Part shown: positions 1 to 64,000 of the stretch, piece after piece
How positions within the stretch are numbered: the first letter of the stretch is position 1
Layout of the letters: every line of letters starts with the position of its first letter
NCBI GenBank assembly: GCA_000320545.1
Contig: ADNK01000005.1
Span: forward strand, 8,613-72,612
DNA: 64,000 nucleotides
Source of the DNA: Bigelowiella natans CCMP2755
Lineage: Eukaryota > Protista > Cercozoa
Direction: 5' to 3'
Position numbers and translations under genes: made by a program
The notes under the pieces: model-generated
What the model was told of the DNA's origin: nothing
Databases searched by the model: none
Seen by the model: only the letters and a program-made list of their open reading frames with translations

Positions 1-227
1 TCTAATTCATGATCTTGAACATACGTTGAGATATAAAGGTACATTGTATTGGTCGGGGAAGAACCAATCATAAACTCCTGTCAATGATTAAACCATACAC
101 ACACATAACATGCACGCAAAAGACAAATATAGAAATGAATTCCATGCATTGGAAAGTATTTACAATTGCAACACTTCGAAGCTATTACCAGTGTGATACG
201 ATTATAACGAGCAGCTTTCTTTCGTAG

Positions 228-925
228 GCTCTGAACAATCAGATGGCAATTATGCTGAATATCGCACTGAAAATGTTTGCCCGGGCGAATAGGAAGGTCC
301 TGATTCTATGCAGGCGCAAGGCTGTCTATCAAAGGACGCGGAATGTAGCTCAGTATTTAGACCACGATGATGAGGCCTTCAAGCTTGTTTATATGAAGTA
401 AATACATTAATGTCTTTTTGAGATCGATCTAATCGACGAATTTATAGGTACTTAAACAACTCCGAAGAACTGATAAAGTATCTTGCCCAAATACACCATT
501 ATGAAGGTTGCTTTAAATAAATTGAATGAAATCATTCTAAAATTTTGTATGTAATCGAAGCTCCAAGTCTCATCATCATGGAAGATTTAGCATCCTTCTT
601 CAAAAGGTACAACTCGATCAAACAAATCATCTTGTGTCATCAATGGTATTAATTTTCTCACAGTGTATCCGAAAATTCTCATAAAAACCACGTGAAGACT
701 GTCGCACTATTGAAAAATGCAGTTGAGTGGGCGAATATGATTGTAAAGAGGAAAGGTACTTTCATCAACAAGTAAACTTATTCGGAAGCAATCCTTGAAT
801 TACCGTCGAAATGCGTAGGTGATGAGATAGGGAGTCGTGCAATCGTGTGTGACCAGGAGAGCACAGGATATCGATGCGATTTGTCTGGATTTTATGACAT
901 CAAAGCTGATTTTCCAAAATTGTGA
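228..925 (+). CDS. SWSAP1-like (Shu complex, RecA/RAD51-paralogue fold) protein; 5' end unresolved or partial
   Basis: Five in-phase exons (228-397, 448-506, 561-606, 664-755, 819-925) separated by 50-63 nt GT-AG introns give ALNNQMAIMLNIALKMFARANRKVLILCRR...FKLVYMKYLNNSEELIKYLAQIHHYEAPSLIIMEDLASFF...VALLKNAVEW...FPKL*. The 'MKY...EL...L..H...PSLIIxEDL..FF' segment resembles the SWSAP1 Walker-B region (family recognised from memory). Confidence 0.65.
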
Positions 926-929
926 GATG

Positions 930-1940
930 CAACGTACAAAAAAGTTCGTTCGCATTTGTGCATCTCAAGTCTAAACATGTACAGTTGTTGTGTAGTCAAG
1001 TGCTTTTGCACACATCGTTGTTGATCCTTTCAGAACATTTACAATGTCGGTCTCGATTTCATACGTTCTTCAAACAAATGTCAACACACACATGTCTGGC
1101 TAGACATGTTTGGTGCAAACGTAAAGCTAGAAAGATGCAATGTGGGGCAATCTGTACACATGGCGTTATAACTAGCTGCAGCATGTAACGCGTTATTTAT
1201 AGGCGAAACAATTATTTGAACATACGTACCTGACTACATTCATATCTAGATGTGACTGAGCTGACTGAATAGTTGTCTTCGTTCGATCATCTTGTATGCT
1301 AGCATGCATCGATCACTGCGCGCATTGTGAACAGTTTTGTCGGCACGTACGTGCTGGCTCGATCAGCCAGCCTGTCTGTGCGCTACATATTGCGAGAATG
1401 ACGCACTGCTAGCAAATTGAGACACGTACAGCTAGCTAGACAGCGCACAACGAATAAGCAAGTAGTTTTTCTGCTAACTAACTCCGTTGCACAGCGCTAA
1501 AGTATAGCTTTTAGAGATCGATGATAAGCATTCATATGCGAAGAATACTGTCTGAATCTTGGGGAGATTCATGTTCGTCCGCTGATCGACGAATGCTAGA
1601 ATGAAACAGCCAGCAGCTGCTGTTATATAGCGGTACTCTTCCCCTACAACATAAGCGCTGTAGCCGCTGCTTTGCATAGCTACATCAGGATGATCATTGA
1701 AAATTATAAAATATCTAATCGCTTCATTACATCCGTCTCACGTGAAGCGTGGCAACGCTGCGATCTAACGACGATTCACAATTTTAGAAATCAGAAATAT
1801 TGTGCATCGGCGCAGTACTGTCATCGTATATCCATGTACGTGCACAGAACCAGAAAAGCATGCAAGGCAATGTGTCAAAATACGTGTGTGTATGCGTCAT
1901 GTTCTAACAAAGAACAAAAAATATCGCTTATCATTCAATC
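930..1940. other. Convergent intergenic island 1, rich in palindromic tetramers (CTAG, CATG, TGCA, AGCT, GATC)
   Basis: Lies between two 3' ends. Dense gctagc/catg/tgca, no microsatellites, no credible spliced ORF. Confidence 0.7.
1653..1740 (+). repeat. Dispersed ~85-bp repeat, copy A (ends CATTACATCCGTCTCA)
   Basis: AAGCGCTGTAGCCGCTGCTTTGCATAGCTACATCAGGATGATCATTGAAA...AATCGCTTCATTACATCCGTCTCA aligns with the reverse complements at 19635 and 20069 and with copies at 48652-48997. Confidence 0.85.
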
Positions 1941-1942
1941 AT

Positions 1943-3475
1943 TCATCGGCTGCGATTTGCTTTTGAGAGCAAGAATTGGATAAAGGGTGATGAGTGAGAG
2001 AACACACCCATTCCATATGATCTGCCGGAATGATTCTGGTAATGCTCTCCTCTGTGGCCATGGTTTGTGTTATTATTGTTCGGACTACTTGTGGTCTTTA
2101 CTTCATCTATCTGTTGTAGTGATTCGTAGTGTCCTCTTTGAGATATCCAAGAGCAACATACAATAATACCAAGGAGAGAGAATGAGGTTAAAAGAATAAT
2201 ATTGATGAAAACAAAATTCATAAACTCCAGAGGTGAGCCCTAGAGATGATAACGTAAAGGTCAAACTAAACTCCTTATTCGAGTATAAATTAAATGTCCA
2301 TTTTTCCTTTGAAAGCTGTGGTGATTTGGGAGCACGTCATCAAACATTAATTCATTCCATCAACTTAAACACAACTGACCCATCCCCCACCGCCATGTGG
2401 AAGAGCGCGATACTGGGCCGCTTTTCATTGTACGGGGCAGCTCCGTCGGGAGATGAAATCTTCGTGTGTATGCGTGTAAAAGGAAGTAAACAATTTATGT
2501 ATAAATTTAAAAGCTGTCGATTCGCAATTGTCCTAAGACCACTACTTACTGTTGCTACTGTTGATCTACGACTACTACAACAACAACAACAACAACTACT
2601 ACTACTACTACAACTACTATTTCTTGTAGTATAATTGCTGCTCTATGTACCCTGATGGAGAAATCGAGTTTGCCAATATCAGGGTTCATGTACACGGTGA
2701 GGAAGAATATATTCACTATGTGGGGCACGAATAGGAGTGAAGGTAGCGGAAAGAGCGAAGAAGGGAAGAGGCAGGGAAGAGGCAGGGAGGAGGGAGGAGG
2801 AGGGAGGAGGAGGAGGAGGAGGAAGGAGAAGCAAATGTGAATAACCGATGGAGGAAGCATAAATGATGTAATAATAAAACGGACACTGCTGCTGCTGCTG
2901 CCTGTACCTTGGTAGTAGTGGGCCACATGCATATTATGCGTCGGTCCAACTGCACAGGAACCATCTCTACGAGACAGAGAGAGAAATGAAGAGAGGGGGG
3001 CGGGGGGGGAGGTAAACATAGCACGAATGAGTAATTCAGCACAAAGATTGACTAGATGAATGAAAACATGAAGGTAGGTACCGATATTCACTGATGTATT
3101 GCTCGTAAGTCGTAACCTATCCATGATGATCAGACACGACAACAAAACACAAGCTTGATATGGTAACGAATACGAAAAAGAAAGAAAGAAAGAAAGAAAG
3201 AAAGAGAAAGAGAGGAAGAAGATAGGTTAATTTAGCAGACTACATTTGAGACGTCGTACCTTGCCCAGATGCTTATCAAACCACTTACGATCCACTTGAG
3301 TCGCGAGGTAATTTCGCCATGCACGCCCGAGCTGACAAATGGAGGTGGGAGAGGCAAAGAGAAAGACGACGACAACGATGGATGATGCAGAAATCACATA
3401 GTAACTAACTTGGCATGTGTTTAACAGTACTATATATTCGCAGAGAGAAAGAGAGAGATAGAGAGAGAAAGAAAG

Positions 3476-3519
<44 letters not shown>

Positions 3520-5420
3520 GTGATAGCCTGAATGAAGCATTGATGATTTTTGTCGTTCGAAAGTATCCTCTATTGCGTTGGATCGGCATGTTTGTTGGTC
3601 ATACACATTGTGGATCTAGCTATGGTGGTGTTGTTTTATCTTACATGCTGTCGTTGCTCGGAAGAAGCCTCCCGGAAGCTGAGGCCCGTCTTGATATCCG
3701 AAGGAATGGACACCCCAGCTGTGCGTATGCTGGGAGAATAGAGGATGTAAATACTTGACGATGTTTCATGATGGTGACGGCTAGGAATGTGAAGAAATCA
3801 TGCACATCTTTTCAATACACGGTGTTCTTGGCAACATCATGGCTGCGTATTTGATGATACAAACATACATTCGTGGATCTCTGACGTCCAGTGAGTGGAA
3901 AACAGAGCCTGTAAAGAAGAATAAGAAGAATATCAAGGACATAGCAGGCAACGATGCCGACAGCAAGGAGGCACCTGTTTTGACCACAACCACAGAGATA
4001 GATAGGGGCGAGTGCTATCATCATTGATTACATTTTATGTTTAAATCTATACTCAATACCGACCGAAGAAGCAAGTTCCATCAGCATGGGACCCCACACG
4101 GCAGACGCGAGGCCTCAACGCTATTATTATCGAAAGGAGGCCAAACATCAAAGGATAGCAGAACATCGGGAGAACTAACACGACAACAAGAACAACACCT
4201 ACTACTACTACTACTACTACTACTGCTGCTGCTGCTACTGCTACTACTACCGCCAAGCTGGTCGAAGTCGCGAGAGCCCGTTACCACGTTCAATAGCACC
4301 TGAAAAGAGGGAGCAGCAGCGGCAGTAACAGAGACACAAAATAAAGGCGTAGATACATCATCAACGCACATGGTGGCTGCATGCTGTATGTACGAAGAAC
4401 GATAATGTGCGGAAAATAACATCCTTTTGATCGATGCAAAGGACAAGCAATCAGACTGCTGCTGCTGCTGCTGCTGCTGCAAAGCCGTCATGTATCATCA
4501 CTACCATTACAATTACTACTACTACTACAACAACTACTACAACTACTACTACTACTACTACTAATAATAATAATAATACACATAAAACAACGCAGAAGGA
4601 ACAGTAGCAACACCTGTACTTCGCCATCTGCAATACTCAGGAGCATTCTCTGAAGCCACTGAGGCATTGGAGCTGACGCACTCTGCTTTGTCGATGATGG
4701 CGACGACGATGAAGCAGCAGCAGCAGCAGTAGCATTGGTACAACCTTTACGTGACATGGCCATTAATGATAGTGATAATGATGAGGAAAATAGGAAGAAG
4801 AGAAACCTGAAATTGGGGAAGGAGCAGCAGTGCGAGCTGTCGTTGATACAACGTGGCCTGATAATCAACAATAATGGCAGCGACAACGACGGCACAACGA
4901 CGGTGAGATCCAGTATTGATACTGTATCACCGCTGCTGCTGTAGTGTGTTCATGGTACTACAACTACAATCGCTATTTTTGACGACAGAATAAATGATGA
5001 AAAATGATGATGATGATGATGATGATGATGATTGCAGTCTGATGCTGTTAGATACAAGGTCAGCCATCGTTTGTTGTCGTCGTCGTCGTCGTCGAGAAAT
5101 AAGCTAGTATTTTCTCCGTATGTGTAAAAAATACACACTCCCCCCCCCCCTTCTATTCCACCCCAACACATTTGGACCACCGTTGGCCGATGTACGCATT
5201 CGCTTAGCGCCTCTCTTCCCCGACCCCATGCTGGCCATTGTAGAGCTGGCAGATGGCGCAGCGTGGGATGATGATATAATGGGGGTAGCTCCAGCAGGAA
5301 TATCCTCTGTAACATTCATTTACTTAACGCTGCGAAGTCCAACATCCGTATCATAAACAACACAAACCCTCCCTTGCCAACACACGCACATGTGTGAATA
5401 CACACATAGACACTACTATT

Positions 5421-5460
<40 letters not shown>

Positions 5461-6245
5461 GCCGAATCGCACCGTCGGGGATATGAGCACGTGCACGCTT
5501 TGGCTGTGACTTGCGAATCTCGTTCTGCTCCAAATGGTACCTGAAAAAGGAGGAGGGGAGGGGGGGGTGAAGGAAGGAGGAAGGAGGAAGAAGAATATAG
5601 ATTAAGAGGGCTCTGCTATTTGTATGCACGTTTCTTTGTTTGATGTGTCCCCTCCCTCGTACGCAAGGATGATAGTAATGAAGAACACTGTGAAGGTTGG
5701 AGCATTGATAATAATCGAGCAGCAACGGACAACATATCAACGGAATAGTGGCATTGATGAGCTTGCTCTTGAGTGAATTGAATTATAAGTCCAGAACAAG
5801 CACGTCGATGATTTATTTAACCAAGACACGATTACAGCAGATTATTAGTTTTTCAACTGCTGTCTGTACAAGCTTCGTCGCGAGAGAGCAGACAATAAAT
5901 CATCGAATATTGTTGTGCCACCACCACCAGCAGCAGCAGCAGCAGCAGCATCATCAATGAAAACACGTTTCACGACCAATATTCCATGCAGCAGCCAGTG
6001 TGCAGATTTTGATACTCAACTTGGACCTGCGTTATGATAGCGGCGGATATCATTAGTAGTTTTGATTGGTGAAGAAAAGAAGAAGAAGAAGAAGAAGAAG
6101 AAGAAGAAGAAGAAGATGATGATGAAGATGGTGAGGTGTGCATGAAGTATAGGAGGAGGAAGATGATTGATTTATTGATTGATTGATGATTAGTGGCAGT
6201 GGTGTTGGTGGAGGGCGATAATGATTAAGATGATGGTGGGACTGA

Positions 6246-6318
<73 letters not shown>

Positions 6319-6955
6319 AAGACGTGATACGACATAATCTTCCCCCTTCTCCTCCTCCTTCTCCTTATCATCATCATCATCATCATCATCATCATAATCC
6401 CGTCGATGCAGGTGACTTAGTACATAGATGAATACCTCATTGGCATCTATCTTGGTCACTATTCCTACAATCCAACTCGATCTCCTAATAAACAAAAGAA
6501 TAGAATATCTATATGATGACGATGGTGATGATTGATGACGATTGATGATTATTGTGCCACAATGAAAATGATTATGGAAAAAATCACACACGAAACTGAG
6601 AGAAAAGAGGAGAAAAATGAAGATGCATTATGCATGTACACAGATAGTGACAATCAAAATAGCGGCGGCGACGACGACGTAGACGACGACTCACGTAGGT
6701 TTGGGCTTCCGTTGCTTTATCATGACGGGTTCTCCCTTGGCATATGGATACACTGTCCTTCGGTTTCTGCAAATAATGATGAAGGGCAAGGGCGTTGATG
6801 AGGAAGAATGAAACCAAACTAGCTTGTTGGGAATATATCAGAGCAATTTTGCGCTTTCTACTTGTACTTATTATCGTTTTCACAGTGACTCCATTATCAA
6901 CGAAATCGATTCTGCAAACATGAGTGTCCTCCACAAGAAGGTCATTGACTTTGAG

Positions 6956-6992
<37 letters not shown>

Positions 6993-7093
6993 TGATGATG
7001 ATGATTTATTACCCCTGCCATAACAGCAAGTCCACCCTTAGCTGATATGGCGGTTGATTGACAAAACAACAAAAGATTAGGAAAGAAACGGAT

Positions 7094-7133
<40 letters not shown>

Positions 7134-9403
7134 AACCAAACCTATGGTGCTAAACACTTGGTGTATGTATGTATGTATGTATGTATGTATGCACGTATGT
7201 TGGTATGTATGCCACTTGATGAATATTATCATCCATGCTTTTCCGAAGATTATACCGCAAAATACATGCTTGCACCAGAGATTGAGCTGGTCGCCACCGT
7301 CGTTAAAATCACCACCACCACCATCATGATAACCATCATCTAATGTATCCTTCTTGTTCTTCTTCTGGTTATCTACCTGCAGCTCCTTCACTGTTTCCAG
7401 AATCGTGGATGCATGTGCAGGGTTTTCGGGGGTCACTACGTTGTAACATTGACAACAAGAACAACACTTATGAGCTCATCATCATCATCATCATCATCAC
7501 AATCATAATCAACAACCATTCATTCATAAAATGAGAGATCGATGCTACTATATAAGAAGTAAAGTAAAAGGCTTTTGTCCATCGAGCAGTGAATAATACA
7601 GTCGTGATAGTTGAATTATCATTATTATTACTATTATCATCATCATCATTATCAATATTATTATAATCCGTTTGGTCCCCCTCCCCACCTTCAACTCCTC
7701 CAAATGGCTTGATACAGATGATCTCGTATCCTGCCTGATAATTTCAGCGATAAGATTGCAAACCAACGGTATGGTGAAGGAGGAAAGAAGTAGCAGCAGC
7801 ACCAGTGGAGAGTAGCAGAGAAAGAATTAATGGACGAATGGAGTGATGGATGGATGGATGGATGATGAGAAAGCCTCGACGAATACCTCGATGCCTTGGA
7901 TATCCGCCTGGGAACCAGGCGTCACTGACATGATTCGTGTCGGTATTATTTTCCTCCTCGCCTTCGATGATGATGATGATGATGATGATGGTGGTGGTGG
8001 GGGAGAAGTAGTAGCAGCAGAAGATGAAGCCTCTGTGGATGCCACTGCTGCCGCAGCTGTAGATGCAAACATACTGGGACATGACGACGATAGTATTCTC
8101 CTATCCTTTGTGATCTTCCTCTTCTTTTCATCCTGCTGCTGCTGGTTCATAGCTGCTCTCGGTGATGATTCATGGCCAGCTCCTTGCTGCCTCCCCCCAC
8201 GTGCTCCAGCTGCTGATAACGACCCGCCGTCCTCACGATCGGTGTCCTTATTCTCACGCTGCAGGGCTATTCCGAGCGGTAACGACGCGTCCAAATTCAC
8301 GATCACCCTCTGTGTATGTATGGCGGTGGTGGTGCTGTTAGCGATTCAGTGACAACGATGACGACGACGACGACGATGACATGGACATTTCATTGAAATG
8401 GGGGGCGTGGGGGGGCGTGGAGAGGAGGGCAAAAACTCAATAAAGCAATGGTCATTGTGATGGGTGTAGGAGGATAAGGTTGAAAAAGGAGATAATTAGC
8501 TTAAAGAACCAACAGCAACATCGCCAGCAGCATGAATATAAGGAGATTAAATATACGAAAGATAGCACTTTGCTGAATCGGGACTTAGGCGCGAATCGGT
8601 CCTATAAAGTGTAATAAAACGATGAAATCACATCCTGCTACTGTTGGCCATTGGAGGAGGGCGTTGGGTATTACTAAAACAACAACAACAACTACTACTA
8701 CTACTGCTACTACAACAATCTCAAAAGTCACGGGAGGAGTACAAATCACCGCTAGTACCTGCTCAGTTTTCCAATTTATGATTTCGTCGTAGCTTCTGCT
8801 CCAACCCACGTAATGCACGTCCACAAAATCATTTGTCGACGACGACGATGACGAATCGCTCATCTTTCGGATAAAAAAGAGGAAAGGGAACCGGGGGGAG
8901 GGGGAGGGGGGGGGGGGGGGGTTAAAATAAAATATTTTGAAGTAGTTCACCAGGACGTCTCAAACCACACAATGAAATAGGAGAAATACCATCGATTTGG
9001 ATATCGAGGATGATCTCGCGACGACCTGGTTGTAAGGGTAGTAGGATGGATCAAACATTATTGTACATCAATATACACTACTCTGAGATTTCTTCATACA
9101 GTTGACATTATAATAATACCTTACAATTGCGAACGATTGCCAAAATCCATTTACCAAATAAATCTCTCACGTCCATCAAACCGGAAGGCTTTTGCATCAT
9201 CGACTTGCTTATCGCCTCCCCCTCCTCACTAAACACCCCGAAATCGTCAATGGGGGGGGGAGGGGGCGCAGAAGGGACTAGACAATGTTTAGAATCGCCA
9301 TCGATTCCCTAATCGATTGAGCCACAAACAAAGGGAAGGAGATATGAATGTGATGATAGCGATAGAAGGGTTCCAATTCAAACTTTCCTTTCATCGATAG
9401 TGG

Positions 9404-9456
<53 letters not shown>

Positions 9457-12400
9457 CCACACGCATGCACACACATGCACACACATGCACACACATGCAC
9501 ACAGAGCGTTGGACATCGATCTCTCCCTGCTCCAATAATGCCCCTGCACACGCGCCTTACCACTACTACTACTGCTACACTACGGCTACCTCGTGACTAT
9601 GCTGAAGTGGGCCATCACACGGCAACAAACGAGCGCCAACTGCCCGATATCGCTTGTTGTTCTTACGACGTGCAATGAGTGGGGACCCTGGAGGAAGCTC
9701 ATCCTCCTCCTCCTCCTCCTCCTCCTCCTCTTCCTCCTGCTGCTGCTGATATTCATCGTTTCCCAAGCCAGCTCCTGCTGCCTGGGGAGAGGTACTACTA
9801 CTCCACAGTGGCTGCTGCTTTTTGTACAAATCATCTTCAGCACCGTTGCCCTTCTTCTGTGCAGTATGCACAGCGTGGAGCTTCAGCTTCGCCGCCATTC
9901 CTTCCTCTTCCTCCTCCTCCTCCTCCTCCCTCCTTCTCCTCCTCATTTGACGCTTGCGTGACGACAGTGGGGATTTTTGCCGTGTGGGATTCCTATTCCC
10001 TCCTCTTATGCTTCCAATCCTGTCCTCAATAGCTCCTTGCTGCTGCTGCTGTCTCTTCTTTCTTCTTTGCAAATCCAGTGACGGAGAGCCTGCAGGTAGG
10101 GATTTCTCCCATGGGAAGGTCCTCTTGCCTTCAATCTCGTCGTGTTGTTGTTGTTGCTGCTGCTGCTTCTCCTTCCCCATCACAGTGATAGTATCGCCGT
10201 GGTTCTGGGTGTTATCCCCTTCATTTTTCCGCCTCGTAGTAAGATCCTTACTAGGCACACCAGCGAAAATTCGAGACCACAATGGTCCGGCTAATAATGT
10301 ACACATTTTAACAACACATATTATATACATTGTTATTTTCATCATCCTCCCCCCCCTCCTCCGCTTCCGCGGCATTCTCTGCTTCGCCCTTTGCCACATA
10401 AACTAGTCTCATAATTGATGACAACACCACAAAAACATCCAATTGCAGAAGAAGGAGCCTCGACGGAATTACACCATATCTTTATTTATCAATCGGAGCA
10501 TTCTCTAGTTCATCTATCCATCAAGGTATGGATACTGTGACTTGCCACTACTTCTGTTATTATTATTATTATTCCTCTTCTTTTGATACAACCTGTGGAG
10601 CCTTTGAAAATGGAGGTGTAGCATGAGGCAAGAGGCTGCCCAGTCCCGTAGTGCAACTAGGTAGGAACATCAGTCGTGACGTTCGAGCAAGGGGGGGGTG
10701 CAGTTAGATTGTTTTCCAAATTATGAGAAGGAAAGGAAAGCGATAAGAGAGCGAATGATGGATTCACTATAAAGGACAAAGGAGGACAACAACCCATACT
10801 CATACCCGCTGAATCTCTAGGAATTTTCGTTTATCACAGGGCTGAGGCTTGACCAAACATCGTGCCCTTATATTGAAGGGGGGGAGGGGGGGATGTAGAA
10901 AGAGGGTGTATTGACATCAGCCCTTGCTAACATGCAAAATTAAGTCTCGTTGTCATCATCATATTAATCGAAAAACAAGTTTTCACTGGTTGTTAGGCTA
11001 GTAGGACAATGCTGTTACCCGAAAAAGCTGCTGAAAGAGCCAGTTGGGCTGGAGGAGGAGAGGGGGGAGAGAGGAGCTTGAGGAGTGAACCCCAAGCTAG
11101 TGCTAGATCGACTCTCCCTCCTCCTCGTCATTCCCAAGCAGCCTTCATCTTTAGCATTATAACCATCGTCATTGCCTGCTTCCTTGATGTCCTCGCCCAC
11201 CATATTGTTGTTTGTTTCTGAGAAATTCGAAGAGAAGGAGGAGGAGAACGTATCGTTGCGACGATGCTGCAGCTGAGTATACTCACGTCCATGCTCCTCG
11301 TTGCCCACCCCCCACCAGTTTCCACCGTCCGTCGTCGCAGCTTCTAAGGGTGCCTAAGAAGGGAGGGTAAGGAATAACACTTCGCGAAAAGGGTTGTTTT
11401 AACAAAATCAAGCAGTTTTTACCCCCAATGCGAAGTGAGAGCCAGCATGGCCGACAAGTATAAGGTGTGAGGAGGCGGGAACGTTAGCGATTAACTTCTG
11501 CAGCAATGCTGCACTGCGTATCAGGGTCTCCGAGTGCTGCATATTATCAGGTATACTTAAGTGCTGTGACAGACATCTAACCCCCTCTTCCTTTCCCTCG
11601 CTCTAATTCACAACCGATTCGTTCTTCGAGAGGGGGGAGGCGAAACCGTGGTAACGAGGGTCGACAGGGATGCCGAAAGCGGAGCTCTCTGTTAGGGTCA
11701 AGAATTTCATTTGCGCTGCCTAACAACATCAAAACATGTGGGTGATGATGTGACGGCCAGCGAGAACAAAGGCTACATGAAGGATGCAGGACCTCCATTT
11801 CCAAGCAATCGAATTAATATACGTAAAACAAGAGTACTCTCAACTTAGTCAAAAGCAACTATTACCTTTGGGGGAGGGTAGAAGCCCGTACACTCAAACA
11901 GATGATTCTCAACTCGCACCTAGGTAGATTGGTTATACAACGACGCCAAAAGATGAGATAATTATAGAGCAATACAGCATGCGTGTGGAGTATTGCCAGG
12001 ACTCGATCTCTTTTTTGCTACCTTCGCGAACCGTCCCACCGCCTTCGCAATCTGGAAAAAATGACGGGGGGGGAATGGCACGTATTCGTTTTTTGGTCGG
12101 CTAGCAAGAATCCACATAAATGATGATGGTACAACCTCTGCCGCTGTTTGCAGGCAGCCCAGTGCCGGTGATGACACGATCACGCACCTGCACCGAATTC
12201 GTTATTCCGATAAGAGTACGATGATTAGTTGCGGCTTTCCTCATGTGATTAGACCATAATGGAATTCTGTTTTCGAAGACAAGGATAGCATATGCAGGGA
12301 CTCTACCCTTCTTTCCTCAGCATCGGAAAATTTCTCACAAGAGCCTCAGCATTTTCACGCGCAAAATGCAATCCTTTCCGATCTAATGGGGGATCCTGTG

Positions 12401-13130
12401 AGGATAAATAGATTATCGTCAACAACATCGTCATCCACGTTTTGGAATTTGAACTGCTGCTGCATAAAGAAGGTTAGGACCAAAAGGTCTACAATTACCA
12501 GTGCGTGATGCTCCATTGTTCGTGCTGGTACAAAAGGGGGCATGCTCTCCGTGGGCTCGTATCTATAGTATAATGCCGAAAGAGAATATGAGGAAACGTG
12601 GGAAGGAGACACTGTGCAACCTCCAAATATGCCAAAATGGATGCATTTTCATTATCCGAAACGACTTATTACAAACATCAATATCTTCCTTCCTTATCTC
12701 TAATATGTCTGTGCTCTAGTGGCCCCCCCCTCGTCCTTACATCCAAGCCCGATTCGGCCCTTTCTTAAAAGCTCTATGAATCTGTTGAGAAGCGAAATTC
12801 AAGTTATTATGACTGTAGTGATACACTTGAGCTGAGATTTTCCTTCTTGGTGATGAATTTTTTTAACTCTCATTTTGTCATATAAGGATAAGACCCAGTC
12901 GTGACTCCCAAACTGGACTTGAGTTGAGTGGCGCATCACAACAAGCAGCCGCCCCTGAAAAAGGGAGGATTAGTCTCCTGGATCTACTCTATTCTCGAAG
13001 ATTTTCCATAGACATTCTTCACTGATCAATCCCGAAACGGTATGGAATGCAGAAATAGCAACACAGCCCGTTGGGTGAAGAGGATTACCTGACCGTTCAC
13101 CTTCCCCTCATCCGTCGACTCCGCCTCCAT
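1943..13130 (-). CDS. Large multidomain protein: UBASH3/Sts-like histidine phosphatase (degenerate) - Tudor/chromo-barrel - PDZ - Tudor/Agenet-like - OTU-like cysteine protease; about 30 exons; may start further upstream (up to ~13600)
   Basis: Spliced exons read LLVVMRHSTQ...DWIHRAF...MPPFVPAR...DPPLDRKG...VSSPALGCLQTA...VRVENHLFE...LILVGHAGS (12955-11420); MDVRDLFGKWILAIV...VDVHYVGWSRSYDEII...DRFAPKS (9180-8570); LDASLPLGIAL...IMSVTPGSQADIQGIEAGYEII (8310-7700); KGEPVMIK...WIVGIVTKIDANEVQVEY (6760-6000); RVGSHADGTCFFGSVFHSL...YEQYI...VNIFFL...SIALFHMAVGDGGHYESL (4130-2100). Most junctions are in phase; those around 4850-5900, 6770-7300 and 10290-10590 are unresolved, so two genes cannot be excluded. 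Confidence 0.7.
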
Positions 13131-13880
13131 ATTTCGGATCGGGTCCAGACTTTTGGATACTGCAATACACATTTTAATCCATTTTTTTAGGTTATTCTTT
13201 CGATAAAATATGCTACTACGCTATGAGTATGCCGTGTCCATGCCTTGAGCAGAATGCGATACAGCAGCTGCACCTTTGAGGCAAAGAATTTCCCTTTGAA
13301 TATCCTATTTTCTCCTCTCGGAAGTGGCTTCCTCTTCTCTTAAACGATACTTCTATGGCGACAATCAGCACATCATGTCACAATCCTGAAATGCATCGTA
13401 TTTTTATCTACTTCGTAAGTCGACCGCTTTGGTTACCAACCCAGCGACAAGAAGTTCGGAGAAAGTATTGGAAATTCTAACTGGGATGACGGGATAATGC
13501 CATGAAAGGATAAAATCGCCTAAAAAAAGCTACATGCGTCAACAACTTGCTCGAACTCGGGTTGCCATACTCTTTCGGTAGCCCTCCCCTTCCCATTCAG
13601 AAATTGCTTTCTTGTATGATCCATGTATCACTTCGCCTATGCCTGATTTTGGGGTTTATGTGTATCTTGAAGTTGCGGAATTTCATAGAATATTAAAGGC
13701 AAATTCAATTTCATAGCATAAAAAAATTCTATTTCGTAGTAATCTCTCGAGCGGAATTCGATCACCGTTTTGCAATAAGAGACTGCCCAAATTTGACTTG
13801 GATTCGTTCCTTTCCAGGGCTGTCCAAAGTATTTTCCGCAACTGGTGTTTTGAGGGGGTTTCAAAATAGCTAAGCAAAGG
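13131..13880. promoter_or_regulatory. Putative bidirectional promoter region (may include upstream exons of the minus-strand gene)
   Basis: Head-to-head spacer without microsatellites. Confidence 0.45.
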
Positions 13881-16203
13881 ATGGAAGCAGAGAAGGAGCA
13901 AGAGAGAAGCGAGTCCCGAGGAACCGACGGACGTAGCAACCTCGGAAGTACTAGCAGTATAATGTCTCGATCCCCAATGGCTGTTGATGAAAATGAAGGC
14001 AGGAAACAGAAGGTTCGTAAACAATTCGTATCAGAGCTGGAATTTCTGAGTAGTCCGGTGCGTATTATCAATTTAGACTCCACCAAGTGACGATCACGGG
14101 AATAAGACAACAGAAACTCCGAAGAAACAGAAACTTTGGTATCCATCGAGTTTCTCTGCCCCATAACACCCTACATTTCCCTATTTTGGTATTGTAGTAT
14201 TTTCCTTCGTTCCTCGTCTTCTCATTCCCGAAAACAGTGTCTGAATCAAAGACAACTTTCGATTATCTTTTTATGCTGAGTGGTTGCTGCCATAAGCAAG
14301 AATGTTGATATCGTAATCTGATCTCTCTTATTTTCCCCACCAATTTTGCAAAGTTCTACAGTAGTAAAATCTCCTGCCCAACGCTTGTCATCTGCTCCAC
14401 TTGTAGAAGTATTTACCTTCACTATTGAGGCTTTTCCAGAAAGTCTCTCCCTCCCCAGATTGGTGAATAATCCATATCAAAACATATACTACTATATGTG
14501 CAGCATGAAGAGTAGAGTTGCGATGCAAATTTGGATCTTGAACGCAGAAACAATGAGAGGATACCAAAAAGTCGTTTCTGTTGGTCTACCTGCTCTTATT
14601 TATCGTCGTTATGTTCGTTATATATCATGCGGGGGTGTTCAAAGTCCCTCGTTTGCAAGTCCTGGAATACGGTTGCTCGAAACCCAAACCTTTGGATGAT
14701 AGCTTACACTACGAGGTAAGTGAGGAAGGGGCGACGGGGAACGAATCACATCGAAATTATGGAGTCCTTGCCAATGTGGGAGGAGGGAGGGGAGGGAGAG
14801 AAGGATGATATGTAAATACATTCCTGCTTTATTTTTTTCTATCCCCACCACCCAACAGATTTCCACGTGCCTTTAAACTAAGTCTGAAGAAGCTCCGTGA
14901 GGAGACCGCTGATGAGTCTAAAGGAGGCAAAAAATCAAAGGGGGATGATAAGAATACCGACAGTGATGATATGAAAATAAAAATAGACGGCAGCGGGAAA
15001 GAAGCGAGGAATAGCAGCACAGAGGGAGGGACAAGCACGCAAAGTGGCAGTGGCGGTAGTAGCATGGAGACGGAGGGGGAAACTACAGAGGAGACAGAGG
15101 AGAAGTTGGGCGGTGAAGAAAGCGATGTAAGCGACAGTGAGGAAAAGGAAGAAGAAGAACTTGATAAAATGCCCCCAGCAACACCAGCGGAAATCCGAGT
15201 CATCATGGTCTCCAAACACAACCCATGAGGGGTGGGGGGAAGGGGGGGGAGGATATGAAATTATTTTAATAAGGGCGGATGAAAAATACGAAATTTTAAA
15301 TTTGCTAGAAATGGTGGTGGCTACTAGGAAGGGGGGCAAGCGATGATGATTCGGTTTGATGGAGCAGTAAATTATATACAGTACACTGCCCTAATAATCA
15401 ATATACTTAATGATGTTTTCATGCTCTTCTTCTTTTCAGAGATCCTCCAATGCACGTACACGCGTCGAAACACTCACAAAACAGGTATCACGCTTTCTTC
15501 TTTCCCCCCCCTGTCTTATTCCTTCCTTTTTGTATTGAGCTTTCACACATCACAAACAATGATCGGTCACTGCCATCTAATCCCATACCATGAGATGCTA
15601 ATTACCCAAATCTGCGAGTTCTTGAAATCGTCCAATGCCCCCCCCCCCCCGAGAGAGTACTGACAAAGAAATTGCACACAGGCTCTGATATATAAGAAGG
15701 CTGCACGCCATGTGGAGGAGATGCGCCAAAAGGGAAACGAGAAGTAAAACAAAGCACACGAAGCTTCAATAAAAATGATGTTGATGTTGATTTGATCATC
15801 ACCAACATCATCCTTATCATTAACAGTATCATTATGATCTTACAGTCTATCTCCACCTCCTCCTCTCCTCCTCCTCCTATTAACTCGACTACTATTTCCA
15901 TCGCTCTACTGCTGGTGGTGGTATCGTACAGATTCAAGGAGGGGAAATTGGAAGATGCGCTGCGTACATACCATGACGGATTTGAGCGCGGAGAGAAAGC
16001 ACTCACGTAAGGAATGGAGAAGGGGGGGGAAGGGAGGTTGAGGAGCGGATCTTATCACCAACAATGTTCCTGATTGTTGAAAAGAAGAAGAAGAAGATGA
16101 TGATGATGATGACAACGATGATGATGGTGATCATGAAAGTGCAGCATTAAAAGCAGAACATCGCCTATATGGATATATGTATGTAATATATTTGTATTGT
16201 GTG

Positions 16204-16247
<44 letters not shown>

Positions 16248-16716
16248 GGTCTAGTCGTAGCAATGATACGTGCAGAGGCACCATGGAGAGTGAGTGAATT
16301 TATCAGATGTTATTCCTGCTACCTGCTGCCACTGTGTCGTTTCAGGACAAATCGTGTTCTTTAACCACCATCATCGCATGTATTCTTGGGGATGTTGCTG
16401 CTATTTTGATGCACAGCAGATATTTGTAGCAGCAGCAGTAGTAGTAGTAGTAGTAGTAGTAGTTGTGAATATTAGTAGCAGTATGTGGTGTCATCACTTC
16501 ATCATTATCACGATGTTGGTCGCCGTTCCCTAATGTTTCTGATCTCCTCTTCCCACTTCCTTCGGTGTTTGGACTGTAAAAAGATAACGCTCGTAATGAA
16601 GGATAGGAGTGCTTTCGCATTGCTGTACGTTGGCTTTGTGCGAGAGGGGGGGTGGGGTGGGGGGATATTGAAAATATAAATTTAGATATTTGCCGTCAGT
16701 GACGGTATACTACGGG

Positions 16717-16749
<33 letters not shown>

Positions 16750-17930
16750 TGTCTGTTGTGTTGTTTGAGTGTTGCGCTATCTGTCTGAGGTAGGCTGTTT
16801 GTTTGTCCCCCTCCTCCTCCTCCTCCTCATTATCATCATCAGCTTTGGAGAGCTCAATAGAAAGATACAGAAAAGAATTCGCCAGGCTTTACAACATGTC
16901 CTCCTCCTCCTAATCCTTTTCCTCAAAACGCACAATAAAATCGAAGGGATCCAACAACTGCATGCATACATGCAGAGAAAATACAACGACAGAATGAACT
17001 TATGTCCCCTCTTTTTTTATTTCGGCCCCTCCTCCTCCTCCTCCTCCTCCTCATCTTTCTCCTCTTCCCACTTCTTTATGTGGCCAACCACGTGATATTA
17101 TTATCATCCATCGTGTGTTGTCGTCGTCATCGTCCTCAGGTCATCCCACGCATCAGTCTTGTGCGACACTCAGACGTTCCAGTGGAGGGGGTGGGAGTCG
17201 GTATACATACACAATAACAACACTGATACGTAGTACGACACACGACTTGCTGCAGCAATGAATGACAAGGGGGGGGAGGAGGAGGAGAAGGAGGAGGAGG
17301 AGGAGGAAACAGGGGAGAGAGAGTGTATAGCTGCTGGTCATCAACATCTTCGATTGTCCTCATCATTGCCCTCCTTGTATGGGGAGAAAACAGATGCTCA
17401 CCAATGTCTTTGATATCATCACTGCCTTCCTCCTCCTCCTCAGCATCATCATCTTCTTCTTCGTTATCGTCATTATCATCATCATCACCATTCATTTCAT
17501 CGCTTCTATATAATGTGATGAGCAGGCACCATTCTTAGATCAAACCGTGACATGGGCGGCTCGATATTCGACGACTCCTCCGTTATTCTCTACCAGCATG
17601 AGCGTGGCGAAGTAGTAGAAACAACATCAATCATCATCAATTATCCGATGATACCTTCGTCGTCGCCACGACACCATAATTTACGTGGAAGTCACACTTT
17701 TTTTTGAGCCGTGCAACAGGAAAAACGCTATGTATTGACGCAGAACAGCATATCTATCATTTTTGCAATTTCCTATCAGTTGTTTTGAGAAAACAGATCA
17801 ATAGAAAAGGGGAGGGGAGAGAGAGAGAGAAGGAGAGAAAGGAAGAGCATTAGAGAAGAAATATCTGTTGTTATTCCTCCTCCTCCTCCTCCTCCGTGTG
17901 TCATTAAATGTGTGTATGTCGTTCATCGTC

Positions 17931-17965
<35 letters not shown>

Positions 17966-18087
17966 GATTACTGCATGTTGCTGCATTCAAAGGGTTGCCA
18001 AGGTATCGTCCTAAACAAACGTGCGACGATGCCAGACGGAAAGACCAGACGAATGGGAGGTGGGTTTGTGTAAAACTCTGAACATAT

Positions 18088-18120
<33 letters not shown>

Positions 18121-18238
18121 AGAAAATAGTGAGTAGCAGTTGTAGTAGCAGGGTGGATGAAAAAGCAGCTGTAATCTATCCTGTGACTCCATTTTGGCGT
18201 ATTCTGATGCTGCTGCTGCTGCTGCTGTTTCTGCCATT

Positions 18239-18273
<35 letters not shown>

Positions 18274-18496
18274 CATCACCAGGTCCTGTGGATCCAACAA
18301 GCGAAGTGTATCTACATAACGTACCCGATCTACCGGATGCAAAACGTGTCATGGAGGGCGTTTACTGGGGGGGGGTAAATACTTCATAAGCCATGAGAAA
18401 AGTGTCGCTGATTTGCAGTTATTGATTGAAATAGATTCTAGTGCTAATGGAAGGTGCTCTTTCTGTCGCCCCCACCCCCCCATGTAGTATATATTG

Positions 18497-18531
<35 letters not shown>

Positions 18532-19165
18532 CAGGATATCGAAGAAGCAAAGAGGCGGGAGGGAGCAAGAATCGAAACTTTCTACGGCTACGCTGCATGG
18601 TTTGATGGTATTATTATCCGTAATCATTGCTGTTGTTGTTGTTGTTGTTGTTGTTGTTGTAACTTCTGGGCGAGATTAGTCTCCCTTTGATACTTATGAT
18701 AAGATTAGAATATCTGATAATGAACGTTTCTTTCGTGTTGACTCGTCGTATGTCAAGCTCGTTAACATGTTACCGACACTAGCAATTCTGCGACGATGCT
18801 AACCGTCGTTGTCGTCGTCGTCGTCGTTGTTGTTGTTGTTGTTGTTTCTGTTGCATGCTGCTTCCGTGCACTGCCTACCTACGTACAGGCCAACTCGATG
18901 GCGAGATACGTAACGAAGATTGGACTTGGACGAACGACGTAGATTAATCGAAATTTTAAGCGAAAATAAATAATGATTCTGCCTGTCCTTTGGCGCGGCT
19001 AGCACCACAGAAATCATCAGTGCCATTACTGGGACCTTTATAGTTATATAATACACACACTCATATGGAGGACGAGCATGATATTCGTTAGAGTGAGGCC
19101 TGAAGTGACTATACAAGTTGTATTCTGCGGGTCTTTTTTCCTTCCTGGCGTGTCTCTGCAACACA

Positions 19166-19203
<38 letters not shown>

Positions 19204-19451
19204 GCATATATTAAGACCGTGATGAATCAAGGAGAGCCTGAGTGTGCCTTTTGCAGGTTACTGCAGATATTGTGTTCAGCTCCAACAACGACGCAACGAT
19301 GAGGGTTGGGGAAGAGGCAAAACGGGGGAGCTCGGAGGGGGGCACGGACGAAAAAGTAGTCGATGGTGAGGACGAAAAAGGTGTCCACGGAGGGCTAGAT
19401 GATAACCACGACAAGGATGACAATGAGGATGATGTAAAGAAGGTGAAATAG
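13881..19451 (+). CDS. F-box-like / TPR / DUF179 (YqgE/AlgH) domain protein, multi-exon
   Basis: SLVCKSWNTVARNPNLW (~14645-14697, second half of an F-box motif); EEMRQKGNEKFKEGKLEDALRTYHDGF (15715-15985, TPR); VGTILRSNRDMGGSIFDDSSVILYQHERGEGCQGIVLNK...GGPVDPTSEVYLH...AKRVMEGVYWGG...FYGYAAWFDGQLDGEIRNEDW (17190-18930, DUF179). Stop TAG at 19449-19451. Confidence 0.78.
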
Positions 19452-19634
19452 AAGCACCTGCTACGGCATACACAGTGTGAGAACAACGTAGAACGGTGAA
19501 TGTAAACTTTCACCGCCATAGCTGCACTCCAGGTATGCATAGCGACAGCATTTATAAAGGGCATATCGGCTGCGCTGCAGAGCAATGGTTGATGGCAAAT
19601 ACTTGATGATCGCGCTCTAAGAATAATGTACATA

Positions 19635-19714
19635 TGAGACGGATGTAATGTATTGATTAAATCTTTCCAGTGGTCATCCTGATGTAGCTGTGCAAAGCTA
19701 CGGGTACAGCGCTT
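19635..19714 (-). repeat. ~85-bp repeat, copy B
   Basis: TGAGACGGATGTAATGTATTGATTAAATCTTTCCAGTGGTCATCCTGATGTAGCTGTGCAAAGCTACGGGTACAGCGCTT is a diverged reverse complement of copy A. Confidence 0.85.
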
Positions 19715-20068
19715 GTGTTATGTCTATTTGTTTCTGCCATGCACGATGTGTTTCGTGCATGCCGAAAGCGCACTTTGGCGGTCAATGATGTCGTGCATTG
19801 CGCACAGCAGTTCTTTCCTCTTTTTCGGTGTCAATAATTAGCAGCTTTGTCTCGTCGTTGCGGTCCATGATGGCGCTCAATTGGTTGTAGCGCATTGTGC
19901 ATATAACTTACAATGCGCTAGCGAGCAGCATCATAGCTCTACTACATGAAGCAAATGCAAACTTTAAATCGCATCATAGCGTGCTGTGAATCATGCAAAG
20001 AGGAAAATGTATTCAAAGAAGGCGTCACATCTAGCTAGCTAGACATGCTGCATAGAATAGCGCATAAG

Positions 20069-20147
20069 GAGACGGATGTAGTGAATGTTTTAATTATTTC
20101 GCATTGTCATCCTAATGTAGCTGCACAATGCTGCGGCTACAGCGCTT
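20069..20147 (-). repeat. ~85-bp repeat, copy C (direct repeat of copy B, ~434 bp downstream)
   Basis: GAGACGGATGTAGTGAATG...GTCATCCTAATGTAGCTGCACAATGCTGCGGCTACAGCGCTT. Similarity to B extends ~25 nt further (TTTGTTTCWGCCAT). Confidence 0.8.
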
Positions 20148-20564
20148 TAATTGTATCTGTTTGTTTCAGCCATCATGTGCAACATGCATTACAATTTGCT
20201 GCTACGTTTCGAGGGGCTACAGCGGCAGACTTGGGTGAAGCTGTACGTTCAAGTTTAATGAGAGTGCGGTTTATATGACGGTTACAGAAAGAATTTGGCA
20301 TGCTGGCTTTATCTATAATGGAGAGAGCTTTGACACATGTACTGCTACGTACAAACACATGCCATCTATTTAGACATAAAATAGCAGACTGTGATCATGA
20401 TTTCCCATGACAAAAGTTTTCAGAGTCCATTGATCAAGTTGATCGCAGAGAACATCAGTGACAAACAAGTTGGGTGAGCAATATGGTTTTATCACAGCAG
20501 GCAACTATCCAATTCATTAGACTGCTGAATTTTGTATCCGTAGATGATATCGATCTCATTATCA

Positions 20565-20757
20565 TCAAACAGCTTTCGGGTTAGTAGTAGTGCTCATAGA
20601 ATCGGAGTTGAAAATATCATTAGCTGTCTCGAGGTCATCCTATACCATGTAAAAGAGAATGAGGTATTCCCCCACGTATTGAGCAGTTACTATTAGAGAC
20701 GATTGCTTCAAAATAGTGAGGAGGTAAGTTGGGGAGCGTTTCCGTATTGAAGTTATC

Positions 20758-20796
<39 letters not shown>

Positions 20797-21188
20797 CAAC
20801 AACAACAACAAACAAATATAACCATGGCCCGTCCTCTCGTCACAATCTTAATAATTAATACCGTGAAAATCGCCTTTTCGTATTGATCTTTGATATGGAC
20901 GTAAGACGCATCAGCACCGGTAGAGCTGCGCCCACGGATTTTTAGCGCGCTCAGTCGATTCTTGTAACGATCCTCCTGATCCAACTGCACGCCTAAGCAA
21001 CGAGATGAGTATGAGTATGGTGGTGAGAAATCGCGTCATTATCATCATCATCATCATCATCGTCGTCGTCGTCGTCATCATCTTCACTCATTGCTAATTG
21101 GAAGGACCGCACCACATCAACAAAATTCAAACAACTAGTCAACAATGAGAGGGGAAACCAGACACACAGGTCTACTCTCTCTGTATGT

Positions 21189-21223
<35 letters not shown>

Positions 21224-21351
21224 TATCATCACCATCTCTCTCCACAATTGGCGGACCGTCTACCATTGCTTGTGGCACGATATCCTGGGAATGCGGTTGG
21301 TATGCATATAAGTGTGATGGTGGTTTTGGAGTAGCAGTGGTAGTAGTAGTC

Positions 21352-21382
<31 letters not shown>

Positions 21383-21572
21383 AAGTAATAGCAGTGGCGA
21401 TGGTTGAAAGAATTGTGACGTCATCATACATACATACATACATGCATACATACATACATACATTTGATCTGGTCGCCATCAAAGGCGCCGAGACCTCGAA
21501 CGTATTGCCCGAGCTCACAAATTCCTGTTGATTATTATTAGTTTGTTTCGAGTGGAACGTGTGAGACTTTGA

Positions 21573-21610
<38 letters not shown>

Positions 21611-22013
21611 ACCACCACCACCACCACCACCACCACCACCACCACCGACAACTATTCATCATCCGGATAAGTCATCGTGAACGTCAGAATGGTAAACACA
21701 TGATGTAATCATCACTGTCAAAGCTTAATTCTGTTACGGTATCTTCCCTTGGCATCGCCTCTTTTAGCAGTAATTAACAAAAACTAAAGACCAATGTTCC
21801 TGCTCTACTTCTTCTTCTTCTTCCTTATCTTCATCTACTAATACTAATGATGATGATGAACAACACAGGTCCCTTTATACTGCCAACTACCTCCCCCATC
21901 AAAGTTTGAATTCTGTCAATCCCAGCATCCTCAGCGTCCCTTGTAACACACATGTGAAGAATATGCATATTTGTCATGAGAACTGGTATATATAAGATAT
22001 ATTATGTGAGTGA

Positions 22014-22049
<36 letters not shown>

Positions 22050-22710
22050 GTGTGCGTGTGTGTTTTGTGGAATATAGGTATTACAAAAAATTTGTGTGTT
22101 TTTCGATAATAAATTGAAGTATATGAACAATTGCCATCTGCAAGCAGAGCATGAAGGAGTTCTCGATTTTCCTCCCTCCCCCCCCCCCCCTCTTCCATTT
22201 CTCCTGTCCTTACTCTAACATGTGGCCTGTGGAAGTACTGTTCTTATTCAGCCGCCGCCGGTGATGATGAGCACTTGAAGGCGATGCTTTTGATGACCTC
22301 GATGATGGTGAGGAGGAGGAGGAAGACGACAAGTGTTGCTCCTTTCCTCTATTCTTCGTGTCTTCAGCTCGTCTTCCCTTCCCAACAGCTTTAAATGACA
22401 TGGATCGAGAGTCCTTGCTGTGAGGGGATGAGAAGGATGAGGAGAGTGAGAAGAAGAAGAAGAAGAAGAAGACGATGATGATGATGATGAAGGAGGAGGA
22501 TGGAATATTGAGATCAGTTGATAATGAAAAGTAGACGGGTACTTTAGAAATAAATCAATATAGAAATATCTAGGGAGGACGCAAAACACCGACGAAGATT
22601 TCTCTTTCTGCACATGATGATGATGATAAAAGGGAGAATCCGCCCATGCTATGGCTGCTATGGATTGAGAACATGATGTTGATGAGGATAATCATGATGA
22701 TAATAATAAT

Positions 22711-22743
<33 letters not shown>

Positions 22744-23006
22744 TCTAACAACAATTTCATTGGAGAGGGGAATGCGTTGCACCTAAACTTGGAAAACATA
22801 GCAGAAGAGTTCCGGCCAACCGTTCCAGCCGTGGGGGGATTCAGCAGCCGAGATAGGGCCATCAACGCCTCGCTCTGATGGCCATTTGTCTGATCATTAT
22901 AGCAATTCATGTGCGTGTGCGTCTCATAGTATTTTCAGAATTTGTACTAGATGTTCTTGAAATGAATTTCCAACACCAACCTATACAATAGTAGTGTAGT
23001 AGTAGT

Positions 23007-23045
<39 letters not shown>

Positions 23046-23053
23046 CACACAAG

Positions 23054-23091
<38 letters not shown>

Positions 23092-23721
23092 AACCCATGT
23101 ATTACTTGACTACTTTACGTACATTGAACAACACTATTTTTACTACTATTATTATAACATTATGATCACTATTGAAACACCTGGCACTACCACTAACACT
23201 ACTACTCCTACTACTACTGCTACTACTACCGGAAATTCCATTGGGTGGGGAAGACCTTCTGATAGATGGTGGAGTTGTTGCGGTGAAAGAATTGCCTCCT
23301 GCACACCACCACTAGCGGCAGCAGCTTCCCCGGTGCTATGGTGTTGCTGGTAATGAGGTGCTTCCTCACCTGCCGTCGTATTCATACGAGAAAAGGGAGG
23401 AGGTCCTCCCCCTGCTGCAGCTGCCGCTGCTGGCTCACCGCCCCTCCCCATATAATTATAGCCTCCAAGACTTGGCAATGGCGGTAAAGCTAACGGCATG
23501 CTCGAGGAAGAAGACGACGATATGGGGGGGGAGAAACCTGGAGGAGAGATGATACGGTTGGTGCCGCCCCCCATCATTCTTCTTCTTTCTTCTCCTTCTC
23601 CCGTCAGGAGGGGTAGCTCGTTACCGCTTCGCGCAGGAGGGGCAGCAGCATCTCCATATGACATCTCCTAACATAATGACAACACAACTAAAATAAAGAA
23701 GCGACATGGAGAGCACGCATG

Positions 23722-23757
<36 letters not shown>

Positions 23758-24076
23758 CATGGTACTAAATGTTTATATGTGCGTGCATTCGTCGCTACCG
23801 AGCTACGGTGATGCCCAAGGCGATAAGAGGCACCACCACCTGTGGGGAAAGGAGGAGATGGGAATCAGGGAGCAGTATGAGAGGAGGAGGACTTTATAGG
23901 GTGGGTGTAGATCAGCTGGGCGTGACGCACACACACACACACAAACACACACTACCTAAGATAGCGCTTTCGTCTATCGCTGGTACGTAGCGACCGCCAC
24001 CTGAGGAACGTGAGGGATGTGTGTGTGTGTATGTGTGTGTGATAAGTTTCTTCTCTTCCTTTATTATTTAATATCA

Positions 24077-24118
<42 letters not shown>

Positions 24119-26800
24119 CAGCACACCACTAATTGTTTTCTCTTCTAGTTGGTTCAAGGGCGCGTTATTGTTCGCATGATATCAACAACACGATGCTCCT
24201 CCGCTTCTAATCTGCCCCCCTCCCCCCCCCCTTTTAAGTTACCAAGAGGGGTGGAGTGAACAGGTGAATAGCGTTCGTGGGCGTCGTAGTAAACCACCTG
24301 TGGAGCAGAAGAGGCAAGGGAAGAGAGGAGGAGGAGTATGGGAGGTTATTGAGAAAAGCCAAGGAAGAAATGAAGTAGGTCTCTTTCCCTTATTCTTGCT
24401 GTTACTAGCCTCCTCCCGTCATCGTCGTCATGTGCAATCCACTAAATCTCTTCTCTTATCATTACTATCACTATCATCATCCTCATCCTCATTATCCTTA
24501 ACATCATCGAAATGTTATCACCTTGGCCTTTTTAGGTCCTCCCTCCGTAGTATTGCTCATGGTCTTCGTACCATTGTTGGTCTTGATCTTCGTACCGTTG
24601 TTGGTCTTGATCTGCTCCGATTTAGTGACACCAACCTCTTCTCCTTCTTTCTTGGGCGTCGTCTGCTGCTCCTTCTTCCCCTCGAGCGACGTGCTCGATG
24701 GCGAAGAAGAAGAAGAAGAAGAAGAAGAAGAAGAGTTCTTCTTGTCCTCTTCCTTATTTGGGTACAGCATGGTTGTGGCCGTTGGCGGCTCTTCATACGT
24801 GCAAGGTGCTCCTCCTGGGCCCTCCGCTGCTCTCCTATGGCAGACTCTCATATACACGCCCTCGCAACCATACATTGGATTTACACATGACCGAATTTGA
24901 TGTCCCTGACCGCATTCAACGCTACATGGACCCCATACACCCCATCCACTCGCAGGCACTGCTCTCCCCCCCACCACAGCAGCAGCAACAGTAGCATCAG
25001 GTATTGGGAAGGACCTGAGTTAATAAAACGAAGTGAGCCTTTTCTTTAGTCATGAAATCATCATTGGTCTCTCCTCCGCGGCAGGAGTGACAAGATTAAA
25101 CGGTTTAAGATGAGCAGTAGTAGTTCCCTCTCTCTTCTTCCCCCCTCCTAGTATTACTCTTCATCATCACTTACTACCCCGTGCTGAGAGTACTGTTGGC
25201 TGTCGTGTTCAGTTTCTCCTCCTGCTGCTGATGGTGGTGATGGCTAGAGGAAGCTGCATCACCAGCAGTAATAGGAGGTTTCGATAATGGAGTGCTGCCA
25301 TTGACGTACTCCTTCAGTCTAAGAATCAACAGTAGTACACCGACACCCCAACAAACACCCTTATCACGAATAATTCGTAGCAGCATTTCACACATTCACA
25401 CACTTATGCACTACGTGCATGCGTTTGACTCTGCAGGAACAGCAGCTGTAGCAGCAGCAATGGTAGCATTTGGTAGTGTTGAATATATCAATGTCTACAG
25501 TTTTGATGTCCTGATTGGCTATTCAGCGGATAATTGTTATTTGCCGTTGATATTATAAAAACAGAAAGATATCAACAAAGACAGTAACGACTATCAACAC
25601 ACAAGCAGAGACAATCGTCGATATTGTTATTGTACTGTTCATGAATTAAAAAATGATGTGGAAATAGGTATATTGTACCCTTGAGCCGTACTGCGGAGAT
25701 CGTCGAAATCCCTGTCCTCTGTTCCTGATGAAGATGGTAACCATATTGTGAATCGATATCGACGACGACGAGCGAGTACGTTCACCATGGGGGGGGGGGG
25801 GGGGGAGTGAGGTGGAAAAGATATTAATTATAGAGGCCATGTCGACGAGAGCTAATTCATCTAAGATTTACAAAATGTTTGTAATTCTTGGTTGAACAGC
25901 TTACACTGACCTGAGGCTTTTGCAATGGCCGCAGCGCTTTCCCCAATGTCTAAATTAATTCCAATTCCACGAACTCTCATTAAACATGAATCCACAAATA
26001 TATGATCATCTCTACCACCTTCCTCCTTTCAAAGTATTAACTGCTGTAAATATGTACCTTCGAGTGCTCTGTCTGCTTTTCTCAGCGCCTTATTTCCATG
26101 ATCAGTGGCCTGCGGGATGCTTAAAGGACCCTCAATCTTTGGACCCATATCCTCCTCCGTTGGATCATCGCCTTTTACTGGCGTAACTTTCTTGTCCGAT
26201 TTCTTCTCTTTCTTATCTCCTGGTTTTTCAACATCTTTCTTACTAGCATTCGTGGATGCCTCATCGTTTTTGCTTCCGCCATTTTTCTTCGCTCCAGTAT
26301 CTTCCTTCTTGTTCGCCGCCTCCATGTCGCGGTGAGAGTGATGGGAGGAGGGCTTCGGAGAGGCCGATAGCAAAGTTCCATTCTTACTGTACGGGGGAGT
26401 CTCCGCGTTACCTGCTGCTCCATCTGTCTGATTGTCAGCATGGAGGTTGGTCGCACCGTCTCCATCTTCGAGCTGTACATCGCTTGCCTGGAGCCCAAAA
26501 GCCTTTGCAACCGCAAGGGAATATTTCTAAAGAGAAAAAATGTTAATCTTTGTATTATCGTCTGTTATTTGTATCTTCCATTTGTATTGTTATCTTCTGT
26601 CCCTTTCGCCAAACCCTGATTCTGGTCAAATAAACTAGGCAACAAACCTTGGTCAAAGATGGATCGAACATAGAATCAATTGTGCGGCTTAGTTCTTGTC
26701 TTGCTTCACGGTGCTCAAGCTTTCCGTTTACCCTCATTCCTCTGGCTACGAGAGAGCCCGAAAGAAGGAAGTAGCATGCGACTGCTACCAATTTTTGCAT
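20565..26800 (-). CDS. Secreted, low-complexity protein with one thrombospondin type-1 (TSP1) repeat, multi-exon
   Basis: N-terminal signal-like MQKLVAVACYFLLSGSLVARG. TSP1 motif WGVWGPCSVECGQGHQIRSCVNPMYGCEGVYMRVC (~24945-24840). In-phase exons at ~24300, ~24000, ~23845 and 23667-23230; last exon DDLETANDIF...KAV*. Several middle junctions are uncertain. Confidence 0.62.
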
Positions 26801-27375
26801 GGCGCCCGTAGGAATATCTATGGAATACCTTATTGATTTCCTTATACAAGTCTTTCAAGACTCTATTTCTATATGGAGAGTGAGTACCCACTTCCAGCTG
26901 TGGGGTATCGGTGAGTCTTGAATTGCCTTTGTCAAAGGGGTCAAGGGTAGAGACCAGAGACGTTTAGCGATTACAAGCTAGAATCGTCCCTTGCGACAGC
27001 CTTTTGTGTGTCCCTAACCAATTATTCAAATATTCAAAAAAGTAGAAAAGAAACCCGCTTTTTTCTTTTGGATTCACTTTTTTTTTCGTCATCGTCCACA
27101 GGTTTGACGCAGGCTGATATTTGGCAGCATTTCATCGACATGTGAAATTGTTACGAGATAAATGTCGCATTAGAAAAACGTAGGACTCGTAGACAACATT
27201 TACCATATTTTAATATCGGCAGGTCGGCAGTCGGCAGGGTATTGGATTCCAATGTTGCGGCTGCGACAATACTCTATGCAGCCATAATGCAAAAATCCAG
27301 CCCATTTCTGTAAATTTAATAACTGATCAAAGTCGGAGCAAGCAAATTCTCATTCTAAACTGCGAGCGTGTGATA
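26801..27375. promoter_or_regulatory. Putative bidirectional promoter
   Basis: 575-bp head-to-head spacer between two ATGs. Confidence 0.5.
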
Positions 27376-28404
27376 ATGGCTACCAACCCAGGCAAACAAG
27401 AAAAAGTGCGTGACTCGGCCTTTGCCATGGACTTTTGTTGTGCGGATCTCGAACGTTTCAATTTCTGTGCACATTCGCATCCAGTTGCTACCATAGAACT
27501 ATCAATGTTATGGTGAACTTACGAGTACTTATTTCTTTGTAGTTTCCAACGTTCCGACATGTACATGCATAGGTTAATTGGTGTGCAAATTTATTCGTTA
27601 TAGACTGAGGAAGTAGTTGCTGTTGTCCCCAGTAAAGAAGAGGAGGAGGAGGTACAAAGTCACCTTTACTCATACTTTTAGGAAGCTGTCTCAAATATAT
27701 TTCTTGCGTTGCCATCATCGCTTACATGATACTCTTCTTGTTTGACAGGATGCTGCGGCTGAGAGAGAAATGGATGCCGAGGAGGCAATGGTCACCAAAG
27801 AGGAAATAGAAGAGGAACTCAAGGTAGGAAGATGGTGTGAAAGGGATGTAGCTCAACATAGATTCCTTCAGAATACCTCTGTTGAATACATTTCTAATAT
27901 CTTAGGATTTAAGGGACGAGGCTGAGATGACTGTAGAAGAGCTCCGAGCAAAGTTTTAAAACTTTAATCTAAACCAAGGTCTTTGCTAATACGTTCCTCT
28001 TATAGGTATTATGGAGCTGCTGCCACAAACAACAACGAGGAGGAAGAGGAGGAGGAGGAGGAGGAGGAGGAGGAGGAGGATAAAAGTAATGAAGCTGCCG
28101 AAGATACTGAAGATAAGGGATCAACTGAGAAAGACGATGAAAAAGAGAAGCCAAGCACTGAATCTGAAGCAGGTGAGGAGGTGAACTACTGGTCAGCATG
28201 ATGTGTGCCTGAGAAAGTTTCAATTTAAAAGGAAAAACGGAAGACAGTAAGACAGAGGGAACCAAAGCTGGAGAAAAACGAAAGGTGAATGAAATTGTGA
28301 CAGAGAATCATGATAAGTACTAAGGATCTATTCTTAATTATAAAAACTGTAAGGGTGTCGAAGAGTCAACGCAACAAGCAACTGCAAAAAAGGCTAAAGC
28401 ATAA
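27376..28404 (+). CDS. Small acidic nuclear protein with MIER1/SWR1-type EL..L..EaEM..EEL..xYG motif (putative histone chaperone)
   Basis: Seven short in-phase exons: MATNPGKQEK / TEEVVAVVPSKEEEEE / DAAAERE...EEELK / DLRDEAEMTVEELRAK / YYGAAATNNN-polyE... / ...GEKRK / GVEES...AKKAKA*. Bipartite NLS-like C-terminus. Confidence 0.72.
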
Positions 28405-29175
28405 TTAAGTAAATATAATTGGGATGTCACATCTAAAAGCCTACTGTAACATTATTTTATCATCATCATCTTGTGGCACATTGCATGATGCCTAGCTGCT
28501 AGATTTCCAATCATATTCATAGTAATGGCTGGACAGTAATACCATTCATTGCATGATCGATAAAACTGGTACATGCTGCATGTGTGGGGTTGTCGCACGC
28601 GCGTGAGGTGGTGATGCTGCATGAAATCTGCGTACGTTGTGTAGAGCTGTGAAGTGTGCAAAGTGACTCACTGCTGTAAAGGCGCAGATGAAGTATATAT
28701 TCTCGCACACAACGCATCGCAGGGTTGTCAACATCATTCTTGCTCATGCTAGCATGCTATGTTGAATGATTGTGTGTGTGTGTATGCTGTGCTTTCATTC
28801 CACAGAGCTACATTTAGGTTTAGTTGCTGCAACTTGCAACTCATTATGTTGTATTCGATATATCGATACATGCAGCATTTAGGAACGCACATGATCAAAA
28901 TATGATCTAATGTGACACGTAAGCGTGCGTGCAGCAACAAGGGCTCACTCGCACTTAGACGTCTAGACGTGCATGTGTAAAAAGCAACTACAGATATTCA
29001 TATTGTCGCATACAGAATGAGATGATACGATCGATGCTGCATACTGCAGGTGCTATTTACAACTTTAATTACATTGTGCCTATAAAGAGCTCCATAGTCA
29101 TAGCATGGAACAATTGACGATATGTGCATCTAGATATACAGCTACCTGGAATCTAGTGGCATTTATTATTTTATG
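28405..29175. other. Convergent intergenic island 3 (CATG/TGCA/CTAG-rich)
   Basis: Lies between two 3' ends with the same tetramer bias. No clear copy of the 85-bp repeat seen. Confidence 0.6.
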
Positions 29176-30406
29176 TCACACCTTGAATTTCCGATCTACC
29201 CGAAACTTTTGAGGAAGCTCTGGGTATGGGTCAAAATCGACCGGAAGTTTGTCCGGGAAGTAATGATCATATGCAATCCATATTAGCGGTACCGTGTACC
29301 ATGCAACCATAATATCAAGCGAGTAGTGCTTCCTCGCTGCTACTACAAGTAATCCGAAAAAGAAGACTAGTAACCATACCACTCGCCGAACCCATTTGAA
29401 TGGGCAATACCTGAGGAGAAAGGGATCAGTCAAGTTCGAAACGTGCATTCAAAAGAATCAATTTTCTTCCAAAATCAAAGATTGAATTATTACCCCAAAT
29501 CCCTTTGGAAAATGAGAATGGTTTCTACATTTTATTTTACTTATACTTTCACTATTACTTGTGCCAAACGAGCGCGCACAGGACGACAAATATTGTGTGC
29601 GACGAAAACACAAGGTCCCCGCAACCGAAGAAGGCATCCTGGCGACCAAATATGTCCATAAGAGTTTTTGGCGGTGCATAATCTGGAGAATCTGGACGGC
29701 AGTGGTAGTTTGGCCCAGGGAGCGTTGTAACGAGGAAACACACAATCCGAAGGGTCTGAGCCAACACCAGTGTCCCGGCGAAGCGGGTGAACATGAGAAC
29801 GAAGTACAGGTTTCGCCGTGGATAAAAGAACGGCGAAACCAGGAAGCCAATTGTCAGGAAAACACAAATAAAAAACATGATTTCGCTGATGATCTGGAAA
29901 TTTTTCGAGAGTGCGGGGAGCAGGTCAAATCCGAGATCCGTGAGTGGGGGACGTTGGACATGGAGGTAATAAGCAACATTTGTTGCTACGCTGTGCACAT
30001 ACCTGAAATTAAAATGATTAATTTGACAGTGAATATGTTAGTTAGGTGGTAATTAGGGAGGCAGATAAAAAACGATCGAACTAAGGGTTAGGGTCACATA
30101 TTACTGCCAGATAAGTGTAAGCAGCAGGAGCTTATAGTTCATTCGGAAGAGAATCCCCTCTTTTTGCCAATGCGTCAATGATGGTTTTTCCGTCAAATTT
30201 TCAACCCCAAAATTCTTTCCTAGGATATCAATCCTCGAACAGCTTTGCGTGGTTTTGATTGCTGGCTTAATGGGGTTCCTATGAGCGTGAGAGGAAACTA
30301 TAAGCAGCTCTTTCGAAAACATATTCATCTGTACTGATCGAGATGAATTTCCCCCTATTTCCCGCCCGGCTTTGCCATCGTTTTGATCCAACCCCCAAAT
30401 TGACAT
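29176..30406 (-). CDS. IPCS: Inositol phosphorylceramide synthase (plant/protist IPCS; sphingomyelin synthase/PAP2_C family)
   Basis: Three exons (30406-30105, 30002-29559, 29410-29176). Motifs PPLTDLGF, TTLPGPNYHC, GCGDLVFSSHTIF and RKHYSLDIMVAWYT. Confidence 0.92.
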
Positions 30407-30821
30407 TCCCCTTGCTTCCTCCAAGGGGAGCTTGGAGTTGCTTACGATCGTACGACTTCCTCTCTATTCTTGTTTTTGACGACGTCGCTTGTCGGGCAAA
30501 AAGTTATGAAATGCCTTGGAAATCCAAGGTGACATACGGAATCCCAAAAAAACGGGTAATACAATGAAATATCCGGGATATCTCTATTTCTCCCGAATCC
30601 CGGTATTTCCATGAATTTTGGCTTTCACATTCCATGGCATTCCCGCCTAAAAAAAGAAAAGAAAATATCGGCGTATTAACCGTTTACCTAAAATGAATTG
30701 TCGAAAATGTCTTCTGTTTCACTGTAGCGACAACAAATGCACTCCAATTCTTAACTTCTTCTGCGACACAAAGCCAGAACTTCCAAACGGCTTCCCACAA
30801 TTTTTGGCCCCCTCCTTGACC
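30407..30821. promoter_or_regulatory. Putative bidirectional promoter (IPCS/SMC2)
   Basis: 415-bp head-to-head spacer. Confidence 0.55.
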
Positions 30822-33800
30822 ATGCGGATCAAAGAGCTCATCGTTGATGGCTTCAAATCCTATGCCAATCGTGTTTGCATCAGTGGATGGGATTCTCAAT
30901 TCAATGCAATTACTGGTTTGAATGGAAGCGGAAAGAGTAACATTCTGGACTCAATTTGTTTTGTGCTTGGCATCAGTCAACTCAAACAGGTTCTTTGCTC
31001 GCTTCCTCAAACCTCACTAACCATCTAGCACGCAATTAAACAACGTCCTACCGTTTAATCTTAGGTTAGAGCGAATAATCTACAAGAACTAGTTTACAAG
31101 CAGGGACAATCAAGAGTGACCAAGGCCACTGTCACTATTATTTTTGACAACACTGACAAGAAGAGTACGATTGCATTTTTTTTATTTGGTGTCATTGACA
31201 TGCCATGCTCACCTTGGTTACTTTAAAACCATCCATATTATTCAAACGATTCATAAATTAGAATTTTTCTAATAACATAGTTCCTAGCCGCATGTATGAA
31301 TTTTATCAGATGTGAGTTTGGAATGCCTAAAGAAAGTTTTCAATAACTCATCTCCTACAGATAGTCCACTCGGTTACGAGACTTTCGATGAAATCACCGT
31401 CTCGCGCCAGGTCGTTATTGGAGGCCGAAATAAATATATGATTAACGGGCATACAGCTCAGCAAAACAGAGTTAAGAACCTCTTCCATTCTGTCCAGCTG
31501 AATGTGAACAACCCGCATTTTCTCATCATGCAAGGAAGAATAACAAAAGTTATTAACATGAAGCCTCCTGAAATTTTGTCGATGATTGAAGAAGCTGCCG
31601 GTACTAGGATGTATGAGAGCGGTAAACAATCTGCTATGAAAACGATCTCAAAAAAACAGGCGAAGGTGGAGGAGATCAATAAGATTTTGACCGAGGATAT
31701 AACCCCATCGCTGGAAAAATTGAGAAAAGAGCGTTCATCATATATGCAGTGGACAGCGAACAAGCAGGAAATTGAGAGGCTGGATCGATTGGTTATCGCG
31801 GCGAAGTATTTGGACAGTCAGGAAACAAGTAACAAGTCCAAGGATGACGTTCAAGAGCTCCAAAACGAGCATGAGGCACTTTTGGATGAAAATAAGAATG
31901 CGGAAGCCAAGAAAGTGGACATATCAAAGAGAGTATCTGCTCTTTTGAAAAATAAGGAGGACCAGATGGAGGGTAGCTTCAAAATTATCGAAAAAAGAGC
32001 TACTGCTCTTTCGAAGGAACTCGTCAAGCATACTAGTGTATGGGAGCACAAAAAACAAGAGATCAAATCCGAGCAAAAACTTCTGAAAGAATCCAAGGTT
32101 GCGGCAAAGAAGCATGAGAAACTTATTGTGGACAAAGAAAATGAGATCAAGAAATTTGCTGAGGCCAAAATGGATACCGAGACTAAAGAGAGGGAGACAA
32201 GGGAAAAGGTTGCATCTCTACAAGGCCAACAGATTGGTATTACCATGTCGGATAGCAAGGAAGACCAGGGATCTTTGACAAATCAGCTCATGGATAAACA
32301 ACGAGTCGCATCCGAACTCGAGGCTGCAATGACAGGTTACAAACAGAAGATGAAGCACCTTGAAGGCGAGCTGAAGGAAAAAGAGAAACTTTCCAGCTCT
32401 GAAGCGAAGCAATGTAAGAAACTGAAGTCTAGCTTGGAAGCGACGACTGCGAAGCATTTAAAATTGAGTAAAAAGTTGGACCAAGTTCGCATTAATCCGG
32501 AGAGAATGCGCGAGCTCTCCAAAAGCATCCGAATTTGTGAGACGACATACAACAAGAAGACTGAAAGTTATGAGGCGTTGGCAGCAGAGATGGCTAGGTA
32601 TGATTTTAAGTATGACATTCAGAGTAAAAGCTTCGACCATAACCGTGTGAAGGGTCTGGTTGCTAAGCTTATCAAGATCAAGGACCCCAAAACTTTGACA
32701 GCAATCGAAGTTACAGCAGGCGGGAAGCTTTTCCAAGTAGTTGTTGATTCTGAAAGTACCGGCAAAACTCTTCTAGAAAAAGGAAGACTTCGCAGGAGGG
32801 TGACAATTATTCCTCTTAATAAAATTGCAGCCCGTGCAATTGATACCAAAATTGTCAAAGAGGCGCAGAAATTAGTGGGGAAGGAAAATGCAGACCTTGC
32901 TCTTTCGCTTGTTGGATACGACGATGAAGTTGAGCGCGCTATGGTCCATGTATTTGGCCGCACATTCATCTGCAGGGACTCCTTGACAGCCAAGAAAGTC
33001 ACATTTAACCCAAATATTCGCACAAAATCTGTAACCCTCGATGGTGATGTCTACGATCCGCGTGGAACTCTAACTGGAGGAAGCTCTCTCCGAAAAACTT
33101 CTATTTTGTCCGAATTCCAAAAGTTAAGTCAACTGCAAAAAGAAGTTGGGGATCTTGAAAGACAGTTGAAAGGGATGAACGAGGAAATGCAAAAGTTGAA
33201 AAAGAATGCAGAGAAGGCAAAAGAATACAAAATGCAGGTTGATCTCGCATTGCATGAAGTGAAGCTCAACGAGACAAAGCTCAACGAGAGCTCCTACATG
33301 AAATTTAAGGCAGAAGCTGACAAATTATCGGAAGAATTAAGTACATGCAAATCGGAGATGAAGAAACAAAAAGCAGAACTTGCTGCGGTGAGTTCTTTTT
33401 CTATGTAACATTGATATCCTAACTGTACTAATAATGCATGATTTTAACAAGGTACGGAAACGTTGCTCTGAAATTGAGGCGAGCATCAAAGACTATGAGA
33501 AGGAGAAAAAGAAACAACAAAAGCGTGTTGAGAAAGAATTGAAGGCGTCAAAAAAGTCTCTCGAAGCGTTGAACAAAGAGCTCAAACGAAATCAACAGAA
33601 ATATGATCAAGCATGCATGGAACTCCAATCTCTGAAGGAAGAACACCAAAATAATATCGAACAGTGTAAGAAAATCGAAAAAGGCATTGAGACACTAGAG
33701 AAAGAGGTTGGTTGATATCTTCACCGCAGACTTTTATCCTGCCATTACATTGGTGATTGTTTCTTGTTTTTGTATGTAGGAACTCGTGTTGAGCGACATG

Positions 33801-35391
33801 GTGAAGAAAGCCAGTGAAGCCTACATGGAAAAGAACGGAGAGTTAGAGGCAAAAAGGGCAGGTATTAGTACTCCAATTTTAGGCGAGTTTAAATTTTATT
33901 CGGCTGAAATTTTAAAAAAGGTATTGCGGCATGTGACAATGAGATTCAAGATCTTGTGAAGCAGAAGAATGGCATTGAAAAGGACATTTCTAGCCGTGAG
34001 CTCCAAGCAAAGAAGCTTACTCATAAAATTTCAAGGATGGTATCGGATACCGCTGAAGCCAAGAAAACAGTGGAAAGGATGAAAAAGAAGCATCCTTGGA
34101 TTGCTCAGGTACCGACCATATAGCCCTCAATTTTCTAGCGAGCCATTTGGCTGATGATGCTTCGATATTGATACATAGGAATGTCATCTTTTCGGAAAGC
34201 CACACACAGACTATGATTTTAAGCGTAATAATCCGAGAACTGCAAAGTCCAGGCTTGAGAAGCTGAAGAAAAAGCAGGATGATATTTCGAAAAAATTGAA
34301 CACCAAGGTTGTAAAGCAAGGTCATGACAAGAATATTGTAAGTACTAATTGATATCCCATTCGATAAGGTAATGGGTATGTTTGAGCGGGCGGAGCAAGA
34401 ATACCAAGACCTTCTAAAAAAAAGAGATCAGGTCACGCGGGATAAGCAGAAGATACATCAGGTCATTTTTCTTGGCAGTGTTGTTGATTACATCACAGGA
34501 ACGGGATTAAAAGTGTATTTACGGATTGCGAACATGTTGAAATTTTAGACGATAGAAGAGCTCGATAGGAAAAAGAATGAAGCCCTCGAAACCACGTGGC
34601 AAAAGGTCAACAAAGATTTTGGGTCCATATTCTCTGCGTGTCTGCCTGGTACAAGCGCAAAGCTTTCTCCGCAAGAGGGAAAATCCGTCCTCGAGGTCGT
34701 GATAGCGTGTTTCGGAAGATGTCTGAATAACAGTATGCCTGTCATGCGCATCTCTCATTCGATGGCATTTTCAGGGTCTTGAAGTAAAGGTGGCATTCAA
34801 TGGAGTTTGGAAACAAAGTTTGACAGAACTCTCCGGTGGACAGAGATCTCTTCTCGCACTTTCGTTGATTCTAGCTCTTTTGAGGTGCAGTGATGAGGAT
34901 TGTATTTTATGTCGTATTGAAAGAATTGGTGCTCATCACAAGTTGTTGCATGTGTTCATTAATGGTGACTTGGATCCGACAGATAATGTCTTGCTTCTCA
35001 CTTAATATTTAAACTAATTCCAGGTTCAAGCCAGCCCCGATGTATATTTTGGATGAAGTTGATGCTGCCCTTGACTTGTCCCACACGCAAAATATCGGCC
35101 AGATGTTGAAGAAACATTTCCCACAGGTCCGTTTATTGTTTCTGTGCAATACTGTACATGTTTCTGATAGGGTGGATATGTTGTTTGCAGTCCCAGTTCA
35201 TTGTGGTTTCTCTGAAAGAGGGAATGTTCAACAACGCCAACGTCATCTTTAGAACCAAATTTATCGATGGGGTTTCGACTGTAAAAAAGGTTAAAGGGAC
35301 AAGAAATAAAAACACGGTTGACAAAGAGAACCGCCCAGTTCGTAGGGGTGTTCGTCAAGTCGGCAAATCAAAAAGGACTCAGCTGCGATAA
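30822..35391 (+). CDS. SMC2: Structural maintenance of chromosomes protein 2 (condensin ATPase subunit)
   Basis: [15 protein letters not shown]...[25 protein letters not shown] (Walker A); [15 protein letters not shown] (Q-loop); hinge [10 protein letters not shown]...[18 protein letters not shown]; [35 protein letters not shown]; [17 protein letters not shown]. Mostly short introns and one ~2-kb exon. Confidence 0.96.
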
Positions 35392-36560
35392 AATGTAGAT
35401 AAGAAATCCAACAACCATGTCGAAACTTCTGATTATTTTCTTGGTGGTCATCGTAAAAGACACATCAGACATTTGCACCGCACTGCTAGTGTAGTGGGGC
35501 CCGAAATCATCATTAAAGGTTTTAAATTGACATGAACCATGTACGCAAATGCGACACCTCTAGATCTGTGTGGAGTCATGAATAATGGTTCATCAATCTA
35601 GCAATGTCGCACATAACTAGCTCTAGAGCTGGCCGTTGATCATGTCCTAAGGTGTGCGTACTAATACGATTGCTTCACGTGCAAGCCGCGTCAGTGTGTC
35701 TAGCTGTGCATGCTGAATTGCTAGACTGCTCGATGGGAATCAATGATCAAGCTAGCTAGCTAGCTAGCTATAGGTGATCTCTAGACCAACCAGTTTCGCA
35801 GCACTAGCTAGCTAGACTAGTAGAGCATATATATGAGCAGCTCGCCAGACTTTGGTTGGAAACGTTATCACAGACTCCTAGACTCTGCTAGCCTGCCTCG
35901 CTAGCTCGCCGCGATCAATCTGCTCTAGTACTAGTAGTCGGTCAGCGGTGGCTAGGGTGGTGCCATCTAGCCATGCTAGCGAATGCTAGCTAGCTAGCTA
36001 GATGCATGATGATGGATCGCTAATTATAAGATCCATCCAGCTGCTTAGCCTTGCTAGCTAGTCTTGTGTCGAGAGGTGGTCAGAACAAGCAGAGAAGAAG
36101 GCTAGAAGCTAGAGAAGGCTAGAAGGGGGTGAGGAAACAAGAGCGTGCTGAAATTGCACTTGAACCCACTACTAGCTAGCTAGCACTACCCAGAGTTGAC
36201 ACAACTAGACAAGCTAGCAAGTCTGGAGGGAAGCGTGCACACAGTCTAGCAGTCTAGCAGTGTGCACACCACCTAGACCACGCTAGCACGTGTAGACGTG
36301 CCAGCGTGCACGAGTGCCTGCTCCCCATCCAATGCTAGAATGCTAGAGTGCTTGGGTCATTGCTAGCTTGGAGACATGCTAGTATGTAGCCTGCTAGGCT
36401 AACTAGCTAGCCTGGAGGCAGGTGTGGTGCCAGTTCCACTGGTCCAGAGCTGCGCGGCACGCACCCGCACCAGCGCTAAAGCGCAGTTCCTCGCGTCAAT
36501 CACGCACCAAAGCCACCACTACGTCCAGGCTAGCAGGGCCTGGCTAGCTGGCTAGCTCTA
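35392..36560. repeat. Extreme CTAG-rich island including (GCTA)n runs
   Basis: gctagctagctagctagcta at ~35751-35770, similar runs at ~35985 and ~36172, and dozens of CTAG sites. Confidence 0.75.
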
Positions 36561-37440
36561 GAGCTGGGGGCGCATGTTGCACGGGGTGTTTCGCACGTTC
36601 AAGCGTGCAGGCCAAAGCGTGCAACAATTCGACTCGAAATTCGGTCTCATCAGTGTGAAGGAAGTCCGATCCGCGATGATTTTTGCAACAACGAGCATGC
36701 CAGCATGGCTAGATGGGCACGGCTGGCAATCACTGCAGTCACTGCATGGGCTAGCAGGTCTAGAAGCTGGAGAAGTGCCACTTGGCAACAAGCACTTGCG
36801 CAAAACTCTTCGCTGTCAGGTTTTTGGCAACTCTGTGCACCACTTGCTAGCTTGTCACACGATGTCCAAATTGCGTGAGGTGAGACGCGAAAATGAACCC
36901 GTTGTGGACCAGGCTTCGCTTTCGTCCTTTGATTGACATTGTTTCGATCTTGGTTGACTGCTTGCAAGCAGTTTGCATGTTGAGAGCTGCTCTCATTCTG
37001 AGGAACAGACTTCACTTGCACGCCTTCATTGAGCTTCATCACCGCACAAGCTCACGGGACAAGAACTGAACAATGAACTTGATGATGCATGGAAGAACAA
37101 GAACAAGAACAATGATGATGAACTACGTTTCCACAGCAATGAGAACAATGAGAACAATGATGAAAAACTGCACTTCCAAAGTGTGACAAGACACTTGCAA
37201 TGTGCGAAATGCAGTGCCTCGAACTGGCTTCAGTGAGGACTGACTAGCAAACTAGCGGGGTTCATGCAAATTGGCACGAACTAAACATTGAATGCATCAC
37301 AACTAACAGCCAAATGACGACGACGCAAAGCATCCATCCTGAGCAGGAACTTCCTGACAGCCACGTCCACACGGAGATCAACTTCAGCAGGGACAACCAT
37401 TTCCAAAATCACAAGACATGAAAACGATTCCCGCTTGCAA
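36400..37440 (+). pseudogene. Degenerate intronless coding-like relic (possible TE or viral fragment), strongly TpA-depleted
   Basis: Long plus-strand frames broken by stops (ORF 36574-36936; ELNNELDDAWKNKNKNNDDE... near 37060). By eye about 12 TpA in 36541-37440, all preceded by C and about 9 within CTAG. Confidence 0.4.
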
Positions 37441-37495
37441 CTCTGTGATTTATTAGAAATAATGGACAGTTTCTATGGGATGTTCCTGGTATAAA

Positions 37496-39708
37496 ATGTG
37501 GTGGTTCAGTAAGAATCGAGTGTGCCGACGGCTGCTAGATGCGTCTTCGACATTACTTGGGTAAAATATAATCCTTAAAACTTCCAAATCCTTAATTGAG
37601 GATTCCACAGGAAGCATCTCCTCAAAACCCTAAATGCTCCTCGCCGAGAGCAGCCCCCAGTTGCTATGCTGCTTCTTCGGAGCCAGCGATAATCAATCTC
37701 CGCTCAGCAACATTATGTTCAACCGCCCATGACGAAATCACGGTACTTCGGGTTTACACTCTCCGGCTTGGTACCCATTGAGAGTGACCCACAAGACTAT
37801 TGGTGTAGGTGGAGAGACTATCGGCGCTCGATGGAGGGAAATAATTTTTTTTACGTTGACAGGTATCATCAGCAGCGGCGTCTGCTTTTCGCCCAAATCA
37901 CCTCATTCATACTCTTCTTGCTTGCGGCTTCTTCTTCTAATGGAACAGTGTGGGCCAGGTATTCTCTCTTCACTTCAATGAAGTGCCGCATCGTCTTCAG
38001 TACCATTGCCATTATCTTCAATATCCTTTCTCCATCTTTATCGTTGTATTAAGGTTGAAGCCACGTCATAACGATCACCACCTAGTGGGAGACATGATCC
38101 TCCAAAATCTAGCTGCAAAGCGCCAGGCTGCGCGTGCACAGATGATGAGGAACAAGAAGAAGGCGAGGGAGTGGGGAACGGATAATCCTTTAACGACTAA
38201 AAAAGGAGTGGGGAAGAATTCGTCTTGCGGAGGAGGAGCTGATGAGTGTCGCACGGTGGTGGAATTTGAAATGGAAGACGACCGTCGTGAGAGGATGAGG
38301 ACCATACTTAGGCAAATGCGTAGCGCACCGTTTGTTCCAACCATTGGGGACGTAGAGGAGTAAGTAGATAAGGGGGGGTGAGGAAGGGGAAATACATACG
38401 AATCTATAGACAAAAAGAAATACAATATTCAATCATCTTGTTCTCACCCTCTCTATTCTCCTCCCTTTCTCTTGGCTCGATGTATTGATGCGATAAATCA
38501 TAGGCTTCTTTCCTACCTGCTGGGCTCCAAACAGATGAGGACTGCCATGCGATGTATTGCCTACCAACTTTCCTATTTTCGTGCCAATTTTCGACGAACC
38601 AATACGACGCGGTCAGCCCCCGTGTCAACGCGTCATTCCTTGCTCCTATTCTGCTTAAACCATCTTTATTCGTAGGCATTCGGGACATCGTACACGTTAA
38701 TCTCCTGCACGTACATGGGATCACTCCAGACTGGACACAGATGATTGAACCTAGGTTGTTGCCTTCTTCGTCATTATCGTGTATTGTTGTTGCAGTAGGC
38801 GTCTGAAGGAGAACTTTGCTTGAGCGTATCGTGTATATGTGGTGGATGACGGCATGTATGGTACAATAAGAGTATGTAACATGCTCTTCCCTAATCCCGT
38901 CCCTCCCCCCTCAGTTTGGGCCGCTTGATGATCGATATATGTGCTAGGACAGGAGATCTTCATACAGGGTAACTACTTGTGTCGGCTTGCTTTCAACAAT
39001 GGCTAATTACTCATTGAACTAATTTCTCTCTCTACTGACCCTCCTTTCCATGCTCATCTAAAATACATAAGTGGGAGAAATATAGTCATGCAGCCTAAAG
39101 ATAACATCATATTGGTGCCCTTCCTTCTCTACCCACTGCCCCTTCTTAGTCTAGCAATCCAATGCATCGCCGCGGCGCAGAAGGTCGGTATATAGTCTTC
39201 GGCTTCTTTCTACCTTATCCTTCTACTGCTGCTTCCTATGTTCTCACAATGCGTCGGTCGGTAGATCGGACCAAGCCAGGCGTTCTTCGAGGCGCTTGTT
39301 CGCTTTCACTCGAAATTCTACCGCCTCCACCATGTCCGTACCACAAAATATGAGATAAAAATAAATCAAGTCTGCTGCACTGTTTGATAATGCTTGTAGG
39401 CAATGTGTTCGTAGTTGTGTTCTTTGTCTATAATTTTTTAATCGGTGAATCTTATTTCTTTTTCCTTTTGAGATAGGTTCGACTAAATACCATTATTGCC
39501 GCCCCTTCCCTTCCTCCTTCTCCCATATATATGTTCTCTAGGCGTTATCTCTTCTGACAAGGATGAGGCAGTATGGTTTTAGGCCCTCCAAGGCGCTCTC
39601 TGCGTATGTGCTGACCCGGTAAAGACTAACCCGAAGGCTCTGTTTTACTATATCTAATAAAAGAAAGGGATAGAGAGAGGGGAGGAGAGGGGGGGGCTTT
39701 AAACTCAC

Positions 39709-39751
<43 letters not shown>

Positions 39752-40146
39752 TCTCTCTCTCGCTATCTTCATCGGAAGACGCAAACACATAATGAGGGAA
39801 AGAGGATTCTTATTTCTTCGTATTTCTAAACTTTTGTATCTACCTTTCCCAATTTCTTCCCCACTCCTAGTTGTGCTCAGTCAGCAGAGAGGGCATGCAT
39901 GCGAGTCTCTCATAGTTTTCCTTCCAAATCGGGAGCAAGCGATGGCAACGAAAAGACGGGAGGGGAGAGCGTTGGGACGTACTGCGATGGCGAAAGCGCT
40001 AGCGCTTGTGTAGGGGTCAATACCAAGTACTTCTCCACATTGAACGCTGACACTCTGCAAGCTGTCAAGCAGCTTTTCATCAATCGGTGCGGTATCAAAA
40101 GGGGGTAGGGGTAGAGGGGGGGGGGGGGGGGTGATATTAGTATGTA

Positions 40147-40180
<34 letters not shown>

Positions 40181-40618
40181 TCCCTTCTGCCCAATCATGC
40201 AATCTCATATATCACACATATTGCCATCTGCAACTGCTACTCAACTGCTGCTGCTTCTGCGTTTCGTTCTAAACAGTCAGTGCAAGAAGCTCGAGGAAGC
40301 AACTGCCGTCAGAAACGTACTTTCCAACATAATCTTGCTGACTTTGAAAGCCCCGCATATAATCGTCGTCGTCGTCGTCGTGATGCAATGCCTACGATAT
40401 CTTGCAGACGATTTTACCACAGTTTCTACGTGAGCTGACTGTGGCACCACCTAAGCCTGCTGGGCCCTTGGAGTACGTCTCTTCCCCTGATACACCTAAC
40501 AACGAGAGAAGATCTGCCAGATCATCCTGCAACGATGAGAAGGATCAGGAACAGAAGACAACAGCAAATGATATGGTAAAGGCCAAAAGCTCATAATAAG
40601 CGCTCTGGATCTCTCTTG

Positions 40619-40659
<41 letters not shown>

Positions 40660-40903
40660 GATGTGTGGATTCATGTGGATTTGTCAATAGTCTCAGGTCC
40701 TGTGCGCTGCATTGAGGCTTTACATCTTGTCGGGTAGCAACAGCAGTGATAGCGTAGTTGTCATAGTAGCTTGCAAGTAAGGGAGGGGTATCTCCTTACT
40801 TTTCATATAATAAGATGGTAATGGCGACGATTATCATATTCGTAGCAACAAATCACTGGGAGAGAGAAAAGGGACATAGCGTGGAACAACATACTTCATT
40901 TCT

Positions 40904-40945
<42 letters not shown>

Positions 40946-41191
40946 AACTGCTGCTGTGCTGTTCCTGCTACTACTACAACACTACTACTACTGCTACTAC
41001 TACAAGTACTAATCATCATATCATCATATCATCATCATCATCATCATCACCACACTAAATCGATTACTATAACAACTACAAGACGAGCGACGGGAGGCAG
41101 AGGGCATCTACCGGCACTCCAAATCAAGGTTTTAGTGTATATACGTGTCCTGAATATAGGAGGACGTACGTATATCATAACAAACAACACA

Positions 41192-41235
<44 letters not shown>

Positions 41236-42554
41236 CCATTTCTTCCCTGTTATCTTCAAAATTTCCGTAAACAGAACGAACCTGAGCATAGCGCAGCTCG
41301 CAAGAGTACTCCATGCCTACGCTATATCAAGAAGGTAATGGTAGATGGGGGTAGGGTCGTCAGATATTCATAGTGCAGCTGCACTTTTTGGTCAGCTTAC
41401 ACGTTGAGTTTATTCTTCTTTTTCCCTATTTCACAAGTAATTACTGTGCTGCTGCTGCAACTACAGAACAGTATATAAACTTTCCCATTCATCCATATCT
41501 CATGCCGACGCACATCTATTTAGCGTGCCTTCTATCGCAGCCTTTGTCGCGCCAAAACTGCCATTGCTGCTGCTGCTGTTGATTCTGCTGCTGCTGCTAT
41601 GAAACCTAGGATGGAGCTCGAGGCAGATCCAAGCTCATTGTTCTTGAATGGCGACTCATTGGAGTTTGCAGAGACGCTGTTTCAGCATGCGAATAATCTC
41701 ACGCTCCCCCCCGCTGCCTGTCAGCCCGGTGGGACAACAATGGCGAGGGGAGCAGCAACAGAAGCTGGGGATGATCCCATAGTGATCATCCCTTACAAGT
41801 CGCGCTTAGAAGAGGTAATGCCATATAGAGAGGGGGAAGGGTGCAGTCAGTATTCGCACGATAATGATTTCTGCTACTGTACTCTTAAATGAGGTATTAT
41901 TAATATAACTATTTCTCTCTTGTTGTCTATGTTCCCCACAACCCATTGGTAGGAGGAAGAGAAGAACGGGATAGGAGAGGAAGATGGACTCGCTAGTAAC
42001 GATGGCTATGGAAAAGAAAAATTCGTAGAAGAGTTTAAGAAGGAAGTGAAGGAGGATGAGAAGGCTCGAGAGCAAGATGTGTGGGGAAAGCTCTCCAATA
42101 AAGAGAGGTGGCCACGAGTCGAAATGATACTCTCGCACGTTTGCCTTCTCTTTTGTTGTTGTTCTTGTTGTTTGATTGGCGAAGTGAGAACCATTTTCCA
42201 TTGGATTTTTGCTGGTCTTGGTTATTGATGATGATGATGATGATGACGACGATGACGATGACGGCTGGATAGCAGCTACTACTCACATTCCTACCGTATA
42301 ATCGTATCCTTGTTGTTTGACCACACATCATCACCGTTGGCACTAAAAGCTTCACATTGGTTGATCTGGTTTTCTTTTCTCGTTATTGTTATTGTTGTTG
42401 TTATTATTATTGTGTTGTTATTGTCAAAAAAGACGTCGCCATCTGTGGGCTGCAGCATCCTATGCCGAAATCAAGATTCAGTCGGTCAGTGACATGTGAA
42501 AAGTGGAGAAAGAGGAGGAGGAGGAGGAGGAGAAAACGCAATCACACACACACG

Positions 42555-42602
<48 letters not shown>

Positions 42603-42629
42603 CGAAATATTTGTGTGTGGAAGTATATG

Positions 42630-42669
<40 letters not shown>

Positions 42670-42729
42670 TGTACGCATTATTTATTGCTGTTTTACCGTT
42701 TTATTATTCGATGAATCACTTGTACCAAA

Positions 42730-42765
<36 letters not shown>

Positions 42766-43126
42766 CAATAGGGCGACATGGATGCAGCAATGTCTGTCGC
42801 ACGGATGTATCCAAATAGCAAATGGCTTTATGGAAGTACTCCTTGAATCATCATAGCCAACAATACAACGTTCATATACATGAGTGCACACAACGAAAAT
42901 AGCTCAATGAGATGTGTGGAGGAGCCACGTGCGAGTATGATTTTGGTGGGCACATGGTATGTGGTAGGAATTATGGCTATTTTGGCGAATTTAGCTCTCC
43001 GCATAAGCAAGGCGTCGGTAGTGTATGTAGCAGCACGTATTCCACAAATGAAATTCATTGTCTTCAGTTTCCTGCAAGGACAGGGCAATAAATGCATAGA
43101 ATACATGTTTTCTAAAGATGTACATC

Positions 43127-43171
<45 letters not shown>

Positions 43172-43651
43172 CCCCCACCCCCTTATATAACATATATAAA
43201 GCATATTATTTCCTGCAAACGCACGCACGTGGGTTTTATCTTCCCTTATCTTTGCTCCAACCACGTATGTACCAGGCCGAGGAATCGCTTAGACTTGAAG
43301 GGGAAGGGGGGGTTGGGGAGGAGAAGCTCCTCCGTACTTCGGCTATTAACAAAAATTGTAATAAAAGCGAAAATAGAGCATGCGACGGTGATATCCTGCA
43401 GCAGCAGGCAAGTAACGACACGACGAAGGAGCAGCAAGAAGTGGAGAACATGGCAGCTCTATTTGATGATAAGGAGGAGGATGCAGATCTACAGCAGCAT
43501 CTACACGAAGAGGGAAGAGGGGATGATGGCGATGTACAGCCTCCATGGAGATCAAAGGGGACAATGCATCATATCCGTGATACTATGCGACAGCTATGGG
43601 GTCTTATGCTCTCCAGGTTGTTTGTGAAGTCCTCCTAAAACTATCTCTTCC

Positions 43652-43690
<39 letters not shown>

Positions 43691-44125
43691 TGTGCGTGTC
43701 ATGTTTTTTAGGTAGTAGTGGGGAGATGGAAATGTATGTGATTCTTCCTCCTCACAACGTTAATTGTTACTGATTTCATCTTCTCAGAAAGCTACCTCCT
43801 ACACCATCAGTCCACGCCTCCTCCTTGATCGTACAAGGTGCTGATGATGGCGATAACGATAATATACAGTACGTGTATGCATGTACGCTATTTGACACAC
43901 ACAACATGAATCATTCCTGGCAGGAGTGAATGGGGAAGTCGATAAAGCGCTGCGGATTGAGCGTTTGATGACTGAGAAGGGTACAGTTCTCTCTTTCAGT
44001 TCCTTGAATGAATGAATCCGAATGCGGATGAGGCGAGAGATACTATATCGCGAGACTAACGACGACAGAGAGGAGGAGGGGGAAGCTGCGATAAATGAAC
44101 TCTGTCATTATGAGATGGAAGATCA

Positions 44126-44158
<33 letters not shown>

Positions 44159-45652
44159 TATTGCTTGTGAAGTGTGGACAGAACGATGATGATAAAGAGA
44201 TAAACAAAAAAGAAGACTGATGTAATCTAACCTTCTCGATAAATAAGGAGAAATAGCAGTGAATTAGCACTCCTCCGTCCTCTCCTTCCTCCTCCTCATC
44301 CCCGTCCTCCAATCCCCATTACCATCCATCATCATCATCATTATCATTATCATCGTACGCAATACATTCCTTCTCACTTTAGGGCACTGGCCACCTAGTC
44401 ATATGGCAGAGGACATGTTCAAAGTGCTATGGAGGTCAGTGTTGTAGAGAGATCATAATGGGGGTACCACACCACAGTCAGAAGCTGCTTTCAATAGATC
44501 GGAGAGTCGGAGAAGAGTGAGCTGCTGAGCTGCCTACCATCATGACCAACTTATCATCATTTTAGAAGGAAGATGGATGACTACTACTATCATTATACAA
44601 TTGATATCCTTCAGCAACAAACTATAAGAGAGATAATTACTACACCTTTGACAACACCAAGCACTGAATCATCGATGTGCTTCTTCTTCTTGCAGATGTC
44701 GTCGGGATAAGTTCTTACGCGACATAACTGATGTAAGCAACAGCAGTAATAGCAGTAGTTACAGCAGTTTCTTCATGCACAACCAACGTAGACATATCCT
44801 CCACACACTCACAAGATCTTCATATATATTAACGTCTGCTGTTCGTCATTTATGCCGCCTTTCATGTAACAGAGAAATACGCTAGGAAAGGCGCCACTCG
44901 AGAAAACTGAAGAGACGTTCGGTGAGCTGATAAAGCGACGTGGCTCGATGAACTACATGGATACCTTGTGGTGGTTGGAACGTCTAAAGGACCAAGGGTT
45001 TGTTGTCGTGATTGCTGTGCCTTGTTCTTGTTTCTTGAGGATGATGACGATGATGATGATAATGACGATGATGATAATGATTTCCTTGACTGCTTCCTTT
45101 AGAATTTTGGTGTTGTTACTTGTTGGGCGCGAGGTGATGCGTTCTTGCGTGTGTGTGTGTGTGTGTGTGTGCGTGCGTTTATATTTCTTTCTTAACATCC
45201 TGTCATCCTTCTCCACTCAGGATAAAGCCTGGGCTCGCTACGTACAGGGTGGTTCTTGGTAGTTTTGCGCACGCAAACTGCGTTCTCCTCCTCCTCCTCC
45301 TCCTCCTCCTCCTTTGTTTCTATCCCTCACTTGTTTCCTACCTATTGACGACTTTATTGCCCCATTGATTGTACACATGCTATCACCATCCAATACCACA
45401 GAACGACTATCACACGCGGACAATCTAAATAGAAAGGCAGCTTACAAGGTGTGAAGAAAAGCCCTGAGAGGGGGATAACCGTTGATGATGATGATGATGA
45501 GAAGAATGCACTACTACTAATGCTACTATTAACACTGTTACCGTTGCTGTATGCGTCTTATCTTTGCTTTGTGGTGTTTTTCGGACTGGCGACTGCTCTC
45601 CGCGCTCGCATCCATCGGCAAGGCTGTCGAGATACTCACGGAGATGAAAACG

Positions 45653-45708
<56 letters not shown>

Positions 45709-45723
45709 TGTGTGTGGTGGAGC

Positions 45724-45764
<41 letters not shown>

Positions 45765-45971
45765 CTATTTGATCTGGACTGGTGAGAATAATAATATGCA
45801 CATGTACATATACCCGTTGTTCATTCATCAGATGTGTTCTGTGCCATTATTACTATTATCATTTCTGGAGTATTGAAGCTTATTTGCTCCTTTCTTTTCC
45901 TCCATTTCAGGCTGCCTGGGATAGAACCAGACAACGAATGTTTCTTCCAGGTAGATAGATACTGATACATT

Positions 45972-46013
<42 letters not shown>

Positions 46014-46868
46014 GGGGGGATTTAAATAGGAATCAATGCTGAAAGTAATACGATTGCGAGTTGTGAGAAACGGCCTTGACGTCATCAGCGCCACTGACGA
46101 ATGGTTTTCTCTTTCCTTTTTTAACAGCTATACATTTCCTAAGTTCAGCATGCTCCATGCAATCTAACGACGTAGGTGATTCGGTGTTTCTGCGTGTTGG
46201 GACATCCACTGGAGACGCTTGAGATCACGCAAACGCTAAGACAACTTGGAATGAGGGTGTGTGCAAGATGATGAAAACGGACCGTGAGAATGATGATGAT
46301 GATGATGATGATTTTGATGGTGATGATGGTGGAGAGAGCTGCCATGTTCAAGTGTATTGAAGAAGGAATGATAGGCTATACGTTCGGATGATGAAGGGAT
46401 GGTTATCCAATGCTTCTGAGCATCCATCTTTCCCAAAAACGATGTTCCACAACACACTCGCACACACACTAATGTATGTGAGAGAAGATGATTTATTGTA
46501 ACTGTTCGCAGTCGAGCTCAGAAATGGAGGAGTTTATGCACTTTGCCCAGTAGTCTTCTAAACATCCCATAGCCTCTCCCTCCCACTCTTACCATTGCCT
46601 CCTTTCTCTCTTCTCGCCTTTCCTTTGTATGTAATATTGTTTGCCGCCCTTCTTTCGTGGCTGTTTTCTGCAGTTACACGCTGGGCTTTGAGGGATGTTT
46701 GCATTTCTTCTTCCTCCTCCTCCTCCTCCTCCTCCTCCTCCTCTTTCTCTTTCTCTTTCTCTCATCTGCTAGTATGCTACTACTCTACAACTAAAAGTAT
46801 ATTCTTGTTAACAACATAGTACTATAATGAGCAATGAGCGGCTACTATTACTACTACTACTACAACTT

Positions 46869-46904
<36 letters not shown>

Positions 46905-47057
46905 GTATAGGCTTCGGTTGGATCGATTCAAGAAGGGAGAGATTGATTTGCACATGTTTCGCTACCCAGCAAGGACAAGGGTAGAAGCATCATCAGTAAA
47001 GATGACGAATCGTCATCTCCGATTTGTGGATTGTGATGTCGTTTATGCAATTCATTA

Positions 47058-47093
<36 letters not shown>

Positions 47094-47973
47094 CATGATT
47101 ACTATTTGTGAAAATATTTGTTTTCTGTTGATTCTTTGAAGGTGATGAGCCCGCTCCTGTGCGTTCGTCATGTTGCAACCTTTCTAGAGCACTATTGGCA
47201 AAGGTTATAGCTCCAGCCCTTGCAATACGCATCAAAAATCGAGATATTTTAAAAAATCCATAAGTGATTGCTACCATGCATTAATGATCGCCTTTTCGCT
47301 TCCCGAAGATGATAGCGACTGCTTATTTTGAGATCTTCCTTCGTTACGGTATGCTATTTTTTGTGAATCCAAAGCGTGGATGAGCAAGGGGATGACGCAG
47401 TGCCAACAAGCGGGCTAATTCTGATCACCGGAGTAGGACGCCACAGGTATCATGATATGGAGAATCTAGACAGATTCTGATGAGGTTGATGACGAGTAAT
47501 GATAATATGTGCTAGGAGTAGAGTATGTATTGATGATGATGCTGTAAGGATGTTCTCATTAGTATAAGGAACATCACTACTGCCGATTGAAGTGGGTGCT
47601 GCTGTAACGTTAAGAATTGACTTATAATTGTTGCTGGTGGTGGGTGATTGTTTGAAATCCATTAAGCAGCTCGTATTATACAGGACAGCTCTTCGATTGA
47701 TATTTATATTGTTGCTTTGCACATCACAGTTTCTATTCGCCGGGAGTGAATCGGGAACTCGTGGAAGTTACATTGGTAGCAATTCGTGTGAATAGTTTGA
47801 GTCGCATACTACGACTAATATCTTCTTCGCCATGTCATATAAATGCTTAGCGCTAGCACAACTCCCATCATGATAATCGCCACCCTATCATCGGTGTCCA
47901 AATTATCATGCACAAATTATTGTCACAAACTAAAATTCTTTTGATACCGATAACGTTACACGTCTCCCCCCCC

Positions 47974-48042
<69 letters not shown>

Positions 48043-48232
48043 AGCACAAGCACACAACAGTCCATGATACTTTTTCTCTATTATTCTTCTGAGCAGAGGT
48101 ACCTCGGGCTGCATTTTGTAAGTACCAACCGCGGTGGAGCACTGCGAATATCAAAAACGGTAAAAAAAAAAAAGGATCAACGACAATACGATATAGCAGG
48201 AAGCCTTTGTGAAACGCATCGCTCCTTTCTAA
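37496..48232 (+). CDS. PPR-SMR protein (pentatricopeptide repeats plus C-terminal Smr domain), probably organelle-targeted; >30 exons; start uncertain
   Basis: PPR-like exons ALSLLTRMRQYGFRPS (39543), VLHAYA (~41306), MRQLWGLMLSRKLPPTP...GEVDKALRIERLMTEKG (43585-43980), WLERLKDQGIKPGLATY, GIEPDNECF. Smr motifs IDLH (~46941), LILITGVGRH (~47414-47445) and NRGGALRI (~48127). Stop EAFVKRIAPF*. Candidate start MWWFSKNRVCRRLL resembles a transit peptide. Confidence 0.75.
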
Positions 48233-49354
48233 AACACGCCGTAACCGCTTTGAGAAGTACCCAAACCGACATCTACCTACTGTACAGTATTCAGATTAGA
48301 CTTGATATTCGATGATGTTTGATTGCCCTCTCTTTGTTAGAATCCATCAGAAATGTCATGTATATCTATCCTAGGCATTTCTGCGCTGGTACCATCATTC
48401 TGGAAATATCTTCACCCAACGTGCTACTACAGACAATCTCCCCGCCACCTAGCTCCCTCATGCAATTGGTCACCATTAATGGCTAACGACCGCGTAGCTT
48501 CATAGTTAGTAGGCATGTTTAATAAACAGAGCTTACATGTTAGTTTAATATGCAGTGCTTCATTGTAACGCAATGCGCTTGAGGAAGAAAATTGTTTGTG
48601 CCAGCGTCTTTGCGATGTTGGTTTGTGCCCGCTACACATGTTGCACTTGTCTAGCTTTACACAGCTACATTAGCGATGACCATTAAAAGAATTTGATGCA
48701 TGATGTACGTGCTTTTGTTTCCGTTTGTAATTAGCTAGATTAGATGCCATCCTTGCATGCTGATTGTGATACAATGTGCACAATTTTGGCAAAATATTGC
48801 ATGAGCAATGTATACATGCATCGTAGCCGTATTTTGTGCGCAGCAAATCCTTGTACAGCTACTAGCAGTCACATAATCGAAAATTTAAACATTTCATTAC
48901 ATCCGTCTCACAAGTCATAGACACGTACATCATCACATGTTACACAGCTATATAGAAGGATGACCATTGAAAAGATTTAATCACTTCATTACATCCGCCG
49001 CTACATGTTGGCTTGGCATGTGTATGTGCACGCACTATGTACATAAGAGCGTTAGCTAGGTTAGCTAGGAGTAGCACATCGATATGCTGGTGGAACTATG
49101 TACAATAGGGCTAGACAAGCGCAGATACTGCTTTTTCATAAGAACAATGCAGAATTATGCTCTTGCGCTTCAAAGCAATTGTTGCAAACATCGATTGCAG
49201 AGAACCATGTAGCATGCAGTAGACATATATGAGAAGAAGTACCTTGGTGAACGTGTAATGCGCACGATATCTAAAAATACTTTAACACACACACGGCAAC
49301 AGTTCTACTACAGTCCAGATGAGTGTGTGGCCACATGGCGAACATGATGGCGGG
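48233..49354. other. Convergent intergenic island 4
   Basis: Lies between the PPR-SMR and histidine-kinase 3' ends. Same tetramer bias, with three repeat copies. Confidence 0.7.
48652..48997 (+). repeat. Three partial copies (D 48652-48697, E 48851-48910, F 48941-48997) of the ~85-bp repeat
   Basis: D: TAGCTTTACACAGCTACATTAGCGATGACCATTAAAAGAATTT. E: ...ATTTCATTACATCCGTCTCA. F: CACAGCTATATAGAAGGATGACCATTGAAAAGATTTAATCACTTCATTACATCCG. Confidence 0.8.
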
Positions 49355-51266
49355 TTATTTTTCTTCAACAACAGCGCCTAAAACGGTGTTAAGCATTTTG
49401 CGAAGGAGTCGAAACTGTATCGGCTTCCCTAGAATATAATTGAAACCGGGGTTATTTTCCCTCATATCCTCAGGAGACCCTGTGAGCGCGACAACAATGA
49501 TCTTCTTCGTGGTCTTGATCTTGCGAATCTCCTTCAGCGCTTCTATACCGTCCATCACAGGCATTTGAATATCCGTGAATACGATCGGTTGCAGGTGCTG
49601 CTTCAGCACCGTATCTACGCTGCGGACGAGAGCTTGGCCGTTCCCTGACATAATGCATTGGCCTATGCCAGCTCTTTTCAAGAAGCGCTTGATTAGCTTC
49701 TGGGAGAGGTAGTCATCTTCCGCAAAGCAGAGCCGCACGGAAGGTGGGACCAACCCTGATCGGTCGCCCGGGCGAATATCAGGAGACGGATGAAAACTTC
49801 TCGTCGATATACACGGTGATTTCGCTCCTGTTTCAACTTTCATATCTCCGTAAGGAACAACTATTGCGAAGATAGATCCTTTCTTTTCCTTGGATTCAAC
49901 GTATATGCAGCCTTTCATCAATTGGACTATCCCCTTCACTATCGCTAGTCCAAGGCCAGTGCCACCGCTGCGGCCTTCCAGAGGTGTAAAGATCTTAGCA
50001 ATATCAAGCTTGGAGTCTGATCCCTGGTCCTCTACCTCGATGAGAATGGCGTTGTGCTTCATCCCAGGCTTTCCCGACTCAATCTTGCACCGGCCATTGA
50101 CGATGATCGCATCGTTTTCCCTGGAAGAACAGAAAAAGAACAAAGAAGAGGAGAAGGGTGGGAGGGGAGGAAGATGATGAGGATGCGTCACAACACCCCA
50201 ATTAGAACATCGCTAATATCTACTCGGAAAGGAGGGAGAATTGGATTGCATGGTGTCGAGGCATAGCATGTTGCTATTTCATTTTGTCAAGTGTCTCCTC
50301 GCTTATTGCTGACTCAGGAGTGCTTGTATGCGTTGTGTGCTGCATGGCACATAACACGAAGAAATGCTGTGATTGGGGGTTGTTCTTCTTAATTGTATGT
50401 GAAAAGTGCAAAAATTCATTGGTCATATCAGTTCGCTATCAACGTTTTGAACGATCAATTTTAGCGGCTGATTTGGTGGATGTAGAAGTAGAAGTAGAAG
50501 TAGTAGTAGTGGTGGTGATGGTAATGGTAGAAATAGTGTACATGGTCTCCTCGACGTAATCCAGGTTATACTTCGCGGCGAGTTTACTGAGAATTTCTTT
50601 GTCGTGTGCCCGCTTCTGTTGTGCTCTCACTTTTTCGCGGAATTGGGGCGGGGGCAACATGATCTCTTTGTCAGAAGAAAGACGCCGCGTACGAATCCAG
50701 ATTTTCCCGCCTTCCTTCGATGCTTCCATTGCATTCAAAATCTAAGTAAGAGAGGGAATCAAGTCATTTTTGTTGTCGTAGTTGTGAAAATAAATGCAAC
50801 AAGTCTGAGGGAAATGATCAAGGAGAAACGGGGAGGAGAAGGGTACTGCTGTATTTTCAGTTGTGAATAGATGTCTATTTATTAGTACCAAGCTGTTTAT
50901 CATCTGCTCAAGCTTATGTGAGTCCGCAACTATGATCTCGGGAATGGAGTTATCATGACAAATCTTCAGCACCAAAGACTTTTTGTGCGCTATGCTTTCA
51001 TTCAGCTTTTCGATATCTCGAAGCATTCTCAACATATTGCTTTTGGTCAAGTCCAGGTTCCACTTGCCAGAGCTTTTGAAAGAACAGGGAAAGGGTTTCG
51101 ATATAGTCATAACGATGACGATAACGATGATAATGAATGTAAAGATAGTATTTTTCGTCAACTGTTTTCATAATGAGGACATTATTTTGGAGAGGAGATA
51201 GGCACAAGCAGATAGCATTACATAAACTCCATCTCATCATGAATTATAATGCGCGCGAGATTGTGA

Positions 51267-51304
<38 letters not shown>

Positions 51305-52419
51305 AGCAGCTTTGTGAAGTTCAGCACTGAATCCACAACGGCCGCAAGTGATCTTGATCCTAAGAAGATCCCTTCTATGCACGCTGCTTCGCTTTCTGTG
51401 CTTTGCATAATATTTTTCTCCTTTAAGAGCTGGGTGTAGCCCAAGATTGCATTAAGTGGTGTCCTAAGTTCATGAGTCATTTTCGCCAGAAAATCCATCT
51501 TGTCTTCCGAGGCCTTGAGCGTGGCTGCAACCTGTTTGACGAGTTCCCGCTCGTTTTCTTGTAGCTCATCAATAAGCTTTCCGAAATCTGAAGTTTTCCT
51601 TCGCAGATGTAGTTGTAGTCGGCAGACTCGAGCTAGCACGCTGAGAGCAGTCATCTGTTGGTTCGTTAGCGTCATCTTCGTATCCGAAATCACACATAAA
51701 GTCCCAAAGGCCATGTTATCTTCTACCATAGGCATACCAGCGTAGAACCGAATCTTTGGACCCCCGGTAACCAATGGATTTTCAGCGAAGCGTTCGTCCT
51801 CCCACGTATCGTTGACGACGAAGAGCTTGTTGGGCTGTAGAATCGCGTGGGAGCAAAACGCCTCATTCCTACCGGTCTCTGAGCAATTTAAACCTTTTTG
51901 GGCTTTGAAAAATTGGCGTTTCTCATCTATCAGGCTGATCGCGCCTTTCTCTGTGCCGCATATCAGAGTAGCGAGCCACAAAATAGAGTCATAAATCGGT
52001 TCCTGTTCCGTGTCTAGAATATTGAATGAGCGCAAAAGTTCCATTCGCTCAGCTTCGTGTTGCGGCTTCATGGCCGGTCGATATCTTTTTCGTGATAGAT
52101 CCGGGCTATTCAGTGTGGATCTCATATTGTTGGTGGCCAGCTGAGGCGTCGTTAATTTGAGATCAGCAGTTTCATTTCCTCGCATTGCAATCTCCATAAT
52201 GTCATTGGCTTCTGTCACGGCATCGCTTCTATCCAAAAGAGACACAAACTCTTCATTTTCATGTATCAGTTTCCCCACGGATTCTGTGCTCATAGATTTT
52301 AACTCATTTAGAGTTTCTACACAGAGCTTTATGTCCGCTTCAGACCATTCCAAGTCCGAGATGGACTCCTCCATCGCGGAGGTGGGGGCAGGTCGAAAGA
52401 TGCCTACACCACGGATCAT
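49355..52419 (-). CDS. Hybrid histidine kinase: GAF - HisKA - HATPase_c - receiver
   Basis: GAF EAERMELLRSFNILDT...AFCSHAILQ...DERFAENPLVTGGPKIRFYAGMP...GTLCV; H-box THELRTPLNAILG; N-box KLEQMINSL/ILNAMEA; EDQG; G2 GGTGLGLAIV; receiver AEDD...TDIQMPVMDG...ALTG...KP. Confidence 0.92.
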
Positions 52420-52855
52420 TGTCGCGATTTAAAATAGGATCCATTCCTTCTTTGCATTTTTTTATTATTATTTTCTCGCGAGGAAAAGCACATGTATTTG
52501 AAGTCGCGACACATCAGTCGTCGTCGCTGTTCTCAAATGACTCCACCTCATAAATTTTGTAGAGCATTTTCGTTGTTGTTGAAGTCAAAATAATAACTGC
52601 AAGAAAACGAAACCGAAAACCCAGCGCAATAGATCTCTTGGCATGTAGATCTAGATCTAATATGACATTTTAAGTCTGTGACAACAATAATTTGATGACG
52701 CAACATATTATCCCCATGATACATGACGACACAGCAGACGACACAGTGTTGAAGGAAAACCCAAAATCAATTGGGGGGACCTAATAATGGAGCCGCCGGC
52801 TGATGGGTATTCTTTAAACTTAAAAAGATAATTATGACAAGTGCGATAATGGTTT
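52420..52855. promoter_or_regulatory. Putative bidirectional promoter
   Basis: 436-bp head-to-head spacer with three TCGCGA palindromes near 52422, 52476 and 52504. Confidence 0.5.
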
Positions 52856-54758
52856 ATGTACATGTCTGTCAGTTTGAATGATATCGGCCAATCTGGCAAA
52901 GCGTCTGTCCTGAAGAGGAAGGGGAAGAACAGCTTGAAGAAGATTCCCGGCTTGGCCCAAATGAAACAAATGAATCTGCAATCTAGCCCGTTTTATGGAG
53001 GAAATAACGAACTGCAGAAATTAAATCACGTAGAGAAGAAAGGACAGAAAAATACTTCGCTTCCAAGTTTACGAATTGGGAGGGGTCGAACTTTGAAAGC
53101 CCTCCAGCCTAGTACAATACAGGCCAGCCGTAGATTCTGCCCTAAATCTTCCTCATTTGGCGAAGATCCATTGACGATAAATGTGCCTAACAATAACAAT
53201 GGAGATTCTGGTAATTCCCTCTCCAACAGTGATAGTAACAATTCCTCCGTATTTCCATATCCTTCGCGGAATCAGTTGTCCGTCAGCGACCACAGACTTC
53301 GGCCTTCCAAATCCTTCGGTACCAAGCAGTTGAATGGTCGCAAATTACAGTCGTCCAAATCGTTCGGATCGATAAGATCGCGGATGCACTCTCTCAGTTT
53401 CGACCGCTCGATGAAAGGCTCTAGATCGTCGAACATTTTTCGGGAGGGTGATCGAGATCTCTCTAATTCGGAGGATTCCACTGACAAAAGCACATTAATA
53501 GATAGCATCGGAATTGAGTGGGAGAATGGAGAGCTGGGTCCGGGTCGATCAGTTACTAATTTGAAGAGGGTTGTCACAATGACCCCGCGCACTGGCCAAA
53601 ATGTTTATAATAAGACCCGAGAACATATTAATTCCTTCGAATATGGAGAATTAAGACCCCACACCAGAGGTACAATAAATGCTGAGCAATCTAAAAAATC
53701 AAACTCCTTCTCATTCAACTTGCCTATATCGAGTCGTAAACCTAGCCTGGGGAGGTCTGCCACACTGTTACCCCCAACAGGTTTGATGGGTTCTACGGAG
53801 TCTATGAAGAAGTCAAAATCCTTATCGAGCTGCCCAATCGGAGGACTGCGAAGGACTGCTTCTTTGCTGCCCTCACGTACCATGACTAGGCTAGGTGCGA
53901 ATGGATTTATGGCTAAGTCGAACTCTTTCTCTGGCAACTTACGGAGGACCTCTTCTATCATGGGCCCAGATGACTTAAGGGCGCCGTTGAATTCGTACAA
54001 GAATATCAGAGGTCGAGTTTCGAAAGGAGGTGTGAGCCTCCTCAAAAGAGCGCAAACTTCCTTGCCTAAAAAAAGCAGAAGAATATCACAGGATGCGGAT
54101 AGGTTGGATCGGCTTGCGCCTTCGATCAAGAACAAATTTACATTTAAATTAAGCAGGTCCAGCGCCACAGCAGGAAAAATATCATTTGGAAGACCACAGC
54201 CACAAGAGAAAAGTCAGGACATGACGGAAAAGGAGCAGGAGGGCAACGAAGAGGACAATAACGGTGAGAATCATCTATATTTACCAATCTTGGGTGCAGC
54301 ATGGACACACTTTTAGCCATCTGGAGACTAATTTATTTTTTTATTTTTTTGTTTTTGTAGAAGAGAGAAAAATCCAGAATCCAGGGGAAGTCTTGACTCC
54401 GCGCGTTCAAAAAAAGGTTTGTCTGCGTATCTATTGTCTGTTGTTTCCGCCCTTGAAATCTAAAGCTATATACATGTGTGCTCACGCATAGAGACGAAAC
54501 ACACTGGAACTTGATCGTGATTGTACACACACCGCACATAGCCTTCCTTCTATACTTATATTCATTCCCCTTTCGGCTGCAATATCATAGGAGTGGGAAT
54601 CGCAGGAAAGGAGCACTTTCTCTGATGAAATCGCCAGGTTTGAATGCGGACCTCTGTACAAAGAGCTGCGGCGGCGCCAACTGAAATACGGCACCGAGAA
54701 GGATCAGCTAGAGTTCATTGCCAACGCGGCAAAACTTTATCTCAAAGGAAGTACATAG
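52856..54758 (+). CDS. Hypothetical Ser/Arg/Lys-rich disordered protein with short conserved-looking C-terminal helical segment
   Basis: 1.4-kb first exon (486-aa ORF) plus two in-phase exons (EERKIQNPGEVLTPRVQKK; EWESQER...YLKGST*). Repeated R/KxxS/T motifs (SKSFG, KSNSF, RTASL, RSATL). Confidence 0.7.
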
Positions 54759-56077
54759 ATGTTCACCCATTATGACATAGATTTGCGGTACGCACGAAAG
54801 ATATGTGGTTTTGATCTGCCTACCTTTCCAATGAATAGTTGATTAATTTTGCCCCTGATCTTATATCGTGCTGGAAAACTAGCCGATGTGACAAGCAAAG
54901 ATTGTGCCGGACGTTAAATTAGGCTTCATTGCCATGCGCATTGCAATGCACACATAGCAAAATCTAGAAATGCTTGAGTGTTGCGTTTTCAAATAAACAC
55001 TGTAGTATAGTAGGTTGCACATACGATCCTGCATTTGCTAGCTTGTTTTGATGAGCATTGTATGTAGCAGCATCGATCGCACGCAAAATGAAGGGGGAGG
55101 TAGTCGCCTAGCCGATGCCCGCCTTTTCAGTGTAGAGGCCGAAGTCTAGCAGAAGTTTCTCACATGTCACGGGCGATGAAAAGGCATCGCGCACAGCAAG
55201 GGGCCTTTGCAAAACGTAATGAAAATATTGAAAACATTTGTGTGATCGCATCACGTCGTCATGTCCGTCCGTCTCATAAATTTCCCATAGCATGCTAGCA
55301 TAATGCATGCAATTGCCAATGTGCTACGCTTGCTTATTGTTGTCACACGCACGACATGGCTTGCACAATAATAAGCTATTAGTAAGCACCACGCAGGCAA
55401 CATCCAACGCGGTAGCTAGGTAGTTGTGATGTCAATGTAGTCTAGATGTGAGTGCGCTACGTACTAGCTGCTAGTGTAGCTAGCATGCTAGCATGGCTAC
55501 GATGGCTGTTGCTGATGAGCGATGTACACATCTAGACATTAGCAATCAATGCTCTCGCATACGCATGGGATCGGATGCCACGCACTCACGTATACATGTG
55601 ATGAATTCTTGCATTCATCGATCTAGCGATGTTGTAGCAAGTCATCGATTACAACATTGTTGCTTCGTCTGTGCTAGCTAGCTAGTGTGCCATGCTAGCA
55701 TGTCCATAGCAGACTTATAGACTTTGGGATCTCATCGATGCTATTGATGCCATCGTACTTAGTACACGCTAGCACGCACATGCAAGCCTAGTATGCTAGC
55801 ATGTGTGACACTACTCTGCGCATCATGTCATCGCAAGACACGTAGGTACGCACATTTAATTTCGCTTTGTGTAAGCACCGGCATATCATAGTACCTAACT
55901 ATATAAAACGAGATAAGCACATGCATCTCTACCGTCATTTCAGTCTATTCTATGTACATGTTTTATTACCGCTAGCTTGCTGTGTATATCTGAATAAAAT
56001 GCTTGCTAAGTTCTACTCTGCTACTCAGAGAATCGCAGAGCTGGTGTGATGTTATTCCTACTATAGCGGCAACGAAG
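54759..56077. other. Convergent intergenic island 5
   Basis: Lies between two 3' ends. Dense gctagcatgctagc; weak remnant of the repeat ending TCCGTCTCA at 55268-55276. Confidence 0.7.
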
Positions 56078-56267
56078 CTATGAATGTTGGCTTGCATTCA
56101 TAATTGAATCAATAGTCGGCTTTATCTTTAGACGCAAACTACTTGAAGCCTCCGTTGGGCCGAAGTTCTATCGATCCAAACGTGAATTTTATCAACAGTT
56201 CGATCAGATATTACAACATATACATTTATTATAGCTCAATATAGCATGCCTAATATAAATTATAAAT

Positions 56268-56314
<47 letters not shown>

Positions 56315-56783
56315 TGCATAGCTATGTGTGTGGTGTGGTGTGTATGTGTGTGTGTGTGTTGGTATAGAAATTTATGTTTAAGATTTTCTCTCATTCTCCA
56401 CTTGATGCTAAGTTTGAATATTTGTCGTCAACTTAGAAAGGACTAATCATATGCTATGGTCATGGTCACCAGCACCATTAATATACACAAAACATAACCC
56501 GACAGCGCCACACAAACGGCGCAGGTACGACAAAGTATTACCGAAGTGTTTGCAACAACGTGCATCATTACAATTTGCATGTAGTAGCCATTTCTCCGAT
56601 CGACTAAGGGGTAATACCTACTCCAGACAAGTACCAGCATTTTAACCAACAATAAAATTGTTCCTTCCCGTCTTTTTTGGTTAATGTTTTTCGCCGCCAC
56701 CCTACCCAAAAAGGCCTGGGTCAGAATGTATATGTTGAGCCTGTTGTAGCATACAAAATGTGAGTATATATATTACAATATAT

Positions 56784-56818
<35 letters not shown>

Positions 56819-56907
56819 CATATGTATGTTAACACTTGCACCAACACTGCATGTGAAGATATGTGAGTGAGCATATTATTCACAATGAGAAAGTATACTA
56901 TTTCTCA

Positions 56908-56957
<50 letters not shown>

Positions 56958-59656
56958 CATATGTGTGTGTGTGTATAATATACACACAGTGTCAAAAGTT
57001 GTAAATTCATAATTAGGCAGAAGCCCACCTTGCAAGCCGGGGTCAAGGTGTCATTTCCTGAGAGTATTTACGCATTCAAACTATTTCTTCTTCCTCTCAC
57101 AAAATTCCACCAAAAGTATAATCTTAAAACGGACATCCCTGTACAAGGCAAACCTTGAATTTTCTATGGTGATGAATAAATAGCTAGCAGTAGTAGTTAT
57201 CCTCCCACCGTTGTTCCAGCACTCAATCCAATGTCCAAAACCGTAATGCCCTTTCATAATAATGGTGATGATAAATGTGATGACTATGAATGTGATGATG
57301 ATGATTGTGATGATGATGATGATGATGATGATGATGGGAGAGAGACTTATGATCATGCTGGAGGAAGTTTAATTCACATAAATTTCTGTGAGAACTCTAA
57401 CTCTCTCTCCCCCTTCCCCCCCCCCCCCTTATCTCTCTCACCTATCGTTTTTGCAAGGTCCATGGTACTATTAGAAGCATTCACTCCCTAAGAGGTAGTT
57501 AGTATAAACACACCAGATATGATTATTATGAGTAATAGTAGCACTAGTATTAGCTGCACTACTACTACTACTACATCGCAACATTGTTATCATATGGGAT
57601 CGTTGGAATGGTAACTAGGCGTTTTGCTCATTGTCCTTCCTTGGCCTTATAACGGACGAGAGATACAATGTATTTATTCCATCCATCCCCATTCAATTAA
57701 ACTCCTTTCCTTTATAACCACCACCACCACCACCACCACCTTCAAGGGGTCTGTGTAGTCGATTTCAATCTGATCGATGAGCTCTTTGGACAAGAATTCA
57801 TACGCCAAGTACCTATAATAGGTGAGGTCGAATGGTAGTCAAAAGAATAAGATGAGGAACAGGGTGACGTTCACTCGACTGAAAGAGACGAGGAGGAGGA
57901 GGAGGAGGAGGAGGAGGAGGAAGAATGAGTTAGTTACACAAGGTCAACTTCCAATCAGCATCAACTTATTTGTGGGTGGGTTTTAAGCTATATTTATTAG
58001 ATCAGTCGATAAATCTTCATCGCCCCCGCCAAATCTCTAAGGCGATTCCTTACTTCCTTAGTATTCGTTCATAGTCGTCGCCATTGATAATGAGAGAGGC
58101 AGCTAGCATGGGATTATTCTAGTTGACCAACAATCCGACAATTTATCGTAAGAAGAAGGCAACAGAACATACTCGAAATACTACGTGAAGTACACCTTTG
58201 GAAAGTAGCGTGCAAGATTTAAGCTAAGTCTCTTCACTAGATTCTCGTCTATAAGCTGCGCGATCGTCATATTGCTTGCGACGCATGCCACAGCACCTGC
58301 AAGCTAAGAAAGAAATAAGTGGAATAAAAAAGTTAAGTAACGTTGATATAGGTCGCTATGTTCGCTAGACAAGGTCTCATCAAAGTTTTGTTGGATCAAA
58401 ACGATGAGAACAATGGTGATGCTCTTTTCTCGCCGTTTAGAGCCGGTTTGTTGGAAAAATCGTTATTCTAAAAAAATGATGAAACAGAAATTAAAATTGG
58501 AGTGAAATCAAGTAAAATTTAAAGTTTTTGTTCCAAAGTAGGGTCGAGAGATAAAGCTGTCGGTGTTTCTTCCTAATGTCGGATGATAAGACACGAGAAG
58601 ACACTAATTTGAAAAAAGAAAAGAGAATCGACCTGAAGGTGGTAGGAGTTGTAGTCAAATACGGTACGAGGCTCGAATGCAAATGGAGCGTGCTCATATA
58701 TCTGCTGTGCGCACTTGACAAAATCATAAGAAGCTTTTCTGCGTGCAAAGTATGGGGGGGAGAGGCAGGGGGGAGAGGCCTGCTGTTACTTTGTTGCCCG
58801 ATTCTGTGTGTGTCTGTGTGTGTGTGTGTCCATGAATGGCCGACGATATTATCAAGAAACAAAGTTGTAAAATGATGAGAAGCGAAGTGTTGTCCTACGT
58901 CATGCATGGTTGTGAGCCTGCTACTCCGGAATCATAAAATCCGCTCGTGAACGAGAGTAAGCTGCGCAATGTCACTCGAGATCTGGGATCGGAACCATTC
59001 TATTCGTGAAAAATCGTCGTTATTTCCACGATTGATAAAAGGATATTGCGTCAAAACAATAAAATGGTGGCCGCTGCTACAATTTGTAAACCTTCGTCCA
59101 GAATTCGAGATAAGTTGACACAGGTTCATCAAGATCCACATATCCATCTTCAACCGTGCCAAGTATTGCTAGAAAAGAAGGAGAAGTAGAAGAAGGAGTA
59201 CTTGGAAGGAGTAAGGAGAGTTCTTCATCTGCAAATACTTTTCTCTCTGAATATATTTCCTTCTATCTTTTCTATCAAAATTAAAACAACCTACCCAAAG
59301 TTGCTGGGAACTTCGACCCTGAGGCTACTAGAAGAGGTGTCTTGAAACTGATCAACCTCCCAACTTGATGCTCGAACACCCGCCCCTCAGTGTTTCCCAC
59401 GCTTACTGCCTGTAACATACACAAAAGTGACTGTAATTCTAATAGAGAAGAGGAATGGTTTTCCCAGATGGATGCCACGTAATGCACTCACAAAGTTGTT
59501 CATCCAGCAGGTAGAATTGTCGCAGGCGTTCTTTGGCCATTCATCTAGCACTGAGCGTACTTCTTCCCAGCGTGGGTCATTTTGCACTGACGATTTTGAC
59601 CCCCCTCCGGCCGCAGCAACAACAGCAGTCACCAGGGCAAGGAGCTTCGAATTCAT
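56078..59656 (-). CDS. Secreted beta-lactamase-family (AmpC-like, PF00144) serine hydrolase, about 14 exons
   Basis: Signal-like MNSKLLALVTAVVAAAGG; SxxK motif VASGSKF (~59310-59330); AILGTVEDGYVDLDEPVSTYL; VTLRSLLSFTSG; FDYNSYHLQLAG; HYGFGHW; HSDPGLFGYYPLVD; end ...MNASQHS*. Confidence 0.85.
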
Positions 59657-60022
59657 TTGAGGCAGGGCTTTGAGGTGGGTATTCAATTGTGTGACGTATG
59701 TAGCGGAATCCTGAGAGAATATTTATGGAAAACTGTTGACGCAGAAAGAAAATCCCCTTTATTTACATTACACCTTGTCCACTTTTGCGGGAATAGAATT
59801 AGACTTTACTCGTCTCCGAAAATCTTTGTTTCCCCTCGGTTCTGAGCGCTTTAGCTAAGAAATCCCCTGCATTTCGTGTTATTATTAAGATTATCCCCAC
59901 TCAGAGAGGAAAGGTCTACTCCTCAATGGCGTCTCCTCAAGTGTAGCGCGAAGAGAAGGGGGTAGATTCAAGGAGAACACAACCACGAAGTAACTACAGA
60001 GCGACCGGAAGAGTGAATAAAC
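59657..60022. promoter_or_regulatory. Putative bidirectional promoter
   Basis: 366-bp head-to-head spacer. Confidence 0.5.
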
Positions 60023-60609
60023 ATGGAGGGCAAACTGGACAGCATGGACTCCAGTCTCCACTCCGCTATGGACATCAGTCTTCATTCTGAAGGGGGAGGG
60101 GAGGAGTACCCTCAGGACCATCCTCATGAAGCGGATATGTTTGCAGTTGATGCCCTTGCTGACAATGCAGATGAGAGGGAAAGTGGTGAGGAAAATAAGC
60201 GTGGACGAGAGTATAAGGCTTCCATCCCACACGAGCAATCAAGGGATGAGATGATGGAGCTCACAAGTAATTTTACTAATAGTGCCTAAAATGGGTATTC
60301 GTGGCTAATGGTAGCTAGTGGTGATGGACATACATTGTGTGTCGGCCGGAACTCACGCTCTCCCCTTATCCTAATCTATACGTAGGCGAGGGTCACAAGC
60401 TTGTTCTTGCAATGGTTGGGCTTCCCGCAAGAGGGAAGAGTTTCATAGCTCGGAAGATTAAGGTGAAAAACTTGCTTATTTCTCGTGAAGATGACGAACA
60501 GTAGACCCAATCACCTGTCAAACTAAAATAAATAGGCAAGAAAAGAAACGAGTAGAAAATACTTCTATTTTTGAAATACTTTTTGTTCTATTCGTTCGTC
60601 CACACACAA

Positions 60610-60667
<58 letters not shown>

Positions 60668-62207
60668 ACACACACACACACTCACGCACGCACGCACGCA
60701 CGCACGCATGCATGCACGCACGGACAAACGTAGACGTAGGAAATTAGTATATGCATCCTTCTCCTGTTCAACAACATTGTGTACATCATCACCGTTCTCC
60801 TGTGAAGCAACCTTGTTCTGTTGAATGCGTTTTCCTCCTCCCGTGCATCTATTCTTGATTACGGAATTCCCTCATCAACCCCCTTCTTTTATTAACAGTC
60901 GTATTTAAACTGGCGTGGGCTGTCATGCCGCATTTTTAATGCTGGACGCTATCGAAGGAGGTGTCGGAAGGAAGATAAGGATGCATCGCATAGTCGTCCC
61001 GACTACTTTGACACGAACAATAAAAAAGCCGTTGCGGAGCGTGAAAAGTATGCAATGATGGCAATGGAGGTATATTGATGAAATCTTCGTCGTATATCCT
61101 TAGTTACAGCGCTGTGGTTCATATTTGTAATTTTTTTTTTCGAACGTTGGAACAATGTGTAAGTATTCAAGGCCCTCCCTCAGTATGGCAAACAAATGTG
61201 GTAGCGTATTATGTTGAACTGGTGGTGTGTGTGTTGTTCCAAACCACGAATATAGGATATGTTGAACTGGTTTTCGGAAGGCGGAGAAGTTGGAATATTC
61301 GATGCAACAAACACTACCAGGAATAGGAGAGCAAGGATCGTCAAGGTCCTTTCCTAGCCCCTTCTTCATCACCCTTGGAAATAATAACGCATTGCTACAC
61401 CTACGTCATGATATTGTGTCAACTGGGCGGGAGATTCCTGCATGTATACTTTCCCCCTCCCTCTTCGCACTCTTTCCCTGGAAGGGTGATAATTGATTCT
61501 TCGTATACTTGTTAGACATGTCGGAGGTCAAAGGAAAGCATTGGTATCTTATTCATCGAGAGCATATGCGACGAAGAACAGGTGTATAAAGGGGCGGGGG
61601 GGGTGTTGGAATTTGAAATGGCAGCAGGCAGCCAGGCATGATCAACAGTTGTCTTGTTAGTTGTCATCCTCTCTTGTAATAATACCACAAAACGTGAGTA
61701 ATCTAGCCATGAAGAGGGTTATACAACACCGAAGATCATCTTTAATTTGCAAACACACACCACGGTCTCCTGGCTAATCCTCACCCACTCACTCACTCAC
61801 ACATGATTCATAGGTTATTGACAACAACATCCGGTGTAAAGTCACAACTTCTCCCGACTTTGAAGGGATGGACATCGAGGATGCAATCAGAGATATCAAA
61901 AAACGGATTGAGAGGTGGTGATGATGACGATGATGATGACGGTGATGATGTGGTGGAGATGGGGAGGAGGAGGAGGAGAGCAACACTTCGCATTCATCCA
62001 TCACCACCCACCCATACCTTCTCTCTTTCGGATGATCTTGCTGCTACTTCAGATACCAAGCCCGCTATGAGACGATAATGGAGGACAACTTGTCATACAT
62101 CAAGCTCTACAACCTCCAGTCTCGCGTATTTTGTAATAGAGTTTATGGTAGGATAGGCAAGGCACTGCTGCAGTTTCTGATGGCTATTCATATTGGGAGC
62201 CGGTACA

Positions 62208-62239
<32 letters not shown>

Positions 62240-62497
62240 GTGATCACTAGGACAACAGAATATGCTAGATGGAATATATGTTGTTGTTGTCGTTGTTGTT
62301 GTTTCAAATAGAGGAGGAGGAGGATTTATAGCAGTAGTGAATTCATATGTATATAGATGGTAGTCCGCTGGACGGTGGTCTTTTACCGATCTATGAAGCC
62401 CATCGTAGCTTTCACGACGACAACAACATTATTCTTGCAGATTAGTAGTATTTTCAAGAATCACATTCTGAGACATGATGATTATATGTTTGAAGTC

Positions 62498-62534
<37 letters not shown>

Positions 62535-63616
62535 TCCTATTATTATTATTTCTTAATCACAAAGCTTTCCTCCCCATTGTATAGGAGGATAGTGCTTGTG
62601 AGGGCGGGGGAAGCCAAGAATGCAAATGAGGTTGTTCTCCATCATCATCTTCATCTTTTCCTTTTCTCGTGTATATGTTACCACCAGATCGTCGTATTTC
62701 ACATCTTATCTTATCAATCTCCTTCTCGCAGATCTTCTCCGGGGGCACATTGCTGAATTTTGAAGGGGAGGAGCGTTCTGCCCACCTCTCAGAAAGCGGC
62801 CGCATCTTTGCACGCCATTTGGTCGTCTATCTTTTAAATCTTAATATGATGAAGATGATGATGATGATGATGATGATGATGATAATGGTGACAATGATGA
62901 TGGGAATATATGCGTCAAAAGAGCCAAAAAAGTTCAGGAGAGGAGGAGGAATCAGGCGGAGTTTATCCATTTGTGTTCCGTCCTGAGCATGCGTGTTTAC
63001 TTGTGTATGAGTGTGTTTGTGTTTGTGTTTATGTGTGTGTGTTTATGCTGGTTCCTCCCAACGTCCTCTTCCTCCCTATCCTCTCTTCCTTGCCCTCCTC
63101 TATTTTATACTTGACGATATTACTTCATCATCCCTCTGCTAGATATCGCACTTACTCCTCCTCCCCCCTCCCTCTATTTATCACCTCCAACCAGAGCCGG
63201 TACATGGCCGAGCTTCACGAGGATCATCGTCGTACAGAGCCGAGGAAGAATGCTTCATGCCTCCCCAGGACGAAGAGAGAGCATGATCAGCGCACGATCA
63301 AAAGGAGGAGAAATAGTAGTCACTCGAGAAACGGTTCATATCCCCCCCCCCTCCCCCTGGTGAAAAAGATGAGCGGCGACGATGATGAAGACAACGACGA
63401 CGCCGACGCCTCACGAAATAACACTCGTGATCCCCTTCGGGCCAGCAGTAGTGGTGCTATATATCGCCCCCCCCCTCGTGTACCATCTACCCAGACGGTG
63501 TACACAGATTTTGACGACCTTTCATCGTCCGCATTGGGGGAGAACGACGAGGGAGACTTCAAGGGGGGGGGGCTACAACCGGTAGGGAGGAGGAGAAATA
63601 ACAGCAGTGACAGCGG

Positions 63617-63649
<33 letters not shown>

Positions 63650-64000
63650 CACTAATAGATAGACAGTGACAGACAGATCTCTTGTAGTATCAAGTAAGTT
63701 GTAGTAGTGATATGATGTTGCGCATGATTTGTGAGAACAAATAAGAAGAAGAAGAAGAACAACAACAACAACAAATGGATGTGTTTGCAGTAGTCGTAGC
63801 AGTAGTAAGAAAAGTAGTAGTTGATGTAGATGATGTAGGTAGTTATCATAGATCCCTCTGTTTCTCTTCCTCATCCTCCTCCTCCTCCTCCTTCTTGTTC
63901 TTCTTGCAACAGTTGTGATTGACCCACTCAATGCCGATGGACGCCGATTAAAGAACCAGCAATTTAAGGTTTGTTGTGAGTACACATACACACACACACA
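60023..64000 (+). CDS. PFKFB: 6-phosphofructo-2-kinase/fructose-2,6-bisphosphatase-family protein (3' truncated by the window); FBPase-like domain has RAG instead of RHG
   Basis: LAMVGLPARGKSFIARKI (~60406-60460); FNAGRYRR; GIFDATNTTRNRR; LFIESICD; SPDF; SYIKLYN; LMAIHIGSRRIVLVRAGE (~62585-62612); LSESGRIFA. Confidence 0.9.

What the first reader, a model, noticed from the sequence alone, without database searches (positions are those of the whole stretch)
1943..13130. Unusual architecture: Sts-like phosphatase + Tudor + PDZ + Tudor + OTU deubiquitinase
Seen: five recognisable domain signatures co-linear on one strand, with in-phase splice junctions across most of the interval. Established: UBASH3/Sts proteins join this phosphatase to UBA/SH3 domains, Tudor/chromo-barrels read methyl-Lys/Arg, and OTU domains cleave ubiquitin. 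Inference: one scaffold coupling phospho-, methyl- and ubiquitin signalling. I know of no described protein with this combination, and it is invisible in the ORF track.
Basis: partly seen in the sequence, partly recalled or inferred. Interest (0 to 1): 0.8.

Follow-up and report, generated by a model that had tools for sequence, protein, structure and literature searches.

The report
Phosphatase-to-OTU multidomain gene, Bigelowiella

Summary
The window is Bigelowiella natans nuclear DNA.

**One gene.** A full-length transcript-derived relative from another marine protist (P0004, 1050 aa, MMETSP) matches the minus strand in order from 12957 to 1946. I read 25 consecutive exons from the ATG at 13130 down to 5480, and 11 more from 4688 to the stop at 1943-1945. 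All junctions are AG/GT, in phase and free of stops. Only 5479-4689 is unresolved.

**Domains.**
- The phosphatase domain is solid. The relative hits Sts-2 and UBASH3A structures at E 4e-9 and 4e-6 and passes the Pfam His_Phos_1 threshold. Part of its phosphate-binding arginine set is missing.
- The OTU call is well supported but below the Pfam threshold. Its Cys and His loops are intact.
- The two barrels have only weak, mutually consistent hits.
- The PDZ call rests on language-model neighbours and by-eye motifs.

**Existing annotation.** The public JGI model (P0001, 989 aa) covers only the first part and is mis-spliced.

**Verdict.** This is a previously undescribed arrangement of known domain types, seen in two species. 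Its function is untested. I built and searched no joined B. natans protein.

The parts
1943..13130 (-). Whole coding span of one multi-exon gene, from ATG 13130 to stop 1945-1943. At least 1265 codons in 36 read exons, plus an unresolved linker.
   Evidence: reading; relative matches in order; splice borders, phases, no stops.
11423..12954 (-). Sts/UBASH3-type histidine phosphatase domain in nine exons: 12954-12895, 12781-12741, 12562-12499, 12395-12307, 12187-12136, 12051-12022, 11919-11866, 11719-11615, 11536-11423.
   Evidence: exon-by-exon matches to P0004 residues 28-225; that part of the relative hits Sts-2 (E 3.9e-9), UBASH3A (E 3.6e-6) and Pfam His_Phos_1 (29.8 bits; cut-off 21.7).
12895..12954 (-). 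Exon carrying the nucleophile histidine. The motif reads R-H-S here and T-H-S in the relative, where the family has R-H-G.
12136..12187 (-). Exon with the S-P-A-L..Q-T-A motif shared with Sts-2/UBASH3A. The conserved pocket arginine is replaced by Gly here and by Ser in the relative. The JGI model skips this exon.
11423..11536 (-). Exon with the second catalytic histidine (G-H-A-G).
9590..11353 (-). Low-complexity, charged linker exons (11353-11019, 10866-10806, 10656-10593, 10290-9590) with poly-Q/E runs and basic clusters.
   Evidence: (exon present in JGI model P0001).
8759..9308 (-). First barrel, chromo-barrel-like, in exons 9308-9120, 9025-8990 and 8863-8759. A short conserved exon follows at 8601-8569.
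   Evidence: Weak hits on the relative's domain: ARID4A chromo barrel E 0.3, Pfam MSL3_chromo-like E 0.006.
7377..8309 (-). PDZ-like domain in exons 8309-7887, 7734-7689 and 7435-7377, with a low-complexity insertion of about 100 residues in an early loop. Its last strand lies at the start of exon 6822-6695.
   Evidence: nearest named Atlas clusters are all PDZ (0.92, 146 shared features). No Pfam hit.
5480..6822 (-). Second barrel, Tudor-like, in exons 6822-6695, 6484-6436, 6026-5977 and 5540-5480. The lower end of the last exon is not fixed.
   Evidence: weak hits to SGF29_Tudor (E 0.037), Myosin_N SH3-like, MBT and Agenet.
4689..5479 (-). Unresolved linker, rich in simple repeats. No exon chain established.
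4251..4688 (-). Two conserved exons ahead of the last domain (core 4688-4620, whose upper end is not fixed, and 4299-4251).
1943..4120 (-). OTU-like cysteine protease domain and tail in nine exons: 4120-4064, 3908-3869, 3729-3645, 3331-3260, 3116-3082, 2966-2908, 2715-2651, 2459-2380, 2135-1943.
   Evidence: OTU support.
4064..4120 (-). Exon with the Cys loop (D-G-T-C), holding the presumed catalytic Asp and Cys.
1943..2135 (-). Last exon, with the His loop (G-H-Y-E-S), a 21-residue insertion relative to P0004, a conserved tail, and the stop at 1945-1943.

Best explanation
Window 13130 to 1943 (minus strand) is a single intron-rich Bigelowiella natans gene encoding a protein of roughly 1300 residues or more. 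In order it carries: an N-terminal Sts/UBASH3-type histidine phosphatase domain; a long disordered charged linker; a chromo-barrel-like domain; a PDZ-like domain with a large loop insertion; a second Tudor-like barrel; another linker; and a C-terminal OTU-like cysteine protease domain. Shown: the gene structure, its conservation as one transcript in a second protist, and the identity of the phosphatase domain. Inferred: the protein acts mainly as a targeted deubiquitinase. The OTU-like domain keeps its Asp/Cys and His loops in all three available sequences. The barrels and the PDZ-like domain would serve as targeting modules, perhaps for methylated or C-terminal peptide ligands. The phosphatase domain keeps both histidines but lacks the conserved pocket arginine in both species and one further arginine in each. 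It is therefore more likely a weak or altered-specificity phosphatase, or a phosphate-binding module, than a robust enzyme.
For: Organism and public model. Transcript-derived relatives P0003 and P0004, one ORF on a 3.4 kb cDNA-like contig. Exon-by-exon matches in order. Thirty-six exons with AG/GT borders, in phase, no stops. Unique counterpart in the genome. Phosphatase: Sts-2 E 3.9e-9 and UBASH3A E 3.6e-6 over the full domain, and His_Phos_1 at 29.8 bits against a 21.7 cut-off. OTU: 29 of 30 nearest named Atlas clusters carry PF02338 (0.94, 191 shared features). The stand-alone relative P0005 aligns to the whole OTU profile at E 0.0066. Nearly all of the listed Foldseek PDB matches are OTU domains, whereas an equally poor model of another region gave a random list. 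hhalign matched the Cys loop at P 2.9e-4. Barrels. PDZ.
Against: No B. natans transcript was examined, and 5479-4689 is unresolved, so a split gene in this species is not strictly excluded. OTU, PDZ and both barrels are below Pfam thresholds. Both AlphaFold models are poor, with pLDDT 40 and 33. The Foldseek OTU matches have TM about 0.2. The profile of the last domain finds no solved structure by sequence. It also finds none of the canonical OTU genes of the same genome. The replaced arginines cast doubt on phosphatase activity. No activity of any kind is shown.
Confidence: 0.75

Rival explanations
1. In B. natans the interval holds two or more genes, for example phosphatase-barrel-PDZ (as in JGI model 66059) and a separate OTU-like gene. 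The single transcript would then exist only in the other species.
For: The JGI ab initio model ends at about 6440. 5479-4689 has no resolved exon chain. A stand-alone OTU-like paralogue exists in both species.
Against: The JGI end results from a wrong frame. The relative supports the other frame, with in-phase junctions continuing to 5480. Conserved exons continue in order to the shared tail and stop. The other species has a full-length single ORF.
Confidence: 0.08
2. The gene is real, but the C-terminal domain is not an OTU protease. It would be another papain-like or unrelated fold that happens to share short Cys and His motifs.
For: Pfam OTU is below threshold (17.4 against 23.3 bits) and absent for P0004. 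hhalign covers only the Cys loop. The model is low confidence.
Against: Three different methods agree on OTU. The Pfam alignment spans positions 2-128 of 128. The order of helices then strands fits.
Confidence: 0.12
3. The protein is chiefly a non-catalytic scaffold. The phosphatase domain is a dead enzyme, and the barrels and PDZ-like domain merely mediate assembly.
For: The conserved pocket arginine after S-P-A-L is Gly or Ser in both species. The R of R-H-G is Thr in the relative, and the arginine four residues after it is Gln in B. natans. UBASH3A itself is described as having only mild activity (PMC10855836 abstract).
Against: Both histidines and the OTU Cys, His and Asp positions are kept across species and paralogues. 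That argues for selection on catalysis, at least in the OTU domain.
Confidence: 0.3

Closest known systems
UBASH3A/UBASH3B (Sts-2/Sts-1), animal ubiquitin-associated and SH3 domain proteins
   Same: The phosphatase domain of the relative aligns over its full length to Sts-2 and UBASH3A structures, and only to them among solved histidine phosphatases at E up to 10. Both proteins pair this domain with a ubiquitin-system module.
   Different: Pfam detected no UBA or SH3 domain. The phosphatase is N-terminal rather than C-terminal. The ubiquitin module is a protease-like OTU domain rather than a binding domain. Pocket arginines are replaced.
OTU deubiquitinases with a Tudor domain (OTUD4, Drosophila Otu); from my own knowledge, not tested here
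   Same: An OTU domain combined with a Tudor-type barrel in one protein.
   Different: In those proteins the OTU is N-terminal, and there is no phosphatase or PDZ domain. No sequence relationship beyond the domain class was shown here.
Chromo-barrel and Tudor readers (MSL3, ARID4A, SGF29)
   Same: These are the best, though weak, matches of the two barrels.
   Different: All scores are below the thresholds, and ligand-binding residues were not examined.
JGI Bigna1 model 66059 (P0001; EukProt EP00466 P000113)
   Same: Same locus and strand. It shares most exons from 13089 to 7377.
   Different: It starts at an upstream in-frame ATG (13172), skips the exon at 12187-12136, uses wrong frames at 6766-6695 and 6484-6440, and lacks the whole OTU-like part.

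Membership tests
Histidine phosphatase superfamily, branch 1 (Pfam PF00300) | Profile match above the curated threshold | tested here: met
   The relative's domain scores 29.8 bits against a 21.7 cut-off. B. natans exons are too short to score alone, but they match the relative exon by exon at 40-70% identity.
Histidine phosphatase superfamily, branch 1 (Pfam PF00300) | Two catalytic histidines | tested here: met
   R-H-S at 12954-12895 and G-H-A-G at 11536-11423. Both align to the Sts-2 histidines through the relative.
Histidine phosphatase superfamily, branch 1 (Pfam PF00300) | Two highly conserved pocket arginines (PMC12398026) | tested here: not met
   The arginine after S-P-A-L is Gly in B. 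natans and Ser in the relative. The R of R-H-G is kept in B. natans but is Thr in the relative.
UBASH3/Sts family proper | UBA and SH3 domains N-terminal to the phosphatase domain | tested here: not met
   No UBA or SH3 hit in P0001 or P0004 at E up to 10. Only the phosphatase domain is Sts-like.
OTU cysteine proteases (Pfam PF02338) | Profile match above the curated threshold | tested here: not met
   P0005 scores 17.4 bits against a 23.3 cut-off, E 0.0066, though it covers the full profile. There is no hit for P0004 or its pieces.
OTU cysteine proteases (Pfam PF02338) | Cys loop (D-G-x-C) and C-terminal His loop | tested here: met
   Both loops are present in B. natans, P0004 and P0005. The Cys loop matches genuine OTU genes of the same genome at P 2.9e-4.
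OTU cysteine proteases (Pfam PF02338) | OTU fold | tested here: inconclusive
   Nearly all listed Foldseek matches are OTU domains, but the model has pLDDT 40 and TM is about 0.2. Atlas features point to OTU.
OTU cysteine proteases (Pfam PF02338) | Cleavage of ubiquitin or ubiquitin-like conjugates | not testable with these tools
   Needs an enzyme assay.
PDZ domains | Profile match, or the fold | tested here: inconclusive
   No Pfam hit and the model is unusable. Atlas neighbours are all PDZ (0.92, only 146 shared features). By eye there is a hydrophobic-Gly-hydrophobic loop and a P-G-S-x-A strand.
Tudor / chromo-barrel (Royal family) | Profile match, or the fold | tested here: inconclusive
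   Barrel 1: MSL3_chromo-like E 0.006 and ARID4A chromo barrel E 0.3. Barrel 2: SGF29_Tudor E 0.037, MBT E 0.1, Agenet E 0.14. All are below their cut-offs.

The most novel reading that the evidence does not exclude
A bifunctional eraser in chlorarachniophyte algae: one polypeptide that both removes ubiquitin and removes (or senses) phosphate on targets selected by methyl-mark-reading barrels, for example on chromatin. It would also mean that the Sts-type phosphatase domain became linked to the ubiquitin system twice independently: to a UBA domain in animals and to an OTU domain here.
Probability: 0.2. Interest if true: 0.65.

Novelty: new variant of a known kind. Interest (0 to 1): 0.45.

Why it matters
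Every module belongs to a known class, so this is not a new kind of system. Still, the arrangement appears in no paper I could find. It is conserved as one transcript in a second protist, so it is not an annotation accident. It gives a second, independent association between the Sts-type phosphatase domain and ubiquitin machinery, which bears on why UBASH3 proteins combine the two. It defines a small divergent OTU-like family with a fused and a stand-alone member in each of two species. It also shows concretely that the public B. natans model at this locus is wrong, and that exon-poor scans miss such genes entirely.

Tried and rejected
**Pfam and PDB scans of raw exons.**
- Pfam scans of ten hand-picked open segments, and of all 254 open segments of at least 30 aa on both strands of 1500-13600, gave only chance-level hits.
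- Six-frame genome scans with OTU and His_Phos_1 found nothing in the window.
- Two phosphatase exon pieces found nothing in the PDB.
- These blanks reflect exon size, not absence of the domains.

**Other analyses that gave little.**
- A crude codon-usage score did not separate the exons.
- The search with P0003 over its full length returned only itself.
- Contig look-ups for P0001 and P0004 returned nothing.
- The profile of the last domain hit no PDB sequence.
- A PDZ scan of the genome gave only three short exon hits, too few to build a comparison profile.
- The AlphaFold model of the middle region was unusable, and its Foldseek list was random.
- MAFFT misplaced short exon rows, so alignments A5 and A7 were discarded.
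- My first guess for the exon holding the His loop (start near 2240) was wrong. The relative places the acceptor at 2137-2136.

**Steps not run.**
Coordinates were then derived by counting in the printed views and checked.
B. natans evidence is exon by exon and by reference. Whole-protein analyses used the public sequences P0001, P0003, P0004 and P0005.

**Earlier notes.** The three earlier scan notes returned concern 35.7-37.4 kb and have no bearing on this gene.
Full report
**What the window is.** The window has long clean exons elsewhere (an SMC hinge protein and a hybrid histidine kinase). The interval 1943-13130 shows only short open segments and many simple repeats. A search of the 112-aa open segment 11018-11353 against protein representatives returned a 989-aa protein at 98% identity. 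The collection names it jgi|Bigna1|66059, an fgenesh model of Bigelowiella natans. The window is contig C3732 of a 91.4 Mb assembly.

**First negative results, and why they misled.**
- Pfam scans of ten hand-picked segments, and of all 254 open segments of both strands, gave only chance-level hits.
- Six-frame genome scans with the OTU and His_Phos_1 profiles found nothing in the window.
- Two exon pieces found nothing among solved structures.
- Reading the three frames showed why. The coding exons are mostly 10 to 40 codons long, with canonical splice borders, which is too short for any profile.

**One gene.**
- A search with the JGI model found a 983-aa protein, P0003, from a JGI sample. It lies on a 3419-base contig with untranslated ends, so the contig looks like cDNA.
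- P0003 matches the JGI model in order through the phosphatase, linker, first barrel and PDZ-like parts.
- Its 90% cluster also holds P0004, a 1050-aa MMETSP transcript product with a start methionine.
- P0003 ends early because its contig retains a short intron of about 50 bases that carries a stop. The reading frame resumes after it, and P0004 is the spliced form.
- tblastn of P0004 on the window gives about 30 matches in order on the minus strand, from 12957 to 1946. Nothing comparable occurs elsewhere in the 64 kb.
- In the whole genome P0004 matches only this locus and a paralogue of the last domain.

**Exon chain.**
- Guided by these matches I read the exon borders and checked them by script, without building a joined product.
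- Twenty-five consecutive exons run from the ATG at 13130 to 5480 (997 codons).
- Eleven more run from 4688 to the TGA at 1945-1943 (268 codons).
- All have AG and GT borders, consistent phases including every split codon, and no in-frame stop.
- Introns are 69 to 554 bases long.
- The stretch 5479-4689 remains unresolved.
- The JGI model starts at an upstream in-frame ATG, skips the exon at 12187-12136, takes wrong frames near its end and stops at about 6440.

**Phosphatase.**
- P0003 matches Sts-2 (3d4i, E 3.9e-9) and UBASH3A (5wdi, E 3.6e-6) over the whole domain. No other histidine phosphatase structure appears at E up to 10.
- The domain alone scores 29.8 bits on Pfam His_Phos_1, against a cut-off of 21.7.
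- The B. natans exons match it at 40-70% identity.
- Both histidines are present.
- Of the conserved arginines described for UBASH3B (PMC12398026), the one after the S-P-A-L motif is Gly in B. natans and Ser in the relative.
- The first arginine is kept in B. natans but is Thr in the relative. A further arginine four residues later is Gln in B. natans.
- Which structural residue each of these corresponds to rests on my own knowledge of the family.
- Full activity is therefore doubtful.
- No UBA or SH3 domain is present, so only the domain is Sts-like, not the protein.

**OTU-like domain.**
- Pfam does not report it in P0004.
- Atlas features for residues 835-1025 place 29 of 30 nearest named clusters in OTU-bearing clusters (0.94, 191 shared features).
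- A search with the cDNA piece found P0005, a 214-aa MMETSP protein that is 48% identical over the whole domain and tail.
- P0005 aligns to positions 2-128 of the 128-position OTU profile at E 0.0066, below the threshold.
- Its AlphaFold model is poor (pLDDT 40). Even so, nearly all listed Foldseek PDB matches are OTU domains (best OTUD1, E 4.6e-3).
- An equally poor model of the middle region gave a random list, which serves as an informal control.
- hhalign against genuine OTU genes of the same genome matched only the Cys loop (P 2.9e-4).
- The Asp/Cys loop and the His loop are intact in all three sequences.
- I put the OTU reading at about 85%.

**Barrels and PDZ.**
- The first barrel gives MSL3_chromo-like E 0.006 and ARID4A chromo barrel E 0.3.
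- The second gives SGF29_Tudor, Myosin_N SH3-like, MBT and Agenet at E 0.04 to 0.14.
- These hits are weak, but all fall in one fold class.
- The PDZ-like part has no profile hit. Its Atlas neighbours are all PDZ clusters, with a low shared-feature count.
- In B. natans the PDZ-like part carries a low-complexity insertion of about 100 residues in an early loop.

**Paralogue.** The profile of the last domain finds a second B. natans gene on contig C1129. Its start and end match P0005. Each species therefore has a stand-alone form of about 214 aa and a fused form.

**Comparison and novelty.**
- The closest known relatives are UBASH3 proteins for the phosphatase domain.
- From my own knowledge, OTUD4 and fly Otu are the closest for an OTU-plus-Tudor pairing.
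- Literature searches found no description of this combination.
- It is a new arrangement of known domain types, present in unannotated public sequences.

**Mechanism.** The mechanism I favour is a deubiquitinase targeted by reader and PDZ-like modules, with an Sts-type domain of weak or altered activity. This is inference. No activity was tested.

Noticed in passing
G000 contig C1129:116183-118120 (loci L010, L012, L013): A stand-alone paralogue of the OTU-like domain in B. natans. Its first and last exons match the 214-aa MMETSP protein P0005, so both species have a fused and a free copy.
   Followed up: partly
L009:3062-3109: The JGI cDNA-like contig of the relative retains a short in-frame intron that carries a stop, truncating the called protein P0003. 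The MMETSP form P0004 is spliced. This could be incomplete or alternative splicing that removes the His loop.
   Followed up: partly
window 6440-13172, minus strand: Public model jgi|Bigna1|66059 is mis-spliced. It skips the exon at 12187-12136, reads through the likely donor at 7376, uses wrong frames at 6766-6695 and 6484-6440, and ends before the OTU-like part.
   Followed up: yes
window 11200-11290, minus strand: The JGI model removes a small in-frame intron with a GTGAGT donor inside the 335-base linker exon. The stretch is open either way, so it could be an optional intron.
   Followed up: no
window 31312-34545, plus strand: An SMC-family gene, with a 698-aa exon holding the hinge domain (SMC_hinge E 1e-21) followed by several short exons.
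   Followed up: partly
window 49358-52419, minus strand: A hybrid histidine kinase. GAF and HisKA lie in one exon, and HATPase_c plus a response-regulator receiver in another.
   Followed up: partly
window 24507-25019, minus strand: An open segment with a thrombospondin type 1 repeat (TSP_1, 23.4 bits, just over the cut-off).
   Followed up: no
window 52856-54313, plus strand: A 486-aa serine-rich ORF with no Pfam match. It scored as coding by codon usage.
   Followed up: no
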